DNA of 64,000 nt from Myxococcota bacterium (GTDB lineage: Bacteria; Myxococcota; JACRCW01). Shown in pieces: positions 1 through 64,000 of this stretch (positions are counted from its first letter, which is position 1; the number at the start of each line of letters is the position of its first letter). A program made the translations under genes and the position numbers. The notes below the pieces were generated by a model. That model had not been told where the DNA came from. It did not search any database and saw nothing but the letters and a program-made list of their open reading frames with translations. Location: positions 7,779-71,778 of the forward strand of contig JBFMGU010000006.1 of assembly GCA_040752415.1 (NCBI GenBank). The letters are read 5' to 3'.

Positions 1-736
1 CCTGCGCGGCCTCGACGTGCGCCATGGGCGCGGTCAGCCCCAGGCCCCGCGTGCGGTGGATGATGGTGAACTCACCGAGCAGGTAGTTGGCGAGCCAGGA
101 GTTGTCCCAGTAGCCGGGGTCCCCGGGGAGCAGGGAGTTGCAGGAGGTGATCAGCTCCGCCGTCACGTAGCCGCGCGCAATCCCGTCGCCGTGGTCCTGC
201 CCGCCGCAGCGGCCGCCCCAGTCCTCCACGGGCTGGCCGGTGAGCGCCGCGCGGACCCGCGCCTGGCGCGCCTCGCTCCACGTCGTGGGCGGGAGCGGGT
301 CGCCTTCCACGGTACCGCTGGGGTAGCCGGCGCCGCCCGCCGTGCAGGAGGCAAAGTTGATGTCCTGCGAGAAGTCGCCCTGCGGGCTGATGTCGTCACG
401 CTGGTCCTGTCCGTCGGTGGCGGTGTGCGGCGGCAGGCCGTGGGCGAGCAGCAGGCGCAGGTCCACCTCGGTGACGTCGTAGCCGGTGTTGTAGACGGAG
501 AACGACGTCACCGGCACGCCCAGGTCCGTCCACAACGTCACCTTCACCAGCGTGGCGGTGGCGGAGACGTTGGTGATGACAAAGGAGGTGTTGACGTTGT
601 TGGGGTCGTCCAGGTCCACCTCGAAGTGGGGCAGGAGGAGCAGCTTGGCGGGAGCCACGTCCAGCGTCCCGGGACGGGCCAGCGCGGGCAGCGTGCTCAG
701 CGTGGCGGCAAGGAGGGTGAGGAGACGGATCTTCAT
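1..736 (-). CDS. secreted protein of unknown function. It is a tandem paralog of the gene at 757..1983, and its 3' end runs off the window edge
   Basis: The minus-strand ATG at 736-734 gives MKIRLLTLLAATLSTLPALARP..., a signal peptide, and the frame stays open to base 1. This is why it is absent from the ORF table. It shares motif blocks with the upstream paralog (LL.P.FE.DLD..N; TATDGQDQ.DDISPQGD.SQDINFA.C; ARGYVT). GC3 is high. Confidence 0.6.
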   Translation of the reverse strand, partial: MKIRLLTLLAATLSTLPALARPGTLDVAPAKLLLLPHFEVDLDDPNNVNTSFVITNVSATATLVKVTLWTDLGVPVTSFSVYNTGYDVTEVDLRLLLAHGLPPHTATDGQDQRDDISPQGDFSQDINFASCTAGGAGYPSGTVEGDPLPPTTWSEARQARVRAALTGQPVEDWGGRCGGQDHGDGIARGYVTAELITSCNSLLPGDPGYWDNSWLANYLLGEFTIIHRTRGLGLTAPMAHVEAAQ

Positions 737-756
737 GGCGTCAGCTCCAGGGGCCG

Positions 757-1983
757 TCACGGGTAGGAACCCAGGTGGGCGGGACGCAGGGCGTCGTCGG
801 TGGCGGCGGCGCGCTGCAGGCTCAGGAAGGGACGCACGGCGCCCTGGCGCTCCGGGTGGGTGAGCACCAGCACCACGCCCTGCGCGGCGTCCGGGTCCAT
901 GGCCGGCGCCAGCTCCGTGGGGTCACCGCGGTGATGCAGGGACAGGTGCATCCACCCTTCCCGCGCCACCACCGGCAGCGCGGCCTCGCCCACCACGGTG
1001 CGCGTCACCACGTGCGGAAAGAGCGGCCGCTGCGAGAAGTCCAGCACCTCCTCCTGGCGATCAAAGACCCACAACGCCTCGAGCGGCAGCGTCCCGTAGC
1101 CCGGCCCCTCGTCGCAGGCGAAGTCGGTCACCGCCACCTTGGGGTCGCGCCACACCAACAGCTCCGCGCGGCCGGTCACGTAGGGGATGGCGTAGTTGCC
1201 GGCGAGCGGCTCCCGCCCGTCCAGCCCGCTGTGTCCGACGAGACGGCCGTAGAAGGTGGGCAGGTAGGTGTTGTTTGCCACGCCCGCCTCCAGGTGGACC
1301 GCCGGCGCGCCCGCCGTCTGCGTGCCGTCCACCAGGAAGAATTCACCGAGCAGCCGGTTCTGCCGCGCGGCCACGCCGCCGCCGTTGGGCAGGAAGTACC
1401 CGTCCTCGCCGGGGAAGCGCGGGTCGCAGCTGTTGACCACGTCGACGGTGACGTAGCCCCGGGCCACCCGGTCTCCGCGGGCCGGCGCGGCGCAGCGACC
1501 GGTCTGCCCCGGCAGCGGTGAGCCCGTCAGCGCGGCCTGCACCCGCGCAACCTCGGTGGCGTCGAGCGCCGCGTAAGGGAGCACGCCGTTGCAGGTGGCG
1601 AAGTTGATGTCCTGGGACTGGTCGCCCTGCGGACTGATGGTGTCGGCCTGGTCCTGCCCGTCGGTGGCGGTGGCCGGCAGCGTGCCCGTGAGCACGTCGC
1701 GCAGGCGGAACACCTCCACGTCATAGCCAGTCAGGTACACGTTGAAGCGCAGCACCGGCACGCCGGCCTCCGACCACACCACGACGTTGGTCAGCGTGGC
1801 ATTGGGCTCCCGGTTGCTGATGCCCAGGATGGTGTCCTTCCCATTGGCGGCATCCAGGTCCGCCTCCGCGTACGGGAAGAGCAATGTGGCGGCGGGCACG
1901 TTGTCCTGCGCACCCCACTCGGCGTGGGCGACGGCGGGAAAGGTGGCGCTCAAGGCCAGCGCCAGGGACAGCGAACGTTTCAT
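757..1983 (-). CDS. secreted protein of unknown function (tandem paralog of 1..736)
   Basis: 408-aa ORF with an N-terminal signal peptide MKRSLSLALALSATFPAVAHA. The partial gene 20 bp downstream on the same strand is clearly related. No family assignment is possible by eye. Confidence 0.7.
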   Translation of the reverse strand: MKRSLSLALALSATFPAVAHAEWGAQDNVPAATLLFPYAEADLDAANGKDTILGISNREPNATLTNVVVWSEAGVPVLRFNVYLTGYDVEVFRLRDVLTGTLPATATDGQDQADTISPQGDQSQDINFATCNGVLPYAALDATEVARVQAALTGSPLPGQTGRCAAPARGDRVARGYVTVDVVNSCDPRFPGEDGYFLPNGGGVAARQNRLLGEFFLVDGTQTAGAPAVHLEAGVANNTYLPTFYGRLVGHSGLDGREPLAGNYAIPYVTGRAELLVWRDPKVAVTDFACDEGPGYGTLPLEALWVFDRQEEVLDFSQRPLFPHVVTRTVVGEAALPVVAREGWMHLSLHHRGDPTELAPAMDPDAAQGVVLVLTHPERQGAVRPFLSLQRAAATDDALRPAHLGSYP

Positions 1984-2070
1984 TCAAGGACTCCTTGCCG
2001 GGTGCGCTCTGCAACTGGCGGGCCTTCAAGCACATCACCGCCGCGACGCACAATCGTTTTCCGAGGGCCA

Positions 2071-3618
2071 TCAACGTCGGAGCTGCCACACCTCGAAGCC
2101 ACCACCGGACGGACAACCCGCCCCGCCCTCACCCGCAAACGACGCGAGCAGCTCCGCGCCGGGCTGCCCATCCACGTCCGCCCACGCCAGGTGCCACGGG
2201 CGACAACCCTGCCGCCACGCAGGGGGAGCCAGGGTCAGGGTGGGATGCAGGACGCTCCCGTGGTGGCGCCACATCCGCAGCGTGCCATCCTCCAACGCCA
2301 CGGCGAGCTCCGCGCCCCCTTCGGTGGGTCGCGCAGCCAACGCGGTGATGCGCGCAGGGAGCGGCAGCGCGCGCAGCTCCTGCGTGTCGGCGGGGCCACG
2401 CAAGGTGACCAGGAGGTGCTCCCAGTGGGCGTCGCGCGCGCGCTGCAAACCCAGGAGGGCGTCCAGGCGGCCGTTCCCGTCGAGGTCCACCAGCGTCACC
2501 GCGCTCACCAGCGTGTTCGGAGCGGGCAGGGGCAACGTGCGCACCTCGGTCCCGTCGGGGCGGGACAGTCGCAACAGGTCCGCGGCGCCGGCCCGGGCGC
2601 TGGCCGCCAGCGCGTCGGCGCGACCGTCTCCGTCCACGTCCCCCAGCGCAACGTCGTCGCCGAAGAGCAGGTCCTGCGGCGTGGTCAGCCGCGTGAAGCG
2701 CGTTCCGCGGGAGAGGAACACCTGCAGTCCCGGTGCCGACGTGGTGACGCCAGGACCCTCGCCACCGGGGGGACGCGGCCCGTCGGAGAGCGCCACGAGA
2801 TCGGGATGGCCATCGCCGTCCCAGTCTCCCGCAGCCACCGCTCTCGACGAGAAACCGGCCGGCCCGGAGCGCGTGGGCGCGGGCAGGCCCTCCGTGCGCA
2901 GCTCAAAGCGCCCCGGCGCCACCTGCGCCAGCACCACCACACCGCCGAGGTGGATGCCCAGCGCCAGGTCGGTGCGCCCGTCGCCATCGAAGTCCGCCGC
3001 GGCCGCGTCGCCGTAGTCGTAGGGGCCGGGAGGAATCACCGCTTCGCGCCACGGCGTGAAATGACCGGTGCCGTCGTTGCGCCAGATCTGCGGGCTGCGC
3101 GCACCCTTGCGTGCCGGGCCATGGATGACCTCCAGGTCGCCGTCTCCGTCGATATCGACCACGTCGAACCCGTTGCGCCACTGGCCGGCGCGGGGCAATC
3201 CGCTCTCCAGCTCATGGGCGCTCCACGACGTGGTGGGCTCTTCCACCAACGGCTCGGGCGCGGGAGGCGGGCCGGCGTCGGGACGGGAAACCGCCGGGGC
3301 TTCCTCGATGCGCACGTAGTACGTGAGGGCATCCTCGCCCTCCAGCGCGTAGATGCCGTCGGGGAGCACGCGCAGCGTGGTGGCGCTCACCCGCAGGGTG
3401 CGACCGGGCACCTTGGGAATGCGGCGGGTGGTGACACGCACGCCGGCGTCGGTGGTGCGCCATGCGTCGCCGCCGTCGGGAAGCAGGGGTTGCGGCGTCA
3501 GCGGTCCGGCGTGGGTGGGCGCGTCACAGCCTGGTGGACCGGCGTGCACCGCGGCAACGGCGAGCGACGCGACGAGCGCAGCGACGCTGATGAGAAGTGC
3601 CGAGGTGTCTTCGCGCAT
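2071..3618 (-). CDS. FG-GAP/VCBS repeat-containing secreted protein
   Basis: 515-aa ORF with an N-terminal hydrophobic signal (LLISVAALVASLAVAAVHA). It has repeated D.DGDG / DWDGDG / DVDGDGR / DLDGNGR calcium-binding FG-GAP-like motifs. Antisense ORFs of 1742..3016 and 1924..4041 were rejected. Confidence 0.85.
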   Translation of the reverse strand: MREDTSALLISVAALVASLAVAAVHAGPPGCDAPTHAGPLTPQPLLPDGGDAWRTTDAGVRVTTRRIPKVPGRTLRVSATTLRVLPDGIYALEGEDALTYYVRIEEAPAVSRPDAGPPPAPEPLVEEPTTSWSAHELESGLPRAGQWRNGFDVVDIDGDGDLEVIHGPARKGARSPQIWRNDGTGHFTPWREAVIPPGPYDYGDAAAADFDGDGRTDLALGIHLGGVVVLAQVAPGRFELRTEGLPAPTRSGPAGFSSRAVAAGDWDGDGHPDLVALSDGPRPPGGEGPGVTTSAPGLQVFLSRGTRFTRLTTPQDLLFGDDVALGDVDGDGRADALAASARAGAADLLRLSRPDGTEVRTLPLPAPNTLVSAVTLVDLDGNGRLDALLGLQRARDAHWEHLLVTLRGPADTQELRALPLPARITALAARPTEGGAELAVALEDGTLRMWRHHGSVLHPTLTLAPPAWRQGCRPWHLAWADVDGQPGAELLASFAGEGGAGCPSGGGFEVWQLRR

Positions 3619-3710
3619 GCCGCGCGCCTTCTACGCGATGTGCCACGCCGTGACGAGGGCGAGCTCACGACCGATGCCCCGCCTCGCCAAGCGACACGGC
3701 CCCTGGCCTC

Positions 3711-6700
3711 GTGCCACATACGTCACCCATGTCTTCCTGGGTCATCACCGCGCCGCAGCGCTGGCCGCTCTGCACGCTGGCGTATCTCAAGGGCAAGGGC
3801 CTGGAGTACGCGCGCGAACGGGCGGGCCGGATGCCACGCACCTACCAGCAGGCGCCGCGGCTGGACGGTGACCACCTCCTTGCCACCCTCACCTCCTTCC
3901 CGCCCGACTCCGATCCTCGTCGTGACTCCCGCAACCCGGAGCGCGTGGCCATCCTGGTGGTGCGCGGTCCCCGTCAGACCCAGCTGCGCGTGGAATGCAC
4001 GTGCGGCGTGTACCGGTGTCTGCACGCGCTGGTGCTGCTGACGGACCTGGCGGTGTGGCCGGACTTCACCCGTGCGCTGACGACGGGACGGGACACCTCC
4101 GCGCTGCTCTCCGGCCTCGACGCTCGACGGGTGGGCCAGCTCCACTCCGCGGCCCTGGAGCAGCGGCTGGGCATCTGGATGAAGGTCCCCGCGGCGCGGG
4201 CGCCCCAGCCGGTGCGCTTCGTGGTCTCGCCGCAGTGGCTCACCGCGGAATGGAACGGCTCCCCGCGCGCGGATTCCACGCCGGCACTGGCGCTGGACGT
4301 CTACGTGGGAACCCGCACGCGGCCGCTTTCCGTCGACGAGCTGGAGACCGCCGCGCTCACCACCGCCGACCGCGAGCTGCTGGAGCTGTGCGTGCTCCAC
4401 CGCTTTGGCGGCGGAGGGTTCGCGGCGCGTGGCTCGGTGGCGTCGCAGGTGCTGGCACAGCTGGAGGGCCGCGCGGTGATGCAACCGGCCAACGTGCGAG
4501 AGGACGAGCGCCCCCTGGCATTCGAGCCGTGGCGTCTGCTTCCGCGCGTGGTGCGTCGCACCGTGCCCCGCGGCTGGCTCCCGGGTGAGGCTCCCGACGA
4601 GGACGACGCCACGGTGGACGCCCTGGTGGCGGAGTGGGCCACCGCCGACGGCACGGTGGTCTCACCCATGACGCGCACCATGTTCTACCCGGGGAGGTCT
4701 CCGCGCGTGCTCTTGTGGGACCGCCTGGTGGTGGCGCACGTGGCGCCCGGCGTCGACGCGCTGCTCGCGCTGCACCTGCAGCGTCAGCCGGTGGTGCGCG
4801 TGGATGATTCCACCACCGCCGCGGCGGCCTGGAACACGCTGCGGAACGCCTGGCGGGGACGCGGGGTGGCCCTGCCCGCGCCGGAGCACGTGGAGGTGGC
4901 CACGGAATCCGCGCTGGCGTTGTGGCTCGCCGTCGACGGGAGCACGCTGCAGGTGGAGGCGCGCCTGGTGGCGGAATACGCCTTTGGCGCCTTTGACCTC
5001 CACCCCGACGAGGCCACCCGGGATCCCCGACGGGACGCCGCGCGCGAGGACGCCGCCGTTGCCGCGGTCCAGGAGGCGGGGCTCAGCTACGACGAGGGCC
5101 AACGCCTCTGGACCGCGGAGGACGACGCGGCCGCGCGCTGGTGGCTGCGCGGTGTCGGCTCCCTGCCCGACGTGGAGGTGCGGGTGGCGGAGTCCCTACT
5201 GGGCATCCAGGTGCGCGGCGCGCTCAAACCGCACCTCGGCGTGGGCGTGATGCAGGGCATGCTGGAGGCGTCGCTGGTGCTGGACGTGAACGGCCTGCGC
5301 GCGGACATGGAGGACGTGCGGCAGGCGCTCCGACGGAAGCGGCGCTTCGTCCGGCTCTCCGACGGAACGCTGGCGGAGATGCAGGACCACCTGCGCGCGG
5401 TGCTGGAGGAGAACCCGGAGCTGGTGACCGGGGGCGGCGTGGCGCGCATCCCGCTGCACCAGGGCGCGCGCGTGCACGCGTGGCTCACCGAGCTGGAAGG
5501 CACCACCAGCAACGAGCCCGCGCAAGCCTGGCGTGACGACGTCACCCGCGGTCCATGGGCGGAAGCGGAGCTGCCCGAGGGCCTGACGGTGGACCTGCGT
5601 CCCTACCAGCGCGAGGGCGTGGCGTGGCTGCAATGGCTCACCCGCGTGGGCGCCGGCGGAATCCTCGCCGACGACATGGGGCTGGGGAAGACGGTGCAGA
5701 CGTTGTGCTGGCTGGCCGGGCTGCATCGGGAGAGGGACGCGGGCACGTCGCTGGTGATCTGTCCCACGTCGGTGGCGCACCACTGGGCGGCGGAAGCGGC
5801 GCGCATGATCCCCTCGCTGCGCGTGGAGGTGTGGCACGGCGCGGAGCGCAAACGGCAACGCCCGAAGGAGCTGGACCTGCTGGTGACGACGTACGGCGTG
5901 GTCCGCCAGGACGCCGACTGGCTCTCCCAGCAGACGTGGAAGGCGCTGGTGCTGGACGAGGCGCAGCAGATCAAGAACGCCGACGCCGTCACCTCCCGCG
6001 TGGTGCGCCAGCTCCCGGCCAGCGTGCGCGTGGCGCTGACCGGAACACCGCTGGAGAACCGGCTGCTGGACCTCTGGACGCTGGTGGACCTGGTGAACCC
6101 GGGGCTGCTGGGCCCGCGCAAGCACTTCGAGGCATTCGTGGAGCCGCTGGTGATGCGTGAGCCCGACGGGTGGCAGTCCCGCCGCATCCGCACGCGCGTG
6201 GCGCCCTACATCCTGCGTCGCACCAAGGCCCAGGTGCTGCGCGACCTCCCCGAGAAGATCGAGCAGGACCGGTCCGTGCTGCCCACCATGCAACAGCGGC
6301 GCGTCTATGATGCCGTGGCCGCCATGGCCCGTGCCGACGTGGCCCGCATGCTGCGCAACAAGGGTGTGGAGCAGGCGCGCATCACGGTGCTGGCCGCGCT
6401 GACCCGCCTGCGCCAGGTGGCGTGCGACCCGCGCCTCGTCGACCCGGAGCGTTCCGCGGAGGAGAGCGCCAAGCGCATGGAGTTCCTGGCGCTGGTGGAG
6501 AGCCTGGTGGCGGCGGGACGACGCGTGTTGGTGTTCAGCAGTTTCGTGGAGCTGCTGACGTTGTGGCGCCGGGACCTGCATGAGCTGGGAATCCGCCACG
6601 AGTACCTGGACGGCGCCACGCGCGACCGCGCGGAGGTGGTGCGTCGTTTCCAGGAGGGCGACGCGCCGCTGATGGTGGTGAGCCTGAAGGCGGGCGGTAC

Positions 6701-6986
6701 CGGGCTGAACCTCACCGCCGCCGACGCGGTGATTCTCGTCGACCCGTGGTGGAATCCCGCCGTGGAGGACCAGGCCGCCGACCGCGCGCACCGTCTGGGG
6801 CAGGACCGCGCGGTGACGGTGTACCGCCTCATCACGCGCGGCACCGTCGAGGAGCGCATCCTGCAGCTCAAGCAGCGCAAGCGCGCCCTGGCCGACGTGG
6901 TGCTCTCCGGCGCCCCCAGCCGCACGGTGACGCTGGATCCCACCGAGGCGCTCGATCTCCTCGAGGACGCGGAAGCCTCAGCGTGA
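3711..6986 (+). CDS. SNF2-family DEAD/H helicase with an N-terminal SWIM zinc finger
   Basis: 1091 aa. A SWIM-like C.C...C.H motif (VECTCGVYRCLHAL) lies near the N-terminus. The helicase core has LRPYQREGVAWL, ADDMGLGKTVQ (Walker A), DEAQQIKN (DEAH box) and the helicase C-terminal block (LKAGGTGLNLTAADAVILVDPWWNP, QAADRAHRLGQ). An alternative ATG is at 3729. Confidence 0.9.
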   Translation: MPHTSPMSSWVITAPQRWPLCTLAYLKGKGLEYARERAGRMPRTYQQAPRLDGDHLLATLTSFPPDSDPRRDSRNPERVAILVVRGPRQTQLRVECTCGVYRCLHALVLLTDLAVWPDFTRALTTGRDTSALLSGLDARRVGQLHSAALEQRLGIWMKVPAARAPQPVRFVVSPQWLTAEWNGSPRADSTPALALDVYVGTRTRPLSVDELETAALTTADRELLELCVLHRFGGGGFAARGSVASQVLAQLEGRAVMQPANVREDERPLAFEPWRLLPRVVRRTVPRGWLPGEAPDEDDATVDALVAEWATADGTVVSPMTRTMFYPGRSPRVLLWDRLVVAHVAPGVDALLALHLQRQPVVRVDDSTTAAAAWNTLRNAWRGRGVALPAPEHVEVATESALALWLAVDGSTLQVEARLVAEYAFGAFDLHPDEATRDPRRDAAREDAAVAAVQEAGLSYDEGQRLWTAEDDAAARWWLRGVGSLPDVEVRVAESLLGIQVRGALKPHLGVGVMQGMLEASLVLDVNGLRADMEDVRQALRRKRRFVRLSDGTLAEMQDHLRAVLEENPELVTGGGVARIPLHQGARVHAWLTELEGTTSNEPAQAWRDDVTRGPWAEAELPEGLTVDLRPYQREGVAWLQWLTRVGAGGILADDMGLGKTVQTLCWLAGLHRERDAGTSLVICPTSVAHHWAAEAARMIPSLRVEVWHGAERKRQRPKELDLLVTTYGVVRQDADWLSQQTWKALVLDEAQQIKNADAVTSRVVRQLPASVRVALTGTPLENRLLDLWTLVDLVNPGLLGPRKHFEAFVEPLVMREPDGWQSRRIRTRVAPYILRRTKAQVLRDLPEKIEQDRSVLPTMQQRRVYDAVAAMARADVARMLRNKGVEQARITVLAALTRLRQVACDPRLVDPERSAEESAKRMEFLALVESLVAAGRRVLVFSSFVELLTLWRRDLHELGIRHEYLDGATRDRAEVVRRFQEGDAPLMVVSLKAGGTGLNLTAADAVILVDPWWNPAVEDQAADRAHRLGQDRAVTVYRLITRGTVEERILQLKQRKRALADVVLSGAPSRTVTLDPTEALDLLEDAEASA

Positions 6987-6994
6987 GACGCTTC

Positions 6995-8605
6995 TCAGCG
7001 ACGTCGACGGAGCAGCACCAACAACCCGGCCACCAACAAACCGATGCGCACGTCGGGCGAATCCGGCGTGGCCGCGCAGCGGCAGCCACGCTCACCGGTC
7101 TCGCCATCACTCGCCGCCCCACCGCTGGACATCGTCACCCCGCCTGGCGCACCGCCGCTGGACGAGCTCGCCGCCGCGCTGCTGGAAGAGGATGACGTTG
7201 ACGCAGCGGTGGAGGACGACGAGGACGACGTCAACGACGACGAGGACGACGAGGACGAGGCCGCCGCCGCGCTGCTCGAGGTGCCACCGGTGGTCGCGCC
7301 GGATGCGCTCGTCGAGCTGGCGCTGCCGGTCGCCGCACTGGAGCTCACCGTCGCGCTGGATGTCGTCGTCGCGGAGCTGGACGTCGAGGTGCCGCTGCCG
7401 GACGAGGCGCCGCCGGACGACACACTCGCGCTGGAAGAAGCCGTGGAGCTGGACGTCACTTCCTGCACCGACGACGACACGCCCCCGGTCGACGTGCTCG
7501 ACGCGACCGAACCGCTCGACGCCGCCGAGCTCGAGCTCTCCGCCCCGCCGGTCGAGCTTGCAGCCGACGTGGAGGATGACGCCGAGGAGCTGCTGGAGCT
7601 GGTCGCGGGCAACACGCGAAGCGTCACCGACACGAGCACCGACCCGCTCACCACGTCATCCGAGTGGACGAACATCCCGCCCGAATACACGTCCGCGACC
7701 AGGCCCGTCGGGTCCACGCGCAGCATGAGGGTGGCGGTTTCATCGCTGAGCAGCGTTCCGGATGCGGTCAGCTCGTCCAGCCACGCGTCCTCCGGCCACA
7801 CCGAGGTGGTCCAAGCCACGTCGGTGTGTTGGGCCGGCGTCACCAGCAGCTCCACCGGCACTTCCACCGCCGGCGAACCTTCCTGCACTGAAAGCTCGAC
7901 ATCGGTGGGTTCGACGACGAGCTGGGCGTTGGGTGTCAGCACGTCCGTGCTGGGTGTGTGGGTGGCCGACACGAAGCTGAACACCACCTGCACCGGGAAT
8001 TGCGGAACGGTGAAGGAAAGGAGATCGCCACCCGGCACGCCACCCTGGCCATAGTTTTCGTCCCAGGAGAGGTTGATCGCGGCCTTCCAGGACCACGTCC
8101 CGGGCGGCAGCTGGGAATCCAACGTCATCGTGTAGACGCCGTCTCCGCCGACGTCCTGGAGCCAGCTCCGCATGCAGTCGGGCGTCCAGTCACCCGGGCA
8201 GCCGATCTGGCTCTGGTAGTCGCCCGGCGCGGTGACGATGCGATGCGAAACGTTGTTGGGTGCCCAGTGGGTCCGCTCGCTGAAGTAGAACCGCACGTTC
8301 TGGGCGGAAGCCAGCTCCAGCGTGTACGACTCTCCATTGGGAACGCCGCCCACACCGTAGTTCTCTTCCCAGCTGTTGTTGATCGCGATCTTGTATTGCC
8401 AGGTGCCGGCAGGGACGAAAGCGCTGAACCGCCACACGTCGTCGAAGCCACGGGTGAGCTGCGTGTTGCCGCACGTGGGGTCCCAGTCCGCGGGGCAGCC
8501 GAGCGCCGATTGGAGGGAACCGGCCAGCGTCACGGAGGCGGGCTGGGCGCTGGCGCCGACGGGACTCAGCAGGAGAACGGCAATGAAGACATGGCTGCGG
8601 CGCAT
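6995..8605 (-). CDS. secreted protein with two tandem carbohydrate-binding-like (pullulanase-associated-domain-like) modules and a MYXO-CTERM-type sorting tail
   Basis: Signal peptide MRRSHVFIAVLLLSPVGASA. The table ORF starts 11 codons earlier at 8638. Two ~100-aa repeats carry G.LQSALGCP.DW.P.C ... W.YK.AIN.SW.ENYG. A ~190-aa Ser/Thr/Ala low-complexity linker follows. The C-terminus GCRCAATPDSP..IGLLVAGLLVLLRRRR has the Cys, hydrophobic helix and Arg cluster typical of the Myxococcales MYXO-CTERM signal. Confidence 0.8.
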   Translation of the reverse strand: MRRSHVFIAVLLLSPVGASAQPASVTLAGSLQSALGCPADWDPTCGNTQLTRGFDDVWRFSAFVPAGTWQYKIAINNSWEENYGVGGVPNGESYTLELASAQNVRFYFSERTHWAPNNVSHRIVTAPGDYQSQIGCPGDWTPDCMRSWLQDVGGDGVYTMTLDSQLPPGTWSWKAAINLSWDENYGQGGVPGGDLLSFTVPQFPVQVVFSFVSATHTPSTDVLTPNAQLVVEPTDVELSVQEGSPAVEVPVELLVTPAQHTDVAWTTSVWPEDAWLDELTASGTLLSDETATLMLRVDPTGLVADVYSGGMFVHSDDVVSGSVLVSVTLRVLPATSSSSSSASSSTSAASSTGGAESSSSAASSGSVASSTSTGGVSSSVQEVTSSSTASSSASVSSGGASSGSGTSTSSSATTTSSATVSSSAATGSASSTSASGATTGGTSSSAAAASSSSSSSSLTSSSSSSTAASTSSSSSSAAASSSSGGAPGGVTMSSGGAASDGETGERGCRCAATPDSPDVRIGLLVAGLLVLLRRRR

Positions 8606-8714
8606 TGACACTCCGGACGAAGAGTATGCTCTTAGCACAGCTTCGGATCCGGGATGGCCGTTGCGCGAATGTCATCCGGGCAGCCCGGGCAACGTTGGTT
8701 CAATCGCCGCTCTC

Positions 8715-9716
8715 TCAGCCCGCCCGCGCCGCCGCGCGCCAGAGCGCACGCATGCCCCGCGCGTCGTCGTACAGTTGCGCCGTGCGCAGCGCGCGACACA
8801 ACGACTCCACCCGCTGCGCCGTGGGCCGGGTGGCGCGGATGTCGTCGGGTTCCATCTCCAGCGTCCCATGCGCCGCGCGCAACGACGTCATCCACGTTCC
8901 CTTCAGCACGACGGAGGGAAGGCGCGCGGGGTCCCACCGCCCATGACGGTGCAAGGGCTCCTGCAGGGCTTCCTCCAGGATTCGCCGCGCGTGCAGGACC
9001 GCATCACCTTCCGCGTGATGTCGCCGGAGCGCCGCCAGGCGAGCGGGCTCCTGCACCAGGTGCGGCGCATGACGACGTCCACCACAGGCGCGGATGAGCG
9101 AGGCTGAAGCGCGCTCCCATGCCGTGAGGAAACGCGTCCACGCTCGTGGCTCCCGCGGCAGCCCCAGCGCGGCGGTCAGGTCGTGGAACGCATGAGGCGG
9201 GAGCAGCGCCTGCAGGTGGCGGAGCTTGGGAACACGACCGCCGTAGGTGGCAAACACGTGCAGACACGCCACGCGCCACGCCAGCTCCCGCAGGTGCATC
9301 AACCGGTGCCACGACGAGCCGATGAGCGCGTGCTCGCTCGCGTCCAGGATGGCCTCGCGCGAGGCGGCGACGATGCTCGCGTGGATGCGCGCGCGCTCCA
9401 GCGCGTAACGTCGACGAATGCGCGCGAAGTGTCCGTGCGGATCATGGAGCACCCAGAGGTCGTCCACGTCGTAGAAGCACAGGTTGTCCAGGCTGGCAGC
9501 GTGCTCGGGCGTCTGCAGCAGCAGCGTCACGGGGACGCCGCGGTGGAAGAAGTGGTGCCGTCCGTCGAGGTGCCCCAGCACCCAGAGGTCCACGTCGCTG
9601 TGTGGCCCAGGCTGCCCGCGCCCCACGCTCCCGGTGACCGCCACGCCCAGCGTGTTCCCACGCATCAGCCGCGCCGCGACGTCGAGGGCCACCTGGTGCT
9701 GGAGGAAGGGAGGCAT
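8715..9716 (-). CDS. nucleotidyltransferase-domain protein (MNT/aminoglycoside-NTase-like N-terminus with a helical C-terminal domain)
   Basis: Starting at ATG 9716 gives MPPFLQHQVALDVAARL...GSVGRGQPGPHSDVDLWV, the GS-x9-13-D.D nucleotidyltransferase-fold motif. Total length is ~333 aa. The table ORF extends 22 codons further upstream with a poor N-terminus. Confidence 0.65.
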   Translation of the reverse strand: MPPFLQHQVALDVAARLMRGNTLGVAVTGSVGRGQPGPHSDVDLWVLGHLDGRHHFFHRGVPVTLLLQTPEHAASLDNLCFYDVDDLWVLHDPHGHFARIRRRYALERARIHASIVAASREAILDASEHALIGSSWHRLMHLRELAWRVACLHVFATYGGRVPKLRHLQALLPPHAFHDLTAALGLPREPRAWTRFLTAWERASASLIRACGGRRHAPHLVQEPARLAALRRHHAEGDAVLHARRILEEALQEPLHRHGRWDPARLPSVVLKGTWMTSLRAAHGTLEMEPDDIRATRPTAQRVESLCRALRTAQLYDDARGMRALWRAAARAG

Positions 9717-9800
9717 GGCGCGGAAAAGAAACGAGCGGGCCGCGCAAGGGAAAACGCGCGTGCCCGCTCCTTGTACCTTCAATCCCCCGTCGTGGGCGAA

Positions 9801-10631
9801 TCAGGAGCCGATGCCGCCGGCGCCGCCACCGCCCCAGCCACCGCCACCGCTGCCCCCGCCGCCGACGAACCGGCCGCCACCCCAGCCGCTGTCGCCGCCA
9901 CCCACGGAACGACCACCTCCGCCACGACGACCGATCGAGCCGCCACCACTGTCGCCACCGCCGACGAACCGGCCGCCGCCGCCACCGCTGTCACTGCCAC
10001 CCACGTGACGACGGGGGCTGATGCCGGAATCCAGGCCCCCGGTGCGCGCGTCCACCAGCGCGCCCAGGCCACCGCGACCGGCCTTGGGCATGGGGAAGGG
10101 ACCGGCGTACTGGGTCATGCCGGCAAACCCACCGGAGCGCTCGATGAAGAACTGCGTGGCCTTGTCGGGGTCGGTCTGGGGAGAGCCGGGTCGCAGGCCG
10201 CCGGTGGGAATCAGCACGGAGTAGGCGAACCCGTCGGGATGACGCTCCCGCATGAGCTCCTCACGGAACATGCGCGGGCCGAGGGGAAGCGAGGACTGCC
10301 AGTTCACCGTGCCGCGCGTGTTGAGGCTGTTGAACTTGGCCAGGATGGCGCTGGCCGTGCTCGGGCTGAGCTTGCCGTCGTCGCCACCACCGCTGCGCTC
10401 GTGCTGGGCCACGAAGGCCTGCAGGACCTCGCGCGCACCGTCGGTCATGGTGGCCTTGGCGAGCACATCCTTGGCCGCCTTCAGCTCCGAGGTGCTCACC
10501 TTGCCATTGCCGTCCAGGTGACGGAGCGCCTTCTCCGCTTCCGTCTTGGACAGCTTCTTGCCGGAGGTGCTCCCGGCCTTCTGGAACTCCTGGATTGCGG
10601 AATTGAACTGCTTCACCGACGAGATCGCCAT
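9801..10631 (-). CDS. hypothetical protein with an EF-hand-like loop and a glycine-rich C-terminal tandem repeat
   Basis: Starting at ATG 10631 gives MAISSVKQFNSAIQEF.... A DGNGKVSTSELK loop resembles an EF-hand. The C-terminal ~90 aa consist of GGGDSGGG..RFVGGG units encoded by ~42-bp tandem DNA repeats at ~9830-10000. Confidence 0.55.
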   Translation of the reverse strand: MAISSVKQFNSAIQEFQKAGSTSGKKLSKTEAEKALRHLDGNGKVSTSELKAAKDVLAKATMTDGAREVLQAFVAQHERSGGGDDGKLSPSTASAILAKFNSLNTRGTVNWQSSLPLGPRMFREELMRERHPDGFAYSVLIPTGGLRPGSPQTDPDKATQFFIERSGGFAGMTQYAGPFPMPKAGRGGLGALVDARTGGLDSGISPRRHVGGSDSGGGGGRFVGGGDSGGGSIGRRGGGGRSVGGGDSGWGGGRFVGGGGSGGGGWGGGGAGGIGS

Positions 10632-10759
10632 GGGATTCCTTCCGTGCGCTCCGTGCGCAGCAACGCGCCTGGACTTAGGAGCCGGTGGCGCACTTCTCAA
10701 TCGCCGGCCTGACGCCCTGCGTCACAACCCACGACGGGCGACCGTGGTGGTGTGCCGTC

Positions 10760-13519
10760 TCACGGGCAGCCGGACCCCCCGTTGTTGCCTCCCACGTCGA
10801 CGGCGCCGGTGAATCCGCGCTCGGTCACGATCTGGAGCAGGGAGCACGCCGCCGCGTTGGACAGCGAGGGGTTGTCCTTGATGATGAACGCGTGGTCCAT
10901 GCTGGTGATGGCACTCAGCGAGCTGATGTCGCTGAGTGCGGCGTTGCCGGCAATCTGGAGGAACCACGCCAGGTGGGTGAGGACGGGGAAGTCCACACCG
11001 ACGAGCGAAGCATTGTTGCTGATGTTGAAGACGCCGCCCTCACTGCGCAGCCGGGGTGCGGAGACGCTGCGCAGGGCCGGGTTGTTGACAATGTCGACGC
11101 GCTCGAAGCCCACCGTCACCAGCTCCGGGAAGGAGACGTCCAGGGCGTCCGTGACGTTGGCGATGACCAGCGCGCCGGTGGAGCACCGGGTCTGCGCGTG
11201 GGAGGCCACCTGGGCCGCGGCGTTGCCCCCGTCGATGTAGACGATGGACACCACGCCGGTGTCGTCGTTGCCGCCCATGTCCACGTCCAGCAGCGTGCTG
11301 CCGGGAAGCTGGACGCGGTTGCGCAGGTCCAGCACCTCACAGGTGGAGAGCGCGCTGTTGTTGCGCACCGAGGCCGCTTCCAGCACCAGCAGCCCGCCCA
11401 GGCCCGCCAGACTGGTCAGCGCGGGGTTCCCGGTGAGCGTCAGGGTCTGCAGGCTGGCCAGCGCCGGGAAGCTCATGCCGGTCAGCGCCGCGTTGGTCTC
11501 CACGCGCAGCTCGTCCAGGGAGAGCAGCTGCGGCAGCGCCATCCCCGTCAACGCGGCGTTGCCCGTGACCACCACGCTGGTGGCGTCCCGGAGCTGGGGT
11601 GCGGTGAGGGCGCCGTCGGCGGGGTTGCCCTCCACGCGCAACGTCGCGCCCACGGTCCGCAGCGCCGGCAGGTTGATGCTCCACGACGCGGCCTGGTTGG
11701 TGACGGCGAGGTCGGCGCCCACCACGGCAAGCTGGGTCATCGACGCCGCCAGGGGCCCGGGGTCCGCTCCGTCCTCGGGGGTGAACGCCAGGGTCCCGGT
11801 GACGCAGGTGACGTTGGCGTGCCCGTCCGCCTCCAGCGAGGAGCGGATGAGCAGGTCACCCTCCACGGCGTTGGGATGGTCGCAGGGCCCCGGCGGATCG
11901 ACGAGGCCACACAGATTCGCGTCACCCGAGCACACCTCCGCCACCAGGCGCCCCGAGGGTCCGTTGCCGCATCCGGGGTCCCGCTCGACGACGGCGCCGG
12001 GTTCCAGCACCACCGTGCCCGCCACCACCTTCTCGCCGCTGCAGATCTCCAACCTACCGCGCACCCGCAGCGTGCCCGCCACGCGCGCGGACTCGACAAA
12101 GCGCACCGACGTCACCACCTCGACGGTGCCGAAGCTGGGCCGCGCCAGCGTGACCTGCGCGGCGGTGGTGCCGTCCAGGACCAGCTGGTGGGAGGCAAAC
12201 GCGTCCAGGTCCCCCGTCCCGGTGATGTCGCCGCGCACCGTCAGCGTTCCGGCGCTGAGGGCCACCACGGTGGCGGTGTCCCAGGTCAGGTCGTCGTCGA
12301 CGAGCACCCGGTCCGCCGCGTCCGTCATGTCCAGTCGTGCCAGCGGTCCCAGCTGCAGGGAGCGCGCGTGGAGCCGGGAGGCGCCCAGCGTGACCGAGGC
12401 GGCAACCTGGGAGGCCTCCACCACCACCGCACCCGCCTCCACGTCGCCCAGCAGCGCGTGCGCCGAGGTTGCCGCGCCGCCGAGGGTGACGTCGGGAAGC
12501 TCACCGAACACCGTGGTATCCACGCCCACCAGCCGCATCCCGCCGGACAGACCGCTCCCGGGACGCGCGGTGCCCGCCACCCACAGGGCCCGCGAGACGG
12601 AGAGCTGCACGCCGGGCGCCACCACCAGCGCCGCCCCGTTCTCGACGAGCAAGTCGCCCGCTTCACCGGCGAAGTCGACCTCCGGCACGCGGGCGGCGCC
12701 GCGGGGGATGAGCACGGTGGCGGTCTGGTTGGGCACCTGCGCTGGCGTCCAGTTGTCCGGGTCCCACCACGACGTGCTCACGCCGCCGTTCCAGGTGGAC
12801 AGGCCCTCACTCCGCAACGCCACGTGGACCACCCCGCGGCTGCGCGTGCCGGTGGTGTCGGCGGTGCACACCGTGACCTCCACGTCGACGACGACGGCGG
12901 ACTCCAGCGGAGAGAACACCAGCTCCCCGCCCTCCACGATGGCCACACCCGCGGCGGGGGAAACGGAGAGGACGCCGTGGGAGAGCGCGCCGGGGTCTAC
13001 GTCCTGAAGCGGAATGCGGGCGTGGACCTGGCCAGCGCCAACCGCGCCCACCTGGCGCCACTGCAACGGCAGGGTCTCCACCGTCGAATCCGCCTCGCAC
13101 CCGCTCCCGGATGACGACGAGGAAGCGCTTGAGGAGGAATTGCTGCTGGAGCTCCCGCCCGAGGAGGAGCTGGAGCTGCTGGCGGAGCTGGAGCTGGTGA
13201 CGCTGGAGGAGACGCCGCCGCTGGAGGTGCTGGAGGAGGCGCTGGACACCGCCGATGACGGGACTGCTCCCGACGAGGATGACGACCCCGTGGAAGCTTC
13301 GGCCAGCTCCGCCAACGGGACGCAACCGCCGTCCACGCAACGCGCGTCACCGCCGCACTCCGGGGAATCCGCGCACTGCGTGCGACACACCGACTGCACG
13401 CACACGTACCCGGAAAGGCAATCCTCCCCGGTCTCGCACGCGTAGCGACCCAGATCCGTCAGGCATCCGGCCAGGAGCAGGGACGAAGTCAACACGAAGC
13501 CGCGCGTGGCAGGCAGCAC
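10760..13519 (-). CDS. large lipoprotein with a Cys-rich N-terminal module, a Ser-rich linker, a beta-helix-like region and C-terminal receptor-L-domain/LRR-like repeats
   Basis: A likely GTG start at 13519 gives MLPATRGFVLTSSLLLAGC, a lipobox. An upstream in-frame ATG at ~13590 is also possible. It is followed by CETGEDCLSGYVCVQSVCRTQCADSPECGGDARCVDGGC, then a poly-Ser linker. The middle is rich in G/T/V/A, consistent with a parallel beta-helix. The C-terminal repeats follow the pattern L..L..I.GN.AL..L, like receptor L-domains. Confidence 0.7.
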   Translation of the reverse strand: MLPATRGFVLTSSLLLAGCLTDLGRYACETGEDCLSGYVCVQSVCRTQCADSPECGGDARCVDGGCVPLAELAEASTGSSSSSGAVPSSAVSSASSSTSSGGVSSSVTSSSSASSSSSSSGGSSSSNSSSSASSSSSGSGCEADSTVETLPLQWRQVGAVGAGQVHARIPLQDVDPGALSHGVLSVSPAAGVAIVEGGELVFSPLESAVVVDVEVTVCTADTTGTRSRGVVHVALRSEGLSTWNGGVSTSWWDPDNWTPAQVPNQTATVLIPRGAARVPEVDFAGEAGDLLVENGAALVVAPGVQLSVSRALWVAGTARPGSGLSGGMRLVGVDTTVFGELPDVTLGGAATSAHALLGDVEAGAVVVEASQVAASVTLGASRLHARSLQLGPLARLDMTDAADRVLVDDDLTWDTATVVALSAGTLTVRGDITGTGDLDAFASHQLVLDGTTAAQVTLARPSFGTVEVVTSVRFVESARVAGTLRVRGRLEICSGEKVVAGTVVLEPGAVVERDPGCGNGPSGRLVAEVCSGDANLCGLVDPPGPCDHPNAVEGDLLIRSSLEADGHANVTCVTGTLAFTPEDGADPGPLAASMTQLAVVGADLAVTNQAASWSINLPALRTVGATLRVEGNPADGALTAPQLRDATSVVVTGNAALTGMALPQLLSLDELRVETNAALTGMSFPALASLQTLTLTGNPALTSLAGLGGLLVLEAASVRNNSALSTCEVLDLRNRVQLPGSTLLDVDMGGNDDTGVVSIVYIDGGNAAAQVASHAQTRCSTGALVIANVTDALDVSFPELVTVGFERVDIVNNPALRSVSAPRLRSEGGVFNISNNASLVGVDFPVLTHLAWFLQIAGNAALSDISSLSAITSMDHAFIIKDNPSLSNAAACSLLQIVTERGFTGAVDVGGNNGGSGCP

Positions 13520-13585
13520 GGCTGCATTCTTCCCAGGGGTGTCGCGATCTGCCAAGGGCGGACGTGGGAGGGATTTGGTGGCAGC

Positions 13586-14140
13586 ATGCATGCCATGTCG
13601 GATGACTTCCTGCTCCGCACCCCGCGACTCCTGCTCCGGCCCCACCGCCCCGACGACGCGCCGTTCATGGTCGAGCTCAACGCCGACCCGGAGGTGGTGC
13701 GCTACACCGGCGACACGGCCTTTGGCAGGCTGGCGGAAGCGGAGGAGGTCATTGCGTTGTTGATGCGCCAGTACGCGGAGCGCCGCATGGGCCGCTTCAT
13801 GGTGGTGGAGCGCGAGAGCGGGCAGCGGTTGGGGTTCTGCGGCCTGAAGTTGCTCCCCGACGGAGAAGTGGACCTGGGCTACCGGCTGCTGCGCTCGGCG
13901 TGGGGCCAGGGTCTGGCCACGGAGGCGTCTCGTGCGTGCCTGGACTACGGGTTCGGTGAGCTGGAGTTGCGTCGGATTGTGGCGGACGTGATGCCGCAGA
14001 ATTCGGCTTCGCTTCGCGTGGTGGCCAAGCTGGGTTTCACGTTGGAGGGGCCCCGCCACGAGGACGGCATGGACCTGTTGCGCTTTGCGCTGCACGCACC
14101 GGACGGTCCGCTCAGTACTCCGGCTCCGCGTACGCGGTGA
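13586..14140 (+). CDS. GNAT family N-acetyltransferase (RimJ/RimL-like)
   Basis: 184 aa. It begins FLLRTPRLLLRP..., has the typical motif RF.VV.RESG..LGFCGL, and QGLATEA..A.LDYGF. An alternative start MSDDF is at 13595. Confidence 0.85.
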   Translation: MHAMSDDFLLRTPRLLLRPHRPDDAPFMVELNADPEVVRYTGDTAFGRLAEAEEVIALLMRQYAERRMGRFMVVERESGQRLGFCGLKLLPDGEVDLGYRLLRSAWGQGLATEASRACLDYGFGELELRRIVADVMPQNSASLRVVAKLGFTLEGPRHEDGMDLLRFALHAPDGPLSTPAPRTR

Positions 14141-14675
14141 AGGCCGCCTTCACGGCGAGGTCGAAGTGCGCGGGCACCATGTCCACGCAGCCGTTGAAGG
14201 AGAAGCGCAGGTCGGCGTCGGAGTCGAGCGCGGCCTTGAGCCAGGCATTGACGGGCTCGCGGTCAAACGGCACTGACACCGTGTTGCCCTCGGACACTTC
14301 AATGGTCTGCGGCCCAAAGACCAGGCCTTCATCCTGCTCGTCGAGCTTGAGGATGACGGTGCCCTCCATGGTGGTGGACCAGTTCTCCGCGCCAATGTTC
14401 TCCACCTTCACGCGCAGGCCGGTCAGCTCCACCTCCAGCGCGTTGCGCGTCTTCTCCCGCCACTCCGCCAGCTCCTCCTTGGGCACGCGGTCCTCGCGGT
14501 GGAAGCAGTTGGGTGAGTCATCCACGTCCTGACCCCGCACCTGCACGGAGTCCTCCAGCTCGAACGTCGTCAACTGCACCCGCGGCAGACAGGCTTCATT
14601 GCCCGCGGTGGCCAGGTAGATGGCCGTCATCAGCGCGGTTTGGGACCAGATGGAATGCCGGCGTGGCGTGGACAT
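14112..14675 (-). CDS. hypothetical secreted protein
   Basis: 187-aa ORF with strong GC3 bias and an N-terminal hydrophobic segment (ALMTAIYLATAGNEAC). It is convergent with the GNAT gene and overlaps it by ~28 bp. No recognisable family. Confidence 0.55.
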   Translation of the reverse strand: MSTPRRHSIWSQTALMTAIYLATAGNEACLPRVQLTTFELEDSVQVRGQDVDDSPNCFHREDRVPKEELAEWREKTRNALEVELTGLRVKVENIGAENWSTTMEGTVILKLDEQDEGLVFGPQTIEVSEGNTVSVPFDREPVNAWLKAALDSDADLRFSFNGCVDMVPAHFDLAVKAAFTAYAEPEY

Positions 14676-14919
14676 GGCTCTCTCCTCCCGGCGCGACCGT
14701 GCCGGCGGACCTGATGGGCTGTTGCCTCGGACAGGCGCGGAGAGAGCACACGCCGTGCCGACCCGCGGGCGGTAGCACGCTCACCGTGAAATGCGTGGTT
14801 CTCCTCGAGAAAGCGCAGTGGGGGCCAGGTGGGAGACGCGGCGAAGGGGCGCACGCGGGACAGGCGCGGGCATTCCATGGGGCACCTGAGCCTCATGGCG
14901 CCTGGCGTCGGTGGGCAGG

Positions 14920-15371
14920 TTTTCCCTCTCCCTCTCCCTCTCCCCCTCCCCCTCCCGGGATGTCAGCGGGACGTGTCCACGTGATCCGCATCAGGCGAGC
15001 CGTTCGGTCGCAGGCAGCCGAGGCTGCACCTGGAAAGGCACCAGCCCTGCCCGCGCGGACCTTCTTCACGACGTCATCGTCGGCAGGGCTCTACCTTGGT
15101 GGCGGTAGGGAACGTGGCTCGGGACAAGCAGCCTCAGGCCGCGCCCCCGTCGTCAAAACCCACCTTCTGCGAACCACGTCCCCTACCCCGCCGAGGTGGA
15201 GCCCTGCCGACGCTGACGTCGTGAAGAAGGTCCGCGCGGGCAGGGCTGGGTGCCTTCCCAGGTGCAGCCTCGGCTGCCTGCGACCGAACGGCTCGCCTGA
15301 CGCGGATCACGTGGACACGCCCCGCTGACATCCCGGGAGGGGGAGAGGGAGAGGGAGTGGGAGTGGGAAAA
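14920..15371. repeat. large imperfect palindrome. The ~190-bp inverted arms are ~93% identical and are separated by a ~70-bp spacer. Each arm is tipped by a (CCCTCT)n simple repeat
   Basis: Arm 1 (14920-15110) is ttttccctctccctctccctctccccctccccctcccgggatgtcagcggg...cgtcggcagggctc. The reverse complement of 15181-15371 is nearly the same sequence. The ORFs 14911..15108(+) and 15183..15392(-) encode near-identical peptides only because of this symmetry. Confidence 0.85.
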
Positions 15372-15419
15372 CCTGCGCGTGGCGCACTGCACTCCGGGTG
15401 CTGCGACCAGCCACGTCCC

Positions 15420-15857
15420 TCAGTGCTGGATGATGCCGGCCTCGCGGTGGGAGATGTTGCGCAGCACGGTGGCGGCCCGCGCGCCGCGCTCCACGTCGGC
15501 CACGTCGGAGAGGCTGATGACGCCCACCGGCCGCTGGTGCTCATCCACGCAGATCACGCGGGACACGCGGTGGCGGCTCATGAGGCGCTCGGCCTCGTGC
15601 AGGTCGTCGGTGGGACGGCAGGCAATGATGGGCTGGGACATGACCTCGTGCACGCGGGTGGTCTCCAGGTCGCGGTCGGTGGCGAGCACGCGCACCACCA
15701 GGTCGCGGTCGGTCACCGTGCCAAGGACCCGGCCCACCTCGTCGCGCACGGGCATGAAGCCGATGTTCTTCTCCGCCATGCGACGGGCCACCTCGCGGAT
15801 CTCGTCGTTGGGGTCGCAGCATTCCACGCTGGTCTTCATGATCTCGTGGCACTTCAT
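15420..15857 (-). CDS. CBS-domain pair protein
   Basis: Starting at ATG 15857, preceded by GGAGG, gives MKCHEIMKTSVECCDPNDEIREVARRMAEKNIGFMPV.... Two CBS motifs are present (G.VTDRDL; GVISLSDV). The table ORF has 19 extra upstream codons. Confidence 0.85.
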   Translation of the reverse strand: MKCHEIMKTSVECCDPNDEIREVARRMAEKNIGFMPVRDEVGRVLGTVTDRDLVVRVLATDRDLETTRVHEVMSQPIIACRPTDDLHEAERLMSRHRVSRVICVDEHQRPVGVISLSDVADVERGARAATVLRNISHREAGIIQH

Positions 15858-15879
15858 GGTGTTCCTCCAGGGTGCGCGA

Positions 15880-16344
15880 TCAGTGACGCTTGAAGAACTG
15901 CACCTGCCGCTCATGCTTCTCCGCCGCGGCGCGGGTCTTGAACGTGCCCAGGTTGCGGCGCTTGCCGGTCCTGGGATCCTTCTTGCGCGAGTAGAGGCGG
16001 TACTCCCCGCTGGCGAGCTTGCGGATCATGATCTGGCTCCCGCTGACGTTGGTGCGGCTTGCGCGGCCGCCCGTGCGACCAAAAAGCCGGCGCAGCTCAT
16101 CCTTGGCCTTCTCCAGGCGCGCGCGGTCCCGCGGGGACAGCTTCCGTCCCGCGCGGTTGATGTGGAGATTGAGCATGGACATGGCGGACTGGAACTTGGT
16201 TCCGCGGGTCCGCCGGCTGCGCTCGACCGCCCGCTTCAGGCCTTGCGCGATTCCCGGGGCGTCACGTCGGAAGACTCCCGGCGGCAGGTCCATGGCATTG
16301 GACGTCTCCGCCACCTGGCGCACCCAGGACTTTCGCGCGGACAT
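15880..16344 (-). CDS. DUF3175-like basic protein
   Basis: 154 aa. It begins MSARKSWVRQVAETSNAMDLPPGVF and has a basic C-terminus ...GTFKTRAAAEKHERQVQFFKRH, which resembles the DUF3175 family. It lies 22 bp upstream of the CBS gene on the same strand, so the two are probably an operon. Confidence 0.65.
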   Translation of the reverse strand: MSARKSWVRQVAETSNAMDLPPGVFRRDAPGIAQGLKRAVERSRRTRGTKFQSAMSMLNLHINRAGRKLSPRDRARLEKAKDELRRLFGRTGGRASRTNVSGSQIMIRKLASGEYRLYSRKKDPRTGKRRNLGTFKTRAAAEKHERQVQFFKRH

Positions 16345-16414
16345 GCGGCCCTCCGCCGTTCCGCCACGGAGCTAACCGTTGCCCACCCGGTCGCCAACGC
16401 GTTTCCGCCCGACG

Positions 16415-17599
16415 TCACGGACCCGGGGGCACGCTCCCGCCGCCCGCGCCCGCGGAGCCGCAGACCGCGCCACCGTCGGGGGTGGTGCCGCCGCCACCGC
16501 AGTTGCAGTCGCACGGCGGGCAGGTCTCTCCGGGCGCGCACGCCGGGCAGGCGCAGGCGCATCCGCCGCCACCGGTTCCCCCGCTGGAGGGCTGCGACTG
16601 GCACACGCCACTGACGCACGTCTCCCCTTCGCGACACGGCATGCCGAGCCCGTACCACACACACGCGTGCATGGTGTCCTCGGCGCACGCGGTGGCGTCG
16701 GTGTGTGTGTTGCAGGGATCGGAGGCCATGCCACCGTCGTGGTCCATGCAGTCGCAGGAGCACGGCTCACAGGTCTGGCCCTCGGGACACGCGGGACACG
16801 CGCAGGTGCACGCACCGGTGCTGCCTCCGCTGCCTCCCGAACCGGGCTCACCGCCGCCGGTGCTCCCGCTGCCGGAGCACGCGCAGTCGCAGGGCGGACA
16901 CTCGCCCAGGGACTCGTCGCAGGCGGGGCACACGCAGGTGCACGTCCCGTCGCCGGAGCAGCTGGTGCCGCCGCTGTCACCGCTGTTGCAGTCGCACGCG
17001 CACGGCGGGCAGCTCTCTCCCGGTGCGCACGCGGGGCACGCGCAGGTGCAGGTGCCACCCTCGTCGCCACCGGGCTCGCCGTCGGAGGCGCAGCTGCACT
17101 CGCACGGCGGACACTCGGCGCCCTCCGGGCAGTACATGGGGCACGCGCACAGGCAGTCATCTCCGCCGCCACTTCCACCGGCCTGGTAGCAGACGCCCTC
17201 CCCGCAACCCGCTCCCCCCGTCGGGCAGAGGCGCTCCAACCTGGCCCACGCACAGCTGTTGGCCGTGTCGGCGGCGCAGCTCGCGCTGTCGCTGTGCGAC
17301 GCACAAGGATCCTGCACGTGACAACTTCCCGCCGGGCAATCGGGACACGCTGCTTCCATCCCGGACCAGACACAGCCGTTACCGGTATCCGCTTCACAAC
17401 CGCCTTCCTCGACGTGGGCAGCGCACGGGTCCCGGGCATCATACGCGGCCACCAGGGCACCGGAGGACCCACCACCCGACGAGCTCGACGACGAAGTGGA
17501 ACCCGATGACGAGCTGGTGCTGCTGCTGCTCGACGACGATTCCGGGGTGCATCCCCACACCAGCACCGCGACCATCCACACTGGGGCTGTTGCTCTCAT
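16415..17599 (-). CDS. cysteine-rich repeat lipoprotein
   Basis: A lipobox (MVAVLVWGC) is followed by a Ser-rich linker and at least 5 tandem copies of CTCACPAC.PGE.CPPC.C-type units, ~70 Cys in total. Three other long ORFs in other frames or on the other strand over the same DNA are artefacts of the repeat composition. Confidence 0.7.
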   Translation of the reverse strand: MRATAPVWMVAVLVWGCTPESSSSSSSTSSSSGSTSSSSSSGGGSSGALVAAYDARDPCAAHVEEGGCEADTGNGCVWSGMEAACPDCPAGSCHVQDPCASHSDSASCAADTANSCAWARLERLCPTGGAGCGEGVCYQAGGSGGGDDCLCACPMYCPEGAECPPCECSCASDGEPGGDEGGTCTCACPACAPGESCPPCACDCNSGDSGGTSCSGDGTCTCVCPACDESLGECPPCDCACSGSGSTGGGEPGSGGSGGSTGACTCACPACPEGQTCEPCSCDCMDHDGGMASDPCNTHTDATACAEDTMHACVWYGLGMPCREGETCVSGVCQSQPSSGGTGGGGCACACPACAPGETCPPCDCNCGGGGTTPDGGAVCGSAGAGGGSVPPGP

Positions 17600-17765
17600 G
17601 GCGCTCTCCTGAAGTTGGTGGCACCAGTGTCCTCCGGGCCCCTGCGGTCCTCAACCCCTTTGTCGTCGAGAAAAACGCTCCGCAACGATTGCGCCTCTTC
17701 GTGGTGAATCCTTTGGGCGCGGCGCGGCTCCCACCCCTGAGGAGCCTGCAGGAGGAGACACGCAC

Positions 17766-18113
17766 ATGGTTTGGATTCGCTGGGTGGTGATTGCCGCGGT
17801 GGTTCTGGTGGCGTGGACGTTGTACGCGCAGCTGAGCAGCAAGCAGTCGGCGGAGGCGCACCGCCTGGTCAGCCAGGGCGCGGTGCTGCTGGACGTGCGC
17901 ACCAGGGAGGAATTCACCGCGGGCCACCTGCCGGGCGCCATCAACATCCCCGTGCAGGACCTCACGCAGCGCATGGCGGAGGTTGGCCCCGACAAGAAGA
18001 AGCCGGTGGTGGTCTATTGTCGCAGCGGCAATCGCAGCGCGCGGGCGAAGCGCATGTTGACGGAGGCGGGCTACCAGCAGGTCTTTGACCTCGGGGCGAT
18101 GTCCAACTGGTAG
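17766..18113 (+). CDS. single-domain rhodanese (sulfurtransferase, GlpE-like) with an N-terminal TM helix
   Basis: 115 aa. It has LLDVRTREEF.AGHLPGAINIP and the catalytic CRSGNRS loop. Confidence 0.85.
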   Translation: MVWIRWVVIAAVVLVAWTLYAQLSSKQSAEAHRLVSQGAVLLDVRTREEFTAGHLPGAINIPVQDLTQRMAEVGPDKKKPVVVYCRSGNRSARAKRMLTEAGYQQVFDLGAMSNW

Positions 18114-18210
18114 CGCCCATCATCAACCAATCCTTTACAGACACATCAAGAAAATACCGATTCTCTTGGCGCCGGCGCGTTGCTACCTCTGGGCCTGTAC
18201 GGAGGTTGCC

Positions 18211-19614
18211 ATGCTGCGACGTTGGTTCACGGTGTTCATGTTGACGACGGGTTGTGCCGCGGGAGAGCACGCGCTTCCGGCGGATTCCACGCCCGCCTCC
18301 ACGTCGGAACCGGGGCACGAGACCGGCTCCCACGTCAACCCGGTGCGCGCCACGCCGCCGACGGACCCGGGGTGCCAGGGTCAGTTCCTGGTCTCGCTGG
18401 AGGGACCCACGCTGACGCGGCTGGAGGCGGACGGCTCCACGCGCGCGTTGTTCACGCTGGGCCAGGCGGTGGGGCTCGGCGACAATGACGTCGTGGTGAA
18501 CCAGTGGGAGATGCGCGGGAGCTTTGTGGCGCTGGTGGGTTTCCTGTACGCCCCGCCCGCGCCGCACCGCTACGAGTACGTGGTGCTGGACCTGGACGGG
18601 AACGTGCGGTTCCACCGCATCCAGGAGGAACCGTACAACCCGCAGGTGTACCTGGCGTCGGATGGCTCGTTGGCGGTGACGGGCGGCCAGGGCTTCGTGG
18701 TTCGCGCGGATGGCGGCGTCACGGAGCTGGGCGTGTTCCGTCCCGTCGTGGCGGCGCAGGGTGGATACGTGCTGGTGGCCAACGGAGAGCCGTGGCGTCA
18801 GGGCGCAGGCTACGGCTGGATGCACCTCGACACCCTCACGTTCTCCCCGCTCACCACGTCACCGTTCGAGTACGCCAACTTCGCACGGGTGGGTGGTCGC
18901 GTGGTCTATCCCGTCAGCCATGGCCTGGCGCTGGCCACCCCGTCGTCGACCGAGGTCATCACGGTGGGACCGGAGACCTATCTCGCCGTGGCCGCCACCA
19001 CCCCCGACGAGCGCTTTGCCCTGGTGGCCTCCACGAACGACGGTCGGCTCTTCCGCCTCGACGTCAACGCGGCGCGCCTGGACGCGGTGAGCAGCGGCGG
19101 GGCGGTGGGACAGATCTGGGGCCACTGGAACGCGACGCTGGCGCCCGACGGCGCGGTGCTGACAATGGCGAAGTTGGAGGATGGGCGGCTGCAGCAGCGT
19201 CGGACGGCGGACCTGGGCACCACCTGGGTCGACGTGGGCGAGCCGATGACGCCGGGCCCGGACTTTGGCCTGGGCAGCCACCTGGTGGCGCTGGCGCGCG
19301 GGGAGCGGGTGCTCATCCTGAACCTGTCCACCGGCTACGGCGACTTCCTCGACGAGGTGCAGCTGGTCTCCCCCTCGGCACCGAGCCAGCGCGTGACGGT
19401 GGGCGGGCTGTACATCAACGCGGACATCCACCCCGGCGCCGCGGACCTCTCCCCCGACGGCACGTGCGCGGCAACGTGGGTGCAGCGTGAGGGCACGGTG
19501 TTCGAGGAGGACGCGCTGTTCGAGCTGCACCTGGTGGACCCCACCAGCGGCACCTCGCGCGTGGTGCAGACGTCGTCACGCGTCTCGCAGCTGCGCTTCG
19601 GGATGGGGAGCTGA
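18211..19614 (+). CDS. lipoprotein of unknown function
   Basis: ATG at 18211, preceded by GGAGG, gives MLRRWFTVFMLTTGCAAGE, a lipobox. 467 aa with no recognisable motif. The table ORF starts upstream at 18085 with no signal peptide. Confidence 0.7.
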   Translation: MLRRWFTVFMLTTGCAAGEHALPADSTPASTSEPGHETGSHVNPVRATPPTDPGCQGQFLVSLEGPTLTRLEADGSTRALFTLGQAVGLGDNDVVVNQWEMRGSFVALVGFLYAPPAPHRYEYVVLDLDGNVRFHRIQEEPYNPQVYLASDGSLAVTGGQGFVVRADGGVTELGVFRPVVAAQGGYVLVANGEPWRQGAGYGWMHLDTLTFSPLTTSPFEYANFARVGGRVVYPVSHGLALATPSSTEVITVGPETYLAVAATTPDERFALVASTNDGRLFRLDVNAARLDAVSSGGAVGQIWGHWNATLAPDGAVLTMAKLEDGRLQQRRTADLGTTWVDVGEPMTPGPDFGLGSHLVALARGERVLILNLSTGYGDFLDEVQLVSPSAPSQRVTVGGLYINADIHPGAADLSPDGTCAATWVQREGTVFEEDALFELHLVDPTSGTSRVVQTSSRVSQLRFGMGS

Positions 19615-19718
19615 TTCCCGCGGGCGGAGGCCTGCAGCGCGTTGGGCCGCGGCGTTTTCCTTGCGTCGCTGATGCCTGCGTCTATGCTCGTGCTCCCCGT
19701 TGCCTGTTGGTGGAGCCC

Positions 19719-20474
19719 ATGCGCGTCCCTTCCCTGCTCTCTTCCTCCAGCATCATCCTCCTCCTCACCACGCTGGCGTGCAGCGGCGGAAGCAGCTCCA
19801 CGTCGTCGACGAGCTCCTCCACCGGCGGCACCAGCACCTCGTCCTCCTCTTCCAGCTCGTCGGGCAGCAGCTCCAGCTCGTCGTCGGGCGGGACGGTGGC
19901 GGAGAACGAAAGCTGCGTGAGCGACGAGGGCGAGGAGCTGGAGTGCGAGGACGGCCTCATCTGCGTCACCGTCTCCGACGAGAACGACACCCTCCTCTAC
20001 GGCGCGTGCAAGACCCCGTGTGAGAGCGACGCCGACTGCGGCAGCCGCACCTGCGCGCTGGGCTTCCTCTCCGACGGCAGTGGCGTGTGCGGCAACCTGC
20101 ACGGCCCGGGCGAGACCGGCTGTGAGTTCTGGGAGGAGGGCGACGACTTCTGCTTCAACCCCGACTTCACCGAGGGTCCGGACACCGCGTACATCGAGTG
20201 TCTCAACGGGACATGCGGCTACGTGTGCAACGCGGAAGGCGCCACGGACCCGGCCCTCACCTGCCCGACGGGACAGACCTGCGGCACCACCTTCCAGAGC
20301 TACGACGGATATGAGTCCGCGCTCGCGGTGTGTGAGACGGGCGGCGCCAGCTCGTCGTCGTCTTCCTCCTCCTCGAGCTCCTCCTCCAGCTCGACGGGCG
20401 GAGCGGGCACCTCCAGCACCTCCAGCAGCGGCGGCACTTCCAGCAGCACCGCGTCCTCCACCGGCGGACCGTAG
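19719..20474 (+). CDS. lipoprotein with a Ser/Thr linker and a Cys/acidic-rich domain
   Basis: MRVPSLLSSSSIILLLTTLACSGG, a lipobox, is followed by a poly-S/T linker, an acidic Cys-rich core (~18 Cys) and a second poly-Ser tail. The 643-aa antisense ORF 19335..21266 was rejected. Confidence 0.7.
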   Translation: MRVPSLLSSSSIILLLTTLACSGGSSSTSSTSSSTGGTSTSSSSSSSSGSSSSSSSGGTVAENESCVSDEGEELECEDGLICVTVSDENDTLLYGACKTPCESDADCGSRTCALGFLSDGSGVCGNLHGPGETGCEFWEEGDDFCFNPDFTEGPDTAYIECLNGTCGYVCNAEGATDPALTCPTGQTCGTTFQSYDGYESALAVCETGGASSSSSSSSSSSSSSSTGGAGTSSTSSSGGTSSSTASSTGGP

Positions 20475-20489
20475 TCGCGGGTCCCGCCG

Positions 20490-21233
20490 GTGCAGGTCTA
20501 CGACGAGATCGGCTCGGGCTACGCGCCCGTCCGGCGTGCCGACCCGCGCATCCGCCAGGCCATCACCGACGGGCTGGGAACCGCTTCCCGGGTGGTGAAC
20601 GTGGGGGCCGGCCCTGGCTCCTACGAGCCGCGGGACCGACGCGTCGTTGCCGTGGAACCCTCGTGGGACATGATCCGCCAGCGTCCCGCGCATGCGTCTC
20701 CGTGCATCCGCGCCGCCGCCGAAGCGCTCCCCTTCCCCGACGACACCTTCGACGCCGCGCTCGCGGTGCTGACCATCCACCACTGGTCCAACCTGCGGCA
20801 CGGGCTGCGCGAGATGCGTCGCGTGGCGCCCCGGCGGGTGGTGCTCTTCACGTGGGACCCCGCGTACGCAAACGCCATCTGGATGAACACGCACTACCTG
20901 CCGGAGGCCGCGGCGCTGGACGTGCGTCGTTTTCCGACGATGGAGGCCATCACCCACGCATTGCCCGGCGCACGCGTGGACGTGGTTCCCATTCCGCATG
21001 ACTGCACCGACGGCTTCTACGGCGCGTATTGGCGGAGACCGGAGGCGTACCTGCAACCGGAAGTCCGCGCGGGCATCTCGGTGCTGCGGATGCTGCCGAA
21101 TGACGTCGTGGCGGCGGGACTCAAGCGGCTTGCGGATGACCTGCGTTCCGGGGCGTGGCACGCGCGCCTGGGGGCGCTCCTGCAGCGGGAGACGTTGGAT
21201 CTGGGTTATCGCCTGGTCGTCGTCGGGCAGTGA
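20490..21233 (+). CDS. class I SAM-dependent methyltransferase
   Basis: Motif I-like VVNVGAGPGSY is present. Further motifs PFPDDTFDAAL...LTIHHW are consistent with the Methyltransf_11/25 type. The start is a GTG. Confidence 0.8.
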   Translation: MQVYDEIGSGYAPVRRADPRIRQAITDGLGTASRVVNVGAGPGSYEPRDRRVVAVEPSWDMIRQRPAHASPCIRAAAEALPFPDDTFDAALAVLTIHHWSNLRHGLREMRRVAPRRVVLFTWDPAYANAIWMNTHYLPEAAALDVRRFPTMEAITHALPGARVDVVPIPHDCTDGFYGAYWRRPEAYLQPEVRAGISVLRMLPNDVVAAGLKRLADDLRSGAWHARLGALLQRETLDLGYRLVVVGQ

Positions 21234-21344
21234 CGCATGCCGAGCGGGAACCGGGCACGCCGGCAAGTGTCCAAGGCGCGTGGTGGTGTGTCCCAGCCAG
21301 CGGGACTACGAAGTTACTTCACGTTTGCGCGCGGGAGGCGGTGG

Positions 21345-22448
21345 ATGCGGAATGGGTTGCGGTGGCAGGTCGCCGCCATGCTGGTGGTCGCGACGTCGTG
21401 TGGCTCAAGCAAGGACGCCCGGAGGGGAGGCTCCGACGAGAAATGGGTGGAGGTGAGCGAGATCATCCGCATGCTGGAGCAGTCGCCCGTCGCCTACCAG
21501 ATCGCCGACCTCGACAAGGTTCCGGACATCGACCCCAAGCGCCTCGCGGAAGCGCAGTGGCCGCAGCTCATCGAGCCGGTGTCATTCCCGAAGCTCGACG
21601 CCAACGGACAGGTGGTCCCCTATGAGATGGAGCGCGGCTGCCTGGACCTCTTGAGCGCGGCGGAGCCGCTGTTCGAGAAGAAGGACTACGCGGAGGCACG
21701 CAAGCACTACGAAGCGGCACGCGCGCAGTATCCCGGTTGCTACATGGCCACCGTCTACCTCGGCGACGCGACCCTCTTCGGCGGCGACCCGGTTGCGGCG
21801 GAGAAGCTCTACCTCGAGGTCATCGAGAAGAACCCGGTGGACTACCGGGGTCATTTCTTCCGCGCCTCGGCGCTGCTCGCGCAGGAGCGCGTCGACGAGG
21901 CCATCGAATCGTACTCCTGGGCCCTGACGCTGCGCCCACGTCACGAGTCCATCCTGACGGCGCTCCACAACAACGCCCGGCACATCGGCGCCACCGTCCA
22001 CGACCAGCCCTTCGCGCTGCGCGCGCTGGCACGGAAGGAGAAGGATGGCTTTGGCATCTTCTTCGACGCGGACAAGCCCTATTGGCTCTCCTACGCCGCA
22101 GTGAAGGCCGCGTGGATGGGCGAGCCGGAGGTGCGACGGCGGATGGGCGCGAATCCGGAGCGCTACGTGGGGTGGTCATCCGACGAGGAACGGCACGCGC
22201 TGCTCTCCCTGCTGGCCACCTACCTCTACATGCGCTCCGAGGGGAAAGTTGAGCGCGACGACGAGCTGGAGCGCCTGCACAACATCGGCCGCGCCAAGTT
22301 GCTGACCGGCTTCATCCTCTACGAGGTGGCCTCCCGCATGCACCCGCATCTCATCCTGACGCTGCCCAAGGCGGTGCAACAGCAGGTGCAGGACTACGTG
22401 AAGCGGTTCATCATGGGAGTCGGGCCACGCGAGATCATTCCCTCCTGA
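21345..22448 (+). CDS. TPR-repeat lipoprotein
   Basis: ATG 21345 gives MRNGLRWQVAAMLVVATSCGSSK, a lipobox. The TPR-like helices contain EKKDYAEARKHYEAA...YLGDA... and EAIESYSWAL. Confidence 0.75.
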   Translation: MRNGLRWQVAAMLVVATSCGSSKDARRGGSDEKWVEVSEIIRMLEQSPVAYQIADLDKVPDIDPKRLAEAQWPQLIEPVSFPKLDANGQVVPYEMERGCLDLLSAAEPLFEKKDYAEARKHYEAARAQYPGCYMATVYLGDATLFGGDPVAAEKLYLEVIEKNPVDYRGHFFRASALLAQERVDEAIESYSWALTLRPRHESILTALHNNARHIGATVHDQPFALRALARKEKDGFGIFFDADKPYWLSYAAVKAAWMGEPEVRRRMGANPERYVGWSSDEERHALLSLLATYLYMRSEGKVERDDELERLHNIGRAKLLTGFILYEVASRMHPHLILTLPKAVQQQVQDYVKRFIMGVGPREIIPS

Positions 22449-22942
22449 CGTCGGACTGTGTCGGTTTGTCCGTGTCAGCGAAGGCCGGCGAACAGGGGCT
22501 GCGTCAAGAGAAATTGCCCATCTGGTCCTGACCGCCTCCAGCGGACCACGACCTGGAGTGCGGCGGGCCCTCGCCGCCCTGGTCAGCGGTGAGCGGTTTG
22601 GACAACCGTCAAGGATCCAAGCGCCTCGCCCGACGTCATTCAGCCCCAGGGCTGTTAGGCCCGTTGTGAACGCGCTCGGCGCCGACCAGGGCGGCGCGGG
22701 CCCGCCGCACTCCAGGTCGTGGTCCGCTCACGACGTCTGCAACCCCACCGGGCCATTGCTCCAACACGGACGACGTCAACGCGCACCTCCCCCGGCTCAT
22801 TCCGCCGCGCGCAGGCGGCCGTCATGCGCCACGCGGAGCCAGATGCTCACACGTTTCCCGGCGTGAACGCGTGGTCACACCGTCGGGAAAACTTGTGCGG
22901 CGCGTCCCCGTCGATGTCTCCTGCGTGGGCAAGGAGTGATCC

Positions 22943-23455
22943 ATGTGGCTGGCCGTGGGCATGATCGGGATGGTGCTGGGCGCGCAGGTGGAGACGCCGC
23001 GTGACGACGCGCGGGCGCTGGTGTGGACCTTTGAGGTGCAGGACGGCGTGGACAGCGCGCTGGCGCCGTTGCTCACCGACGCGCTGGTGGTGGCGCTCCG
23101 TCGCAGCGGTGAGTTCTCCATGGTGCACAGCAGCGCGGACGTGCAGGACATCCTGCAGCGCACGCCGGCGGAGCGCCTGGGTCAATGCACCGCGTGCCTG
23201 GCCTCCGTGCAGCGACTGCTGGCGGTTTCCCACGTCGTGGTGGGGCGGATCACGCGGGTGGGCGGACAGCTGGCGGTGAGCGTGAAGCTGGTGGACACCG
23301 AGGGAGCGCGCGTGATGGCCAGCGTGCTGCAGTTGGTCCCGGACCCCAATGAAGCGGCGCTGCTGCGACTCATGGACGTGTTGGCTTCACGCCTGCTCAT
23401 GACGCTGGCGCAGCAGGACCTGCAGGACGCCGTGGCGGAAGCAACCGCGCCGTGA
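22943..23455 (+). CDS. secreted protein, paralog family A (LpoB/CsgG/TolB-N-like pattern)
   Basis: An AAGGAG site precedes the ATG. A signal peptide is followed by a ~120-aa domain with a V.TF.V.....S.LA.LLTDALV.AL..SG.F block, a C..C pair and a VVVG.I.R.G..L.V.VKLVD block. It is related to 24062..24934 and 56606..57460. Confidence 0.65.
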   Translation: MWLAVGMIGMVLGAQVETPRDDARALVWTFEVQDGVDSALAPLLTDALVVALRRSGEFSMVHSSADVQDILQRTPAERLGQCTACLASVQRLLAVSHVVVGRITRVGGQLAVSVKLVDTEGARVMASVLQLVPDPNEAALLRLMDVLASRLLMTLAQQDLQDAVAEATAP

Positions 23456-23459
23456 GGCG

Positions 23460-23984
23460 TCAGTCCCGTCGGGAACGGATCTCGTCCAGCACTGCGCTGA
23501 GCTGAGCCGCTCCGAGCAGTCGCTCCGCCGATGGGAAGATCACGTTCTCCTCCAGGACCAGATGCGCCTCCAGGTGTTGCGCCAGCGCGGCCGCGCCCTC
23601 CGCCAGCTCCGCGGCGAGCACATCCCATTCCCGCGGGTCATGGGCGAGGCGCTGCCAGCGCGGAAGCAAGGCGGCCAGCATGGCATCCTGCTCCGCGTGC
23701 TCCCGGCGCATGCGCTCCAGCGCGGCGGTGACGTCGTCTGGCGCGCCGGCGGCGAGGATGCGCGGGAGGAGCGACTCGTCCTCGTCGCGCGCGTGGGCGG
23801 GCAGGGAGCGGGAGAAGTAGCGGACCAGCTGTTGCGCCGCTTCCACGCGCTGTTCCGTTGGCGCATCCCGCGTGGTGGCGAGCCGCTGCGCCAGCGCGGT
23901 GTGGTGACGGATGCGGACGTGGCACGCGAGCAGGCTGGCCACGGGCCCCTCGTTTCCTCGCGGTGCGCCAATGCGGACGAGCAT
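23460..23984 (-). CDS. hemerythrin HHE cation-binding domain protein
   Basis: Starting at ATG 23984 gives MLVRIGAPRG.... Repeated H...E and H....E spacing (HHTALAQ, HAEQDAML, HLEAHLVLEE) is typical of the hemerythrin-like domain. The table ORF's upstream 82 codons are Arg/Pro-rich and implausible. Confidence 0.7.
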   Translation of the reverse strand: MLVRIGAPRGNEGPVASLLACHVRIRHHTALAQRLATTRDAPTEQRVEAAQQLVRYFSRSLPAHARDEDESLLPRILAAGAPDDVTAALERMRREHAEQDAMLAALLPRWQRLAHDPREWDVLAAELAEGAAALAQHLEAHLVLEENVIFPSAERLLGAAQLSAVLDEIRSRRD

Positions 23985-24061
23985 GTGGGGATGAAGCGGT
24001 GCGGCGCCGGCCCTGTCAAGCGTGACCGCCCCTTGAGCACTCCCCCCTCCACCACGAGAAT

Positions 24062-24934
24062 GTGCACGTGCCGTCACGCCTCGCCATCCTGCTGACGCTC
24101 CTGCTCGCGGCTTCCCCCGCCGCCGGATCGACGACGTCAGCGCGCAGCATCGGCGTGCTGGCCCTGCAGGTGCATCCCGGCATTGCCAGCGCGGAGGTGC
24201 AGGCCGCCAGCGCCGCACTGGTGACGACACTGCAGGGAAGCACCGCCATCTCCCGCGTGCTCTCCCCGTCGGAGATCGAGGTGGTGGTCCGTCCGGAGGT
24301 CCAGGTCGACCTGCAGCAGTGCACCGACCCCGCGTGCATCCTTGCCGTGGCGGGCGGGCTGGGCGGTGACTTCGCGTTGCTGGGGCTGGACCTGCTGATG
24401 ATGGGGGACATGAAACGCGCGCTCAATGACGTCGTCGTCGAGGTGCGCGTGGTGGACCTGCGCACCGGTCAGACCGTGGGGGGAGGACATGGGCAGTCGG
24501 AGTCCGCGGCGTCGGCGGCCACCCTGAGCGCCAACATGGTGCTGGGTGCGCTGGGCGACGCGCGCGAGGTGTCCGCGGCCCCCACCCCCGCGCCCACGAC
24601 GAGCAACACCGCGCCACCGCCTGCCTCTTCGTCGGAGACCGGGGTTTCCCCGCTAACGGTTGCGGGAGGCTCGCTGCTGGCGGTGGGGGTGTTGGCGCTG
24701 GTGGCGAGCCTTCCCGCGGCGGCCGGAGCCATCTCCGCGGTGGTGGCACTCTCCCGCGGCGCGGTGGTGGGCGCCCTTCCCACGCCAATGCTGACGCGCA
24801 CCTCGCGCTACGTGGCGCTGCGCGTTCCTCCCGTGATGCTGGCAATCACCGGCGGCGTGCTCGCGCTGCTCGGTGTCGTCGGAGTCTCGCTGGGCATGGC
24901 GCTCCTGGGCGGCGCGTTGGCCACCGACGGGTAG
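24062..24934 (+). CDS. secreted protein, paralog family A, with a C-terminal Gly/Ala/Val-rich polytopic membrane anchor
   Basis: GTG start. Signal peptide MHVPSRLAILLTLLLAASPAAGS. The same domain pattern as 22943..23455 is present (IGVLALQV...C.DP.C..AVAGGLG...LLG). It is followed by a Thr/Pro linker and ~3 hydrophobic segments. Confidence 0.65.
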   Translation: MHVPSRLAILLTLLLAASPAAGSTTSARSIGVLALQVHPGIASAEVQAASAALVTTLQGSTAISRVLSPSEIEVVVRPEVQVDLQQCTDPACILAVAGGLGGDFALLGLDLLMMGDMKRALNDVVVEVRVVDLRTGQTVGGGHGQSESAASAATLSANMVLGALGDAREVSAAPTPAPTTSNTAPPPASSSETGVSPLTVAGGSLLAVGVLALVASLPAAAGAISAVVALSRGAVVGALPTPMLTRTSRYVALRVPPVMLAITGGVLALLGVVGVSLGMALLGGALATDG

Positions 24935-24962
24935 GACGAGCAAGCGGGATCCAGGGTTGACC

Positions 24963-24984
24963 CCTTACTGATTAGTAAGTAAGG
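24963..24984. promoter_or_regulatory. candidate TetR operator O1 (8-6-8 inverted repeat CCTTACTG-attagt-AAGTAAGG)
   Basis: It is a perfect inverted repeat apart from 1 mismatch. It is extremely AT-rich for this genome. It ends 8 bp before the tetR ATG (24993). Confidence 0.55.
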
Positions 24985-24992
24985 TGCTGGCC

Positions 24993-25559
24993 ATGTCCGC
25001 CAAGCCCGACACGCGCGAGGAGATCCTGAAGACCGCCAGCAACATGCTGCAGCTGCGCGGCTTCAACGGCTTCAGCTACGGGCACATTGCCGAGGTGCTG
25101 GGCGTGAAGGCGGCCGCGGTCCACTACCACTTCCCCTCCAAGACGGACCTGGGGCTGGCGCTGATTGCCCGCTACCGCGAGCGCTACGGCCGGTGGATGA
25201 AGGACGCGCAGGGGCTCTCCGCGCGGGAGCGCCTGGAGGGCTACATCACCATCTACTCACGCTTCCTGCAGGAGGGCGCCAAGGCGTGCCCGGCGGGCGT
25301 GCTGCAGGCGGAATACCAGGCCATCCCCGAGGAGATGCAGCGCGAGACCCGGCGCATGGTGCAGGAGATCCACCGCTGGCTCACCGACGTCCTGGAGGAT
25401 GGACGCCGCAAGAGCGAGTTCGCGTTCAACGGGGACGGTTCCGACAAGGCCACGGTGGTGATGGCCACGTTGCAGGGGGCGCTGCAGGGGGCGCGCGCGC
25501 TGGGCAAGGAGTGCTTCCAGGCCGCGGTGCGACAGCTCAAGAAGGACCTGGGGGTGTGA
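24993..25559 (+). CDS. TetR/AcrR family transcriptional regulator
   Basis: The N-terminal HTH is REEILKTASNMLQLRGFNGFSYGHIAEVLGVKAAAVHYHFPSKTDL. A T8 tract lies directly after the stop. Confidence 0.9.
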   Translation: MSAKPDTREEILKTASNMLQLRGFNGFSYGHIAEVLGVKAAAVHYHFPSKTDLGLALIARYRERYGRWMKDAQGLSARERLEGYITIYSRFLQEGAKACPAGVLQAEYQAIPEEMQRETRRMVQEIHRWLTDVLEDGRRKSEFAFNGDGSDKATVVMATLQGALQGARALGKECFQAAVRQLKKDLGV

Positions 25560-25581
25560 CTCCCTTTTTTTTGGCCCGCGT

Positions 25582-25603
25582 CCTTACTTATCAGAAAGTA
25601 AGG
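25582..25603. promoter_or_regulatory. candidate TetR operator O2 (CCTTACTT-atcaga-AAGTAAGG)
   Basis: Same half-sites and 6-bp spacer as O1. It lies immediately upstream of the hydrolase gene start (ATG 25604 or 25622). Confidence 0.55.
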
Positions 25604-25621
25604 ATGCCCGAGGAGGACGCC

Positions 25622-26551
25622 ATGTTGGAGACGCAACGGGGGGCGACGACGGGCAAGCGCAGCACACCGGTGGTGAACCCGCTGGCCATGCGCGTGGCGC
25701 AGGCGGCGTTTGGCGGTCTGGGGGAGCTGGCCCCCGACGTCATGTCGCGGCTGGCCTACAAGCTCTACTTCACGCCCCGCCGCTTCCGACGTCCGGAGAC
25801 GGAGGCCGCCTACCTCCGCAAGGCCGAGCGTTTCTCGGTTTCCACGTCGGTGGGCGAGGTGGCGGCGTACGCGTGGACACCGCAAGGCGCGTATCCCTGG
25901 GACTCCCGCGCCACGGTGCGCAACGTGCTGCTGGTGCACGGCTGGGAAGGTCGCGGCACGCAGTTGGGCGCGTTCATCGAGCCGCTGCGCGCGCGCGGGT
26001 GTCGCGTGGTGGCCTTTGATGCGCCGGCGCACGGCCACTCCGAGGGGGAGCGCTCCAACGTGCTGCAGTTCGTGGAGGCGATCCACGCCGTCACGCGCAT
26101 GGTGGGCCCGCTCAGCGGCGTGGTGGCGCACTCCATGGGCGGGGCAAGCCTCACGCTGGCCATGGCGGAGGGACTGCCGGTGGACCGCGCGGTGCTGGTG
26201 GCCTCGCCCTGCTACCTGGACAACGTGATGCGCAACTTCGTGCGGATGCTGCATCTCACGCCGGAGACGGAGCGGCGGCTGCGGCGCATGGTGGAAGCGG
26301 ACTTTGGCGCGGATGTCTGGCAACGCCTCTCCGTCCCCAGCCTGGCGCACGCGCTGCAGACCCCCGCCCTCATCATCCACGACGAGGACGACGGCGAGGT
26401 TGCCTTCAGCGAGGGGCTGGCGGTGCACCAGAGCTGGTCGGGCAGCCGCCTGCATGTCACGCGTGGGCTGGGCCACCGTCGCGTGCTCAAGGACGGCCTG
26501 GTCATTGACGAGGTGGTGGGATTCCTCATGGGAGAGCGGGACGGGGCGTGA
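25622..26551 (+). CDS. alpha/beta hydrolase (probable TetR-controlled target)
   Basis: ATG 25622 is preceded by GAGGAGG. It has HGWEGRG, a nucleophile elbow HSMGG, and a C-terminal IIHDEDD...GH pair typical of the alpha/beta hydrolase fold. Confidence 0.85.
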   Translation: MLETQRGATTGKRSTPVVNPLAMRVAQAAFGGLGELAPDVMSRLAYKLYFTPRRFRRPETEAAYLRKAERFSVSTSVGEVAAYAWTPQGAYPWDSRATVRNVLLVHGWEGRGTQLGAFIEPLRARGCRVVAFDAPAHGHSEGERSNVLQFVEAIHAVTRMVGPLSGVVAHSMGGASLTLAMAEGLPVDRAVLVASPCYLDNVMRNFVRMLHLTPETERRLRRMVEADFGADVWQRLSVPSLAHALQTPALIIHDEDDGEVAFSEGLAVHQSWSGSRLHVTRGLGHRRVLKDGLVIDEVVGFLMGERDGA

Positions 26552-27155
26552 CCTGCGCGGGCGTCACCAGGATGTTCCCGCTCCGGTAGCGCCGCGCGTG
26601 GTGCGGGACGCCGCCGGGCACGTCGACGAAACAGATGGGCTGGGAGCGGTTCTGCCGGTCCACCACCTCGAAGTGCAGGTGCGGCTCCCACGACCAGCCC
26701 GTGTTGCCCGAGAGCGCGAGCACCTCCCCCTGCTTCACCGCGCGGCCCACGCGCACGCGCGCGCTGTGCGGAGCCAGGTGCTGGTACACCGAGAAGCGTC
26801 CGGTCCCGTGGCGCACCACCACGACGTTGGCGCGCTCCGCCAGCCGACGGTCCGGACCGCCCTGCGTGTGATGATCCGTCACGCGCACCACCACCCCGTC
26901 GGCGGCGGCGGTGACCGGGCTGCCCGGCGGCATGCGGAAATCCCAGGCGTACAGGTCATCATCCAGGTGGCTGAACGCGCCGCGGTTGGCCTGCATCACC
27001 TGGTGCTCCACGCCGGCCGGGAAGGGGAGTCGCCAGGGCACGTCGTCATGCGCGCAGTGACCCTGGCGCCACGGCGCATCCATCCGTGCCGCGGGATGGG
27101 AGCGGCATCCCAGCAGCGTCACCATGAGCAGCACCACCCGCGGACCCACGCGCAT
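26526..27155 (-). CDS. M23 family metallopeptidase lipoprotein
   Basis: Starting at ATG 27155 gives MRVGPRVVLLMVTLLGC, a lipobox. The HxxxD (HLDDD..YAWD) and HxH (EPHLHFEV) LytM-type motifs are present. It overlaps the convergent hydrolase gene by 26 bp. Confidence 0.8.
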   Translation of the reverse strand: MRVGPRVVLLMVTLLGCRSHPAARMDAPWRQGHCAHDDVPWRLPFPAGVEHQVMQANRGAFSHLDDDLYAWDFRMPPGSPVTAAADGVVVRVTDHHTQGGPDRRLAERANVVVVRHGTGRFSVYQHLAPHSARVRVGRAVKQGEVLALSGNTGWSWEPHLHFEVVDRQNRSQPICFVDVPGGVPHHARRYRSGNILVTPAQVTPRPALP

Positions 27156-27280
27156 GGCCCTGCTGTAGCGGGCCGCCCCGTTCCCGACGACAGCGACGTT
27201 CGTGCCCACCGTTGTCGACGGGGAACGGGCCACTTGCTCCGCCCGCCTCCGGGGTTATCCCCTCGGTGGCGAGGTGGGTC

Positions 27281-27469
27281 ATGACGCAGCGCAAGAAGCA
27301 GGCGCAGCCCAAGCACCGCGAGCCGGGCCGCACGCCGGACACGGCGGGGGCGGTGCCCGCGCGCGAGGGACAGATCGTCTTCCAGGAGCCGGGCCGCACC
27401 CCGGGCAGCGCGGAGGGTGACCGCGACACGGTGGAGGAAGACCTCCGCAGCAAGGGCCTGGACCACTGA
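27281..27469 (+). CDS. small hypothetical protein (62 aa) with an EPGRTP internal repeat
   Basis: ATG 27281. Nearly every codon ends in G/C, consistent with genuine coding in this genome. No signal peptide. Confidence 0.4.
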   Translation: MTQRKKQAQPKHREPGRTPDTAGAVPAREGQIVFQEPGRTPGSAEGDRDTVEEDLRSKGLDH

Positions 27470-27590
27470 AGTCCGTCGTCACGCCCCACGGAATGGTGGA
27501 TCCGCGCACGCCCACGCAACCGGCTGGCCGTCATGAACCCCGACGTTAGACTGCTTCACAACGGCGAGGGGTCGTTATCACGCGTGACCG

Positions 27591-27803
27591 GTGACGCGCT
27601 CCTTCATGGGACTCGTGCGGACCGCCGTGATGCGCAAGGAGCTGATCATGTTGGAGATGGCTCGCGGGCAGGATGAGCAGCGGAGACCACCGGCGGGTGC
27701 GCTTTCTTCCGAGGAGGATGACCTGGAGGAGCGCCTGGAGAGGTTGGAGCTGCTCCTGGCCTTCAAGGAAGAGTACGGCGGCGACGGCGACGACCAGTGC
27801 TGA
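27591..27803 (+). CDS. small hypothetical acidic protein (70 aa)
   Basis: The GC3 bias is moderate. The product is acidic (EEDDLEERLERLELLLAFKEEYGGDGDDQC). A hairpin with a T-tract follows 28 bp after its stop. Confidence 0.35.
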   Translation: MTRSFMGLVRTAVMRKELIMLEMARGQDEQRRPPAGALSSEEDDLEERLERLELLLAFKEEYGGDGDDQC

Positions 27804-27830
27804 GCTTGGAGCGATGATGTCGCCCTGCTC

Positions 27831-27870
27831 GGGTCGCGTTCTCCTTCGGGGGAGCGCGACCCTTTTCTTT
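27831..27870 (+). terminator. rho-independent terminator-like hairpin (8-bp GC stem gggtcgcg/cgcgaccc followed by ttttcttt)
   Basis: Read directly from the sequence. It sits between small ORF 27591..27803 and gpmA. Confidence 0.55.
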
Positions 27871-27926
27871 ACCCACCGTGACGGTGGTGCTGCGGCGCGC
27901 GGGACGTTCCGCTATGGTGCGCGGCC

Positions 27927-28670
27927 ATGAAAAAGCTCGTCCTCATCCGTCACGGTCAGAGTCTGTGGAACAAGGAAAACCGCTTCACCGGCTGGGTGGA
28001 TGTCCCGCTCAGCGACGTGGGCATGGAAGAGGCCCGCGCCGCGGCCAAGCTGCTGAAGGAGGGCGGCTACCAGTTCGACGTGGCCTACACCTCGGTCCTC
28101 AAGCGCGCCATCAAGACGCTCTGGGTGGTGCTGGAGGAGACCGACCACATGTGGATCCCCGTCCACCGCTCCTGGCGTCTCAACGAGCGCATGTACGGCG
28201 CGCTCCAGGGCCTCAACAAGACCGAGACCGCCAAGAAGTACGGCGAGGAGCAGGTGCACATCTGGCGACGCAGCTTCGACACGCCGCCGCCGCCGCTCAC
28301 CCAGGATGACGAGCGCTGGCCGGGCCGGGACCGTCGCTACGCTTCGCTCAAGCCCGAGGAGCTCCCGCTCACCGAGAGCCTGAAGAGCACCATTGCGCGC
28401 TTCCTGCCGTACTGGGAGACGGAGATTGCCCCGGCCATCCGGCGCAACCAGCGCGTGCTCATTGCGGCGCACGGCAACTCCCTGCGCGCGCTCATCAAGC
28501 ACCTGGACAAGGTGGGTGACCAGGAGATCGTCGAGCTGAACGTGCCCACCGGCATCCCGCTGGTCTACGAGCTCAACGACGACCTCACCCCCATCCGCCA
28601 CTACTACCTGGGCGACCCCGAGGCCGCGGCGCGGGCGGCGGAGGCGGTGGCCAAGCAGGGCAAGGCCTAG
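27927..28670 (+). CDS. gpmA: 2,3-bisphosphoglycerate-dependent phosphoglycerate mutase
   Basis: [29 protein letters not shown] has the RHG catalytic His motif. ...[12 protein letters not shown] is also present. Length is 247 aa. Confidence 0.95.
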
Positions 28671-28772
28671 GACATCCGCAGCGTCGGGAAGATCGCGTGA
28701 CGTGCGCGGGTGACGACGCACGGTCATGCCACATGCTCCGCCTTCCGCTACCTCGGCAGACGGAGGCCCGAC

Positions 28773-29453
28773 GTGAACCACACCCTGTCGGCGCACGCCC
28801 CGGCCAGCCCCGGGGAGGAGCACACGCTCTCGCTGTGGACGGAGCGGGGTGAGGTGGTGGTGCGTTTCCACCCGTCACGCGGCGCGCGCGCGGCGGTGCT
28901 GATGGTGGGCGGCGTGGGCGGGGATTGGGACACGCCGGCGCATGACCTCTACCCACGCCTCTGCCAGGAGCTCCCCGCGGAGGGCATGGCCGCGCTGCGC
29001 GTGCGCTTCCGTCACGCCACGGACCTGCGGGAGGCGGTGTACGACGTGCTGGCCGCGCTGCGTTTCCTCGACGAGCAGGGCATCGAGCGCGTGGTGCTGC
29101 TGGGCCACTCCTTTGGCGGCGCGGTGATCATCCAGGCGGCGGAGTCCAGCCCGGAGGTCACCGCGGTGATCACCCTGGCCACGCAGAGCTACGGCACCAA
29201 CGCGGTGAGCGAGCTGGGCCCGGAGTGCGCCGCGCTGCTCATCCACGGACTGGAAGACCACGTGCTGCCGTTCTGGAGCAGTGAGCACGTCTACGAGATG
29301 GCGCGTGAGCCGCGGAAGCTGGTGTTCTTCCCCGGCAACGGACACACGCTGCAGGAGAGCGCGGACGCGGTGCATCACCTGGTGCACCAGTGGGTGATCC
29401 ACTACGGGCGACCGCGCGACGAACAGGAGCTCGCGCCACCGCCGCCGCCGTGA
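28773..29453 (+). CDS. alpha/beta hydrolase (dienelactone-hydrolase-like)
   Basis: GTG 28773 is preceded by GGAGG. The nucleophile elbow is GHSFGG, and IHGLEDHV...GNGH is present. The table ORF begins earlier at 28710. Confidence 0.8.
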   Translation: MNHTLSAHAPASPGEEHTLSLWTERGEVVVRFHPSRGARAAVLMVGGVGGDWDTPAHDLYPRLCQELPAEGMAALRVRFRHATDLREAVYDVLAALRFLDEQGIERVVLLGHSFGGAVIIQAAESSPEVTAVITLATQSYGTNAVSELGPECAALLIHGLEDHVLPFWSSEHVYEMAREPRKLVFFPGNGHTLQESADAVHHLVHQWVIHYGRPRDEQELAPPPPP

Positions 29454-29469
29454 CGTCGGAGATGGACCG

Positions 29470-29799
29470 TCACTCCAGCACCGCGTCGGAGGGCAGCAGC
29501 AGGTACGGCTCCGCCAGAGGTGCATCCCCGGGCGCACGCCGCAAGCGCAGTCCCCAGGAGCCGCCACGCACCAGCACGCAGCTCCCCGCCCCGGAATCCT
29601 CGACGGTGGCGGCGCGCGCAACACACGGCGCGTCATCCTCATCCACACCCTCGACGAGCCAGAGCCGCGCCTCCTCCCGCCCCGGTGTCCAGTGCACCCG
29701 CGTGACCGTGCGATCCTCCGAGATGGCGGCGTAACGCATGCAGCAGTCCTCCGGAATCGCGTCGTGCGCTTCCACCATGACTTCAACGTAACGGGGCAT
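29470..29799 (-). CDS. hypothetical protein
   Basis: Starting at ATG 29799 gives MPRYVEVMVEAHDAIPEDCCMRY.... Moderate GC3 bias and no recognisable motif. Confidence 0.35.
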   Translation of the reverse strand: MPRYVEVMVEAHDAIPEDCCMRYAAISEDRTVTRVHWTPGREEARLWLVEGVDEDDAPCVARAATVEDSGAGSCVLVRGGSWGLRLRRAPGDAPLAEPYLLLPSDAVLE

Positions 29800-29847
29800 G
29801 GACCACGCAGCTCCTCTCACCGCCGGCGGACGGTGCCGCCATCCTAG

Positions 29848-30795
29848 CTACGCCGCGTCGACGTCCCAACTGCGCCGTTGCGGAAGCGGCTCCGCGGGCT
29901 CCCCGCCCGGTTCCGCTCGCGCTGACGCCGGTTGCCGCGGCCCCGCGCGCGCCAACCACCACCGGCGAACATCCCGGACCAGGCGCGGCGCGAAATGTCG
30001 ATGCGGATCGTTCGCGCGGAAGGACAGCAGCGTGTGCACGCCCTCCTCCACGGCGCGCTTCACGCGGTTGCGCAGCTCACAACACGCCGCGCCGTCGTGG
30101 CTCCGGCCCGCGAACTCCCTGGTGGTGATGGGCTCGCCAAACCGGAAGTACAGACGCTCCGGCCGGGGCACCGGCGTTGGCCCCACGCCCCGCACCAACG
30201 GGAGCAACACCTCACGTCGCACGCCGCTCATGGCCAGCAGGGGCCCCAGCGGGGAGTTGAACATGTCGTCGGCGTCGTAGAGGACGGTCAGCGCGTCGTC
30301 GATGCCCACCGCGGAGAACGGGATGATGGTGCAACGGTGCCGGATGGCCAGGCGCGCGAAACCGGTGCGGTCCTTCCAGAACAGCGCGTAGCGCTCACCC
30401 TTGCGCTTGGCCACCTCGCGGCCGCCGCCGGGGAACACCAGGATGCACTCGCCCTGCTGCATCAGCTGCGCGCAGTTCTGCCGGGTCCCGTCGACCACGC
30501 CGTAGAGCGACATCATCTCGCGCCACAGCGGGAGCTGGAAATGCACGTGGTCGCCGAGGGAGCGCAGGAAGATGCCCTGTCTCCAGTACAGCTCCGCGAT
30601 CATCAGCGGGATGTCCCACAGCCCATAGAGCGTGTGGTTTCCCACGAAGAGCAGCGGCCGCTCCGACGGGACGTTCTCCAGCCCCAGGAACACCGGGTCC
30701 AGCAGCCGACGCCACGGCTCGAGCATGCGGAAACCCCGCTCCACCCACGGCCGCGGGTCTCCACCCAGAAGCTTGGGAAGCACAGGTGACCTCAT
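29848..30795 (-). CDS. lysophospholipid/glycerol-phosphate acyltransferase family protein
   Basis: Starting at ATG 30795 gives MRSPVLPKLL.... The H(X)4D-like block is FVGNHTLYGLWD, and FPGGGRE is present. The upstream 52 codons of the table ORF were rejected. Confidence 0.75.
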   Translation of the reverse strand: MRSPVLPKLLGGDPRPWVERGFRMLEPWRRLLDPVFLGLENVPSERPLLFVGNHTLYGLWDIPLMIAELYWRQGIFLRSLGDHVHFQLPLWREMMSLYGVVDGTRQNCAQLMQQGECILVFPGGGREVAKRKGERYALFWKDRTGFARLAIRHRCTIIPFSAVGIDDALTVLYDADDMFNSPLGPLLAMSGVRREVLLPLVRGVGPTPVPRPERLYFRFGEPITTREFAGRSHDGAACCELRNRVKRAVEEGVHTLLSFRANDPHRHFAPRLVRDVRRWWLARAGPRQPASARAEPGGEPAEPLPQRRSWDVDAA

Positions 30796-30980
30796 CTGCC
30801 GCGCAGTGTGACGACGGACCGCCCGCTCCGCCACGGAAGCCCGACCGTTCACGCTTTCCGTGACGTCGTGAATTGCCGCCGCGCGGTGGAGCCCGCTGCG
30901 CCGAGTCCGCGCTCCTCCGGGAACGCCAGCACACATCCTGCGGTTAGGCATGGTGCCAATCCCACGGAGAGTCGCCCCGA

Positions 30981-32228
30981 ATGATCGCTGTGAGCCGGAA
31001 GAAGAAGAGACCGGTCCGCCCGTCCATCGTCGTGGTGGGCGGGGCGGGAGCCATGGGACGCATCACGGTGCGCGACCTGGTGGAAACCCTGCCCCCGGAC
31101 CTGGACGTGGTGGTGGCCGATCACAACGCCGCCGCGGCACGCAAGCTGGCGACGAGCCACCGGCCCCAGCGGTCCGTCCGCGCCGCCGGTGTCGACGTGG
31201 AGGACCCGCGCTCCACCGCGCGCATGCTCTCCCGGGAGAACGCGCTGGCGGTCATTGGTGCCATTCCGCACCAGCTGAATCTCCCGTTGATGCAGGCGGC
31301 CCTCGACGCTGGCGTGCACTACTGCGACCTGGGCGGCCTGTTCCATCACACGCGCCAGCAGCTCAAGCTCCACGCGCGCTTCGAGAAGAAGGGACTCCTG
31401 GCCCTGGTGGGAATGGGCGCGGCCCCCGGCGTGGTCAACGTGCTGGCGCGCTGGGCCGCCGACGAGATGGAGGAGGTGCACGAGATCCACGTTGCCGTGG
31501 GAACCGTGGACCGCAGCCCGGAACGCAACACCGCGCCCCTGGCCGCCAGCTATTCCATCCAGACCATCCTCGACGAGGCCAACCTGCCCGCGGCGGTCTT
31601 CACCGGCGGCGACTGGGAGTTCATCGAGCCGATGAGTGGCGAGGTGGAGGTGGACTTCGGGCCGCCGGTGGGGAAGCGACGACCGGCGTGCACGCTGCAC
31701 TCCGAGGTGGCCACGCTGCCACTGAGCTACCGGCACAAGGGCGTGCAGGAGGTGAGCTTCCGCATCGCGTTCCAGCCGGAGCTCGTCGAGAAACTGCGCT
31801 TCCTGCGCGCGCTGGGCATCTCCTCCAGCGTGCCCATCACGGTGGGACGCGGTCGGAAGGCCCGGAAGGTGGTTCCGCGTGACGTGCTGGAGACGCTGCT
31901 GGCCCGCGTTCGTCCCGCGCGCACCACCGGTGTTCCCGACGAGTACGAGGTGCTGCGCGCGGTGGTGCGCGGCATGCGCGCGGGTCGCGCGGCGGAGGAC
32001 GTGCTGGAGTGCCACTGCCCGGGCATCCCGGAGTGGGGCTTTGGTGTCGACGTGGACACCGGGTGCCCGCCCTCCATTGCCATGCAGCTGCTGCTCAAGG
32101 GCGTCATCACCGCGCGCGGTGTCCTGCCGCCGGAGCAGGCCGTGCCGTGTGACGCGTTCTTCCGGGAGTTGGGGAAGCGCGGCATGCGCGTCCAACGGAT
32201 CCAACGTGCTGCCATCGCGGCGGCTTGA
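30981..32228 (+). CDS. saccharopine dehydrogenase NADP-binding domain oxidoreductase
   Basis: The Rossmann motif is SIVVVGGAGAMGRITVRDL. Length is ~415 aa with the typical Sacchrp_dh layout. Confidence 0.8.
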   Translation: MIAVSRKKKRPVRPSIVVVGGAGAMGRITVRDLVETLPPDLDVVVADHNAAAARKLATSHRPQRSVRAAGVDVEDPRSTARMLSRENALAVIGAIPHQLNLPLMQAALDAGVHYCDLGGLFHHTRQQLKLHARFEKKGLLALVGMGAAPGVVNVLARWAADEMEEVHEIHVAVGTVDRSPERNTAPLAASYSIQTILDEANLPAAVFTGGDWEFIEPMSGEVEVDFGPPVGKRRPACTLHSEVATLPLSYRHKGVQEVSFRIAFQPELVEKLRFLRALGISSSVPITVGRGRKARKVVPRDVLETLLARVRPARTTGVPDEYEVLRAVVRGMRAGRAAEDVLECHCPGIPEWGFGVDVDTGCPPSIAMQLLLKGVITARGVLPPEQAVPCDAFFRELGKRGMRVQRIQRAAIAAA

Positions 32229-32237
32229 GGGAGGATG

Positions 32238-33705
32238 CATGTCCCAGAGACACAAGATGTGGATTGGCGGGGAATGGGTGGACGCACGCAACGGTGCCAC
32301 GCGCGACGTCATCAATCCCGCCGACGGCAGCGTGCTGGCGCGGGTTCCCGAAGCGGGGACCGAAGAAGTGGCGCGCGCGGTCCAGGCGGCGCGTGAGGCG
32401 TTTGATCACGGTCCGTGGGGCAAGAGCATGCACCGTGACCGCGGACAGATCCTCTTCAAGGTGGCCGAGGGCATCCGCGCCCGCGCGCGCGAGCTGGCGG
32501 AGCTGGATACGCGCAACATGGGCAAGCCCGTCGTGGAGGCGGAGTTCGACGTTACCGACGCGGCCCACTGCTTCGAGTACTACGCGGGCATGGCGAGCAA
32601 GATCCACGGCATGACGCTGCCCGTGCCGGACAACGCGCTCTCCCTCACCGTGCGCGAGCCGGTGGGCGTGGTGGGGCAGATCATTCCGTGGAACTACCCG
32701 CTGCTCATGGCGGCGTGGAAGCTGGCACCCGCGTTGGCGGCGGGCTGCACCGCGGTGCTCAAACCGGCCGAGCAGTCACCGTTGTCGGCGCTGGTCCTGG
32801 CGGAGATCCTCGACGAGGCGGGAGTTCCGCCCGGCGTGGTGAACGTGGTCACCGGGGACGGACCGGTGGCGGGCGCCGCGCTGGTGGCGGACCCGCGCGT
32901 GGACAAGATCGCGTTCACCGGCGGCGTCGAGGCGGGACGCACCGTGGTGAAGCGCGCGGCGGACACCATGAAGCGCACCACCATGGAGCTCGGCGGGAAG
33001 AACCCGAACATCGTGTTTGCCGACGCGGACCACGTGGCGGCGGTGGATGGTGCGCTGTTCGGCGCGTTCGCGAACCAGGGCGAGGTGTGCTCGGCGGGGT
33101 CGCGGCTGCTCGTCGAGAGGACGATCTATCCGCAGATGGTGCACGCGCTGCGCGAGAAGGTGAAGGCCGTGCGCCTAGGCAACCCGCTGGACCGCGAGAC
33201 GAAGATGGGACCGCTGGTGACGTCGGAACACCGGGACCGCGTGCTGCGCTACATCGAGATTGGCAAGAAGGAGGGCAAGCTCTTGTGCGGGGGAAGCGCG
33301 GCCATGAGCGCGGAGCTGCGCCACGGGTTCTACGTGGAGCCCACCATCTTCGTCGACGTGGAGCCCAGGGCGCGGATTGCGCAGGAGGAGATCTTCGGGC
33401 CGGTGCTGGCGGTGATTCCGTTCGACACCGAGGACGACGCGGTGCGGATTGCCAATGACACGCCGTACGGTCTGGCCGGCGCGGTGTGGACGCGCGACGT
33501 GTTCAAGGGACTGCGCGTGCTGCGGCAGATTCGCGCGGGGATCCTGTGGCTCAACACGTACCACCCCACGTACAACGAGGCGCCCTGGGGCGGTTACAAG
33601 CAGTCGGGTTTCGGGCGTGAGCTCGGGGTGTGGGGCATCGAGAACTACCTCGAGACCAAGCAGATCAACGTGAATCTCAACGAGGCGCCCATCGGCTGGT
33701 ATTGA
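32238..33705 (+). CDS. NAD(P)-dependent aldehyde dehydrogenase
   Basis: It has the catalytic block ELGGKNP, and the catalytic Cys lies in GEVCSAGSR. The C-terminus is GGYKQSGFGRE. ATG 32238 follows GAGGGAGG. Confidence 0.95.
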
Positions 33706-33726
33706 GGCGTGGGTGGCGGGTTGGGG

Positions 33727-34013
33727 TTGGTGGCACGTTGGCCCCCCACCCGGCCGCCAGCCGATCACTGAGTTCACGACGTGGCGGCCGACCTCCCCCA
33801 CGGTGTGGGGAGGCGTAGATGTGCCGCCTCGCTGGAACGGTGCGCGCATTGGGCGGCACGGGCTCAATGAGGCCTTGTGCCGCGCTTGGCTCAATGAACA
33901 ACCCCGACGCGGCACATCTACGCCTCCCCACACCGTGGGGGAGGTCGGCCGCCTCGTCGTGAACTCGGTGAAATCGGTTGGCGGCCGGGTGGGGGGGCCA
34001 ACTCGCCACCAAC
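33727..34013. repeat. large inverted repeat. The ~105-bp arms are ~93% identical and the loop is ~75 bp. It fills the gap between two convergent genes
   Basis: Arm 1 (33727-33830) is ggttggtggcacgttggccccccacccggccgcc...gtggggaggcgtagatgtgccgc, and the reverse complement of 33905-34013 matches it. The loop holds a short direct repeat (gctcaatga). Its sequence is unrelated to the 14920..15371 palindrome. Confidence 0.8.
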
Positions 34014-34022
34014 CCCACCGGG

Positions 34023-35534
34023 TCACGGCCGGGTCGCGGTGACCTCGCGCTTCCGCGTCGACAACTCCCGCGCAATCGTATCCGCCGCGGCCATGGCGCT
34101 GCGCGCCGCACCGTCGGAGTGACCACTCCAGGTGTAATCCCCGACGAGCCACGTCCCCAGCTCGGGCTCCCGCAACCGCTGGTGCTTCTCGTCCATCGGC
34201 GACCGACCCGGCGGCCACACCGCAATGGAACCCGGGTGATACGTGTACGCCGTCGTCGTCACCACGTGGCGCGAAAACCCCGGCCACAGCCGGTCCATGG
34301 CCGCAAGCATCTCCTTCACCTTGTGGTCGCGCGGCGCCATGTGGAACGCGCTGGCATTCACTCCGTGCACCAGGAAGGAGAACACCTCGTTCGCCTCGTC
34401 CTCCGGACTCTCGCTCTGCGCGCCGTAGATGACGCCCAGCACGCCGTCGGTCAGGTAGGGGAACGGGTCCTGCCCATCCACGTACGTAAGCTTGCGGTGC
34501 TCCTTGCTCACCACCATGTGCACCACGGTGTACTGCCCGCGCATCAACGTGCTCACCGCCTCCCATTTCGCCGACGACAGCGAAGGCTCGAAGTGGATCT
34601 GGTGCAACCGCCAGAACGGCACCGCCACCACCACGCGCTCCGCCGCCACCACGTGCTGCGTTTCCTCAACGCCCTGCCGCAGGAACGTGACCCGCGCCCT
34701 GTCCCCTTCGCGGTCAATGCGACTCACCAGCGCGGAGGTCAGCGCGTTCGGGCCCGCTTCCTTCGCCAGCGCCTCGATGAGCCGGGAGTTCCCGCCCTTC
34801 ACCTTGTAGTTGGGCTCGCCCTCCCCGAGGAACACGCCAAACTCCAGCAGCCCCACGAGCCCCGAGAAGAGCTCCCAGCTCGTCGCCAGCTCGCACTCGA
34901 CGGTGAGGCGGATCCAATCCTCCACGCGCTTGCCCATCTTGAAGCCGCGCACCCACGTCGCAAAGGAGACGTCCTGCAGCGCCCGGACCTCCGACGCCGC
35001 GAGCCCCCGGGAGAGCGCCACGCCGCGCAGGGCCCGCGCATCCTCCATCCACCACCGGAGCACGCGCGCGTTCTTCACGCCCAGCAAGCTGTGGAAATAC
35101 TCCTCGGTGGTGTCCTGCACGTACGGATACAGCTTCCCGTCCAAGACCATGCTGGAGAACGGCGCTTCCACGTCGCCATCCAGCTCCACGCCCAGGTCGC
35201 GAATCACCTCGAGCAGCGGGTTGTCACCCCAGATCTCCTGCAGTCCGTATTCCGCACGGAGACCGTGACCGTAGTGGGCGGTCTGGACCCGCCCGCCAAA
35301 CTGCTCGCTGGCCTCCAGCAACAGGAACGAGACGCCGCGCTTTTTCAGCTCATGCGCCGTCACCAGGCCCGCCAGGCCGCCGCCCACGATGACCACGGGA
35401 GCTTCCGTCGGCACCGGGCCCGCGTGCGCGTCAGGCGCGGACTGCGCGTGCGCCTCCGGCTTCCGGCACGACGTGACGGCGAGCAGGATGAACAACACGA
35501 ATGGGAGGGTGGGACGCGCGGTGATGGGACCCAT
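34023..35534 (-). CDS. flavin-containing amine oxidase lipoprotein
   Basis: Starting at ATG 35534 gives MGPITARPTLPFVLFILLAVTSC, a lipobox. The FAD dinucleotide fold is VVIVGGGLAGLVTAHELKKRG. The C-terminal amine-oxidase region has DYTWSGHS.GA. The upstream 85 codons of the table ORF were rejected. Confidence 0.85.
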   Translation of the reverse strand: MGPITARPTLPFVLFILLAVTSCRKPEAHAQSAPDAHAGPVPTEAPVVIVGGGLAGLVTAHELKKRGVSFLLLEASEQFGGRVQTAHYGHGLRAEYGLQEIWGDNPLLEVIRDLGVELDGDVEAPFSSMVLDGKLYPYVQDTTEEYFHSLLGVKNARVLRWWMEDARALRGVALSRGLAASEVRALQDVSFATWVRGFKMGKRVEDWIRLTVECELATSWELFSGLVGLLEFGVFLGEGEPNYKVKGGNSRLIEALAKEAGPNALTSALVSRIDREGDRARVTFLRQGVEETQHVVAAERVVVAVPFWRLHQIHFEPSLSSAKWEAVSTLMRGQYTVVHMVVSKEHRKLTYVDGQDPFPYLTDGVLGVIYGAQSESPEDEANEVFSFLVHGVNASAFHMAPRDHKVKEMLAAMDRLWPGFSRHVVTTTAYTYHPGSIAVWPPGRSPMDEKHQRLREPELGTWLVGDYTWSGHSDGAARSAMAAADTIARELSTRKREVTATRP

Positions 35535-35570
35535 CGTCGTCGTTAAACCAACGCCAACGGAGCTTTCTTC

Positions 35571-35741
35571 ATGATCGACGACGCACTGGCCCTCGCGCGC
35601 AACGAGGAGCTGCGGCACCGCATTGCCCGGATCTCGAGCTATCCCGACACCACCTTCGGCACCATGACGCGCGCGGAGATGGCGTGGATGTCGGTGGTGT
35701 TCATCATCCTTCCCGCGCTGCTGGTGTGGAGCTTCCAATGA
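35571..35741 (+). CDS. small membrane protein (56 aa) translationally coupled to the NCS1 permease
   Basis: ATG 35571. The C-terminal TM helix is MAWMSVVFIILPALLVWSF. Its TGA overlaps the permease ATG (ATGA at 35738-35741). It is below the 60-aa cut-off of the ORF table. Confidence 0.45.
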   Translation: MIDDALALARNEELRHRIARISSYPDTTFGTMTRAEMAWMSVVFIILPALLVWSFQ

Positions 35742-37222
35742 CCACCGCCACCGCGCCCACGCCGCCTCCGTCGCCACCCACGCGTGCACCGGCGCTTGAA
35801 GCGCAGCTGCGCGAGGAAGCGGTGTTCGGTCGACTGCCGCTGCTGCGTGAGGAACGCGAGTATTCCACGCGCGGCATCCTGGCCACCGGTTTCTCCTACG
35901 CGGTGGCGGCGTGGTGTTTCCTCATCGGCGGATTCGCGGCCACCTACGTCGACGCCATCCAGGGCATGGTCACCTTGATTGCCGGCTCGGTGATTGGTGT
36001 GGCGCTCTCGTCGGCGGCGGCGGCCATGGCATGCAACCGCTACGGGCTCGAGCAGATCGACTACACCAAGACCGCGTTCGGCCAACACGGCGCCAAGCTG
36101 GTGCTGATCTTCTACGTCGTCAACCAGGTGGGCTGGACGGGAATGATCCTGGTGATGTTCGGCCGCGGTGTCATGAACGTGGCGCAAGCTTTCGGCTTCC
36201 AGGGCGGTGAGAGCCTGGTGCGCGTGGCGGTGGTGCTCGGCCTGCTCGCGGCGTACGTCGTGGTGGTGCGCGGCGTGCACGTGCTCAACGTGTTCAACGC
36301 GGTGATCACGCCGGGCCTGCTGCTGGCCACCGCGTTCCTCTTCTACGCCATCTGCCGCGACGGCGGCTGGCAGACCGTCCTCGACGCCACGCCCATCCAG
36401 CCCACCGGCGAGCGCGCGCTGGACAACATCATCGCCTTCGAGCTGGGGCTGGGCGCGGGATTCTCGTGGTGGCCGGGCATCGGCTTCTTGGCGCGCAACA
36501 CCGACACACAACGCAACAGCGTCTACCCGCAGATCCTGACCATGGGGCTGGGCATGGGTGTGGTGTGTTGCACGGGGCTGTTCGCGGGACTCGCCTTCCA
36601 GGCCAGCGACCCGACGGAGTGGCTCATCCAGGCGGGTGGTCGCGGCATGGGCACCGCGGTGCTGGTCCTCCTGGGCGTGGCCAATCTCTCCGCCAGCGCC
36701 ATCATGATGTACACCGCCGCGCTCGGCCTTAGACACGTGCGCGTGCTGCGCGCCCTGCCCTGGAAGCTCCTCGTCGCGCTGGCCTTCCTCCCCGTGCTGG
36801 CCTACGCCGTGGCGCCGGAGCTGCTCTACGAGAAGGGCAACGCCTTCCTCACCTACAACGCCACGATGTTCGCCCCCATCTCGGGCATCCTGCTCGTGGA
36901 CTACTTCCCGCTCCGTCGGGAGCGCATCAACGTTTCCCAGGTCTTCGAGGATCATCCCTCGGGTCACTACTGGTTCACGCGCGGCTTCAACGTCGTGGCG
37001 CTGGTGGCCATGCTGGTGGGCCAGGTCCTCTACGTGTGGCTGCTCAACCCGGTGAGCCTGGAGACCCACGGCCCGGTGCGCAGCACCACCGCGTCGGCGC
37101 CGGCGTTCCTGGTGCCCACGCTGTTCTACGCCGTGGCGACCTGGGCCTGGGGCACCCGGCGCGGCCTGGGCGGCTACGGCGCTCCCACCGAGGCGCTCCC
37201 GCTCAAGCAGCCCAACCTCTGA
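35738..37222 (+). CDS. NCS1 family nucleobase/allantoin/cytosine-type cation symporter
   Basis: 494 aa with ~12 TM helices. The N-terminal cytoplasmic REEREYSTRGILATGFSYAVAAW block is typical of NCS1. The table ORF starts 18 codons earlier at a GTG. Confidence 0.85.
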   Translation: MTTATAPTPPPSPPTRAPALEAQLREEAVFGRLPLLREEREYSTRGILATGFSYAVAAWCFLIGGFAATYVDAIQGMVTLIAGSVIGVALSSAAAAMACNRYGLEQIDYTKTAFGQHGAKLVLIFYVVNQVGWTGMILVMFGRGVMNVAQAFGFQGGESLVRVAVVLGLLAAYVVVVRGVHVLNVFNAVITPGLLLATAFLFYAICRDGGWQTVLDATPIQPTGERALDNIIAFELGLGAGFSWWPGIGFLARNTDTQRNSVYPQILTMGLGMGVVCCTGLFAGLAFQASDPTEWLIQAGGRGMGTAVLVLLGVANLSASAIMMYTAALGLRHVRVLRALPWKLLVALAFLPVLAYAVAPELLYEKGNAFLTYNATMFAPISGILLVDYFPLRRERINVSQVFEDHPSGHYWFTRGFNVVALVAMLVGQVLYVWLLNPVSLETHGPVRSTTASAPAFLVPTLFYAVATWAWGTRRGLGGYGAPTEALPLKQPNL

Positions 37223-37424
37223 GGCTCCGGCGTCATCACGCGCTGCGTCATCCCCACCTCGTCGACGGGATGGGACAGGGGTGGGCGCAGGATTTGCCCG
37301 GGGTCACGCGGGGCTGTCCCTTCATCACGGGGTGAAGTAGGGGTGCCGCCCTCGTCCCAGCGCCGGTCCATGACAGAACCATGACCAACGGCGTGCTCCA
37401 TTCGGGGCGACCTGGAGGAGCCTC

Positions 37425-38285
37425 GTGGCGCGTCTTTCGTCTTTTGTTCGCATGGTGATCGGGCTGGCCTACCTGGCCCTGCTGGTGGCCGCGTTCATGG
37501 CGGTGTGTGTGGTGCTGCTGCCCTCGCGAACGGCGCGCATCAAGGTCTGCAACCTGTTTGGGCACGTCACCGGGCGCATCCTGCTGTGGCTGTGCGGCGC
37601 GCGCGTGACCGAGAACGTGCCGGCACTGATGAAGGCGCACAAGCCAGCGCTGTACCTCTCCAACCACAGCTCCATCCTGGACATCTTCATCGCCATCTGG
37701 TCGTGCCCGGTGGGGACGTGCGGCGTGGCCAAGAAGGAGATCGTCAAGTACCCGTTCTTCGGCCAGCTCTACTGGATCAGCGGTCACCTGCGGCTGGACC
37801 GCAGCAATCACCAGAGCGCAGTGACGGCGTTGAATGAGACGGCGGAGATGGTGCGTCGCAACAAGCTGGGCGTGTGGATGTGGCCGGAGGGGACGCGCTC
37901 CAAGGATGGTCGCCTCTTGCCGCTCAAGCGCGGCTTTGCGCACCTGGCCATGGTGACGCGCCTGCCCATTGTGCCGGTGGTGGTGAAGGGCGCGCACAAG
38001 GGCTGGGAGAAGAACACGCTGCTCATCCAGCCCACCAACGTGGAGATCTCCGTGCTGGACCCCATCTCCACCGAGGACTGGACGGCCGAGAACCTCGACG
38101 AGAAGGTGGCCATGGTGCAGCGCATCTTCAACGACGCGATGCCCGAGGACCAGAAGATGATCCCCCTCAGCGACGAGAAGCAGGCGCGTCGGGCCAAGGC
38201 CATGGCGCGTCTCAGCCGGCTCTCCGCCGCCGCTTCCCAGCCGCCCGCGGCGTCGCCCGCCGAGCCCACCACCGTCACGGCCTGA
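37425..38285 (+). CDS. plsC: 1-acyl-sn-glycerol-3-phosphate acyltransferase
   Basis: N-terminal TM. The H(X)4D motif is NHSSILD, and the block FPEGTRS appears as MWPEGTRS. Confidence 0.85.
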   Translation: MARLSSFVRMVIGLAYLALLVAAFMAVCVVLLPSRTARIKVCNLFGHVTGRILLWLCGARVTENVPALMKAHKPALYLSNHSSILDIFIAIWSCPVGTCGVAKKEIVKYPFFGQLYWISGHLRLDRSNHQSAVTALNETAEMVRRNKLGVWMWPEGTRSKDGRLLPLKRGFAHLAMVTRLPIVPVVVKGAHKGWEKNTLLIQPTNVEISVLDPISTEDWTAENLDEKVAMVQRIFNDAMPEDQKMIPLSDEKQARRAKAMARLSRLSAAASQPPAASPAEPTTVTA

Positions 38286-38330
38286 GCATTCCTCTTTCGC
38301 CATTCCGCAACCATCACCGCGCACCGGGGT

Positions 38331-39143
38331 GTGCAAGGTGGCGTCATGCCTGACGTCGTGAACCGGGGGGTTCGCATCCATTACGACGTGCAGGGCACCG
38401 GTCCCACGGTGTTGCTGCTGGCCGGCCTGGGCTACGGCGGCTGGTACTGGCGTCACGTGCGCGCGCGTCTGTCGCCCCATTGCACCGTCGTCACGGTGGA
38501 CAACCGCGGCTCCGACGGCTCCGACAAGCCCGCCGGTCCCTACACCACCGCGCTGCTGGCCGAGGACGCCGCGGCGGTGCTGGACGTGTTGGGCCGTCTC
38601 TCGACGACGGTGGTGGGGCACTCGCTGGGTGGGCTGATTGCGCAGGAGCTGGCGCTGGCGCGGCCGGACCTGGTGGGCAGGCTGGTGTTGATGTCGACGC
38701 ATCACGGCGGGTGGCAGGCCATTCCGGTCACGCCCGCGGCGTTGGCGGTGATGCTGGACCGCAGTGGGAGCGCGCAGGAGGTGTTCCAGCGCGGCATGGC
38801 GGTGGCCACCGCGCCGGGTTTCTCGACGTCACACCCGGAGCTGGTGGAGGAGCTGCGGGCCTACCGCGCCGGCGGGCCGGTCCCCGCGTCCGCGTACACC
38901 GCGCAGCTGATGGCGGGCGCTGGCCACGACGCCGCGAGCCGGCTCTCACGCATCAGCTGTGACGTGCTGGTCCTCGCCGGCGCGTTGGACCAGGTGGTGC
39001 CGGTGGGAAACGTGGAGCTGCTGCGCAAGCGGATGCCGCACGCGGTGACCCACGTCTTTCCGCGCGCAGGCCACCTGCTGGGCTGGGAGGAAATCGACGA
39101 CGTCAGCGACCAGATCCTGCGCTGGGTCCGCGCGGCGTCGTGA
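38331..39143 (+). CDS. alpha/beta hydrolase
   Basis: The nucleophile elbow is GHSLGG, and LLLAGLGYGGWYW is present. An alternative start is at 38346. The first ~100 codons are duplicated as a decayed copy at 40529..40842. Confidence 0.8.
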   Translation: MQGGVMPDVVNRGVRIHYDVQGTGPTVLLLAGLGYGGWYWRHVRARLSPHCTVVTVDNRGSDGSDKPAGPYTTALLAEDAAAVLDVLGRLSTTVVGHSLGGLIAQELALARPDLVGRLVLMSTHHGGWQAIPVTPAALAVMLDRSGSAQEVFQRGMAVATAPGFSTSHPELVEELRAYRAGGPVPASAYTAQLMAGAGHDAASRLSRISCDVLVLAGALDQVVPVGNVELLRKRMPHAVTHVFPRAGHLLGWEEIDDVSDQILRWVRAAS

Positions 39144-39287
39144 GCGCGTGCATCACGGTGCCACGGACATGGTGCTCAGCGACGGTAGCTGATGGGCATT
39201 GGTTGTCGCTGCGCGCGTCCATGGGCCGTGGCGCAGTCATTCTTGCCTGCGATTCCGCGTGCAAGGGCCATCACTTTCGCGGGTTGT

Positions 39288-39336
39288 CACCACGCGCGCA
39301 CGCCCGGGATGGGAATCCGCAGGGGCAGGGTCCTCT
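39288..39336. repeat. 49-bp repeat copy (ccacgcgcgcacgcccgggatgggaatccgcaggggcagggtcctctgg). The second copy at 41084..41132 forms the 3' end of the rhodanese-like gene
   Basis: The two copies are 47/49 bp identical. Together with the hydrolase fragment they form a degenerate direct duplication bracketing the ArsR-SRPBCC module. Confidence 0.75.
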
Positions 39337-39557
39337 GGGCGTTCACCGCGCCCGGGATGTGGAATTCGTAGGTAATGTAAAACAGGGGTGGACTCGGTCT
39401 CACCCAGGACGAGCGCGGATTGCCAGGACGTGTGCCGCAGCGAACGCGGACATGCAGCGCAAGTGTTGCGGGATCTTCGCTCCGGAGAACGCGCGTGACG
39501 ACGGGTACAGCGTGGCACGTGCTCCACCGCGACGCCGGCGCACGCGTTGCTGCGCGG

Positions 39558-40067
39558 TCACCCTTGCTTGAGGGATTCCACCACGGCGGAGAGTTGGACC
39601 ATGGATTCCCGCATCCCTTCTTCCATGCCCGTGGCAATGACCTGGTCCCGCACTTCCTTGGACGGATAAGTGGAACGGGACGTCATGGTGGTCCTTCCGC
39701 CGTTCTCCGTCAAAGTCACCGTCACGGTGGCGGCCGCGTCCGGGAACGGGTCGAAGATTTCGGTGTTCACCACGCGGTGCGGCGCGTCGATCTCCAGGTA
39801 CTTCCCGTGGAAGCCCACGTCCATCCCGTCGTGGGTGCGCATGGCAAAGCGCCAGCTACCGCCCACGCGGAAATCGATCTTGCATTCCGTCATCTTTCCC
39901 TTGGACGCGGGCGACCACCACTTGCTCACAAGCTCCGGCTCATTCATCGCGCGGAAAACCAGGCGCAGGGGCGCGTTGAAGCTGCGCGTGATGAGAATCT
40001 CCCGATCCGCGGGGAGCTCCAGCGTGGTGCTGTCATTGACGGAATCTTGAGCGGTTCTTGCTTGCAT
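39558..40067 (-). CDS. SRPBCC-superfamily protein (Aha1/activator-of-Hsp90-ATPase-like)
   Basis: It has ITRSFNAPLRLVFRAMNEPELVSKWW and F.GKYLEIDAPHR, typical of the AHSA1/SRPBCC domain. GC3 is visibly lower than in neighbouring genes. Confidence 0.75.
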   Translation of the reverse strand: MQARTAQDSVNDSTTLELPADREILITRSFNAPLRLVFRAMNEPELVSKWWSPASKGKMTECKIDFRVGGSWRFAMRTHDGMDVGFHGKYLEIDAPHRVVNTEIFDPFPDAAATVTVTLTENGGRTTMTSRSTYPSKEVRDQVIATGMEEGMRESMVQLSAVVESLKQG

Positions 40068-40449
40068 GGCTTTTCCTCTCCTTGTTGTGGGTGTGCCGAC
40101 CGGAGTGGCCGGACGTGGCTTTGCCGACGGCGCCCGACTCGGAGCGCTTCAGCTCCTCCAGCACCTCATCCATCTGTGTGAAGCGTTCTTCCCAGAGCTG
40201 GCGGTACCGCTCCGTCCACGCGTGCAACTCACGGATGGGCGCAGGGCGAAGCTCATACACGCGCTGCTGCGCATGCGGTTGCATGTCCACCAGGCCCGCT
40301 TCCTTGAGCACCTTCAAATGCTTGGAGACTTGCGGCTGACGGATGTTGAGCTGGTCCCCAATCTCCCCCACGGGGCGGGCTCCGCTCAGGAGCAGCTCGA
40401 CAATGCGGAAGCGGTTGGGCTCGGCCAGGGCCGCGAAGGTGGCGTGCAT
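40033..40449 (-). CDS. ArsR/SmtB family transcriptional regulator
   Basis: Starting at ATG 40449 gives MHATFAALAEPNRFRIVELLLSGARPVGEIGDQLNIRQPQVSKHLKVLKEAGLV, a winged HTH. Its 3' end overlaps the SRPBCC gene start by ~35 bp. Confidence 0.8.
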   Translation of the reverse strand: MHATFAALAEPNRFRIVELLLSGARPVGEIGDQLNIRQPQVSKHLKVLKEAGLVDMQPHAQQRVYELRPAPIRELHAWTERYRQLWEERFTQMDEVLEELKRSESGAVGKATSGHSGRHTHNKERKSHASKNRSRFRQ

Positions 40450-40528
40450 GGTCAATATATTCTCCATTACGAATAGTCGTGTCAAGGAATATTTACGGGC
40501 AACGCCCGCCGCTGCGGAGACAGAGCAG

Positions 40529-40842
40529 CGCGTCGATGTTGACTACGACGTGGAGGGCACCGGTCCCACGGTGTTGCTGCTGGCCGGCCTGGGCTACGGC
40601 GGCTGGTACTGGCGTCACGTACGCGCGCGGCTGTTGCCGCACTGCTCCGTCGTCACCGTGGACAACTGCGGCTCCGACGGCTCCGAGAAGCCCGCCGGTC
40701 CCTACACCACCGCGCTGCTGGCCGAGGACCCGGCGGCGGTGCTGGACGCGCTGGGACGTTTCTCGACGACGGTGGTGGGGCGCTCGCTGGGCGGACTGAT
40801 TGCGCAGGAGTTGGCCGTGGCGCCGTCGGACCTCGTCGGCTG
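40529..40842 (+). pseudogene. truncated, degenerate copy of the N-terminal ~105 codons of alpha/beta hydrolase 38331..39143
   Basis: ~92% nucleotide identity to 38384..38683. The GHSLGG elbow is changed to GRSLGG, NRGSD is changed to NCGSD, and the frame runs into unrelated sequence (..CGSQTRMSAPQLES) with no hydrolase C-terminus. Confidence 0.65.
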
Positions 40843-41072
40843 CGGCTCGCAGACAAGAATGTCCGCGCCACAGCTTGAGAGCCAATGGAGCTCCCGCCGA
40901 CGACCCCCGTGAAGTCGCTGGGCGCCGCAAGAGGTCCGTGGCGCGGACATTTCTGCCTGCGATCCGCGGCGACGCGGCTCACCGTCAGCCTGCAGCCTCG
41001 TTGGGCGATCGTTGGACGGGGTGCGGTATCGACGAGGACTTCGATCCAGTCGTTTCTCTCCGCGCCGGCTCC

Positions 41073-42020
41073 CTACCACGCGCGCACGCCCGGAATGGGA
41101 ATCCGCAGAGGCAGGGTCCTCTGGTCGAAGAGTCTGCGCGTCTCGTCGCTGACCCACTCCTGCAATGAGCCCTCGAACATCCGCGTCTCGAACCCGAGGT
41201 AACGCGAGACGAAGTACAACCAGCTCGCATCCACGCCCGTGGTGGCGTACGGCACCATCACGTTCCTCCACTCCGCACCGGCGTCGCGGAACAGCTGTCG
41301 CAGCTCCTGCGGGCTCTTGAGATACGGCAGGTCCAGCGAGGTCACCGTGTCCTGCCAGAACACGTTCACCGCGCCGGGAATGTGGCCCGCGCGCGCCATG
41401 CCCTCGGACAGCACCGCACCCAGGTACTCGTCGGGGGAGCGCGCGTCGATGAAGCTGATGGCGGGCTCGAAGAGGCGGTCGGAGACCCAGGAGGCGTCGA
41501 CCATGCGCTCCAACTGGGGCATCACCGTCAGGTTGCCGTAGATACGCTCGGGCACGTCGGGAATGGCGGGGAGGCCCACGTCACGCCAGCCCGCCAGGCC
41601 GCCGTTGAGGATGGCCGTGCGCGCACCGTGGCCCATGAGGTCCAGCAGGAAGAACGCACGCGCCGCGGCATGGGGTGGTCCGTAAAGGATGATGCGCGCG
41701 CTGTCGTCGAGGCCCACGTAGCGGAACGCGGTCTCCAGGTCCTCGAACGCGGGGAAGCGTGGCAGCTGTCCCTCCACGGGGCGCATCAACGCCTCGAGAG
41801 AGAGGAAGCGCGCGCCGGGGATGTGCTCCTCGCGGTAGCTCGAGATGTCCTCGCCCACCTCGATGATCTTGACCGCGGGGTTCTCCAGGTTGTCGCGCAG
41901 CCAGTCCGCGCCGACGAGCAGGTCACCCTGCACCGGGGGCGGACGCGCCTGCATGACGTCGCCACACGCGGCGGACAGGAAGAACAGACAACCAGCGGAA
42001 AGTGCCTTGAGCCGTATCAT
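41073..42020 (-). CDS. two-domain rhodanese-like lipoprotein lacking the catalytic cysteine
   Basis: A lipobox (LFFLSAAC) is followed by tandem rhodanese folds (EEHIPGARFL ... AGHIPGAVNVFW). The loop where CxxGxR is expected reads VPYATTGVDAS, and the mature protein has no Cys. Its last 16 codons lie in the 49-bp repeat. Confidence 0.7.
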   Translation of the reverse strand: MIRLKALSAGCLFFLSAACGDVMQARPPPVQGDLLVGADWLRDNLENPAVKIIEVGEDISSYREEHIPGARFLSLEALMRPVEGQLPRFPAFEDLETAFRYVGLDDSARIILYGPPHAAARAFFLLDLMGHGARTAILNGGLAGWRDVGLPAIPDVPERIYGNLTVMPQLERMVDASWVSDRLFEPAISFIDARSPDEYLGAVLSEGMARAGHIPGAVNVFWQDTVTSLDLPYLKSPQELRQLFRDAGAEWRNVMVPYATTGVDASWLYFVSRYLGFETRMFEGSLQEWVSDETRRLFDQRTLPLRIPIPGVRAW

Positions 42021-42157
42021 GATGCCCTCGCCATCACGGGCGGCGGACCAGGTACGGTGATGAGCACACGGCAGCCGCCGCGCCCTGAGTGGGGATGTAG
42101 CCCCCGCTCCCCCGGCGGCAACAGCAGCGTGTCCGTGTCAGCGACGGAGCAGCGAGC

Positions 42158-44155
42158 TCACATGGCCTCGGGCGCGCGCACGCCCAGCAGCGCCAGGCCG
42201 CGCGCCAGCGTGTTGCGCACCGCGTCCATGAGGTGCAGGCGCGCGGCGCGCACGGGGTCGTTGGGATCCTCCAGCAGCACGCGCTTGCTGCGGTCCTGGT
42301 TGCCGCTGGTGAGGTAGCTGGCGGTGGCCTGCGCAATGTCCATGATGGCGCGCGTCACCAACGAGGGCTCGAACGACTCACACGCCTCCGCCACCACGTC
42401 GGGGAAACTGGCCAGCGCCAGGATCACCGCGCGCTCCTCCTCCAGCTTCAGCAGCGCCGTGTCCGCCGTGGCCGGAACGCCGCCACCCTTCTTGATGATG
42501 CTGCAGGCGCGCGCGTGGCTGAACTGGATGTACGGCCCGGAGAAGCCGTCAAAGTTGATGGCCTCCTCCAGCTTGAAGGTGTAGTCGCTCATGCGGAGGT
42601 TGCGCAGGTCACCAAACACCACCGCGCCCACGCCAATGGCCTCCACCGTCTCGTCGAGGTGGGAGCGGTCGATCTTCTCGGAGGCCTCGCAGATCTCGCG
42701 CGCCTTCTGCACCGCCTCGTCCAGCACCTCGTCCAGGAACACCACGTTGCCGCGGCGCGTGCTCATGCCGTGCACCCGGCCAAAGGCAATGTGCGAGATG
42801 CGCTCCGCCCAGGGGAAGCCCATGGCGCCCAGCGTGCGCTTGAGCTGGTCAAAGTGCAGCGACTGGTCCGCCGCCACGACGTACAGCGAGCGGTCGAAGT
42901 TGAAACGCTGGTGGCGGTCCATGGCCGCGGCGATGTCGCGCGTGACGTAGAGCGTGGTGCCGTCGCGGGTCTTGAGGATGACCGGCGGCTCGCCCTCCTT
43001 GTACGGGAGGTCCACCACGGTGGCGCCTTCGCTGATGCGGGTGCCGGGCTTCTCCGCCACGCGCTTGACGGTGTCCTCCAGCACGTGGGTGTAGAAGCTC
43101 TCACCTTCCAGCGCGTGGAACTGGATGCCCATGCGCTTGTACACGCGCTCGAACTCCGCCACCGACGTCTCGCGGTACTCCTTCCACTCGGCCAGCGCCT
43201 CCTTCTCACCCTCTTCGAGACGCTTGAGGAACAGGCGCGCCTCGCGGTCGCGCGCTTCCGCCTCGGGCAGCTCCGCTTCCGCCTTCTTCTTCTCGGCGTC
43301 CAGCTCGGCGTACCAGGCCTCCAGGCCCGTCAGCGGGTCCCCGCTCTCCATTCCCCGACGGGCGCGCAGCTTCTTCTCCAGGCCCTTCACCTTCCCTTCG
43401 GCACTCTTCTTGGCCTTGGGGTCGGTGGCCTTCTCCGCTTCCGCGCGCGCGGCGGTCAGCTCCGCCACCTGCTTGCGGACCTCCTCGGGCGCGGCAATGG
43501 CGGCCTTGCGACCTTCCACGTCGGCGTCGCGGTTGGCCTTCACGTACACCTCAACCAGGTGCTTGGCATCCGCGCGCCGCTTGGGGTCTCCGTAGCGACG
43601 GAAACCGGTGGCGAGCAGACCAAACTGCTTGCCCCAGTCGCCCAGGTAGTTGATGCCCACCACCTTCCATCCCTGCGCCGCGTGCAGGCGACCAATGGCC
43701 GCGCCAATCACCGTCGAGCGGATGTGGTGGAAGGCCAGCGGCTTGGCGATGTTGGGCGAGGAGAAATCGATCACCACCGTGCGACCACGTCCCGCCTCGG
43801 AGGTGCCGTAGTCGCCCTTGCGCGCCTCGGTGAGGACGGCGCCGGCCAGCGCGGCGGGAGCAATGTGCACGTTGACGTAGGGGCCCACCGCCTCCACGCG
43901 CGCCCAGCGTGCATCCTTGCCCGCCGCGTCGGCAACGCGCTTGGCCAGCTCGGGGGGCTGCAGCTTCAGCCGACGGGCGAGGTCGAACGCGGGCAACGCG
44001 AGGTCACCGCGGCCCGCCTCGGGGATGCGGATCTGCTTGAGGAGCGCCTCCAGCGCGGAGGCCTTGTCTGCGTCGGGAATGCCGGCCACGTCCACGGCGG
44101 TGCTGGCCAGGGCGTGACGGAAGGATGCCAGGGGAGATGCCATGATGCGGGGCAA
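42158..44155 (-). CDS. argS: arginine--tRNA ligase with a ~70-aa Lys/Glu/Ala-rich insertion
   Basis: It has a HIGH-like PLAFHHIRS block, a KMSK-like HGMSTRRGNV block and the C-terminal anticodon-binding DALK domain. An alternative ATG is at 44143. The insertion is ...AELTAARAEAEKATDPKAKKSAEGKVKGLEKKLRARR.... Confidence 0.92.
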   Translation of the reverse strand: MPRIMASPLASFRHALASTAVDVAGIPDADKASALEALLKQIRIPEAGRGDLALPAFDLARRLKLQPPELAKRVADAAGKDARWARVEAVGPYVNVHIAPAALAGAVLTEARKGDYGTSEAGRGRTVVIDFSSPNIAKPLAFHHIRSTVIGAAIGRLHAAQGWKVVGINYLGDWGKQFGLLATGFRRYGDPKRRADAKHLVEVYVKANRDADVEGRKAAIAAPEEVRKQVAELTAARAEAEKATDPKAKKSAEGKVKGLEKKLRARRGMESGDPLTGLEAWYAELDAEKKKAEAELPEAEARDREARLFLKRLEEGEKEALAEWKEYRETSVAEFERVYKRMGIQFHALEGESFYTHVLEDTVKRVAEKPGTRISEGATVVDLPYKEGEPPVILKTRDGTTLYVTRDIAAAMDRHQRFNFDRSLYVVAADQSLHFDQLKRTLGAMGFPWAERISHIAFGRVHGMSTRRGNVVFLDEVLDEAVQKAREICEASEKIDRSHLDETVEAIGVGAVVFGDLRNLRMSDYTFKLEEAINFDGFSGPYIQFSHARACSIIKKGGGVPATADTALLKLEEERAVILALASFPDVVAEACESFEPSLVTRAIMDIAQATASYLTSGNQDRSKRVLLEDPNDPVRAARLHLMDAVRNTLARGLALLGVRAPEAM

Positions 44156-44218
44156 GTAGAGGACAGCGGACGGTTTGGCAACGGGCTGGCGACGTCCCGG
44201 GGCCCGCTCGGCCGTGCG

Positions 44219-44764
44219 TCACCTCCGCGCCGCGGCAAGCGTGGCCTCCACCCACGACGTGACGTCGGCCAGCGCGTCCAACACCAGCATTCCCGTCGTG
44301 TTCCACGGCACCGACGTTGTTCCAGGCAGGTAGACCACCAGCGGCTTGGCGTAACGCCGTGCCAGCGCCACCTCGCTCGCGGTGCCCAGCCCGCCGGGCA
44401 GCGCCACGATGACGTCGGAGCTGAGCACGTTGATGTGGTTGCGGCTCATGGGTTCCATGCCCTGCGCGCCGCTGAGCGGGAGATGCGTGTGCAGCGCCAG
44501 CTCGACGTGCGGATGGGGATACCCCTCCCGCGGGTGGTGGCCATGCGCATCCACCTCGCCGGGAATGACGCCCAGACACAGGCCAGCGCGCGGCGTGACG
44601 GAACAGAAACCCCGGCTCACCGACGTCATCACGCCACAGCCACCGCCGGTCAGCAGGTGGTATCCCCGCGTGGCAATCCAGCGTCCCAGCGGCTCGGCCC
44701 AACTCGGGTGCTCGTCGGTGCCGGAGCCCATCACGCCCACCACGGGACGACGTCCGCTGCTCAT
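44219..44764 (-). CDS. LOG/TIGR00725-family Rossmann protein (lysine-decarboxylase-like, putative nucleotide phosphoribohydrolase)
   Basis: Starting at ATG 44764 gives MSSGRRPVVGVMGSG..., then LLTGGGCGVMTSVSRG and ALPGGLGTASE, the LOG signature blocks. ~181 aa. It lies 55 bp downstream of the H-NOX gene on the same strand. Confidence 0.7.
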   Translation of the reverse strand: MSSGRRPVVGVMGSGTDEHPSWAEPLGRWIATRGYHLLTGGGCGVMTSVSRGFCSVTPRAGLCLGVIPGEVDAHGHHPREGYPHPHVELALHTHLPLSGAQGMEPMSRNHINVLSSDVIVALPGGLGTASEVALARRYAKPLVVYLPGTTSVPWNTTGMLVLDALADVTSWVEATLAAARR

Positions 44765-44819
44765 GCGCGTGCTCCTCGTCGTGTGCGCATCCTGCTGCCG
44801 GACCCAACGGCGTTGCAAT

Positions 44820-45404
44820 TCACGCCGACGTGCCGCGCGTGCTCCTGGCCCATTGCGGCGCCTGATCACCCACGCGCACCACGATGACGCAGTTGGGCGC
44901 GCCCCCGTGCATGCACTGCCGCTCCACCATGCCCACCGGCTCGTCGTAGTGGCGCGCCAGCGCGGTGATGATGCCCTTGGCCACGCCGCACATCTTCCGC
45001 GCGGAGCCGTAGGTGATGGTGACCTCGTCGGTGCCGCTGCGGTTGCACACCAGCTCCGGCGGCGCCGCCCCCTTGTTCTCGATCTGCACCACGCGATGGA
45101 TGGCCCCCTGCGTGTTCAGCAGGACGTCCAATGTCCGCCACTCCGGCTTGATGAGCCGCTGGTACTTCTTGACGAGGTTGGGACCGATGAACTCACCGAA
45201 CGCCTCCAGCAGCACCGGCACCGGCTTCCCCGTCAGGCGTGACGCCGTGGTCACCAGCGCCAACGCATCCGCGTCGGGATACCGCTCCATGGGCAGGAAC
45301 ATCCTCCCGGACATGCCGGCGGCCTTCAGCAGCTCATCCCATGCTTTCTCGCCCAGGTTCGCGCCCACAAAGGCGCGCAGCTCGGCGAAGATGACGCCAT
45401 GCAT
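44820..45404 (-). CDS. H-NOX (heme nitric oxide/oxygen-binding) domain protein, stand-alone
   Basis: Starting at ATG 45404 gives MHGVIFAELRAFVGANLGEKAWDELLKAAG.... The candidate proximal His is in TQGAIHRVVQ, and the Y-x-S-x-R propionate-binding motif is in ITYGSARKM. ~194 aa, typical H-NOX length. Confidence 0.7.
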   Translation of the reverse strand: MHGVIFAELRAFVGANLGEKAWDELLKAAGMSGRMFLPMERYPDADALALVTTASRLTGKPVPVLLEAFGEFIGPNLVKKYQRLIKPEWRTLDVLLNTQGAIHRVVQIENKGAAPPELVCNRSGTDEVTITYGSARKMCGVAKGIITALARHYDEPVGMVERQCMHGGAPNCVIVVRVGDQAPQWARSTRGTSA

Positions 45405-45482
45405 TGTGTGTCCCTTCAGTTCACGTCGACGTGCGGGAGCGCCAGTCAAACCCGGCACAGCGCGTCCCAACCAGCGTTGGCG

Positions 45483-46547
45483 TCATCGACCGGTGGTGCC
45501 GCGCAGCCGCCGCTCCAGGGGATGTTCCACCACGACGTGGAGCAGCCACGCCGCCACCACCGACGCGCCCACCATGGCCAGCGCCACACCCAGCTGGTGC
45601 GGAAGCGGCAACACGCCGAGCGGTCCCCACCAAGCATGGAACACCTGCGCCAGGGGCAGGATCACCAGCTGCACGTGCACCAGGTAGAACGCGTAGGACC
45701 ACATCCCCAGTTTCACCATCACCCTCGACGTGCGGGGCGCCTCCGCGTCCAGGTTCTCCTGCGCCACCGCGGCAATGAGCAGGGCGTACGGCACCAAGGT
45801 CACCGACGCGTAGCGGAACGACTCCGGCACCACGCCCGCCACCAGGTACGCCAACACCGCCAGCACCAGCGCCACCGGCGCGCGCACCGGCGCCCGCGTT
45901 CCTTGCAGCATCTCCACCGCCACCAGCGCGCCGAGGAGGAACTCCGGGAGCCGGCCGAGGGGAAGGATGTAGACCAGCCACTGGCTCGTCGAGAAACCCT
46001 CCACGGGATGACACGCCCAGGCCAGCGCCACGGTGATAACGACCAGGAACACCATCAACGCGCGGCGCGGTGTCGTCGGGAGCGTGGTGAGGCGCGGCAG
46101 GATGAACGGGAACACCGCGTAGAAGAAGGCTTCACAGCTCAGGGACCAGGAGACGTTGTTGACGGCGTAGTAGACGCTGGGCTGCGGCACCCAGGCCTGC
46201 ACCAGCACCAACGACGGATACACAATCCACGGCAACGCCCCCACGTGGTAGACCAACCGCCCCGCCGCGATGAGCCAGGTGACGAGGTGCGCGGGATACA
46301 CCCGGGCGAAGCGGCGCCGCCAGAAACGCCGCGGCGTGTCGTCGGACGGGTGCGACCAGGCGAGCACGAAGCCGCTGAGGATGAAGAAGAACGAGACGCC
46401 GGTCAGGCCCTGCCGCAGGAACGGCGCGAATTCACCGCTGAGGATGCCGTAGGCCTGCAGGTGGAACCCCGCTACCAGCAACGCGGCCCAGAAGCGCAGA
46501 CCGGTCAGCGACTCCAGCCGTCGTCGTCGCTGCGGCGCGGGCTCCAT
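45483..46547 (-). CDS. acyltransferase family 3 (OafA/OpgC-like) integral membrane protein
   Basis: Starting at ATG 46547 gives MEPAPQRRRRLESLTGLRFWAALLVAGFH.... ~10 TM helices. FFFILSGFVL is characteristic of Acyl_transf_3. Confidence 0.8.
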   Translation of the reverse strand: MEPAPQRRRRLESLTGLRFWAALLVAGFHLQAYGILSGEFAPFLRQGLTGVSFFFILSGFVLAWSHPSDDTPRRFWRRRFARVYPAHLVTWLIAAGRLVYHVGALPWIVYPSLVLVQAWVPQPSVYYAVNNVSWSLSCEAFFYAVFPFILPRLTTLPTTPRRALMVFLVVITVALAWACHPVEGFSTSQWLVYILPLGRLPEFLLGALVAVEMLQGTRAPVRAPVALVLAVLAYLVAGVVPESFRYASVTLVPYALLIAAVAQENLDAEAPRTSRVMVKLGMWSYAFYLVHVQLVILPLAQVFHAWWGPLGVLPLPHQLGVALAMVGASVVAAWLLHVVVEHPLERRLRGTTGR

Positions 46548-46626
46548 GGAAACTGTGTACCGACGGGCGGAAGGCGGCGTCAAACCGCGCTTGACCCCGC
46601 GACACCCGTGCACGATGGGTCCACGC

Positions 46627-47502
46627 ATGGAGAAGCGGCCTCTGGGTGCAACGGGGATGCAGGTCTCGGTGCTGGGCCTGGGCGCGGGTCACGTGGGCGG
46701 CGCGGAGCTGTCCGAGGACCACGTGGGCTGGCTGCTCAACGCCGCGTTGGACCTGGGCGTCAACCTCGTCGACACCGCGCGCGGCTACGGGCTCTCGGAA
46801 GAGCGCATCGGGCGTCACCTGGCGTGGCGACGACGTGATTTCGTGCTGGTGAGCAAGTGCGGCTACGGCGTGGAGGGGGTGGCGGACTGGACGCCGGAGT
46901 GCATCCGCGTCGGCGTGGACCAGGCGCTGCGTCGCATGCGCACCGACCACATCGACGTCATGATGCTGCACTCCTGCCCGCGCGCCACGTTGGAGCAACC
47001 GGGGCTGCTGGACGCGCTGGACGACGCGGTGCGCGCCGGCAAGGTCCGCCACGCGGGGTACTCCGGCGAGAACGAGGACCTGGCCTACGCGATCTTGACG
47101 GGGTGTTTCACGGTGTTCGAGACGTCGGTGAATGTGTTTGACCAGCGTGGCCTGTGGGAGCTGGTTCCGCGCATGGGCGCCGCGGGGGTCATTGCGAAGC
47201 GGCCGGCGGGGAATGCGCCGTGGCGTTTCGTCGAGCGGCCCCACGGGCATTACGGCGAGGTGTACTGGGAGCGCATGGTGCAGTTGGGGCTGCGGCCTGG
47301 TCCGCTGTCCTGGACGGAATACGCGTTGCGGTTTGCCGCGCATGCGCCGGGAGTGCACTGCGCCATCGTCGGGACGTCCAGCGTGGAGCACCTGCGGGAG
47401 AACGTGCGCGCGGTGGAGGCGGGGCCGTTGTCGTCGGAGGTGTTTGCCGAGGCGCGCGCTGCGTTTGAGCGGGTGGGGAGAGATTGGCGGGGGCAGGTGT
47501 GA
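46627..47502 (+). CDS. aldo/keto reductase
   Basis: ATG 46627 gives MEKRPLGATGMQVSVLGLGAGH.... DTARGYG and IDVMMLH are present. It is divergent from the acyltransferase-3 gene, with an 80-bp gap. Confidence 0.9.
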   Translation: MEKRPLGATGMQVSVLGLGAGHVGGAELSEDHVGWLLNAALDLGVNLVDTARGYGLSEERIGRHLAWRRRDFVLVSKCGYGVEGVADWTPECIRVGVDQALRRMRTDHIDVMMLHSCPRATLEQPGLLDALDDAVRAGKVRHAGYSGENEDLAYAILTGCFTVFETSVNVFDQRGLWELVPRMGAAGVIAKRPAGNAPWRFVERPHGHYGEVYWERMVQLGLRPGPLSWTEYALRFAAHAPGVHCAIVGTSSVEHLRENVRAVEAGPLSSEVFAEARAAFERVGRDWRGQV

Positions 47503-47509
47503 GGTCCGG

Positions 47510-47785
47510 TCCCAGCGGCGCGCCGGCCTCCCGAGTCAGGGCGTGAGCGTGGGCCGGCTCTCGGACTGCGGCATGAAGTGCCGCTTTGCCTTGGTGCACC
47601 CATTGAGACCGGGGTCGTCATGCGGCCGAGCGAAAGCGGTACTTCATACCGCAGTCCGAGAGCCGGCCCCCGCTCACGCCCTGACTCGGGAGGCCGGCGC
47701 ACCGCTGCGACCTCACGCTTGCCCTGGCCAATCACCCCCAAAGCCGGCCCACGCTCACGGATTGACTCGGAAGGCCGGCGACGCC
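47510..47785. repeat. cluster of at least 3 REP-like ~40-bp units (cgccggcctcccgagtcagggcgtgagcgtgggccggctc), one in forward orientation and two in reverse orientation
   Basis: The forward unit is at 47518-47557. The reverse units are at 47655-47694 and 47741-47780. Each has a gccggcc...ggccggc internal stem. The first two form a ~50-bp-arm hairpin. Confidence 0.75.
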
Positions 47786-47807
47786 AAACGCACTCGTCAC
47801 CAACGCC

Positions 47808-48278
47808 TCACCCCAACGCATCCATCGTCAACGCGCGAATCTCCGCCTCACCCATCCCGCGCGCCGGCCGCATCACCCCATCCACGTAGCGCCATCCCCC
47901 GCCCTCCCGTCGGAACGTGGACCGCTCCACGAAACCCACGTCCCGCGCGCCGTCCTGCACCTGCGCCCAGAACAGCACCCGCGCCACCCCGCTCTCGTCG
48001 GGGCCATCACTCGCCAACACCACCAGGCGCGGGTAGCGGAACCGGTTGCAGTTGCGCTTGAGCTCACGCCGCACCTCCTCGCGCGGGCGCTGCGCGTCGG
48101 GGTTGCTGCTGTGCAACGTGCGCCACAGGTGGTCCACCTGCGCCAACGCAAACGCGGCGTAGCGCGAGCGCATCAACGCCTCCGGCGTGGGCGCCTCCAC
48201 CCCGTCCTTGTGGAACGGCCGACAACACTCCGCATACCCGCGCCCCGACGAGCACGGACATTCCCGCGGCTCACCCAT
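47808..48278 (-). CDS. YchJ-family (UPF0225) protein with SEC-C metal-binding motifs
   Basis: N-terminal CPCSSGRGYAECC, the SEC-C motif. A second Cys pair lies near the C-terminus. ~156 aa. Confidence 0.8.
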   Translation of the reverse strand: MGEPRECPCSSGRGYAECCRPFHKDGVEAPTPEALMRSRYAAFALAQVDHLWRTLHSSNPDAQRPREEVRRELKRNCNRFRYPRLVVLASDGPDESGVARVLFWAQVQDGARDVGFVERSTFRREGGGWRYVDGVMRPARGMGEAEIRALTMDALG

Positions 48279-48287
48279 GTTCTTGGC

Positions 48288-50216
48288 TCACTCCGGGTCG
48301 CACATCCCGTCGCAGGTGGGCTCCACCACGCCATCCGGCTTGAGGAACCGCTTCTTCATCTCGATGGCCGCCGCGAGACGTCGCACCGCCTCGTGCGTCT
48401 CATTCCCTTCCGCGGCCTCGTTGGTGGGCGGGGGCGTCTTGCTCACCGGCACCCCGAAGTACACGTACGCCGACGGCGCCGTCTCCACCGTCTCAAAACC
48501 CCACGGCGTGCGTGCGCTCTGGCTGAGCAGCGGCAACCCCGCCGTCCCGTACACCATGTCGGAGGCCAGGTTGGGGACCTGCGCGTCGTCGGTGCCAATC
48601 TGCGAGAGCACGTAACGCACCGTCGAGCCCGGCAGCGGGTCCTTCACCACGTGCGGCGCATAGCTCACCGGGTCCGCGTAGTCCCACAGGCTCTGGATCA
48701 TCGCCAGGATCACCTGTCGCTCCACGGGCACGCGGTAGCTGTCGTCGAACACCAGCGACATGGCCGGCCAGTTGGCGCTGCGCTGGATCATCATGGACCA
48801 GTTGCCCGCGCCCACCCCCACCACGCCACGCTCGATGTCCGGCGTGAGCGCCAGGAACGTGAGCCCCATGATGCCGCCCAGGCTGTTGCCGTCGTAGTAG
48901 GTGGTTCCCTCGTCGATGAGCCGGCTCCCGTCGGCGCGCTGGAGCTCGGGCGCGTCGCCCAGGATGCCGCGCACGGTGCGCGTGAGCGCAATGGTGTCAA
49001 TCACCGCCTGCTGCAGCCGGGAGGCGGTGCGGTGGAACAGGCTCATGTCCCGCAGCGCGTTGGTGACAATGCCCACGTCCTGCTCGGTGAGGCCGGTCCA
49101 GTTGGTGGCCGCCACCACATAGCCCAGCTCCTCGGCGAGACGACGCACGTGACCGCTCTGGATCTCGTCATAGCCGGAGCCCAGCAGCCCGTGCCCGTAG
49201 ATGAGCAGCGGCACCGGCCCCGGGGCGTTCATGGCCTTGGGCGGCACCACCACGGTGAACTCACGGTCCCATTCCCCCGTCGCCACCGGGGTGCCGGACG
49301 CGTCGCGCGCCAGCGTGGCGGTGAAGCCGCCCTCGTCGGTGAGGAAGAGCGGGGAGCGGAAGGTCCCGTCCACCAGGCGCGCCACGTCCGGGTACGTGTT
49401 CTCCCGGGAGCGTGAGATGGCATACGCAATGCCGCGGTTTCCCAGCGTCGTCAGCGCCTGCTCACGCATGCTGAGCAGCGCGCCGGTGATGGCTTCCTGG
49501 GAGGCGGTGTGCACCTCGAACGCGAGCAGCAGGTCGTCCCGGGTGAGCCCCAGCTGCGTCGCCACCTCCATGGCCTCCACCAGCGACGCCCGACGGGACT
49601 CCAGCCGCGCGCTGGTGGTGGGCAGACCGTCCAGCACCGCCTGGAACCCCGCGCTGCGCGGCACCGCGCTCCCGTCCAGCGCACGCACCCGGTGCGTCAC
49701 CACGACGAGATAACGCGCATTGTTCCGCAGCCGCCGCATGGGCCGGATGATGAGCGTGCGCTCGCCGGGCTCCTCCACGGTCATGTCCAGCTCGGAGAAA
49801 TGCGGCACGCGCTCCCGGCGCTCCACGTCGATCAACACGGTCCCGCTCTCGGCGGTGAGGCTGCGCGCAATGTCATCCTGCGGCGGCAAGGCGGTGTTGG
49901 AGATGGCCACCGGGAAATGCACCATGTACGGCGCCGCGGGCGAGAACCCGTCCTGGTCCAGGGAGGTCACATCCACGGGAATTCCCTCACTGCTCAGCGG
50001 CGCGGCGCCCTGGGGGATGCGCACGCGTCGACCGGTGACGGTGCTGGCGTCGACTTCCAGGTACATGCTGGAGGGGAACGGGTTGAGGCACTCCGGGCCG
50101 TAGCCCAGCGGATTGCACGGCTCCGCCGCCACGTTGACCGCCGGTGGCGTCCCCGACGTGGAAGAGCAGGAAACCAGGAGCAACAGGACCCACAACGGTT
50201 GACGACCTTGACGCAT
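48288..50216 (-). CDS. secreted alpha/beta-hydrolase-fold lipoprotein (lipase/esterase-like)
   Basis: Starting at ATG 50216 gives MRQGRQPLWVLLLLVSCSS, a lipobox. GxSxG is YDGNSLGG, and LLIYGHGLLGS is present. ~640 aa. Confidence 0.75.
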   Translation of the reverse strand: MRQGRQPLWVLLLLVSCSSTSGTPPAVNVAAEPCNPLGYGPECLNPFPSSMYLEVDASTVTGRRVRIPQGAAPLSSEGIPVDVTSLDQDGFSPAAPYMVHFPVAISNTALPPQDDIARSLTAESGTVLIDVERRERVPHFSELDMTVEEPGERTLIIRPMRRLRNNARYLVVVTHRVRALDGSAVPRSAGFQAVLDGLPTTSARLESRRASLVEAMEVATQLGLTRDDLLLAFEVHTASQEAITGALLSMREQALTTLGNRGIAYAISRSRENTYPDVARLVDGTFRSPLFLTDEGGFTATLARDASGTPVATGEWDREFTVVVPPKAMNAPGPVPLLIYGHGLLGSGYDEIQSGHVRRLAEELGYVVAATNWTGLTEQDVGIVTNALRDMSLFHRTASRLQQAVIDTIALTRTVRGILGDAPELQRADGSRLIDEGTTYYDGNSLGGIMGLTFLALTPDIERGVVGVGAGNWSMMIQRSANWPAMSLVFDDSYRVPVERQVILAMIQSLWDYADPVSYAPHVVKDPLPGSTVRYVLSQIGTDDAQVPNLASDMVYGTAGLPLLSQSARTPWGFETVETAPSAYVYFGVPVSKTPPPTNEAAEGNETHEAVRRLAAAIEMKKRFLKPDGVVEPTCDGMCDPE

Positions 50217-50316
50217 GACCGCGACCTCCGACGGGTGCGCAGTCTGCCGCCCGATGATGCATTTGGCCAGTCCGTCGCCATCCGACAAACCGCGGCTGTG
50301 CTAGAGAGATGGGTGA

Positions 50317-51725
50317 TGCGCATCCGGTGGGTGATGGTGACGTTGCTGGGCGTGGCGGCGTGTCTCCCGGTGGTTCCCGAGTCCCCGTGCGAGACCAGCG
50401 ACGATTGCGACGTGGAGCACCATTGCGTGGATGGGAGCTGCGTGCCCCGGGACCAGGGTTCCTTCTCCACGTCGTCGTCAGCGGTCGCGAGCACTTCCTC
50501 CAGCGCCAGCTCCTCGAGCAGCGCTTCCTCTTCCGCGTCCTCCGCCGCCGTCAGCTCCTCGAGCGCGAGCGGAACCGCCAGCACATCCGACGTCACCTCC
50601 TCCAGCAGCGCCACGTCCACGTCGGGTGCCACCTCCTCCACCGGCGGAAGCAGCACGTCGCAGACCTCCTCCACCTCGTCGGGCAGCTCCACCACGTCGG
50701 CGGGAACGTCCTCCCCCAACGCCACCAGCAGCACCACCTCCACCAGCTCGTCCGCCACCAGCGCCGCGTCCACGTCGAGCAACACCACCTCGACGTCATC
50801 GACGGGGAGCACCACGTCCTCCAGCGGCTACCACGCCCCGCCCTTCTTCACCGCCTACAATGACCTGGCGTGGTTCTCCGGCCAGACCACCACCAGGATC
50901 AGCACGCTCACGCGCGGCCAATCCGGGAATCTCGTCGACGCCAACACGGGCGTGGCGCTGGGCGCTTCCCTGTCCATCAGCGCGGGCGGCGCGGGCCCGT
51001 ACGACACCTATGGCGCCATGCCCGCCCCGGGGACGGAGGCGCACAACTTCTTCGCGAGCCACGTGGATGGGGCCGGGCTCATCAGCTTTGACCCCTCCGA
51101 CCTGGTGCTGACCTTCAGCTCGCTCCCCACGACGATGCGCTACGAGCTGGTCTTCCTGTGCAACCGCGACAACGCCACCTACACCGACCGGCTCACCCGC
51201 GTGACGCTTTCCGGGATGACGACACTCATCAACGACAGCTCACCGGGCACGTCCTTCCAGCCGGGCACGGCCTCCACGGTCTTCTCTTGCGGTGCCAACG
51301 CGGAGGGACGGGTGGCGCGCTTCGTGGGTGTGGACCCCGGCTCCGACGGCGAGCTGGTCCTCACCATCTCCGACGGAGGCAGCCCCACGCCGCCCGCGTA
51401 CTACGCCAACGCCGTCATGATCCGCGCCTTCCCGCCCGGCACGCTCTACAACGCGCGCCCCGTGGTCGACGCCGGCGCGGACTTCACCACCTCCATGGGC
51501 GGGCTCACCTTCCTGGCCGGTTCCGCCAGCGACGACGGGTATCCCGCCGCGTTCACCGCGCAATGGACGCCGGTCACCGGTCCGGGCACGGTCTTCTTTG
51601 GCGATCCCACGCAGCTCCAACCCGAGGTGAGCTTCTCCGCGGAGGGCACCTACGTGCTGCGGTTGGATGTCTCCGACGGAGAGCTGGTGGGCACCGACAC
51701 CGTCACCATCTCCGTGACGCCCTGA
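50317..51725 (+). CDS. lipoprotein with an N-terminal Cys-rich module (CETSDDCDVEHHCVDGSCVP), a long Ser/Thr linker and a C-terminal beta-rich domain
   Basis: ATG 50317 gives MRIRWVMVTLLGVAAC, a lipobox. The architecture is shared with 10760..13519 and 57469..59235. Confidence 0.7.
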
Positions 51726-51833
51726 GCGGAGGACGGCGGCCAAATTCCGCGGTGGTTATATCCACGGTTGCGCGTGTGACGTCACCCAACCACGCGCCAC
51801 AACCCTCACGGATGCCGCAACACCTGGGCACGC

Positions 51834-53867
51834 GTGTCAGACACCTCGCGGCGTTCCCGCGGGTCCGGTTGGAGCCGCCGCATGGTCACCTTCACCTCGC
51901 GTTACACCCGCTGGCTCCACTCCGTCTCGACCCACGACGTGGCCGCGGTGGGCACCCGGAACGCCCTGCTGGGCGAGATGGCACGCACGCTGGGGGCTCG
52001 GGGCATTCGCGTGCCCGGCGGGTTTGCCATCACCGTGGAGGCGTACCGCAGCTTCCTGCAGGAGAACGGGCTCTCCCGTCGGGTGACCCGTGCGCTGGAC
52101 GACCTCTCGCTCGGGAAGGTGACGTTGGAGGAAGCGGGTGCGCACCTCCGTGAGCACTTCCTCCGCGCCGAGTTTCCCGAGGAGCTGGCGCTGGCCATCC
52201 GCACCGCCTACCGCGAGCTGTGCCACCGCCACGCGGTCGACGAGGTGAACGTGGCGGTCCGCGGCAGCGCCACCCTGGAGGAGCATCCCCATCCCGACCC
52301 ATTGCTCAACGTGCGTGGTGAGTCGGCCCTGCTGGAAGCCACGCGCGACTGCTTTGCCGCGCTGTTCAGCAACCGCGCCATTGCGTGGCGTCGGGACGGT
52401 GGCGTGGATCACCTGGGGGTGGCGCTCAGCGTGGGCGTTCAGAAGATGGTGCGCAGTGACATGGCGTGCGCCGGCGTGATGTCCAGCATGGACCACGAGA
52501 CGGGCTTTCCCCACGCCGTGATCATCCAGGCCAGCTGGGGCCTGGGCGCGCTTCACGCCGACGACACCGCCGACCAGTACACCGTCTTCAAGCCGCTGCT
52601 GCGGAGCCGGGACCACCGGCCCATCGTCGAGAAACGGCTGGGCACGCAGCGGCGCAAGCTGGTGTACGGGCACAACGGCACGCCCACCACGTTCGTGGAC
52701 ACCTCCCCGGACGAGCGCGGCTCCTTCATCCTTGACGACGAGGAAATCTTGGAACTGGCGCGCCGCGCCTGCGCGGTGGAGGAGCACTTTGGCCGTCCCG
52801 TGGACCTGGCGTGGGCGCGCGACGGGTTCACCGGGGAGCTCTACGTGGTGCACGCGCAGCCGCGGGCCCCGGCGCGACTCGGGACCGACCCGTTCCCGAC
52901 GGACACGCCCACCACGCGCACGCAGATCATGATCAACCTGGCCAACCCCGCGGCGGCATTCCGCGCATGGAAGCTGCCCAGCCGTGGCATTGGCCTGGCG
53001 CGCCTGGAGCTGATCATCAACCACTGCGTCAAGGTCCATCCCATGGCGCTGGTCCGCTACGACGAGCTGAAGGACGCCGCCCTCCGCGCCCAGGTCGACG
53101 GGCTCACCCGGGGTTATCGTCGGAAGACGGACTACTTCGTGGACTCGCTGGCGCGCGGGCTGGCCAAGCTTGCGTGCGCGCAGCATCCCTACCCGGTGAT
53201 GGCGTGCCTCAGTGATTTCCGCAGCGACGAGCACGCCGGTCTCGTCGGCGGAGCGCTGTTCGAGCCCAGGGAGGTGAACCCCGTGCTCGGGCTGCGCGGC
53301 GCCTCCCGCTACTACAGCGACGCCTACCGGGAAGCGTTTGCGCTGGAGTGCCAGGCCCTCCGCAAGGTGCGCGAGGAGATGGGACTGAGGAACGTGGCGG
53401 TGATGGTCCCGTTCTGTCGCACACTGGAGGAGGCCGACCGGGTGCTGGAGCTGATGTCGCTGCACGGGCTGAAGCGCGGTGTCGACGGGCTGGAGGTGCA
53501 CGTCACGGCGGAGGTCCCGGCCAACGTGATCCTGGCCGAGCAGTTCGCGGAGCGCTTTGACGGCTTCTCCATTGGCAGCAACGACCTCACGCAGCTGGTG
53601 CTGGGCGTGGACCGCGGCAACGGACCGCTGGCCGCGCTGTTCGACGAGCGCAATGACGCCGTCAAGGCGATGATCCGACAGCTCATCCGCGTGGCGCACG
53701 CGCGCGGACGCAAAGTGGGCATCTGCGGCCCGGCTCCCAGCGTTCACCCGGAGTTCGCCCAGTTCCTCGTCGAGGCGGGCATTGACTCCATCTCCCTGCA
53801 CCCGGACTGCGTGCTCGCGGTGCAGGAGCGCGTGGCCCAGGCGGAGCGCGCCCGCTACGGCGCCTGA
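51834..53867 (+). CDS. phosphoenolpyruvate synthase/pyruvate-phosphate dikinase homologue lacking the phosphohistidine (mobile) domain
   Basis: The N-terminal ATP-grasp/PPDK_N-like region (GTRNALLGEMAR...GIRVPGGFAIT...ARDGFTGELYVVHAQPR) joins after an ~18-aa linker directly to the PEP-utilizers C-terminal TIM barrel (TRTQIMINLANP...GIGLARLELIINH...GSNDLTQLVLGVDRGN). No GG.TSHAAI-type His motif is present. An alternative start is at 51882. Confidence 0.85.
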   Translation: MSDTSRRSRGSGWSRRMVTFTSRYTRWLHSVSTHDVAAVGTRNALLGEMARTLGARGIRVPGGFAITVEAYRSFLQENGLSRRVTRALDDLSLGKVTLEEAGAHLREHFLRAEFPEELALAIRTAYRELCHRHAVDEVNVAVRGSATLEEHPHPDPLLNVRGESALLEATRDCFAALFSNRAIAWRRDGGVDHLGVALSVGVQKMVRSDMACAGVMSSMDHETGFPHAVIIQASWGLGALHADDTADQYTVFKPLLRSRDHRPIVEKRLGTQRRKLVYGHNGTPTTFVDTSPDERGSFILDDEEILELARRACAVEEHFGRPVDLAWARDGFTGELYVVHAQPRAPARLGTDPFPTDTPTTRTQIMINLANPAAAFRAWKLPSRGIGLARLELIINHCVKVHPMALVRYDELKDAALRAQVDGLTRGYRRKTDYFVDSLARGLAKLACAQHPYPVMACLSDFRSDEHAGLVGGALFEPREVNPVLGLRGASRYYSDAYREAFALECQALRKVREEMGLRNVAVMVPFCRTLEEADRVLELMSLHGLKRGVDGLEVHVTAEVPANVILAEQFAERFDGFSIGSNDLTQLVLGVDRGNGPLAALFDERNDAVKAMIRQLIRVAHARGRKVGICGPAPSVHPEFAQFLVEAGIDSISLHPDCVLAVQERVAQAERARYGA

Positions 53868-53954
53868 ACCGCGGTGGCGACGGAGCACGCCGTGGGTTGA
53901 CACGTGCCGCCAGATGGGATTGCCATTCGCCGCACGAACGAAGTGAGGCGAAAC

Positions 53955-55145
53955 ATGAAGCGGCGGATGGCGGTGCTGGTGGTGGTGTGGGCGGCGGCGT
54001 GCAGTGCGGGCAGTGGATCGGGGACCAGCGGTGCGTCGTCCTCCAGCGGGTCGGTGGAGTCCTCTTCCACGTCGGAGAGCGGCTCCTCCACGTCGGAGGG
54101 CTCCACCTCGTCGGGTGGGACCGGTTCCTCCAGCAGCACCTCCGGCGGCGAGACCCGGAGCTCCTCCACCAGCAGCGCCACGACGACCTCCACGTCGAGC
54201 GCGACATCATCCACGGGTTCGTCGAGCGCCACGGCCAGCTCGTCCTCCAGCTCGTCGTCCAGCTCCTCCAGCTCCTCCTCGGGAGTGGCCGTGGATGTCT
54301 CCGCCGCCAAGCGCGCCTATCTCACCAGCGCCGCGGCCTACGAGGTGCCGGTGGCCACCAGCGCGCTCGTCGTCGACGCGGTGTACACGGCGAGCATCCT
54401 GGGCGCGCAGGGCCAGGCCATCCTGACCACGGGGACCATCACCCAGGACGGCAACGGGCAGCTCAGCTACAGCAGCTCGCCGTCGGACCGGCTCCGCGTG
54501 GTGTACAGCGCGGGCGCCACCGTCGAGTACTTCATCTCGCAGATCGACGGGAACTTTGCCCTGGACTCCAGCGCCTTCCTCACCGAGGACCACGCGCTGA
54601 ACTTCCGTTACGTGAACAGCGGCGTGGCGGACCTTCAGGTGGTGGCCTCGCGTTCCGGCAGCACCCAGCAGGGAAGCATGAACGGCACGCTGGTCATCGA
54701 GTCGGTGAGCCACACGGTGAGCTGCTCGCGGCAGGGCACGGTCACCAGCCAGGTGGACTCCGGCTTCGCCCGCACCGACAGCAACGAGACGGTGACCGGG
54801 ACCATCACCGCCGCGGACTTCTCCATGACGGTGAATGAGCAGCGCGTGAGCGCCTTCCAGGTCTACAACGGGCAATCCGTCAACGACATCTCCCGGACCA
54901 TCGACGACGCGTGGACCACGCAAGGCATTCCGTACACGCTCTCCGGCGGGCTCATCCAGAAGAGCTTCGTCGACGGCGTGGCGGCGCAGCTGGACTCCTA
55001 CTGGCGCGCCGAGGGTCCCCTCACGCGCGACGGCGTGCCGGTGGGTGGGCTGGGCTGGGGTCAGGACGGCCTGGCCATCCAGGTCTGGCTGGACGTGGGT
55101 GGGCAGCGCACGGTGCTGGAGACCTACAGCGCGCCCCAATCGTGA
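53955..55145 (+). CDS. lipoprotein of unknown function with a Ser/Thr-rich linker
   Basis: ATG 53955 gives MKRRMAVLVVVWAAACSAGSG, a lipobox. A ~100-aa poly-S/T region is followed by a ~270-aa C-terminal domain. Confidence 0.7.
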   Translation: MKRRMAVLVVVWAAACSAGSGSGTSGASSSSGSVESSSTSESGSSTSEGSTSSGGTGSSSSTSGGETRSSSTSSATTTSTSSATSSTGSSSATASSSSSSSSSSSSSSSGVAVDVSAAKRAYLTSAAAYEVPVATSALVVDAVYTASILGAQGQAILTTGTITQDGNGQLSYSSSPSDRLRVVYSAGATVEYFISQIDGNFALDSSAFLTEDHALNFRYVNSGVADLQVVASRSGSTQQGSMNGTLVIESVSHTVSCSRQGTVTSQVDSGFARTDSNETVTGTITAADFSMTVNEQRVSAFQVYNGQSVNDISRTIDDAWTTQGIPYTLSGGLIQKSFVDGVAAQLDSYWRAEGPLTRDGVPVGGLGWGQDGLAIQVWLDVGGQRTVLETYSAPQS

Positions 55146-55159
55146 CGGAAGCCAGAAGT

Positions 55160-55281
55160 GCCCTTGCCCTGCCCGTGCCCGTGCCCGGCCTGTAGGTTCT
55201 CTCAGCGCAGAGGTTGTCTGCGGAGAACCCTCGTCGGGCGCTGAGCCCTCAAGCCGGGCACGGGCACGGGCAAGGGCAGCG
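55160..55281. repeat. nested inverted repeat between convergent genes. The 28-bp arms are gcccttgccctgcccgtgcccgtgcccgg, and the inner hairpin is ctcagcgc...gcgctgag. It is a likely bidirectional terminator or REP
   Basis: Read directly from the sequence. It lies 15 bp after the stop of 53955..55145 and 25 bp after the stop of the minus-strand gene ending at 55306. Confidence 0.65.
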
Positions 55282-55305
55282 TTTCTGGGATTGGCCGACA
55301 CACCC

Positions 55306-56133
55306 TCAGTTCCCGTCGATGCACTTGCCGAAATACACCGACTCGCTCACCGCCTCGCCTTCCCCGTCGGTGAACTCGCCGTAGAGGCGGGGATTGCCGC
55401 CCACGCCGCCAATGGAGGGCTGCTTGGCGATGTGGATTGGGCCGTCGGTGGGCGTGATGACCATGTCCACCGTGGTCTCATACGGGTCCGTGGTGTGCGT
55501 GCCCTTGGTGTTGTTCTTGAAGCGCATGCGGCCGTTGAGCCCGCTCATGACAATCGCCTCGTCGACGTAGATGTAGGGCCCGGGATGGTTGGTGCAGCCG
55601 CTGAGGTCCACGTACGCGGACAGGTCCGTGGGCAGGTCAAAGTAGAGGTCCTTGGCGCCGAGCCCCTTCTTGCACCGGCCGAGATAGAACTCATCCGTGA
55701 TGGGGTTCCACTTGTCGTCGAAGAGCTGCATGTAGATCAGCGGATTGCCGCCGGCGCCTCCCGCCGCCACCGACTTGGGGACCTGGATGGATTGCCCGTA
55801 GGGAATCATGTTGAGGCCAATGGTGGCCTCGATGTCACCGGACTTGTGCGTGCCCTTCTCGTTGTTCTGGAAGATGAGGTTCATCCCCGCGCCGCCCACG
55901 TACATCTCGCCGCTGATGGTGACGTAGGGACCGCCGGACTGCTCACACCCCGTCACGCTGGGTTTGAGCTTGAGGTTGCCCCGCGTGGTGGTGGTGGCCG
56001 TCATGACGTGATCCGTGTACTGCACCGGCGCAAGCGCGCTCCCGGTCTCCGGGCTCGTCGTCTCCGGGCTGGCGTCGGCATCACATCCCACCGCCAGCGC
56101 TCCCGTGAGCAACAACCCCGCTCCCTTCAACAT
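55306..56133 (-). CDS. lipoprotein with an internal tandem duplication of a ~110-aa domain
   Basis: Starting at ATG 56133 gives MLKGAGLLLTGALAVGC, a lipobox. The repeats YVTISGEMYVGGAGMNLIFQNNEKGTHKSGD... and YIYVDEAIVMSGLNGRMRFKNNTKGTHTTDP... share the pattern F.NN.KGTH and GG.GGNP. Confidence 0.7.
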   Translation of the reverse strand: MLKGAGLLLTGALAVGCDADASPETTSPETGSALAPVQYTDHVMTATTTTRGNLKLKPSVTGCEQSGGPYVTISGEMYVGGAGMNLIFQNNEKGTHKSGDIEATIGLNMIPYGQSIQVPKSVAAGGAGGNPLIYMQLFDDKWNPITDEFYLGRCKKGLGAKDLYFDLPTDLSAYVDLSGCTNHPGPYIYVDEAIVMSGLNGRMRFKNNTKGTHTTDPYETTVDMVITPTDGPIHIAKQPSIGGVGGNPRLYGEFTDGEGEAVSESVYFGKCIDGN

Positions 56134-56605
56134 GCACTCCGCGCGATGGTAACGACCCATGTGCATCGCTCCCTCTGCTTGTCGACGGGAACCCGGCGGA
56201 CAAGCTGGTGTCATGCGTGGCCCGTCACGGCCGCGCGTGGCCCTGCTGCAAATGGCTGTGACGGGTGATTCGGGCCGCTGCGCGCTTCCCCTGCGGGGGA
56301 CAACGCCAGCAGCACGTGCAACGAGCGCCGCGGCTTGAGGGATGCCCTCAGCGCGGACGTCACGGCCAGCTATCCTAACGGTGGGAGGCGCCCAAGCCAG
56401 CGCTCACTCGACGTCGACAAGGCAGTCAACGTGACAACGTGCGCCGAGGCCCCGGGACACCGGGCGCGTGCCCGCGTCGGAAATCTGCAACCCGCTGAAG
56501 ACGGCGTCACGGCGACACCAACCAAGTTGACGACGTGGGAATCAAGCCAGCGTCCCAGGCGCGGTCCGCTGGTGGCACCGCGGGACCTCCTCCAAGCGCG
56601 GAACG

Positions 56606-57460
56606 TTGCGGCGCGGTCCGCAGGTGGTGGAAGCTCCGGGGGTGTTGGCGTTGTGGATAGGCACCTTGGTGGTGGCGGGCGCGGTGACGCAGGACGCGTC
56701 GGTGGCGGTGTTCCCACTGCGAGCGGAAGCGGAGCTGAAGGAGAGCGTGGCGCGGCTGCTGACGGAGTCGCTGGTGGAACAGGTGCGCAAGAGCGGAAGG
56801 TTCTCCCGGGTGGTGACGCCGCAGGAGATTGCCGCCACCATGCCCGCGCAGCAGCAGACCGTGATCATGGAGTGCGCTCGCAGCGAGTGCGGGATGGTGG
56901 ACACGGAGCTGGCCGGGGCGTTGGGGGCAACCCACGTGCTGGTGGGGACGGCGGGGCGGCTGGGGAGCACCTACGTGCTGGCCTTGCGGCTCCTGGAGCT
57001 GCGGAGCGCACTGGTGGTGGCGTCGGTCACCGAGAACGTGAGCGGCAGCGGTGATGAGGTCCTGTTGCGTGCGCTGCCGCGGATGGTGTCCCACCTGCTG
57101 GGGCAAGCCGGGTTGATGCAGACGCACGTCGTGACGTCCCCGGAGTCCACTCGTCCTCCCCTCCGACCCGCGCTGTGGAGCGTGGGCGCCGTGACCGGCC
57201 TGGGCGCCGTGGCGGGCCTGGTGCTCGCGGGCGGTCTCGGCGTGGCCGGCGTGGGATGGATGTGGCTGACCTATTCCGTGACCCCGCGCTTCGCTCGCCT
57301 CCTGCCCGTGGGGCCGCTGGAAGACGACACCGCGCTGCTGGCGCGACTGGTCGGACCGGCGTCCATCCTGTTCGTGCTCGGTGCTGGCGTGGCGGTGCTG
57401 GGATTGGTGCTGGGCGGCGTGGCGGTGGGTACTGTGGCTGCCGGCTTGGGAATGGAGTGA
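56606..57460 (+). CDS. secreted protein, paralog family A, with a C-terminal polytopic Gly/Ala/Val-rich anchor
   Basis: Signal peptide. The domain AVFPLRAEAELKESVARLLTESLVEQVRKSGRFSRVV...ECARSEC...THVLVGTAGRLGSTYVLALRLLE matches 22943..23455 and 24062..24934. The C-terminus has at least 3 hydrophobic segments, like 24062..24934. Confidence 0.65.
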   Translation: MRRGPQVVEAPGVLALWIGTLVVAGAVTQDASVAVFPLRAEAELKESVARLLTESLVEQVRKSGRFSRVVTPQEIAATMPAQQQTVIMECARSECGMVDTELAGALGATHVLVGTAGRLGSTYVLALRLLELRSALVVASVTENVSGSGDEVLLRALPRMVSHLLGQAGLMQTHVVTSPESTRPPLRPALWSVGAVTGLGAVAGLVLAGGLGVAGVGWMWLTYSVTPRFARLLPVGPLEDDTALLARLVGPASILFVLGAGVAVLGLVLGGVAVGTVAAGLGME

Positions 57461-57468
57461 AGCCGCTC

Positions 57469-59235
57469 ATGACCCGACGGTGGCTACCGGTGATCCTGGC
57501 AAGCCTTGCGGCATGGGGCTGTCCCAGCACGGAACAAGCGTGCGACACCACGGAAGACTGTTTTGCGGGAACGGAGTGCGGCCCCGACGGGCGGTGTCAT
57601 CGCATCACGTCGTCATCGCTTTCCTCCACGTCGGCCACGTCCTCTTCGGGCTCCGCGGCATCCTCCGCCACAAGCTCCGCCTCGGCGTCGTCGTCCTCTT
57701 CTGCCTCATCGGCCGCGGTGGGGACCTCAACGTCGTCCTCATCGTCCGGCGCCTCGGGGGTGGCCTCGACGAACAGCGCCACCACGACCAGCACCTCCCA
57801 GGCGGCCTCTTCCAGCAGCAGCTCCAGCGGCCAGAGCACCTCCCTCTCCACGGCAGCGTCGTCGACAACGTCCTCCTCGTCGTCGTCCACGGGCGCCACG
57901 TCATCCGCCTCCGCCGCGGCCACATCCACGAGCGGCGGGACAACCACGTCTTCGGCGGCCGTTTCCTCGTCGTCCTCGTCGTCCTCGTCGTCGTCCTCGT
58001 CGTCCTCGTCGTCCTCGTCGTCTTCTTCGTCGTCCTCGTCCAGCAGCGGGTGGGCGGTGAGCAGCTCGTCGTCCGGGCAGCCACACTGCGGGGGCCCGCC
58101 GGCATTCACGGATGACTTTTCCAGCACCTATGTGGACAGCGCTCGCTGGGTCGTCACGGCGGAGGGCGTTTCGGTCAACCAGTTTTCCTCCAAGCTCTCC
58201 GTCTACTTTCCCGCCAACGGCGAGCAGGATCCCCACGGCGGCGTGACCACGACGCTGCGGTACGACGTCAGGGGCTCGTATGCGTCGGTGAAGGTCGACT
58301 CGGTGGGAGGCGAGCAGATCGCTCCGTCGCTCGCCATCACGGATCCGGACAACCTGGCCCGGGGCTTCATGCTGGAGCGGCAAGCCGGGGAGCTGGTGTT
58401 CATGGTGGACGGGGTCGAGCAGGCGCGCGCGGCCTTCGTCCCAGGCACGGATGTGTGGTGGCGGATCCGGGAGGCGTCCGGCGTGGTGTACTGCGACACG
58501 TCGGCTGACGGGGCCAACTGGGCAACGCGCTTGTCGGTGATTTCCTCCCAGAGTGCATTGGACCTGTCCCGCGCCGTGGTGGCGTTGCAGGCGCGGCACC
58601 TGTCGGGCGGGCCGGGTGATGGCAGCTCGGCAAGGTTCACCAACTACAACGGCGGGGGCGTACCCGCGGAGCCGTTCTGCCCAAGTCTTTCGTTCTCGCA
58701 GGACCTGACCCGGCCCCTGCCCGATCCGGACTTCACCTTCGAGGGGACGTGCCCCATCGCCGCCACGCCAGGCGGACTGAGCTTCACCATTCCCGGCACG
58801 GCGTGCTCCAGCGCCTATTCATCCGCCACGGCCTACAATCTCGTGGACTCCGCGGTGTTCGTGGAGCTCTCCGACGGCACGAACGCGAGCGCGTACATGG
58901 GGCTGGAAGTGAGGACCGCGGACGGGCTGTACGCGGCGTCGTTCTCCCGGGTCAGTGGTGGTGGGTTCTACGAAGCGCGGACCATCGTGCCCGGCATGTC
59001 CTCGCCGGTCCGGAGCGATATGCTGGGAGGGGTCCAACACCTCTGGCTCAAGATCGCGCAGGAGGGCACGCTGCTCGTCTGGTACTACAGCAGCGACGGG
59101 CTCACCTGGATCGCATTCGCCAGCACCATCGCGGACACGCCGTTCTCGGACGTGCGGATCAAGCTGTTCTTCTCGAGCAACGGCCAGCCCAACGGGTCCA
59201 GCGCGCTCTTCAACCACCTGAACACGTCGCCGTGA
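57469..59235 (+). CDS. lipoprotein with an N-terminal Cys-rich module (CDTTEDCFAGTECGPDGRCH), a very long Ser/Thr linker and two tandem beta-rich domains
   Basis: ATG 57469 gives MTRRWLPVILASLAAWGC, a lipobox. It contains an uninterrupted 27-Ser run. The table ORF starts earlier at 57175 in a poor context. Confidence 0.7.
   Translation: MTRRWLPVILASLAAWGCPSTEQACDTTEDCFAGTECGPDGRCHRITSSSLSSTSATSSSGSAASSATSSASASSSSSASSAAVGTSTSSSSSGASGVASTNSATTTSTSQAASSSSSSSGQSTSLSTAASSTTSSSSSSTGATSSASAAATSTSGGTTTSSAAVSSSSSSSSSSSSSSSSSSSSSSSSSSSSGWAVSSSSSGQPHCGGPPAFTDDFSSTYVDSARWVVTAEGVSVNQFSSKLSVYFPANGEQDPHGGVTTTLRYDVRGSYASVKVDSVGGEQIAPSLAITDPDNLARGFMLERQAGELVFMVDGVEQARAAFVPGTDVWWRIREASGVVYCDTSADGANWATRLSVISSQSALDLSRAVVALQARHLSGGPGDGSSARFTNYNGGGVPAEPFCPSLSFSQDLTRPLPDPDFTFEGTCPIAATPGGLSFTIPGTACSSAYSSATAYNLVDSAVFVELSDGTNASAYMGLEVRTADGLYAASFSRVSGGGFYEARTIVPGMSSPVRSDMLGGVQHLWLKIAQEGTLLVWYYSSDGLTWIAFASTIADTPFSDVRIKLFFSSNGQPNGSSALFNHLNTSP
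57964..58040 (+). repeat. trinucleotide/9-bp (tcctcgtcg)n microsatellite encoding the poly-Ser run
   Basis: Near-perfect tandem 9-bp units are read directly from the sequence. It lies inside the CDS 57469..59235. Confidence 0.8.
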
Positions 59236-59512
59236 CGGGCGCAGCGACGGCAATCCGGCGGACCTGGCCCCCTTCACGCGTGGCGGTGATGACCCCGTGA
59301 CCACAGTACGGAGCCGTTCCGTGCCCGCGTCGGTCATCAGCGACGCGCCATGGATGTCCAGCGTGTACCTTGGATGCCCACGTTCCCGTGCGGCCGCCGC
59401 CGTGAACGGGTCCGCATCCCATGGCAATCATTGATGATTCTCCCCGCGGCCTCGCGCGCCTGGGCCTGGGCACGCTCCTTGGATTGTCGGGTGGTCACAA
59501 GGAGAAACCACC

Positions 59513-59905
59513 ATGCTGACCACGCTCACCCTCGCCCTGCTCGCCCTCACCGCGGAGCCGCACGCGCCCACGTGCGGTGAGGTCGCCGCGCACCAGGCCG
59601 CGCTCCTCTCCCGCAACCTGGCGCCCCTCTCCCGTCCCACCATGACGACGGAGCTGGAAGCGCAGTGCCGCGAGGAGGCGTTCAGCGTTGCGCTCCGTCG
59701 GTGCGTGGTCTCCGCGCGCAGCTTCACCGCCGCGCAGCGCTGCACCGCGCCCACCCCGGAGATCGTCGTCGACGGGAGCACGCCCTCCCTCTTCTTCGCC
59801 CTGCCCCGCCCGGACCGGGTCATCCGCATCGCGCGGGCCACGCTGCCGCAGCCGTCCGCACCGGAGACCACGCGCACGGTTTCTGCCGGGGCACCGCGTC
59901 GCTGA
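59513..59905 (+). CDS. small secreted hypothetical protein (130 aa)
   Basis: AAGGAGAAACCACC precedes the ATG at 59513. The signal peptide is MLTTLTLALLALTAEPHA. The mature part contains 4 Cys. Confidence 0.5.
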   Translation: MLTTLTLALLALTAEPHAPTCGEVAAHQAALLSRNLAPLSRPTMTTELEAQCREEAFSVALRRCVVSARSFTAAQRCTAPTPEIVVDGSTPSLFFALPRPDRVIRIARATLPQPSAPETTRTVSAGAPRR

Positions 59906-59980
59906 GGGGCGTCTCGACGCCTGCGCTCGCCGTGTCCTCCAGCAATTCCGACGACGAGCGGGTACCCGGACGGGTCCGCC

Positions 59981-60649
59981 TCACGCCTCCCGACGGCGGT
60001 ACCGGCGCGACCAGACCGCGATGAGCGGCGTGATGACGACGGTGGGCGCCAGCCACGCCGCCAGCATCCACTCCCCCGGCAGCACGCGGTTGGCGTTGGT
60101 GACCAGGAACGCGGTGAGCGTGGCGATGCAGGAGATGAGCATGGCGCCCAGGTGCTCCCGCAGCCACCAGCCCTTCTCCGAGGGAACCGCGCGCATCCGT
60201 CGGAGCTGCGGCACCGCCACCAAGAGCCCGAGCGGCACGAAGGTCATGCCCAGCACGTAGCCCACGCGCACCGACTGGACCCCCAGGGCCACCGTGGCCA
60301 CGACGAGCATCAGCGGGAGCACGTGGTCCACCACCACGCGGTGCGGCGCGGTCCGCGTCTTCTGGCGCAGCACCCTCACGCCGTAGAAGGCGGTGGTGAG
60401 CGACATCAGGCCCACGTAGCCCAGGAACAACACGCCCATGGGATTGCGCTCCGGGTTGTGCACCAGGCGCAGCGGCACCACGCAGAACGTGGTCAGCGCG
60501 GCCACCATCATGGCCGCCACGTAGGCCACGCCCACGCGTCGGTGCACCGTGTTGCCCTTGGTGACGACGAGCGGGACCCAGAAGGTGGCCAGCGCAACGC
60601 CACCGGCGATGACGTGCAGGGCAATCAGCGCATCCATCAGCGTCGACAC
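59981..60649 (-). CDS. integral membrane protein of unknown function (~6 TM)
   Basis: 222 aa with alternating hydrophobic helices, an Arg-rich C-terminus, and GC3 bias. Confidence 0.6.
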   Translation of the reverse strand: MSTLMDALIALHVIAGGVALATFWVPLVVTKGNTVHRRVGVAYVAAMMVAALTTFCVVPLRLVHNPERNPMGVLFLGYVGLMSLTTAFYGVRVLRQKTRTAPHRVVVDHVLPLMLVVATVALGVQSVRVGYVLGMTFVPLGLLVAVPQLRRMRAVPSEKGWWLREHLGAMLISCIATLTAFLVTNANRVLPGEWMLAAWLAPTVVITPLIAVWSRRYRRREA

Positions 60650-60674
60650 GCGTCACCTGGAGTCCGGGCGCGGC

Positions 60675-61181
60675 TCAGCCGCCGTCGGCGACACCGCCGT
60701 CGCGCGGGGCGGGCAGCTGGTCGCCGGGCAGCGCGCCCCCCGCGATCCAGGCGCGGATCAGGGCAATGCGCTCGTCGGACAGGCGCGTGCCGATGGGCAT
60801 GCGGGAGCCCCCGCCGCTGGGTGGACGGTCCACGACCTTGATGTACAGGAAGCTCTCCTCGGGGACGCCGGGCTTCACCTGCGGGAAGTCGCTCTTGATG
60901 GCGTTGGCGCCCTGGCCGTCCGGCCCCAGCAGCGCCTGGTAGGCCGCGCCCGCCACCAGGCTGAGCTGGCCAGCGGGGTTGGCGCTGCCGTCGTGGCAGT
61001 CGGCGCACTCCGGCGTGAAGATGGTGGCCTGGATGTTGTTGAAGGTGGGGGGGCCCGCGTCGGGGGCGGCCGTGCCCGCGTCGGAATCCCCGCCGGAGGA
61101 CGAGCCTCCCGAGCCGGTGGTGGGCCCACACGCCACCGCGGCCATCACCAGCGCCATCCCTGCCCAGCCCGCAGCCTTCAT
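60675..61181 (-). CDS. c-type cytochrome lipoprotein
   Basis: Lipobox ALVMAAVACG. A single CxxCH heme-binding motif (PECADCHDG) is present. ~168 aa. Confidence 0.7.
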   Translation of the reverse strand: MKAAGWAGMALVMAAVACGPTTGSGGSSSGGDSDAGTAAPDAGPPTFNNIQATIFTPECADCHDGSANPAGQLSLVAGAAYQALLGPDGQGANAIKSDFPQVKPGVPEESFLYIKVVDRPPSGGGSRMPIGTRLSDERIALIRAWIAGGALPGDQLPAPRDGGVADGG

Positions 61182-61236
61182 GCCGTGCTCCTCACCCCCT
61201 CGGGGAGGGGAAGGAAACCGTGCGCCCGGGCGGCCG

Positions 61237-63513
61237 TCAATTCACCGCGCCCGCCGGCAGACGGTCCAGCACACGCCTCAGCGCCTCCCGCAGCTCCTCC
61301 GGGCGGAAGGGTTTGCGCAGGAAGGCCGCGTGCCCCCGGCGCCCCACCTCGTCGGTGATGTGGTCCTCGGTGTAGCCGCTCATCAGGATCACCCGCGCCT
61401 TGGGGTCCAGCTCCAGCAAGCCGCGCAACACCTCCAGCCCACCCATGCCGGGCATGGTGAGGTCCACCACCGCGGCGCTGATGCGCCCCCGTTCACGCGC
61501 GTACAGCTCCAGCGCCTCCGCGCCGTGACGCGCCTGCAGCACCGTGAGCCCGGAGCGTTGCAGCACGCTGGCCACCAGGGCGCGCACGCCTTCCTCGTCG
61601 TCGACCACCAGGATGGTGCCTTGCGCGGTGAAGGGCGGCGGCGTGGGACGACGCGCGGGCTCGGACACCCCCTCCGCCACCGGCAGCAGCAGGCGGAAGA
61701 CCGAGCCGGCGCCGGGAGCGCTCTCCACGCGCAGGGCGCCCCGGTGCGCGCGCACAATGCCCAGCACCGCCGCCAGGCCCAGGCCGCGCCCGGCGAACTT
61801 GGTGCTGAAGAACGGCTCGAAGATGCGCGCGCGCGTGGCCGCGTCCATCCCGCTGCCGGTGTCCTGCACCTCCACGTAGACGCACCGCCCCGCCGCGGTG
61901 GTGATGGGTGGCTGGCACTGCGCCAGGTAACCGTGATCCACGTCCATGACGCCGGTGCGCACCGTGACCTCGCCGGGCTGCTGGGCCAGCGCCTCCACCG
62001 CGTTGATCACCAGGCTCAGGATGGCCTGGCGCACCTGCGCGGGGTCGGCCTGCACCGGAGGCAGCGTCACACCGTTCACGTGGTGCAGCGTGGCGTTGCC
62101 GCTCAGCGAGGGGCGCACCACCTTGGCCGCGTCCTCCACCAGCGTGCCCACGTCGACACGCCGCATCTCCATCCGGTTCTTCCCGGCGTAGGACAGAAGC
62201 TGCTGGCACAGCTCCGCGGCGCGCACGCTGGCGCTCTCAATGCCCTCCAGCCATTCCAGCGCAGGGTTGTCGGGCTGCAGCCCGGTGGCGGCCAGCGCCG
62301 CGTGGCCCAGGATGACGGAGAGCAGGTTGTTGAAGTCATGGGCAATGCCGCCGGCCAGCACACCCAGGCTGTCCAGCTTCTGCGCGCTGATGAGGGCCTC
62401 CTGACGACGCTGGCGGTCGGTGATGTCGCGGATCACCACCAGCATGCAGCGCTGCCCCTCCAGGGTCACGCCCTTGATGGAGGCCTCCACCGGCACGCGG
62501 TGGCCGCGCTTGTGGATGATGCGCGTCTCGTGGTGCTCACTGACCGGTCCTCCCGCCTCCCGTCGACGACGTCGCTCCAGCGCCTCCGGCACGTCCTCCG
62601 GCGCCACCACCTGCAGGTACGTGGGCCAGGCGCGCATCTCCTCCTGCGTGTAGCCGTTGATCTGGGAGAGGGCCTCGTTGGCCAGCAGGATGCGCTGGCT
62701 CGCCAGACCCACCACGCACACGCCCAGGCCCAGGTCGCTCTGCGCGCGCAGGATGGCCTCGTACAGCGCGGTCTGCCGCTGCAGCTCCTCCTGCACGCGC
62801 TTCTGCTCGCCAATGTCGCGCATGGCCACCAGCCGCGCGGGCATCCCGTCAAACCGGCAGGAACGGGAGCAGAGCTCCAGCATCACGCGGGAACCGTCGG
62901 AGCGGATGCCCACCACCTCGTAGCGGCCCTCCAGGTTGTCCTGGAACCGACGGTTCACCTCCGGCAGGCTCTCCGGCGCCACCAGCTCACCCACCGCGCG
63001 CCCCACCAGCTGCTCCCGCGGCGCGCGGTAGATGCGCTCCATGGCCGGGTTGCACGCCACCACCCGCCCGCGCTGGGCCACCACCACGCCGTCAAACGCC
63101 GACTCCACCAGCCCCAGGTAGCGCTCCCGGCTCTCCTGCAGCTCCTCCAGCTCGGCGCGCTGCGCGGTGACGTCGCACAGCATCGAGACCACACGCTCCC
63201 CGCGGACGCGCAGCTCTTCGCGCAGCCACATCGTCCCGCCCGCCGCACGCTGGAACCGGTACTCCAGCACGTGGCTGCCACCCGCCTGCAGCGCGCGGTG
63301 ATACGCGGCGCTGGTGGCCGCGCGGTCGTCCGCGTGGACGTGGTTCAACCAGAAGCCCTGCTCCTGCAACCACCGGTCCGCGACATGACCGGTCAGCCGT
63401 TCCGTCGGCGCGCTAACATGGGTGAAGGTCCGGTCCGGCCCGTGGGCCTCCGTGACCGCCACCTCCAACTCCTCCAGCAGGTGCTCGCCTGGCCTGCCGT
63501 GCCGCGTCTCCAT
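61237..63513 (-). CDS. hybrid sensor histidine kinase/response regulator with multiple PAS domains
   Basis: Three PAS-like segments are followed by the HisKA H-box (GIAHDFNNLL), the HATPase_c G-boxes (DTGSGMD, GRGLGLA) and a C-terminal receiver domain (ILVVDDEEGVR ... DLTMPGMGG ... KPF). Confidence 0.9.
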   Translation of the reverse strand: METRHGRPGEHLLEELEVAVTEAHGPDRTFTHVSAPTERLTGHVADRWLQEQGFWLNHVHADDRAATSAAYHRALQAGGSHVLEYRFQRAAGGTMWLREELRVRGERVVSMLCDVTAQRAELEELQESRERYLGLVESAFDGVVVAQRGRVVACNPAMERIYRAPREQLVGRAVGELVAPESLPEVNRRFQDNLEGRYEVVGIRSDGSRVMLELCSRSCRFDGMPARLVAMRDIGEQKRVQEELQRQTALYEAILRAQSDLGLGVCVVGLASQRILLANEALSQINGYTQEEMRAWPTYLQVVAPEDVPEALERRRRREAGGPVSEHHETRIIHKRGHRVPVEASIKGVTLEGQRCMLVVIRDITDRQRRQEALISAQKLDSLGVLAGGIAHDFNNLLSVILGHAALAATGLQPDNPALEWLEGIESASVRAAELCQQLLSYAGKNRMEMRRVDVGTLVEDAAKVVRPSLSGNATLHHVNGVTLPPVQADPAQVRQAILSLVINAVEALAQQPGEVTVRTGVMDVDHGYLAQCQPPITTAAGRCVYVEVQDTGSGMDAATRARIFEPFFSTKFAGRGLGLAAVLGIVRAHRGALRVESAPGAGSVFRLLLPVAEGVSEPARRPTPPPFTAQGTILVVDDEEGVRALVASVLQRSGLTVLQARHGAEALELYARERGRISAAVVDLTMPGMGGLEVLRGLLELDPKARVILMSGYTEDHITDEVGRRGHAAFLRKPFRPEELREALRRVLDRLPAGAVN

Positions 63514-63630
63514 GGCCCCTCCGCCACCAGCCGGTAGGAGAACCCACCGCAGGTGTCAACACGAGCGGGCGCAAGCCGGGGCGCTTGACGTCGCTGGAGC
63601 AGGCCCGTGGTGCGTGCTAGCTGGGCGCGC

Positions 63631-64000
63631 CATGAGAGCTTCCCTGCTGCCCTGGTGCGTGCTGGCCCTCGTCGTGGTGATTCCGCTGGCGTCCGCGCAG
63701 ACCGAGGAGACCGAGCCGCCGCCGCGCACGCTGGCGGAAGTGGGAACGCGCTACCAGACGGAGTGCCCGCCGCCGCTCTTCAAGCTGCAGAAGCCGGAGA
63801 CGGTGAGCGCGGCGGGGCACAACTTCGTGGTGGAGGGCAGCACCATGGTGCGACAGGGCGGCCGGTGGCAGGGGCCGCTCACCATCGGCGTGCTGGGCGC
63901 GATCAAGGACGCCTCGCCGGAGACGGCGCAGAACATCAGGAAGGCGCAGGCGGAGTTCCACAAGCGCGGCGTGCAGCTGGTGGTGGCCAACGGCGACATC
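63631..64000 (+). CDS. secreted hypothetical protein (N-terminal fragment; continues beyond the window)
   Basis: ATG 63631 gives MRASLLPWCVLALVVVIPLASAQ, a signal peptide. The frame is open to the window end and ends ...VQLVVANGDI, possibly a metallophosphoesterase-like start. Confidence 0.45.

What the first reader, a model, noticed from the sequence alone, without database searches (positions are those of the whole stretch)
38331..41150. Degenerate segmental duplication bracketing an ArsR-SRPBCC module with atypical codon usage
The first ~300 bp of hydrolase 38331..39143 recur at 40543..40842 at ~92% identity. The copy is a pseudogene: its active-site Ser elbow is mutated and its frame is lost. 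A 49-bp segment, 39288-39336, recurs at 41084-41132, where it encodes the C-terminus of the rhodanese-like gene. A shorter match links 39240-39260 with 40951-40970.

The ancestral arrangement was therefore hydrolase, then a convergent rhodanese. That junction is now present twice, with the ArsR regulator and its SRPBCC/Aha1-like partner between the copies.

The SRPBCC gene has visibly more A/T-ending codons than its neighbours. An unusually AT-rich stretch (gtaggtaatgtaaaacagg, ~39360-39380) marks one junction. Together this looks like an acquired regulatory module inserted with partial duplication of the target.
Basis: seen in the sequence. Interest (0 to 1): 0.55.

Follow-up and report, generated by a model that had tools for sequence, protein, structure and literature searches.

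The report
Decayed duplication flanking an ArsR–SRPBCC cassette
A roughly 1.2-kb piece of chromosome spanning the ends of a hydrolase gene and a rhodanese-like gene is present twice, with an intact two-gene regulator cassette exactly at the joint, and each copy has since lost one of the two genes; this is an ordinary rearrangement scar, not a new kind of system.

Summary
The repeats are real. 38382-38678 matches 40544-40840 (297 nt, 91.2%, no indels, E 7e-111). 39205-39253 matches 40914-40963 (78%). 39289-39341 matches 41075-41127 (94%).

Together they define a direct duplication of the convergent hydrolase/rhodanese junction, originally about 1.2-1.3 kb. An 1181-nt insert (39363-40543) sits at the joint and carries an intact ArsR-SRPBCC operon with its own conserved promoter/operator.

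The left copy keeps the whole hydrolase and 74 nt of rhodanese. The right copy keeps the whole rhodanese and codons 18-116 of the hydrolase.

The fragment is a pseudogene, but not for the stated reasons. Its Ser is retained (GHSLG to GRSLG) and its frame is open. It lacks a start, the catalytic Asp and His, and carries R59C, H97R and P112S. NCBI annotates it as a 154-aa protein.

Foreign origin is unproven. The insert is the lowest-GC stretch in the window, and SRPBCC GC3 (0.82) lies below all 34 reference genes. However, homologous cassettes elsewhere also sit below their flanks, and no close donor or relative is sampled. The source is a singleton Myxococcota MAG.

Most likely this is an insertion-duplication followed by complementary decay. 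Interest is low.

The parts
38331..39143 (+). Intact alpha/beta-hydrolase gene. NCBI calls it from ATG 38346 as MEW5847554.1.
   Evidence: Pfam Abhydrolase_1 at 4e-27. Ser98 (GHSLG), Asp220 and His248 are present at invariant or nearly invariant columns. GC3 is 0.90. Accession.
38382..39362 (.). Left copy (A) of the duplicated segment. It comprises hydrolase codon 18 to the stop, the spacer, and a 74-nt rhodanese remnant.
   Evidence: Collinear blastn matches to 40544-41385. Homology stops at 38381|38382 and at 39362|39363.
39205..39253 (.). Spacer motif in the left copy, homologous to 40914-40963.
   Evidence: 78% identity with one gap, E 3e-6. The global alignment extends it to about 39190-39262.
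39287..39362 (-). Rhodanese pseudogene remnant. The stop codon (TGA) and last 17 codons are fused in frame to the HIPGAVN motif, with 237 nt (79 codons) deleted in between.
   Evidence: pieces D2 and D6. tblastn matches rhodanese residues 300-315 at 100%. The stop sits at the same position as in the intact gene, read from the sequence.
39363..40543 (.). Insert at the joint of the duplication (1181 nt). It holds 195 nt of unassigned sequence, SRPBCC, ArsR, the promoter/operator, and 42 nt of unassigned sequence.
   Evidence: No homology to either duplicate copy. GC is 62.5%, below every sampled 1163-nt stretch of the window.
39363..39557 (-). Unassigned 195 nt downstream of SRPBCC. Its AT-rich end (39363-39390, 39% GC) abuts the breakpoint. 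On the minus strand there is a small hairpin followed by UGUUUUA.
   Evidence: No similarity to the regions downstream of homologous cassettes. The fold is weak, with z +0.3. Composition.
39558..40067 (-). SRPBCC/AHSA1-family gene, intact (MEW5847555.1).
   Evidence: Pfam AHSA1 at 9e-27. It is 61-68% identical over its full length to Myxococcota homologs, with 70 invariant columns. A GGAGAGG Shine-Dalgarno-like sequence lies upstream (sequence).
40033..40449 (-). ArsR/SmtB-family regulator gene, intact, 138 aa (MEW5847556.1). Its 3' end overlaps the SRPBCC start by 35 nt.
   Evidence: Pfam HTH_5 and HTH_20. Alignment to homologs. The same overlapping gene pair is found in L013, L014 and L016. 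The sequence contains no Cys.
40450..40501 (-). Cassette promoter/operator region. On the minus strand it reads AAATATTCC-TTGACA-N17-GAATAT, ending 7 nt before the ArsR ATG. The inverted half-sites are ATATTCC and GGAGAATAT.
   Evidence: Conserved with the ArsR upstream regions of Minicystis rosea and two Myxococcota MAGs. The blastn alignment to L013 runs to 40501. Function is inferred. The consensus promoter scan did not call this site.
40544..40840 (+). Hydrolase pseudogene fragment, corresponding to codons 18-116. It is annotated in GenBank as a 154-aa 'alpha/beta hydrolase' (MEW5847557.1, ORF 40448-40912).
   Evidence: 91.2% identical to 38382-38678 with no indels. There are 14 synonymous and 12 nonsynonymous changes, dN/dS 0.32. 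R59C, H97R, P112S, R-to-P and A-to-P are derived in this copy at conserved sites, and there is no homology after residue 116. The only in-frame start overlaps the ArsR start codon on the other strand. Accession.
40544..41385 (.). Right copy (B) of the duplicated segment. It comprises the hydrolase fragment, a rearranged spacer, and the 3' 313 nt of the intact rhodanese gene.
40832..40978 (.). 147-nt near-perfect palindrome in the right-copy spacer. Its right arm is the ancestral spacer motif. Its left arm (40839-40871) is an inverted copy placed exactly where hydrolase homology ends.
   Evidence: Inverted repeat I1. RNA fold of -89.6 kcal/mol, z -6.55, reached by 0 of 200 shuffles, while the equivalent left-copy spacer has z +0.5.
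41073..42020 (-). Intact rhodanese-like gene (MEW5847558.1) with two rhodanese domains and a lipoprotein-like N-terminus. The catalytic Cys is replaced by Ala.
   Evidence: Pfam Rhodanese, 2 stretches. Alignment with 8 homologs that all carry Y-C-x-x-G where this protein has Y-A-T-T-G.

Best explanation
SHOWN
The convergent junction between an alpha/beta-hydrolase gene and a rhodanese-like gene is present as two direct copies.
- The duplicated unit ran from hydrolase codon 18 to about rhodanese codon 211, counted 313 nt from the rhodanese stop.
- It was originally about 1.2-1.3 kb.
- An 1181-nt insert lies exactly at the novel joint.
- The insert carries an intact, self-contained ArsR-to-SRPBCC bicistron with its own conserved promoter/operator.
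- The left copy keeps the only complete hydrolase. The right copy keeps the only complete rhodanese.
- The redundant halves have decayed. The left rhodanese is reduced to 74 nt by truncation plus an in-frame 237-nt deletion. The right hydrolase is reduced to 297 nt, and its 3' part is replaced by an inverted copy of the adjacent spacer.

INFERRED (most likely mechanism)
One insertion-duplication event produced this layout. Circular DNA carrying the cassette joined to an internal fragment of the hydrolase/rhodanese junction integrated by a single homologous crossover (Campbell-type).
- This automatically gives intact-left-gene / truncated-right-gene, then the insert, then 5'-truncated-left-gene / intact-right-gene.
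- Deletions and substitutions then accumulated in the two non-functional halves.
- Neutral divergence between the copies is about 0.18-0.22 per site. Either the event is old or the incoming homologous fragment came from a relative diverged by that much.

INFERRED (cassette function)
The ArsR protein represses its own promoter through the AATATTCC / GGAATAT inverted repeat until a ligand or signal releases it. This co-expresses the SRPBCC ligand-binding protein. The ArsR has no cysteine, so it is not a thiol-type metal(loid) sensor.

CONFIDENCE
About 0.9 for the anatomy and about 0.45 for the single-event mechanism.
For: - Four collinear matches share one orientation (E 7e-111, 3e-6, 4e-17, 7e-4). 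None of them has another copy elsewhere in the 64 kb.
- The geometry is exactly that of an insertion-duplication. The right hydrolase copy lacks the first 17 codons and any usable start. The left rhodanese copy lacks its 5' two-thirds.
- Laboratory Campbell-type integration is described as giving a tandem duplication whose distal copy lacks promoter and translation start (PMC2924362).
- The cassette is complete and portable. The same ArsR-SRPBCC pair with overlapping genes occurs in Minicystis rosea and two other Myxococcota genomes, each time with different neighbours. The promoter/operator is conserved. Both proteins align at full length with homologs.
- Decay of the redundant halves is visible. 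Replacements derived in the fragment hit conserved sites. The rhodanese remnant has an in-frame 237-nt deletion. A fold-back palindrome sits at the hydrolase truncation point.
- The insert is the lowest-GC stretch of the window, and SRPBCC GC3 lies below all 34 reference genes.
Against: - No insert-free allele could be found. The lineage is a singleton: all five proteins are single-member clusters, the nearest homologs are 55% and 46% identical, and both contig scans were empty of relatives.
- dN/dS between the hydrolase copies is 0.32. If the fragment had been dead from the start, about 0.55 or more is expected. It would also have accumulated about 19.5 replacements, against at most 11 observed (P about 0.03). 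Its GC3 has not drifted (0.919 in both copies) and it has no indels. This leans toward a period when both hydrolase copies were functional. That fits either a diverged donor allele or the two-step rival.
- The compositional signal is weak evidence of foreign origin. Homologous cassettes are also below their flanks in GC, and no near donor is sampled.
- The cassette carries no recombinase, and no mobile-element genes lie within the surveyed neighbourhood.
- Three other cassette loci show no flanking duplication.
Confidence: 0.5

Rival explanations
1. Two-step history. First, the whole hydrolase-spacer-rhodanese unit duplicated in tandem, and both hydrolase copies functioned for a time. Later, the ArsR-SRPBCC cassette replaced the middle of the array by illegitimate or homology-facilitated recombination. 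That event removed the 5' two-thirds of the left rhodanese and the promoter plus first 17 codons of the right hydrolase. The cassette would then not be the cause of the duplication.
For: - dN/dS of 0.32, no indels and unchanged GC3 in the fragment.
- Fewer fragment-derived replacements than neutral decay over the whole divergence time predicts (P about 0.03).
- Both observations suggest the right hydrolase copy was constrained for part of the time.
Against: - It needs two independent rearrangements at the same spot, with both insertion breakpoints falling inside the two redundant genes.
- No trace remains of the sequence that would have lain between the two units.
- The numbers are small (26 substitutions), and a pairwise omega of 0.55 is not rejected (P = 0.16).
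Confidence: 0.3
2. The cassette is resident rather than incoming. The ancestral order was cassette-hydrolase-spacer-rhodanese. A copy of hydrolase-spacer-partial-rhodanese was then placed upstream of the cassette by duplicative rearrangement. After that, the original hydrolase lost both of its ends.
For: - The cassette family is typical of Myxococcota and is equidistant from all sampled homologs.
- Its low GC is partly a family trait.
- ArsR lies divergently next to the hydrolase fragment.
Against: - It requires an extra deletion to remove the first 17 codons of the right copy.
- The 94 nt between the ArsR start codon and the start of hydrolase homology hold no usable in-frame hydrolase start. 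The only in-frame ATG overlaps the ArsR start codon.
- It is less parsimonious than one insertion-duplication.
Confidence: 0.12
3. Metagenome-assembly artefact. The contig is a chimera of two co-occurring strains about 91-94% identical, and the duplication does not exist in any one genome.
For: The source is a MAG. The copies differ by 6-9%, which is in the range of strain or species variants. No reads are available to check this.
Against: - Each copy carries its own private deletion and is joined directly to a different end of the cassette.
- A chimeric join would still require each strain to have a truncated remnant next to the cassette.
- Assemblers do not create in-frame internal deletions or fold-back palindromes.
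Confidence: 0.05

Closest known systems
Campbell-type (single-crossover) insertion-duplication. It is used routinely with non-replicating plasmids. PMC2924362 describes a tandem duplication whose distal copy lacks promoter and translation start.
   Same: Direct repeats of the target flank the insert. The left copy retains the intact 5' end of the left gene. The right copy is 5'-truncated. The right-hand gene is intact only in the right copy.
   Different: This case is natural, old and decayed (91-94% identity with private deletions). No vector or replicon functions are present, only a two-gene cassette. The circular donor is inferred, not observed.
Tandem duplication followed by complementary degeneration of the redundant copies.
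   Same: One functional copy of each gene survives, each in a different repeat unit. The other copies are pseudogene fragments.
   Different: A foreign-looking 1.18-kb cassette occupies the join point. Simple unequal or illegitimate recombination does not explain that.
Duplications with a mobile element at the join point, such as IS- or transposon-held duplications. This comparison rests on my own knowledge of bacterial genetics and was not checked here.
   Same: An element sits exactly at the novel joint of a direct duplication.
   Different: The cassette encodes no transposase and has no terminal inverted repeats. No second copy exists in the window.
Genomic-island integration into the 3' end of a gene, with a partial duplicate of the target forming attL and attR.
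   Same: A partial copy of the target gene's end is left on the far side of the insert.
   Different: There is no integrase and no tRNA target. The duplicated segment is about 1.2 kb and spans two genes, rather than tens of bases.
ArsR-AHSA1/SRPBCC two-gene operons. These are noted as a large group in Frankia with the regulatory link unresolved (PMC4531530). Here they were also found in Minicystis rosea and in Myxococcales and Archangiaceae MAGs.
   Same: Same gene order, overlapping stop and start, and 60-68% protein identity to the three Myxococcota loci examined. The AATATTCC/GGAATAT promoter motif is conserved.
   Different: Only this copy is bracketed by duplicated flanks. Its ArsR has a 10-residue insertion in the basic tail, and the gene overlap is 35 nt instead of 20-23 nt.

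Membership tests
Alpha/beta-hydrolase fold (Pfam PF00561/PF12697): gene 38331-39143 | Profile match above the curated cut-off over the whole fold. | tested here: met
   Abhydrolase_1 scores 95.9 bits against a cut-off of 25.8, covering residues 25-254.
Alpha/beta-hydrolase fold: gene 38331-39143 | Catalytic triad: Ser in a G-x-S-x-G elbow, plus Asp and His. | tested here: met
   S98 lies in GHSLG at an invariant column. D220 and H248 lie at nearly invariant columns.
Alpha/beta-hydrolase fold: fragment 40544-40840 (annotated as protein MEW5847557.1) | Complete fold with the catalytic triad. | tested here: not met
   Only residues 18-116 are homologous. The elbow Ser is present (GRSLG) but Asp and His are absent. 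R59C, H97R and P112S fall at conserved sites. The Pfam match covers profile positions 1-90 of 245 only.
ArsR/SmtB transcription regulators | Winged-helix HTH_5 / HTH_20 domain. | tested here: met
   HTH_5 scores 45.3 bits (cut-off 22) and HTH_20 scores 46.2 bits (cut-off 27).
ArsR/SmtB transcription regulators | Cysteine-based metal(loid) sensing site, such as the alpha-3 CxC motif. | tested here: not met
   The 138-aa protein has no cysteine in the translation or the alignment. His/Asp/Glu alpha-5-type sites were not evaluated.
ArsR/SmtB transcription regulators | Autoregulation through an inverted-repeat operator in its own promoter. | tested here: inconclusive
   An AATATTCC...GGAATAT inverted repeat overlapping a TTGACA box is conserved across four cassettes. 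Binding cannot be tested with these tools.
SRPBCC / AHSA1 (PF08327) | Profile match above the cut-off over the full domain. | tested here: met
   AHSA1 scores 94.2 bits against a cut-off of 22.1, covering profile positions 1-125 of 125.
Tandem-domain rhodanese sulfurtransferase | Two rhodanese domains. | tested here: met
   PF00581 matches in 2 stretches.
Tandem-domain rhodanese sulfurtransferase | Catalytic Cys in the C-terminal-domain active-site loop. | tested here: not met
   The window protein has Y-A-T-T-G where all 8 aligned homologs have Y-C-x-x-G.
Campbell-type insertion-duplication | Direct repeats of the target flank the insert, with complementary truncation of the two flanking genes. 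| tested here: met
   Collinear same-strand matches. The right hydrolase copy lacks its 5' end and the left rhodanese copy lacks its 5' part.
Campbell-type insertion-duplication | An insert-free, unduplicated target exists in relatives. | not testable with these tools
   No close relatives were found in genome contigs or metagenome contigs. Contexts of distant homologs are not syntenic.
Integrase- or transposase-borne mobile element | A recombinase gene, a tRNA or short att target, or terminal inverted repeats. | tested here: not met
   The insert holds only ArsR and SRPBCC. The ten neighbouring ORFs scanned between 29.8 and 53.9 kb show no mobile-element domains. The window has no tRNA. The repeat scan found no inverted repeat pairing the two ends of the insert.
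Horizontally acquired DNA (compositional criterion) | Composition or codon usage outside the host range and not explained by the gene family. | tested here: inconclusive
   The insert GC of 62.5% is the window minimum. SRPBCC GC3 has z = -2.2 and ArsR GC3 has z = -1.5. Homologous cassettes elsewhere are also below their flanks.

The most novel reading that the evidence does not exclude
ArsR-SRPBCC cassettes might be recombinase-free mobile units. They would spread between Myxococcota chromosomes by circularising with a piece of neighbouring DNA and re-integrating by homologous crossover, leaving kilobase-scale target duplications that later decay. This locus would then be a rare case caught before the scars vanished.
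Probability: 0.03. Interest if true: 0.55.

Novelty: new member of a known kind. Interest (0 to 1): 0.22.

Why it matters
- It is a clean, fully mapped natural example of an insertion-duplication scar with complementary pseudogenisation. It is useful as a teaching case for how small regulator cassettes can be placed into bacterial chromosomes without a dedicated recombinase.
- It corrects a public annotation. MEW5847557.1, a 154-aa 'alpha/beta hydrolase', is a gene fragment. The neighbouring 'rhodanese-like' protein lacks its catalytic cysteine.
- It does not reveal a new system or mechanism.

Tried and rejected
1. Synteny test in relatives. Scans of genome contigs and metagenome contigs with the hydrolase returned only 25-32% identical proteins. 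Exact-protein look-ups of the window's rhodanese and hydrolase were not on record.
2. Contexts of the nearest rhodanese homologs (46% and 44%) and hydrolase homologs (54% and 53%) show no hydrolase-rhodanese adjacency. They are too distant to be informative.
3. A donor remnant in the 195 nt downstream of SRPBCC. blastn, tblastx and alignment against four homologous loci found nothing beyond the coding regions and the promoter.
4. Systematic flank duplication around homologous cassettes. None was found in L013, L014 or L016. A cassette-specific mobility mechanism is therefore not supported.
5. Non-coding RNA or tRNA as an integration target. There are no Rfam or tRNA hits in the whole window.
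6. Terminator and promoter scans of 38200-42200 found nothing above shuffled expectation. The hairpin next to the AT-rich junction is no better than shuffles.
7. Chance similarity was rejected on E-values and collinearity.
8. GC3-only gene calling mis-called the antisense frame of SRPBCC (39670-40050 +, GC3 0.87). The homology-supported frames were used instead.
9. Literature searches for ArsR with SRPBCC or AHSA1 gave only a passing mention of such operons in Frankia.

Full report
**Source and gene content**

The window is 69.6% GC. Exact-sequence look-ups place it on an 89,005-bp contig of an NCBI metagenome-assembled genome labelled 'Myxococcota bacterium'. Pfam assigns the genes as follows:

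| Coordinates | Strand | Assignment |
|---|---|---|
| 37425-38285 | + | acyltransferase |
| 38331-39143 | + | alpha/beta hydrolase |
| 39558-40067 | - | AHSA1/SRPBCC |
| 40033-40449 | - | ArsR (HTH_5/HTH_20) |
| 41073-42020 | - | two-domain rhodanese |
| 42158-44155 | - | arginyl-tRNA synthetase |

GenBank lists five consecutive proteins here, MEW5847554.1 to MEW5847558.1. The fourth, MEW5847557.1, is a 154-aa 'alpha/beta hydrolase' read from 40448-40912.

**The observation**

Repeat finding and blastn of 38250-39560 against 40440-42100 give four collinear, same-strand matches:

| Left copy | Right copy | Length | Identity | E-value |
|---|---|---|---|---|
| 38382-38678 | 40544-40840 | 297 nt, no gaps | 91.2% | 7e-111 |
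| 39205-39253 | 40914-40963 | about 50 nt, one gap | 78% | 3e-6 |
| 39289-39341 | 41075-41127 | 53 nt | 94% | 4e-17 |
| 39340-39362 | 41363-41385 | 23 nt | 91% | 7e-4 |

- None of these has another copy elsewhere in the 64 kb, and none of the four proteins has a paralog in the window.
- The hydrolase repeat starts at nt 52 of the ORF, not at its first base.
- Upstream of 38382/40544, nucleotide identity collapses to 5 of 15, so the breakpoint is 38381|38382 = 40543|40544.
- The 23-nt piece encodes the HIPGAVN motif of the C-terminal rhodanese domain.
- In the left copy this motif is fused in frame to the last 17 codons, which means a 237-nt (79-codon) internal deletion.
- The stop codon lies at the same position in both copies, TGA in the left copy and TAG in the right copy.
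- Homology ends at 39362|39363, which corresponds to 41385|41386.

**Anatomy that follows**

- The left copy is 38382-39362 (981 nt). The right copy is 40544-41385 (842 nt).
- Adding back the private deletions gives an original unit of about 1.2-1.3 kb. It ran from hydrolase codon 18 to a point 313 nt from the rhodanese stop.
- The 1181 nt between the copies (39363-40543) are unrelated to either copy.
- The left copy holds the only complete hydrolase, with Ser98, Asp220 and His248 all present. It also holds a 74-nt rhodanese remnant.
- The right copy holds the only complete rhodanese and a 297-nt hydrolase fragment.
- In the right copy the hydrolase 3' part (465 nt) and about 46 nt of spacer are missing.
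- At that truncation point lies an inverted copy (40839-40871) of the neighbouring spacer motif (40938-40970).
- This makes 40832-40978 a 147-nt hairpin of -89.6 kcal/mol, z -6.55, reached by 0 of 200 shuffles. The equivalent spacer in the left copy has z +0.5.
- I read this as a fold-back rearrangement that accompanied the deletion. That reading is an inference. The alternative is that the palindrome is ancestral and the left copy lost one arm.

**Is the fragment a pseudogene?**

- The elbow serine is retained (GHSLG becomes GRSLG).
- The 297 nt have no indel or stop, and the frame stays open to 40912.
- The case for a pseudogene rests on three points:
  - There is no homology to the first 17 codons, and the only in-frame start (ATG 40448) overlaps the ArsR start codon on the other strand.
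  - There is no homology after residue 116, so the catalytic Asp and His are absent.
  - Of 12 amino-acid differences, R59C, H97R, P112S, R-to-P and A-to-P are derived in the fragment at invariant or nearly invariant columns of a 20-sequence alignment. Only one difference (V for A) looks derived in the intact gene.
- The GenBank protein MEW5847557.1 is therefore a gene fragment.

**Divergence between the copies**

- The hydrolase pieces differ by 14 synonymous and 12 nonsynonymous changes: dS 0.18, dN 0.059, dN/dS 0.32.
- The non-coding spacer piece is 22% diverged.
- Strict neutrality of both copies is rejected (P = 0.006).
- A pairwise omega of about 0.55 is expected if the fragment had been dead throughout. 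This is not rejected (P = 0.16).
- However, at most 11 fragment-derived replacements are seen, against 19.5 expected (P about 0.03).
- GC3 is 0.919 in both copies.
- This is a weak hint that both hydrolase copies were constrained for part of their separation. It fits either an incoming homologous fragment from a diverged relative or a period with two working paralogs.

**The insert**

- SRPBCC and ArsR are full-length and well conserved. SRPBCC is 61-68% identical to its homologs, with 70 invariant columns. ArsR is 53-68% identical.
- The nearest database relatives are about 70% identical for both genes. Those that carry a source name are mostly labelled Myxococcota: Minicystis rosea, Polyangiaceae, Nannocystaceae, Archangiaceae.
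- In Minicystis rosea, a Myxococcales MAG and an Archangiaceae MAG, the same ArsR-to-SRPBCC pair occurs with a 20-23-nt overlap (35 nt here). Its neighbours are unrelated each time.
- The region upstream of ArsR is conserved among the four cassettes. On the ArsR strand it reads AAATATTCC-TTGACA-17 nt-GAATAT, ending 7 nt before the ATG, with ATATTCC/GGAATAT inverted half-sites.
- blastn to Minicystis runs to window position 40501.
- The insert is therefore a self-contained operon with its own promoter/operator. Autoregulation and a near-leaderless transcript are inferences.
- The ArsR has no cysteine, so a thiol-type metal(loid) site is excluded.
- The 195 nt downstream of SRPBCC (39363-39557) and the 42 nt at 40502-40543 match nothing.
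On the cassette strand it follows a small hairpin, but the fold is no better than shuffles.

**Is the insert foreign?**

- Its GC (62.5%) is below every sampled 1163-nt stretch of the window (mean 69.5%, sd 2.05).
- SRPBCC GC3 is 0.817 against 34 reference genes (mean 0.889, sd 0.032, minimum 0.824). About 5% of 170-codon chunks of other genes are as low, and its codon log-likelihood z is -1.8.
- ArsR (GC3 0.842, z -1.5) is within range.
- As a control, homologous cassettes in three other genomes are also 1-9 GC points below their flanking genes. In two of the three, one or both cassette genes also have lower GC3.
- The window's cassette is as far from every sampled homolog as those are from each other.
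- The ten neighbouring ORFs scanned between 29.8 and 53.9 kb show no recombinase or other mobile-element domains. The window has no tRNA or Rfam hit.
- Foreign origin is therefore possible but not shown.

**External comparison**

- Scans of 185,579 species-representative genomes and of JGI metagenomes found no hydrolase relative above 32% identity.
- The best protein-database homologs are 55% (hydrolase) and 46% (rhodanese) identical. Their contexts are not syntenic.
- All five proteins are singleton clusters.
- Three other cassette loci have no duplicated flanks. This argues against a cassette-specific mobility mechanism.

**Mechanism**

The geometry is: intact left gene and truncated right gene, then the insert, then 5'-truncated left gene and intact right gene. 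This is what a single-crossover (Campbell-type) integration produces when a circle carries the insert plus an internal fragment of the target. The laboratory version is described as giving a tandem duplication whose distal copy lacks promoter and translation start (PMC2924362).

| Scenario | Probability |
|---|---|
| Single insertion-duplication event, then decay of the two redundant halves | about 0.45-0.5 |
| Tandem duplication first, cassette later replacing the middle of the array (favoured slightly by the dN/dS hint) | about 0.3 |
| Cassette was resident and a hydrolase-spacer-partial-rhodanese copy was placed upstream of it | about 0.12 |
| MAG assembly chimera | about 0.05 |

The chimera is unlikely because each copy has its own deletion and each is joined to a different end of the cassette.

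**Comparison with known things and verdict**

- The rearrangement belongs to known kinds: insertion-duplication, or tandem duplication with complementary degeneration.
- The cassette belongs to the widespread but functionally unresolved ArsR-AHSA1/SRPBCC operons, noted for Frankia in PMC4531530.
- Nothing here needs a new mechanism.
- The finding is real, well delimited and tidy. It has two annotation consequences: the 154-aa 'hydrolase' is a fragment, and the 'rhodanese' has Ala in place of the catalytic Cys.
- It is of low general interest.

Noticed in passing
41073-42020 (-), active-site loop at about 41230-41256: The intact rhodanese-like protein has Y-A-T-T-G where all eight aligned homologs have the catalytic-cysteine loop Y-C-x-x-G. 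It also has a 14-residue insertion near its C-terminus. It probably cannot act as a sulfurtransferase.
   Followed up: partly
40448-40912 (+): GenBank annotates the hydrolase fragment as a real 154-aa protein (MEW5847557.1). Its ATG overlaps the ArsR ATG on the opposite strand (CATG at 40447-40450).
   Followed up: yes
40832-40978: A 147-nt near-perfect palindrome (-89.6 kcal/mol, z -6.55) lies between the hydrolase fragment and the rhodanese stop. It is absent from the equivalent spacer of the other copy and has no other copy in the window. It could be a fold-back rearrangement scar or an ancestral bidirectional terminator.
   Followed up: partly
40450-40501 (-); L013 about 4620-4690, L014 about 4590-4640, L016 about 4580-4640: A conserved promoter/operator-like motif, AATATTCC-TTGACA...GGAATAT, lies upstream of ArsR in four Myxococcota ArsR-SRPBCC cassettes. 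In the window the -10-like hexamer ends 7 nt before the ATG, which suggests a leaderless or near-leaderless mRNA.
   Followed up: partly
40033-40449 (-): The ArsR-family protein has no cysteine at all. It carries a Lys/Arg/His-rich C-terminal tail that overlaps the SRPBCC start. The basic tail and the overlap are shared by homologs.
   Followed up: partly
39670-40050 (+): The antisense frame of the SRPBCC gene is an open 126-codon ORF with GC3 of 0.87, higher than the true gene's 0.82. A GC3-based gene caller picks the wrong strand here.
   Followed up: yes
39364-39370 and 40468-40474: The 7-mer ATTCGTA near the left end of the insert recurs inverted (TACGAAT) inside the ArsR promoter near the right end. 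It was seen by eye only, is probably chance or part of the operator, and was not tested statistically.
   Followed up: no
44820-45482 (-) and 48288-50300 (-): A 220-aa H-NOX (haem-NO-binding) protein gene sits next to an Acyl_transf_3 gene. Separately, a 670-aa ORF with good coding statistics has no Pfam family at E <= 1e-5.
   Followed up: no
whole window 1-64000: No tRNA gene and no Rfam family reach threshold anywhere in the 64 kb.
   Followed up: yes

Follow-up and report, generated by a model that had tools for sequence, protein, structure and literature searches.

The closest described relatives of the gas sensor discussed here are the H-NOX proteins of Shewanella and Vibrio (HnoX; structures 2kii, 4u99 and 4u9b). 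The operons in which these proteins are found reportedly also encode a histidine kinase (HK) or GGDEF/EAL proteins, the canonical operon partners of H-NOX (PMC4436077). The gene that follows the sensor at our locus is related to the molybdenum cofactor (Moco) carriers, such as MCP1 of Chlamydomonas (2iz5), to the LOG (Lonely Guy) phosphoribohydrolases (PF03641/TIGR00730) and to the SLOG sensor domains of defence systems (ThsA of Thoeris, for example), which are reported to bind nucleotide-derived signals (PMC11204291). A search of the literature found no report tying SLOG to H-NOX. In the window, by which we mean the whole 64,000-nucleotide stretch of DNA that was analysed, an H-NOX gene and a SLOG gene lie side by side, and the H-NOX gene, in contrast to those of Shewanella and Vibrio, has no HK or GGDEF/EAL gene next to it.

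The locus lies on the minus strand of a contig of about 70% GC, 89 kb long and listed in the public databases under a Myxococcota MAG, and consists of four co-directional genes in succession (Table 1), followed after argS by a rhodanese gene. The flanking genes encode Acyl_transf_3, aldo/keto reductase (AKR), YchJ, rhodanese and ArsR proteins, and the genes scanned elsewhere within about 15 kb have metabolic or housekeeping roles. A Pfam scan of the neighbours found no kinase, cyclase/phosphodiesterase or MCP gene adjoining H-NOX, in agreement with the preliminary description, which was equally right in placing argS immediately after the second gene (same strand, Pfam domains in agreement) and in its measurement of 55 bp between the two co-directional genes. 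The spacing is exact because the N-termini of homologues settle both start codons: the H-NOX start is backed by an M1-H2-G3 N-terminus that is near-invariant in 40 homologues, and the start of the SLOG gene agrees likewise with its homologues. Each start codon is preceded by a ribosome-binding-like site (AAGGGA, Shine-Dalgarno-like, 7 nt upstream for H-NOX; GAGGAG 8 nt upstream for SLOG). Among the 27 selected window ORFs that were scanned with Pfam, the nearest two-component gene encodes a PAS-HK-REC hybrid some 16 kb away.

Table 1. Features of the locus, with positions counted from the first nucleotide of the window.
Feature	Position	Strand	Basis and remarks
Acyltransferase_3 family membrane protein gene	45483..46628	-	Pfam Acyl_transf_3, 94.9 bits; upstream co-directional neighbour
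Stand-alone H-NOX gene, 194 aa	44820..45404	-	Pfam HNOB (PF07700), 114.5 bits (cutoff 25.5); ATG at 45404, stop codon 44822-44820
Codon of His103 (in TQGAIHRVVQ)	45098-45096	-	
Codons of Y132-G-S134-A-R136 (YGSAR)	45011-44997	-	Y-x-S-x-R motif
H-NOX/SLOG spacer, 55 bp	44765..44819	-	Read from the sequence; includes GAGGAG, the SLOG ribosome-binding site
SLOG cluster 4 Rossmann protein gene (LOG-superfamily, Moco-carrier-like), 181 aa	44219..44764	-	PF18306, 104.8 bits (cutoff 26.3); ATG at 44764, stop codon 44221-44219
GGGCGVM block	44647-44627	-	
PGGLGTASE block, residues 123-131	44398-44372	-	
argS (arginine--tRNA ligase)	42158..44143	-	Pfam tRNA-synt_1d, DALR_1, Arg_tRNA_synt_N; start ATG 44143 or TTG 44155
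PAS-HK-REC hybrid gene	61237-63513		Nearest two-component gene among the 27 ORFs scanned

Judged by its sequence, the first gene encodes a genuine H-NOX, in which all the haem-binding residues are present. The preliminary description had named it as such from its length of about 190 aa, the His in TQGAIHRVVQ and the YGSAR motif; all of these are there, and the proposed comparison with the PF07700 profile gave a match well above the cutoff that covers residues 2-159 and profile positions 1-161 of 163. Its closest matches among solved structures are 4u9b, 2kii and 4u99, all Shewanella H-NOX (E ~3e-18). The window protein has the same length and domain as these and aligns with them end to end (residues 1-179, E 3e-18), at low sequence identity to the Shewanella protein. 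They have in common the proximal histidine (His103 in both), the Y-x-S-x-R motif and a C-terminal Cys/His cluster. In an alignment of 40 homologues, H103, P115, Y132, S134, R136, C139 and C172 are invariant. The set takes in the proximal haem ligand (H103), the proline that distorts the haem (P115), the Y-x-S-x-R clamp on the haem propionates and members of the C-terminal Cys cluster. The protein homologue search returned 99 matches from this clade, the best of which is 57% identical to the window protein.

In the H-NOX of Thermoanaerobacter (Tt), Tyr140 of the distal pocket hydrogen-bonds O2, and proteins that do not have the distal Tyr belong to the NO-selective class (the published distal-tyrosine rule). 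We aligned the window protein with a Tt H-NOX sequence that we take to be correct (its length of 188 aa agrees with 1u4h). In this alignment, His103 corresponds to His102, P115 to P115 and the YGSAR motif to YVSKR, and Val141 occupies the position of the distal Tyr140. The window protein thus has no distal Tyr, as in NO-selective H-NOX, and falls outside the O2-binding (Tt-type) subclass. Because Val replaces the distal-pocket Tyr, we predict that the protein is NO-selective.

The Cys-rich C-terminus opens a different reading of the protein. Residues 134-177 give a weak match to V4R (28 bits, below the cutoff of 31), and this region holds the cluster Cys139/Cys164/Cys172, in which Cys164 is nearly invariant among the 40 homologues and the other two are fully so. 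All three align with Cys residues of Shewanella H-NOX, and in the Shewanella and Vibrio proteins these residues form a Zn site that serves haem-independent redox sensing. The window protein might on these grounds be mainly a thiol/zinc redox sensor, or else a V4R-like binder of a hydrophobic ligand, rather than a haem NO sensor. We consider this unlikely: H103, P115 and the Y-x-S-x-R motif are invariant as well, so haem binding is under selection, and the HNOB score is far above the V4R score. Haem and redox sensing are, moreover, not mutually exclusive.

The second gene was described as a member of the LOG/TIGR00725 family, of about 180 aa and with GGG.GVM and PGGLGTASE blocks. Both blocks and the length were found, and its place in the LOG superfamily stands. 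The family assignment does not: the profile searches that had been proposed gave no PF03641 match at E<=0.01 and a TIGR00725 score of 59.1 bits against a cutoff of 106.9, TIGR00730 was likewise below its cutoff (31.8 bits against 96.35), and the family is PF18306, SLOG cluster 4 (SLOG4). The homologue search yielded 2282 matches, with PF18306 present in all of the best 120; the nearest are about 65% identical over a partial alignment and 59-61% identical at near-full coverage. Conservation within the clade is tight, at a mean column identity of 53%, and the invariant residues include T93-H94-L95, S107-R108-N109-H110, G124, G127, T128, S130 and E131.

Among solved structures, the SLOG product is closest to 6y01 (profile E 4.7e-24) and 2iz5 (1.2e-19). 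The former carries the PDB molecule name 'p450 cytochrome, putative', and we take it to be the Moco-binding protein of Rippkaea orientalis. For the window protein itself, NCBI gives the name 'molybdenum cofactor carrier protein'. With the Moco carriers (2iz5, 6y01), it shares the Rossmann core and the GGxxGVM and GxGTxxEVALA blocks. It differs from them in two respects: about 16-17 conserved residues (GYPNPWVE..THLPLSG..G) are inserted in the SLOG4 clade and have no counterpart in the Moco carrier, and the clade has the full PGGxGTxxE motif, which Moco carriers have been reported not to possess (PMC5379747). The scanned window ORFs include neither a molybdoenzyme gene nor one for Moco synthesis, and Rfam matches, whether to the Moco riboswitch or to another RNA element, were absent from the whole window.

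The likeness to the LOG phosphoribohydrolases consists of the common superfamily fold and the PGGxGTxxE motif, a loop that binds the nucleotide phosphate in LOG proteins and is PGGLGTASE in the window protein. The invariant R108 and E131 of the SLOG4 clade are 23 residues apart, a spacing equal to that of the catalytic pair R155/E178 of CgLOGII (PMC5379747), in a register that the alignment does not cover. The SLOG profile can be aligned with LOG structures in the N-terminal block and at the PGG motif and not in the Arg region, and the substrate pockets are not comparable by sequence. The SLOG domains of the ThsA type are in the same superfamily and in a different family from the window protein. 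Membership of a defence system was rejected for the SLOG protein: PADLOC models match neither it nor the H-NOX, and neither a SIR2, TIR or other effector fusion nor nearby defence genes were found.

The arrangement of the genes is compatible with their being transcribed together. The acyltransferase gene ends 78 bp before the H-NOX start, and the gap between the SLOG stop and argS is 75 bp or 63 bp, depending on which argS start is used; none of the 78-, 55- and 63-75-bp spacers contains a terminator-like hairpin, and a scan confined to sigma-70 consensus sites, a weak method at a GC content of 70%, gave no sigma-70-like promoter in 42000-47000. H-NOX and SLOG4 may well be co-transcribed on this evidence from the sequence, and two co-directional genes that lie 55 bp apart, with no terminator predicted between them, fit such co-transcription. 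We entertain tentatively a reading in which a single transcription unit covers H-NOX and SLOG4, perhaps together with argS and the acyltransferase gene, and the products do not interact biochemically. The co-directional order, the short, terminator-free spacers and the lack of a sigma-70-like promoter in the scan speak for it, and the weakness of the promoter scan speaks against it, as does the situation in related genomes, where argS has its own upstream region and is divergent from mrp, which suggests that argS normally has its own promoter. Co-transcription alone is in any case no evidence of functional coupling.

Whether the pairing means anything depends on its recurrence, and conservation of the adjacency among relatives had been put forward as the check. 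A pattern scan of 185,579 species-representative genomes, based on the alignment of the H-NOX clade, gave 80 H-NOX loci, from Gemmatimonadota, Acidobacteriota, Myxococcota/Polyangiaceae, Planctomycetota, Nitrospirota, Calditrichota and some archaea. An exact-protein look-up added three loci, and removal of duplicates left 82 independent loci, seven of which come from Myxococcota/Polyangiaceae MAGs. Their flanks have medians of 6.7 kb upstream and 6.0 kb downstream; at least 1 kb is available downstream in 68 of the 82 and upstream in 75. We searched these loci (hmmsearch) with an SLOG4 profile HMM built from 120 homologues, on which the window's own gene scores 264 bits. No SLOG4 gene was found within about ±8 kb in any of the 82. 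The sole match to the SLOG profile near an H-NOX gene is a weak one of 27.7 bits at locus L010, which we rejected as an H-NOX/SLOG4 pair; it is a classical LOG gene (PF03641), 3.4 kb away and on the opposite strand. We attribute its presence to chance, since about one such match would be expected by chance.

The reciprocal comparison gave the same answer. Five exact-protein look-ups and two metagenome loci, the latter obtained by a scan with a single SLOG protein, provided six distinct SLOG4 neighbourhoods, which is a small sample. They contain VWA/CarboxypepD_reg genes, photolyase/TGT genes, a P450 gene or acetyltransferase/YjbQ genes (L093, repeated as L100), and the remaining two are L094 and L095; all six contexts differ from one another, and the SLOG4 protein is without a conserved gene partner among them. 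The H-NOX profile found no H-NOX gene in any of the six (run on L088-L095), and the precomputed Pfam labels, which are what is available for L100, show no HNOB gene there. None of the six has argS adjoining the SLOG4 homologue.

The argS gene gives a third vantage point. Its product is 65-69% identical to Myxococcota ArgRS, and the four closest relatives on long contigs, all from Myxococcota, are 65-68% identical. In all four, a divergent mrp/apbC-type gene lies upstream of argS, joined in three of them by hisS, and neither a SLOG nor an H-NOX gene was found near argS in any (the H-NOX profile was also run on these loci). Since these relatives have neither gene, we conclude that the arrangement in the window is a lineage-specific rearrangement. 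We also considered a conserved SLOG4-argS pair into which H-NOX was later inserted and rejected it: the argS relatives have mrp/apbC in that place, and SLOG4 homologues do not occur near argS.

Gene fusions, too, are absent from both sides. All 99 H-NOX matches carry HNOB/V4R domains and nothing else, and the best 120 of the 2282 SLOG4 matches have PF18306 alone, apart from one that also has PF03641. The adjacency of H-NOX and SLOG4 in the window is a singleton, seen in no other genome examined (0/82 H-NOX loci, 0/6 SLOG4 contexts, 0/4 argS loci), and for this reason the pairing has the look of an accidental neighbourhood rather than of a new signalling system. Sampling of the lineage is thin (nearest H-NOX 57%, SLOG4 about 65% over a partial alignment or 59-61% near full length, ArgRS 69% identical), and a recent lineage-specific functional pairing therefore keeps a small probability.

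These counts bear directly on the central proposal of the preliminary description, that the sensor is coupled to a LOG-like enzyme in a signalling output new to H-NOX. Put in its most specific form, NO-liganded H-NOX would bind and regulate the SLOG4 protein, itself either a Moco carrier or a nucleotide phosphoribohydrolase of the LOG kind, in a module particular to this lineage. Several features are compatible with it. The two genes are co-directional and 55 bp apart with no predicted terminator, the canonical partner is not adjacent to H-NOX, and the SLOG4 clade keeps an invariant PGGxGTxxE-like loop together with an R108-E131 spacing equal to that of the LOG Arg/Glu pair (PMC5379747). The neighbourhoods of the H-NOX clade are also diverse, and one is a STAS/SpoIIE operon, so non-canonical H-NOX outputs may exist. 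However, the adjacency is a singleton on all three sides of the comparison and no fusions accompany it, and SLOG4 homologues far outnumber the H-NOX clade (2282 matches against 99). Every gene has some neighbour, and a single juxtaposition therefore has no statistical weight. We find such a module very improbable, and the coupling that had been proposed did not survive the comparison. That H-NOX has been recruited to control SLOG4, with NO gating a LOG-like nucleotide hydrolase or the release of a cofactor such as Moco, is something we would hardly expect; if true, H-NOX would here have an output that involves neither kinases nor c-di-GMP enzymes.

What the clade has beside it instead was determined by clustering, all against all, every six-frame ORF within ±4 kb of the 82 H-NOX genes. 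A single class of neighbour recurs widely, that of two-component or c-di-GMP proteins, found within 4 kb at 21 of the 82 loci. The number falls to 11 when the gene has to lie within 500 bp on either strand and to seven when a two-component/GGDEF gene has to be directly adjacent and co-directional. Where adjacent signalling genes are present, they have HisKA/HATPase_c, GGDEF or REC domains by Pfam, which also identifies them as histidine kinases (L016, L068), REC-GAF-GGDEF proteins (L011, L017), large GGDEF proteins (L019, L051, L067) and a REC-LytTR regulator (L055). These are proteins of the kinds known as operon partners of H-NOX, yet most members of the clade, the window gene included, are orphan H-NOX. 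One clade member (P0010) sits in a STAS/SpoIIE partner-switching operon; we dismissed partner switching as a general theme of the clade, as this is a single case among 82 loci.

Taken together, we suggest that H-NOX and SLOG4 are probably two independent, ordinary stand-alone genes, brought next to each other upstream of argS by the rearrangement in this lineage, and that the orphan, NO-selective H-NOX acts in trans; 'orphan' here means that the partner is encoded elsewhere in the genome. By analogy with the family, the protein would bind NO at a ferrous haem ligated by His103, and NO binding would bring about a conformational change through this proximal histidine. H-NOX may then modulate a histidine kinase or diguanylate cyclase encoded elsewhere by protein-protein contact, and some redox sensitivity may come in addition from the conserved Cys cluster. 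The SLOG4 protein would, independently of H-NOX, bind or process a phosphorylated small ligand at its PGGxGTxxE loop, perhaps a nucleotide, perhaps Moco or another pterin. The 27 window ORFs scanned did not reveal a kinase or cyclase that could be assigned to the H-NOX as its partner.

Both genes are new members of known and already annotated families. If their coupling were real, it would constitute a new class of H-NOX output, in which the sensor directly controls an enzyme that handles nucleotides or cofactors. The evidence points instead to two annotated families in a one-off juxtaposition, and to that extent the finding changes little. What the comparison does bring out concerns the sensor: this H-NOX clade is widespread in soil and sediment phyla and occurs in some archaeal genomes and MAGs, and as its sensor is usually not encoded beside its partner, prediction of the H-NOX partner from the gene neighbourhood fails for most of its members.

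Most members of the clade to which the window's H-NOX protein belongs are 'orphans', in that a signalling partner is not encoded next door. A co-directional HK, REC or GGDEF gene is adjacent at 7 of the 82 independent loci of the clade, and a gene of one of these types lies within 500 bp of H-NOX, on either strand, at 11/82. As so few loci have an adjacent partner, prediction of the partner from gene neighbourhood fails for most members. Archaeal genomes and MAGs also carry members of the clade, with 36-50% identity to the window protein, and the haem-binding residues are kept in the two archaeal proteins that fall within the clade alignment (P0040 and P0096).

The clade of the neighbouring SLOG cluster 4 (SLOG4) protein shows unusually high conservation, and its invariant residues include THL, SRNH.N and G..GT.SE. 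The clade has an insert, GYPNPWVE..THLPLSG, that Moco carrier proteins lack, and the window protein's version of it is rich in His (DAHGHHPREGYPHPHVELALHTH). More than 2000 homologues belong to the family, and we know of no characterised member. Two related genomes have SLOG4 and a YjbQ (PF01894) gene overlapping by 4 bp, with a molybdopterin oxidoreductase gene located about 4 kb downstream of the pair. This arrangement is the sole hint that SLOG4 may have a molybdenum context.

In all four closest ArgRS relatives (L096-L099), a divergent mrp/apbC-type ATPase gene is found upstream of argS, and in three of the four hisS is upstream as well. In the window, an acyltransferase, H-NOX and SLOG4 replace the ATPase, a difference from the relatives that indicates local rearrangement. 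We note that residues about 200-290 of the window ArgRS form a Lys/Glu-rich, coiled-coil-like insertion, which divides the catalytic-domain match into two stretches. ArgRS of the relatives is just as long (about 656-660 aa), which makes this insertion a feature of the lineage. Elsewhere in the window, two long candidate ORFs on opposite strands offer alternative frames where they overlap.

Coordinates of the features discussed (L, genomic locus; P, individual H-NOX homologue protein)
Feature	Location	Coordinates	Strand	Remark
H-NOX gene	L008-L087	about 8001-8540		in most loci
Archaeal H-NOX	P0096			Halorussus gelatinilyticus genome
Archaeal H-NOX	P0040			Halobacteriales MAG
Archaeal H-NOX	L070	8001-8528		Heimdallarchaeota MAG
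Archaeal H-NOX	L060	1906-2337		Nanoarchaeia MAG
SLOG4 gene	window	44219-44764	-
SLOG4 and YjbQ genes	L093	5001-5968
SLOG4 and YjbQ genes	L100	5001-5995
argS	window	42158-44143	-
argS and upstream genes	window	42158-46628
argS	L096-L099	5001-6975
666-aa candidate ORF	window	48288-50288	-	no Pfam match
Long candidate ORF	window	49509-51725	+	extended Ser/Thr-rich low-complexity tract; overlaps 666-aa ORF
Partner-switching operon	L001 (also L002, L003)	2009-5549		Deltaproteobacteria MAG
Convergent hisS	L071, L073, L076, L080, L083, L086, L087			15-42 bp downstream of H-NOX
Small conserved ORF	L006	5542-5808		co-directional with H-NOX
Small conserved ORF	L013	8543-8827		co-directional with H-NOX
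Small conserved ORF	L019	8547-8816		co-directional with H-NOX
Small conserved ORF	L037	8516-8818		co-directional with H-NOX

H-NOX has other neighbours in some members of the clade. Directly 3′ of the gene, four loci from different MAGs share a short conserved ORF, about 90-100 aa long, that has no Pfam match. In one Planctomycetia clade, H-NOX is convergent with hisS (histidyl-tRNA synthetase), a curious neighbour given argS in the window; the arrangement is probably plain synteny of related genomes. A singleton among the 82 loci is a STAS-STAS-HATPase_c_2-SpoIIE-HATPase_c_2 partner-switching operon that ends with H-NOX, which starts 10 bp past the previous gene. We suggest that this operon could represent a non-canonical H-NOX output.

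Follow-up and report, generated by a model that had tools for sequence, protein, structure and literature searches.

A PEP synthase homologue without the swivel-His domain and with an eroded ATP site, a candidate pseudoenzyme from a Myxococcota bacterium

Results

The window (the whole stretch of DNA analysed, 64,000 nucleotides) carries a gene for a homologue of PEP synthase (PpsA; pyruvate, water dikinase) in which the swivel-His domain is missing, most key residues of the ATP site are lost, constraint is asymmetric between the N- and C-terminal domains, and the reading frame is maintained. On these grounds, we consider it somewhat better than an even bet (about 0.55) that the gene product is a pseudoenzyme derived from PpsA, a 'dead dikinase', whose working part would be the PEP/pyruvate-binding barrel.

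Gene and domain architecture

The open reading frame at 51834..53867 of the forward strand encodes 677 aa from a GTG start, and these exact coordinates were confirmed. The ATG at 51882 is the likelier start: the resulting 661 aa agree with the N-terminus of canonical PpsAs and with the NCBI gene call P0001, which bears the label 'PEP/pyruvate-binding domain-containing protein [Myxococcota bacterium]'. Pfam assigned PPDK_N (PF01326) to residues 37-344 (E 6e-74) and PEP-utilizers_C (PF02896) to residues 359-671 (E 1e-54), and in the alignment with Neisseria PpsA (2ols) residues 22-345 corresponded to 3-337, and residues 355-662 to 477-783. PpsA was indeed the top match in every search, with a mean identity to 119 full-length PpsA homologues, the reference set for all alignments and constraint counts, of 51.5% in the N-domain and 63.5% in the C-domain. 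The AF2 model (pLDDT 84, pTM 0.80) had a PpsA-like arrangement, with a TM of 0.76 to 2ols. The coordinates of the features are collected in Table 1.

Table 1. Features of the PpsA homologue and their positions in the window.
Feature	Coordinates	Strand	Remarks
His-domain-less PpsA homologue	51882..53867	+	661 aa plus stop; alternative upstream GTG 51834 gives 677 aa
N-terminal PPDK_N / ATP-grasp domain (residues 1-329)	51882..52868	+	Pfam PF01326; fold apparently kept, catalytic site eroded
Degraded 'GGKNASLGEM' phosphate-binding motif, here VGTRNALLGEM	51948..51980	+	Lys22-equivalent is Arg26
Eroded nucleotide-phosphate loop 'GSATLEEHP------HPDPLLNV'	52263..52316	+	6-residue in-frame deletion removes SFAGQ; Thr136(RPH)-equivalent is Pro
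ATP-grasp domain end	52797..52868	+	'PMDIEW' is PVDLAW (Mg-ligand Glu to Ala); 'VQARPET' is VHAQPRA (Gln to His, Arg to Gln)
Junction linker PARLGTDPFPTDTP (residues 330-343)	52869..52910	+	Replaces about 130-139 residues
C-terminal PEP-utilizers_C TIM barrel (residues 344-657)	52911..53852	+	Pfam PF02896; less diverged than the N-domain
Cys442 for the invariant Arg of the 'V-R-x-S-D-F-K-T-N-E-Y' motif (here ACLSDFRSDEH)	53205..53207	+	Sole key C-domain site lost

The original prediction had placed a PEP synthase homologue without the swivel domain at 51834-53867, and this was borne out by Pfam, by the 2ols alignment and by comparison with the 119 homologues; the boundary sequences that it quoted (...DGFTGELYVVHAQPR, TRTQIMINLANP... 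and GSNDLTQLVLGVDRGN) are all present, as is the PEP/pyruvate TIM barrel. The flanking genes encode secreted proteins or lipoproteins, which give no functional hint and include no signalling neighbour. A promoter and terminator scan around the gene found no consensus and is uninformative for such a genome type. The gene is known from a single MAG contig in one assembly.

The missing domain and the junction

The missing stretch comprises linker helix 1, the PF00391 swivel-His domain and linker helix 2, amounting to about 130-139 residues (~139 relative to 2ols, and 94+35 alignment columns relative to the 119 homologues). No Pfam match to PF00391 was obtained in the protein even at E<=1, and a central-domain HMM built from the 119 homologues returned nothing credible when run against the whole window in six frames (best E 6.5), so that profile searching yielded no intact mobile domain there. 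The swivel-His motif, sought as the pattern GG(R/x)T(C/S)HAAI in the protein and in the same six frames, was likewise absent. A hidden or frameshifted central domain is thus ruled out by the HMM and motif searches; since the N- and C-terminal matches share one frame, a frameshift could not conceal it. A stand-alone PF00391 gene, also sought in the window, was not found.

A Pro/Thr linker of ~18 residues had been predicted in place of the central domain; a short linker is indeed present, but only about 14 of its residues are unaligned (spanning sequence …HAQPRAPARLGTDPFPTDTPTTR…). In the AF2 model, pLDDT fell below 50 at linker residues 330-337, and the deletion boundaries in the query coincide with domain borders. 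MAFFT aligned the PARLGTDPFP segment with 'IPAVVGTG' in the His domain, of which it might be a remnant; this represents 4/10 matches over ~130 possible positions and is not significant.

Erosion of the ATP site

Seven of the ten key ATP-site positions are substituted or deleted in the query, including the whole SFAGQ loop, while all of them were conserved in the canonical sequences examined. The changes at the end of the domain presumably affect the equivalents of PPDK Glu323 (now Ala), Gln335 (His) and Arg337 (Gln). The positions lost map onto residues of RPH-Lm, with which the N-domain aligns at E 2e-28, where mutation kills activity: in RPH-Lm, K22A abolished activity, the same position being implicated in PPDK, and T136V led to loss of rifampin phosphorylation (PMC4844700). 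Mutants of PPDK are also represented in the PDB by entries 1jde (K22A) and 2dik (R337A). The N-domain reached an AF2 pLDDT of mostly 80-95, falling below 50 at residues 131-140 in the nucleotide-phosphate loop. The nucleotide-binding N-domain announced by the original prediction thus appears to be present as a fold; the sequence indicates that its ATP site is destroyed and that no active site is left in it.

Divergence of the N-domain was in line with this. Of the 80 columns that are strictly invariant in the family, 26 differ in the query, against a mean of 0.18 for canonical PpsAs and no more than 3 for any of the 119, which indicates that the N-domain has probably been released from canonical PpsA constraints. 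Its excess divergence was flat (0.23-0.29) in every conservation class except the most variable, as would be expected of a protein evolving neutrally.

Partial conservation of the barrel

The C-terminal barrel keeps nine of the ten positions of the PEP/pyruvate/Mg site (Arg, Glu, Asp, Asn, a second Arg, Glu, Asn, Asp and Cys). The Arg replaced by Cys442 is taken, by motif similarity, to be the PEP-phosphate-binding one (PPDK Arg561, Enzyme I Arg296). The C-domain departs at 10/91 strictly invariant columns, bringing the whole protein to 36/171, and its excess divergence at conserved sites was 0.11-0.13. The asymmetry between the two domains at invariant columns was significant (Fisher P=0.0007) and would be unexpected if the whole gene were drifting neutrally; partial purifying selection on the barrel may be its best explanation.

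Maintenance of the reading frame

Apart from the domain deletion, the query differs by indels of 6, 2 and 1 aa, all in frame, and its reading frame contains no stop codon. When neutral evolution was simulated up to the observed amino-acid divergence, the frame stayed stop-free in 4.6% (N) and 26% (C) of runs, or ~1% jointly, under a uniform mutation model, values that a GC-biased spectrum would raise. Random missense changes would have been less conservative than the replacements seen at conserved sites (P=0.006 for N, P=0.0006 for C). GC at the three codon positions (0.72/0.46/0.90) was uniform along the gene, every 300-nt window, the junction included, having a GC3 of 0.86-0.93 and a GC2 of 0.37-0.51. 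Taken together, the in-frame indels, the lack of stops, the conservative replacements and the uniform GC3 argue that the frame is probably maintained by selection. It should also be said that the antisense strand carries an ORF of 688 aa and that long open frames arise readily in a genome of 69% GC.

The gene accordingly does not look like a fresh deletion, nor like a decaying pseudogene, as far as its sequence can tell. By contrast, P0349, with a larger deletion and pristine motifs, has the look of a fresh deletion or of an artefact. The extensive remodelling of both flanks in the query implies that the loss was not recent.

Other PpsA homologues without the His domain

A search for orthologues covering 185,579 species genomes, JGI metagenomes, 5.8 billion proteins and 1.84 billion representatives found nothing closer than canonical PpsAs, and, without a close orthologue for comparison, dN/dS of the query itself is not measurable. 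Exhaustive searching did reveal at least ten other His-less PpsA homologues (P0123, P0131, P0132, P0137, P0139, P0147, P0149, P0154, P0168/P0272, P0183 and P0179), named in their sources, if at all, 'pyruvate,water dikinase', 'hypothetical protein' or with a kinase-like-domain label. Like the query, they consist of two domains, with a linker of ~10-35 residues joining '...QARPE' to '...T.IM.N'. In many of them the catalytic motifs are eroded too, each in a different pattern; what is unusual about the query is that its ATP site is dead and its barrel site nearly intact, P0179 alone being similar.

In NJ trees, the His-less homologues were scattered over the PpsA tree beside three-domain sequences and formed no clade. 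This scatter implies parallel, independent losses and points to a recurrent loss of the His domain, in at least ten apparent PpsA lineages besides the query. A conserved His-less family containing the query was therefore rejected, its C-domain grouping with the canonical PpsA P0034 in 59% of bootstraps and with P0179 in 22%; the motifs common to the query and P0179 ('RSDE', 'VHV.AEVP', 'VDRG') were unsupported by overall identity or synteny. Most other His-less clusters are singletons, and two of the homologues were recovered by two different assemblers. For one His-less pair, with sites dead in both domains, dN/dS was 0.15, a value which indicates that at least one such lineage is under purifying selection.

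No consistent genomic context emerged from the nine His-less loci compared. Two-component genes occurred at 3/9 and Usp genes at 2/9, the query having neither, and a PF00391-like gene adjoined none of the nine. An HK-REC-Hpt hybrid gene lies 47 nt upstream of P0137, and some other His-less homologues also stand beside phosphorelay genes. Metagenome loci that seemed to encode the C-domain only were set aside, being matches ended by contig ends or PpsAs with an intein-like insertion. Literature searches in one library, both for a His-less PpsA or a PpsA pseudoenzyme and for papers on PPDK Arg561 / Enzyme I Arg296, yielded nothing relevant.

Discussion

In the reading that we prefer, an ancestral three-domain PEP synthase gene would have suffered one or two in-frame deletions at the domain borders, which removed the swivel domain along with both linker helices. 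With the phosphate carrier gone, the ATP-grasp domain would have become purposeless, and its catalytic residues and family constraints may then have dissolved, leaving a domain that would still be translated and that probably still folds. The barrel would have kept its Mg2+ ligands, the pyruvate-binding Arg and Asn and the catalytic Cys, and lost one Arg, the putative PEP-phosphate binder. The N-domain may thus persist as a vestigial passenger, whose frame has to be preserved because the barrel is encoded downstream of it.

Such a protein should be unable to make PEP from pyruvate and ATP. The original prediction had held that the three-step dikinase reaction could not operate in cis, and this view is strengthened, as not only is the carrier domain gone but the ATP-grasp site also appears wrecked. 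We infer that the present role is non-catalytic; most likely, the barrel would bind pyruvate, PEP or a similar alpha-keto acid, and/or pair with another protein, for example a canonical PpsA of the same organism. In PPDK and Enzyme I, it is the barrel that mediates dimerisation. Among the three options that had been put forward (a His domain in trans, a different activity, a regulatory pseudo-enzyme), the last fits best.

It is unlikely that the gene is a unitary pseudogene, i.e. a functionless, drifting ppsA copy with an in-frame deletion, whose frame stays open as stops are rare at 69% GC. Long spurious ORFs do persist in high-GC genomes, the antisense one reported here being an example, but the undiminished GC3/GC2 periodicity, the significantly conservative replacements, the restriction of indels to multiples of three and the low joint probability of a stop-free frame (~1% under uniform mutation) speak against mere drift. 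The loss of catalytic residues in both domains would also suit a pseudogene, as would an N-domain excess divergence uniform over conservation classes, as in neutral protein evolution; yet the N- and C-domains diverge at different rates (P=0.0007), and 9/10 site residues of the barrel are intact. The query is furthermore a singleton without an orthologue, as are most other His-less clusters, which would be in line with a dead gene. An assembly artefact, in which a contig was collapsed or mis-joined over a true three-domain gene and the divergent flanks belong to an unusual complete PpsA paralogue, seems very improbable. The join preserves the frame and coincides with the domain border on either side, and at least ten other lineages show this architecture, which a second assembler reproduced for two of them. 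The ATP site has moreover been destroyed independently, and the protein would thus not be a working dikinase whatever the status of the deletion. What suggests an artefact is the origin of the sequence in a single MAG contig, the same protein being unrecorded in other assemblies, together with the occurrence of internal deletions in MAG PpsA genes (P0349). A 13-nt perfect direct repeat also touches the junction, where one copy ends; the other copy, however, lies in the N-domain, 225 nt away, and the repeat does not flank the deletion.

An active enzyme appears quite unlikely. It would either receive its His from a separate protein (a stand-alone PF00391 protein, an HPr/Hpt-like protein or a canonical PpsA) that binds to the barrel and takes its phosphate from PEP, or carry out new PEP/pyruvate chemistry in the barrel, such as PEP hydrolysis or enolate chemistry. 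The barrel indeed keeps the Mg ligands, Asn/Asp, the second Arg and the catalytic Cys, but the putative PEP-phosphate Arg is a Cys. Split dikinases do exist, such as that represented by the stand-alone ATP-grasp HpeI (PDB 9goj), and phenylphosphate synthase is a split dikinase with separate subunits; here, however, neither PF00391-like sequence nor the swivel-His motif occurs in the 64-kb window or beside the nine His-less homologues, which weakens the proposal of a His domain in trans. With the N-domain dead, such a domain could moreover not be charged from ATP by the query, ATP being excluded as donor. Some His-less homologues stand beside phosphorelay genes, notably the HK-REC-Hpt hybrid near P0137, but the query, flanked by genes for secreted proteins or lipoproteins, has no signalling neighbour. 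A different activity may therefore be envisaged for the C-terminal barrel only. We also give little credence to the idea that the His-less PpsA homologues, the query included, form a recurrent class of PEP/pyruvate-responsive signalling proteins, whose barrel would report the PEP/pyruvate state or pass the PEP phosphate to a separate His protein such as the Hpt of that hybrid kinase. If it were true, central carbon status would be linked to two-component and stress (Usp) pathways.

Comparison with known systems helps to place the putative dead dikinase. PpsA (TIGR01418 / NF005057; 2ols) has homologous flanking domains in the same order; relative to it, the query is without the PF00391 domain and both linkers, 7/10 ATP-site residues and one barrel Arg. 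In RPH, phenylphosphate synthase, PigC/RedH and HpeI (9goj), the three modules of the superfamily are shuffled, separated or replaced, but each system retains a swivel His in one of its parts as well as an intact ATP site (PMC4844700). The query, unlike these split or rearranged dikinases, has neither, and no partner gene lies nearby. Its TIM barrel is also homologous to that of the PTS Enzyme I (E between about 1e-17 and 1e-18), whose C-terminal domain, EIC, is stable when isolated and acts as a dimerisation module that binds PEP and pyruvate (PDB 2xz7 and 2xz9, with PEP and pyruvate); by analogy, the query barrel may behave likewise. Enzyme I differs in being catalytically active and in having an N-terminal His/HPr-binding domain instead of ATP-grasp, whereas the query has no His acceptor.

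If this pseudoenzyme reading is correct, the gene would offer a natural example of a multi-domain 'swivel' enzyme becoming a pseudoenzyme, with a sequence of events in which the mobile carrier goes first, the orphaned ATP-grasp site then decays and the ligand-binding barrel remains. The losses in at least ten unrelated PpsA lineages, one of them under clear purifying selection, suggest an unrecognised and repeatedly evolved non-catalytic use of the barrel. The query itself is probably best regarded as a further form of the known PpsA family rather than as a member of a conserved His-less clade. With regard to annotation, it scored 714.3 against the NF005057 equivalog, above the cut-off of 598, and 713.5 against TIGR01418, below the cut-off of 739.75. 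Because the former score exceeds its threshold, such genes can be annotated as PEP synthase; a score cut-off alone can thus mislead, and gluconeogenic capacity may be wrongly credited in metabolic reconstructions of MAGs.

Domain architecture of the gene

The open reading frame (ORF) of the original prediction was found at exactly the coordinates claimed, with 677 aa from a GTG start (see table). A downstream ATG is the likelier start, because it is aligned with the N-terminus of canonical, three-domain PpsAs and because the same gene call was made in P0001, the only database record of the protein ([quoted passage not shown], on an 89-kb contig). Residues are numbered here on the resulting 661-aa protein, in which Pfam detected the N-domain (PPDK_N, E 6e-74) and the C-domain, or barrel (PEP-utilizers_C, E 1e-54).

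The predicted absence of the central mobile domain was confirmed. The profile search for an intact domain gave no PF00391 match in the protein, even at E<=1, and its two halves matched Neisseria PpsA (structure 2ols) at residues 3-337 and 477-783, with ~139 residues missing. Alignment with 119 full-length homologues indicated 94+35 absent columns, where a 14-residue linker, PARLGTDPFPTDTP, stands instead; the deletion removes the mobile domain and both linkers and is cut at domain borders. Run over all 64 kb of the window in six frames, a central-domain HMM built from these 119 homologues gave no credible match (best E 6.5), nor did a swivel-His motif regex match the protein or these six frames. 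Since the N- and C-domain matches moreover share one reading frame, no frameshift conceals the missing domain, nor is it encoded close to the gene.

A perfect 13-nt direct repeat, CACGCCCACCACG, was also observed, with a rough chance expectation of ~0.02 in 600 nt. Both copies, 225 nt apart, encode T-P-T-T, the second within the junction linker (DTPTTR). This repeat could have been left by the rearrangement from which the junction arose, or be due to chance in GC-rich coding sequence.

Coordinates of the features discussed (window, or locus of a retrieved homologue)
Feature	Sequence	Coordinates	Strand
ORF from GTG start	window	51834-53867	+
Likelier ATG start	window	51882	+
Protein scored against NF005057	window	51882-53864	+
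Direct repeat, first copy	window	52679-52691	
Direct repeat, second copy	window	52904-52916	
Antisense ORF, 688 aa	window	51837-53903	-
Upstream flanking gene	window	~50305-51725	+
Downstream flanking gene	window	53904-55145	+
Further secreted/lipoprotein gene (predicted)	window	48288-50288	-
Further secreted/lipoprotein gene (predicted)	window	55306-56214	-
Stand-alone H-NOX gene	window	44823-45482	-
Usp gene following a His-less homologue	L170	7106-7633	
Usp gene following a His-less homologue	L165	12196-13128	
P0349 gene	L173	1031-2533	
P0123 gene	L161	8001-10176	
Example of ~1.17-kb ppsA insertion	L147	3659-4833	

Erosion of the ATP site

The N-domain had been described as present, which holds for its fold and Pfam match. 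Its catalytic site is eroded, with 7 of 10 key ATP-site positions lost, and the lesion is thus larger than reported. The family residue is missing from the protein at 26 of the 80 strictly invariant columns in the N-domain and at 10 of the 91 in the C-domain, a significant N/C difference (Fisher P=0.0007), while the 119 genuine PpsAs, each left out in turn, lacked it at a mean of 0.18 columns and a maximum of 3. Within the ATP-grasp domain, GGKNASLGEM has become GTRNALLGEM, MDIEW has become VDLAW, VQARPET has become VHAQPRA, and the canonical loop reads EEHP------HPDPLLNV after an in-frame deletion of 6 residues.

Positions were mapped on the rifampin phosphotransferase RPH-Lm by phmmer alignment. 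Arg replaces Lys22, a position also implicated in PPDK and whose K22A mutation left RPH-Lm without activity, and Pro replaces Thr136, where T136V yielded no phospho-rifampin (PMC4844700). The Ala found at the Glu297 position is not decisive alone, since E297A is tolerated in RPH, and the Arg117 position retains its Arg (PMC4844700). PPDK mutants are represented in the PDB by 1jde (K22A) and 2dik (R337A). His324 and Gln326 are presumably equivalent to PPDK Gln335 and Arg337.

Nine of the 10 key barrel positions are kept: Arg and Glu in GLARxE, Asp in SDF, Asn and Arg in NPxLGxRG, the Glu that ligates Mg, Asn-Asp in SNDLTQ and Cys in GICG. The sole change affects the invariant Arg of VRxSDF, now Cys442, which by motif similarity we take to be PPDK Arg561 / Enzyme I Arg296, a PEP-phosphate-binding residue.

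Probable selection on the reading frame

The gene forms a long branch in both domains, with a mean identity to PpsAs of 51.5% (N) and 63.5% (C), versus 69% and 75% among canonical PpsAs. Excess substitution, i.e., the substitution probability above that of a typical PpsA by conservation class, was flat in the N-domain, at 0.23-0.29 in five of six classes (strictly invariant sites among them), and reached 0.52 in the most variable class only (n=18); because of this flatness, PpsA-specific constraint on the N-domain is taken to be gone. At conserved C-domain sites, the excess was 0.11-0.13. Neutral drift of the gene as a whole would not show such a difference between domains.

All indels are multiples of three, and conserved-site replacements are milder than random missense changes (P=0.006 for N and 0.0006 for C). 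When neutral substitution was simulated to the observed amino-acid divergence under a uniform mutation model, only 4.6% of N-domain runs and 26% of C-domain runs remained stop-free; a GC-biased spectrum would raise both percentages. Every 300-nt window of the gene, junction included, has a GC3 of 0.86-0.93 and a GC2 of 0.37-0.51, like neighbouring genes. The AlphaFold2 model was confident (pLDDT 84, pTM 0.80), with weak stretches limited to residues 131-140 (eroded loop), 330-337 (linker) and 466-471 (an active-site loop), and full-length PpsA 2ols was its best structural match (TM 0.76). Most likely, to judge from all this indirect evidence and from the placement of the deletion at domain borders, the frame has been maintained by selection since the domain loss, with the barrel as the constrained part. 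The N-domain lies upstream and must therefore stay open for the barrel to be made, which would account for an intact frame combined with relaxed N-domain residues.

An antisense ORF without homology spans the whole gene. The codon-position GC pattern favours the + frame, and this antisense ORF is one of the long spurious frames typical of a 69% GC genome, in which ORF length alone proves little.

Relatives and other PpsA homologues lacking the His domain

No protein closer than canonical PpsAs was found among 5.8 billion clustered proteins (best non-self 813 bits vs 1498 for self), 185,579 species genomes or JGI metagenome contigs, or by a search limited to the N-domain plus junction. The central domain was present in the 160 retrieved loci wherever the contig was complete, and the nearest neighbours of our protein in neighbour-joining trees were canonical PpsAs.

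An exhaustive phmmer search of 1.84 billion cluster representatives nevertheless revealed at least 10 full-length proteins with the same N-C architecture, hereafter His-less (P0123, P0131, P0132, P0137, P0139, P0147, P0149, P0154, P0168 and P0183), and partial or more degenerate ones (P0166, P0179, P0185 and P0230). In each, ~10-35 residues link the ATP-grasp end to the barrel start. In their catalytic motifs, one extreme is P0123, fully intact, and the other is P0168 and P0183, in which both domains are badly eroded. Nearly all are singleton clusters; P0183 and P0137 were each obtained by two different assemblers. A single His-less family was ruled out by their scatter among three-domain PpsAs in neighbour-joining trees, mostly beside a three-domain sequence. 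This scatter, together with the grouping of our C-domain in more bootstraps with canonical P0034 (59%) than with His-less P0179 (22%), argues that the His domain has been lost repeatedly and independently.

The pair P0168/P0272 lacks the GGK Lys and the catalytic Cys, and yet has a dN/dS of 0.15 (84 synonymous vs 41 non-synonymous differences; 0.15 in the N-domain, 0.10 in the C-domain), which clearly points to purifying selection keeping at least one dead His-less PpsA.

Putative function and alternative explanations

By descent the protein belongs to the PpsA family, but it does not show three features that define a PEP synthase, namely PF00391, the catalytic His and intact ATP-site residues, and is therefore not to be filed as one. 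We favour, with a probability of about 55%, a PpsA-derived pseudoenzyme, in which the carrier domain would have been lost, the orphaned ATP site would then have decayed and the barrel would have been retained for a non-catalytic role. This role is probably to bind pyruvate, PEP or some related alpha-keto acid and/or to pair via the barrel, the module through which PPDK and Enzyme I dimerise.

A pseudogene that has so far escaped disruption would fit the singleton status and the flat N-domain divergence, but it is unlikely given the N/C asymmetry, the in-frame indels and the conservative replacements. It is more doubtful still that the barrel remains catalytic, through new chemistry or a His acceptor in trans as the original prediction had envisaged: the window holds no partner, no stand-alone PF00391 gene adjoins any of nine other His-less homologues, the ATP site is dead and the presumed PEP-phosphate-binding Arg is lost. 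An assembly artefact upon an already divergent gene seems very improbable, and even so would leave the ATP site dead. The look of an artefact or fresh deletion is illustrated by P0349, from Myxococcota MAG GCA_048614735.1, whose larger deletion takes out the first half of the TIM barrel as well as the His domain, while its remaining motifs are perfectly canonical. Either the deletion in P0349 is very recent or the assembly has collapsed there; our gene does not resemble it. P0349 also shows that ppsA genes with internal deletions are not rare in MAGs.

The protein scored above the cut-off of the NF005057 "phosphoenolpyruvate synthase" equivalog (714 vs 598 bits) and below that of TIGR01418 (713.5 vs 739.75). 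The former entails a risk of misannotation, as automated pipelines could annotate the protein as PpsA and so attribute to the genome a reaction of which it is incapable. His-less homologues are named generically or not at all in their sources, and no description of them, or of PpsA pseudoenzymes, was found in the searchable literature. The present case is a moderately interesting example of a domain loss that recurs and is in part selected, and its significance is bounded by its singleton status, single-assembly evidence and inferred function.

Genomic neighbourhoods and further observations

On either side of the gene is a same-strand gene for a predicted secreted protein or lipoprotein with long Ser/Thr-rich low-complexity tracts; the upstream protein has a PKD domain at its end, while Pfam matches nothing in the downstream one. 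Two further genes for predicted secreted or lipoproteins are nearby, and three of these four lack a Pfam match. Upstream are also found ArgRS, an H-NOX (HNOB) protein, an acyltransferase, an aldo-keto reductase and a YchJ-like protein. The neighbours scanned included no metabolic or PTS-like gene, and the ten neighbouring genes scanned no ppsR-like or PF00391 gene. Two-component genes adjoin three of the nine other His-less homologues: P0137 is 47 nt downstream of a HisKA-HATPase-REC-Hpt hybrid kinase gene, P0183 is divergent from a GAF kinase and GerE regulator, and P0168 adjoins a stand-alone receiver gene. The unrelated P0139 and P0154 are each followed by a same-strand universal stress protein (Usp) gene. 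These associations are suggestive but inconsistent, and do not extend to our gene.

The stand-alone H-NOX (haem-NO-binding) gene, ~6 kb upstream and with a weak V4R match, adjoins the Acyl_transf_3 and ArgRS genes, with no kinase or cyclase partner among the neighbours scanned. P0123, from Aspergillus GCA_047715645.1, is a bacterial-type His-less homologue with 20 of 20 key residues intact; its gene span of 2176 nt is too short for an intron hiding the His domain, and it may reflect horizontal transfer or a gene-model issue. In the three-domain homologue P0129 (804 aa), the His domain and ATP site are kept and the barrel is degenerate at 7 of 10 key positions (e.g., Asn-Asp to Arg-Arg, Cys to Trp), a mirror image of the erosion described here. 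Lastly, five metagenomic canonical ppsA genes (L133, L142, L147, L149 and L144) carry a ~1.17-kb insertion in the central His domain, at profile position ~82-84 and with PpsA homology resuming beyond, which looks like an intein at or near the catalytic GGRTCHAAI motif.
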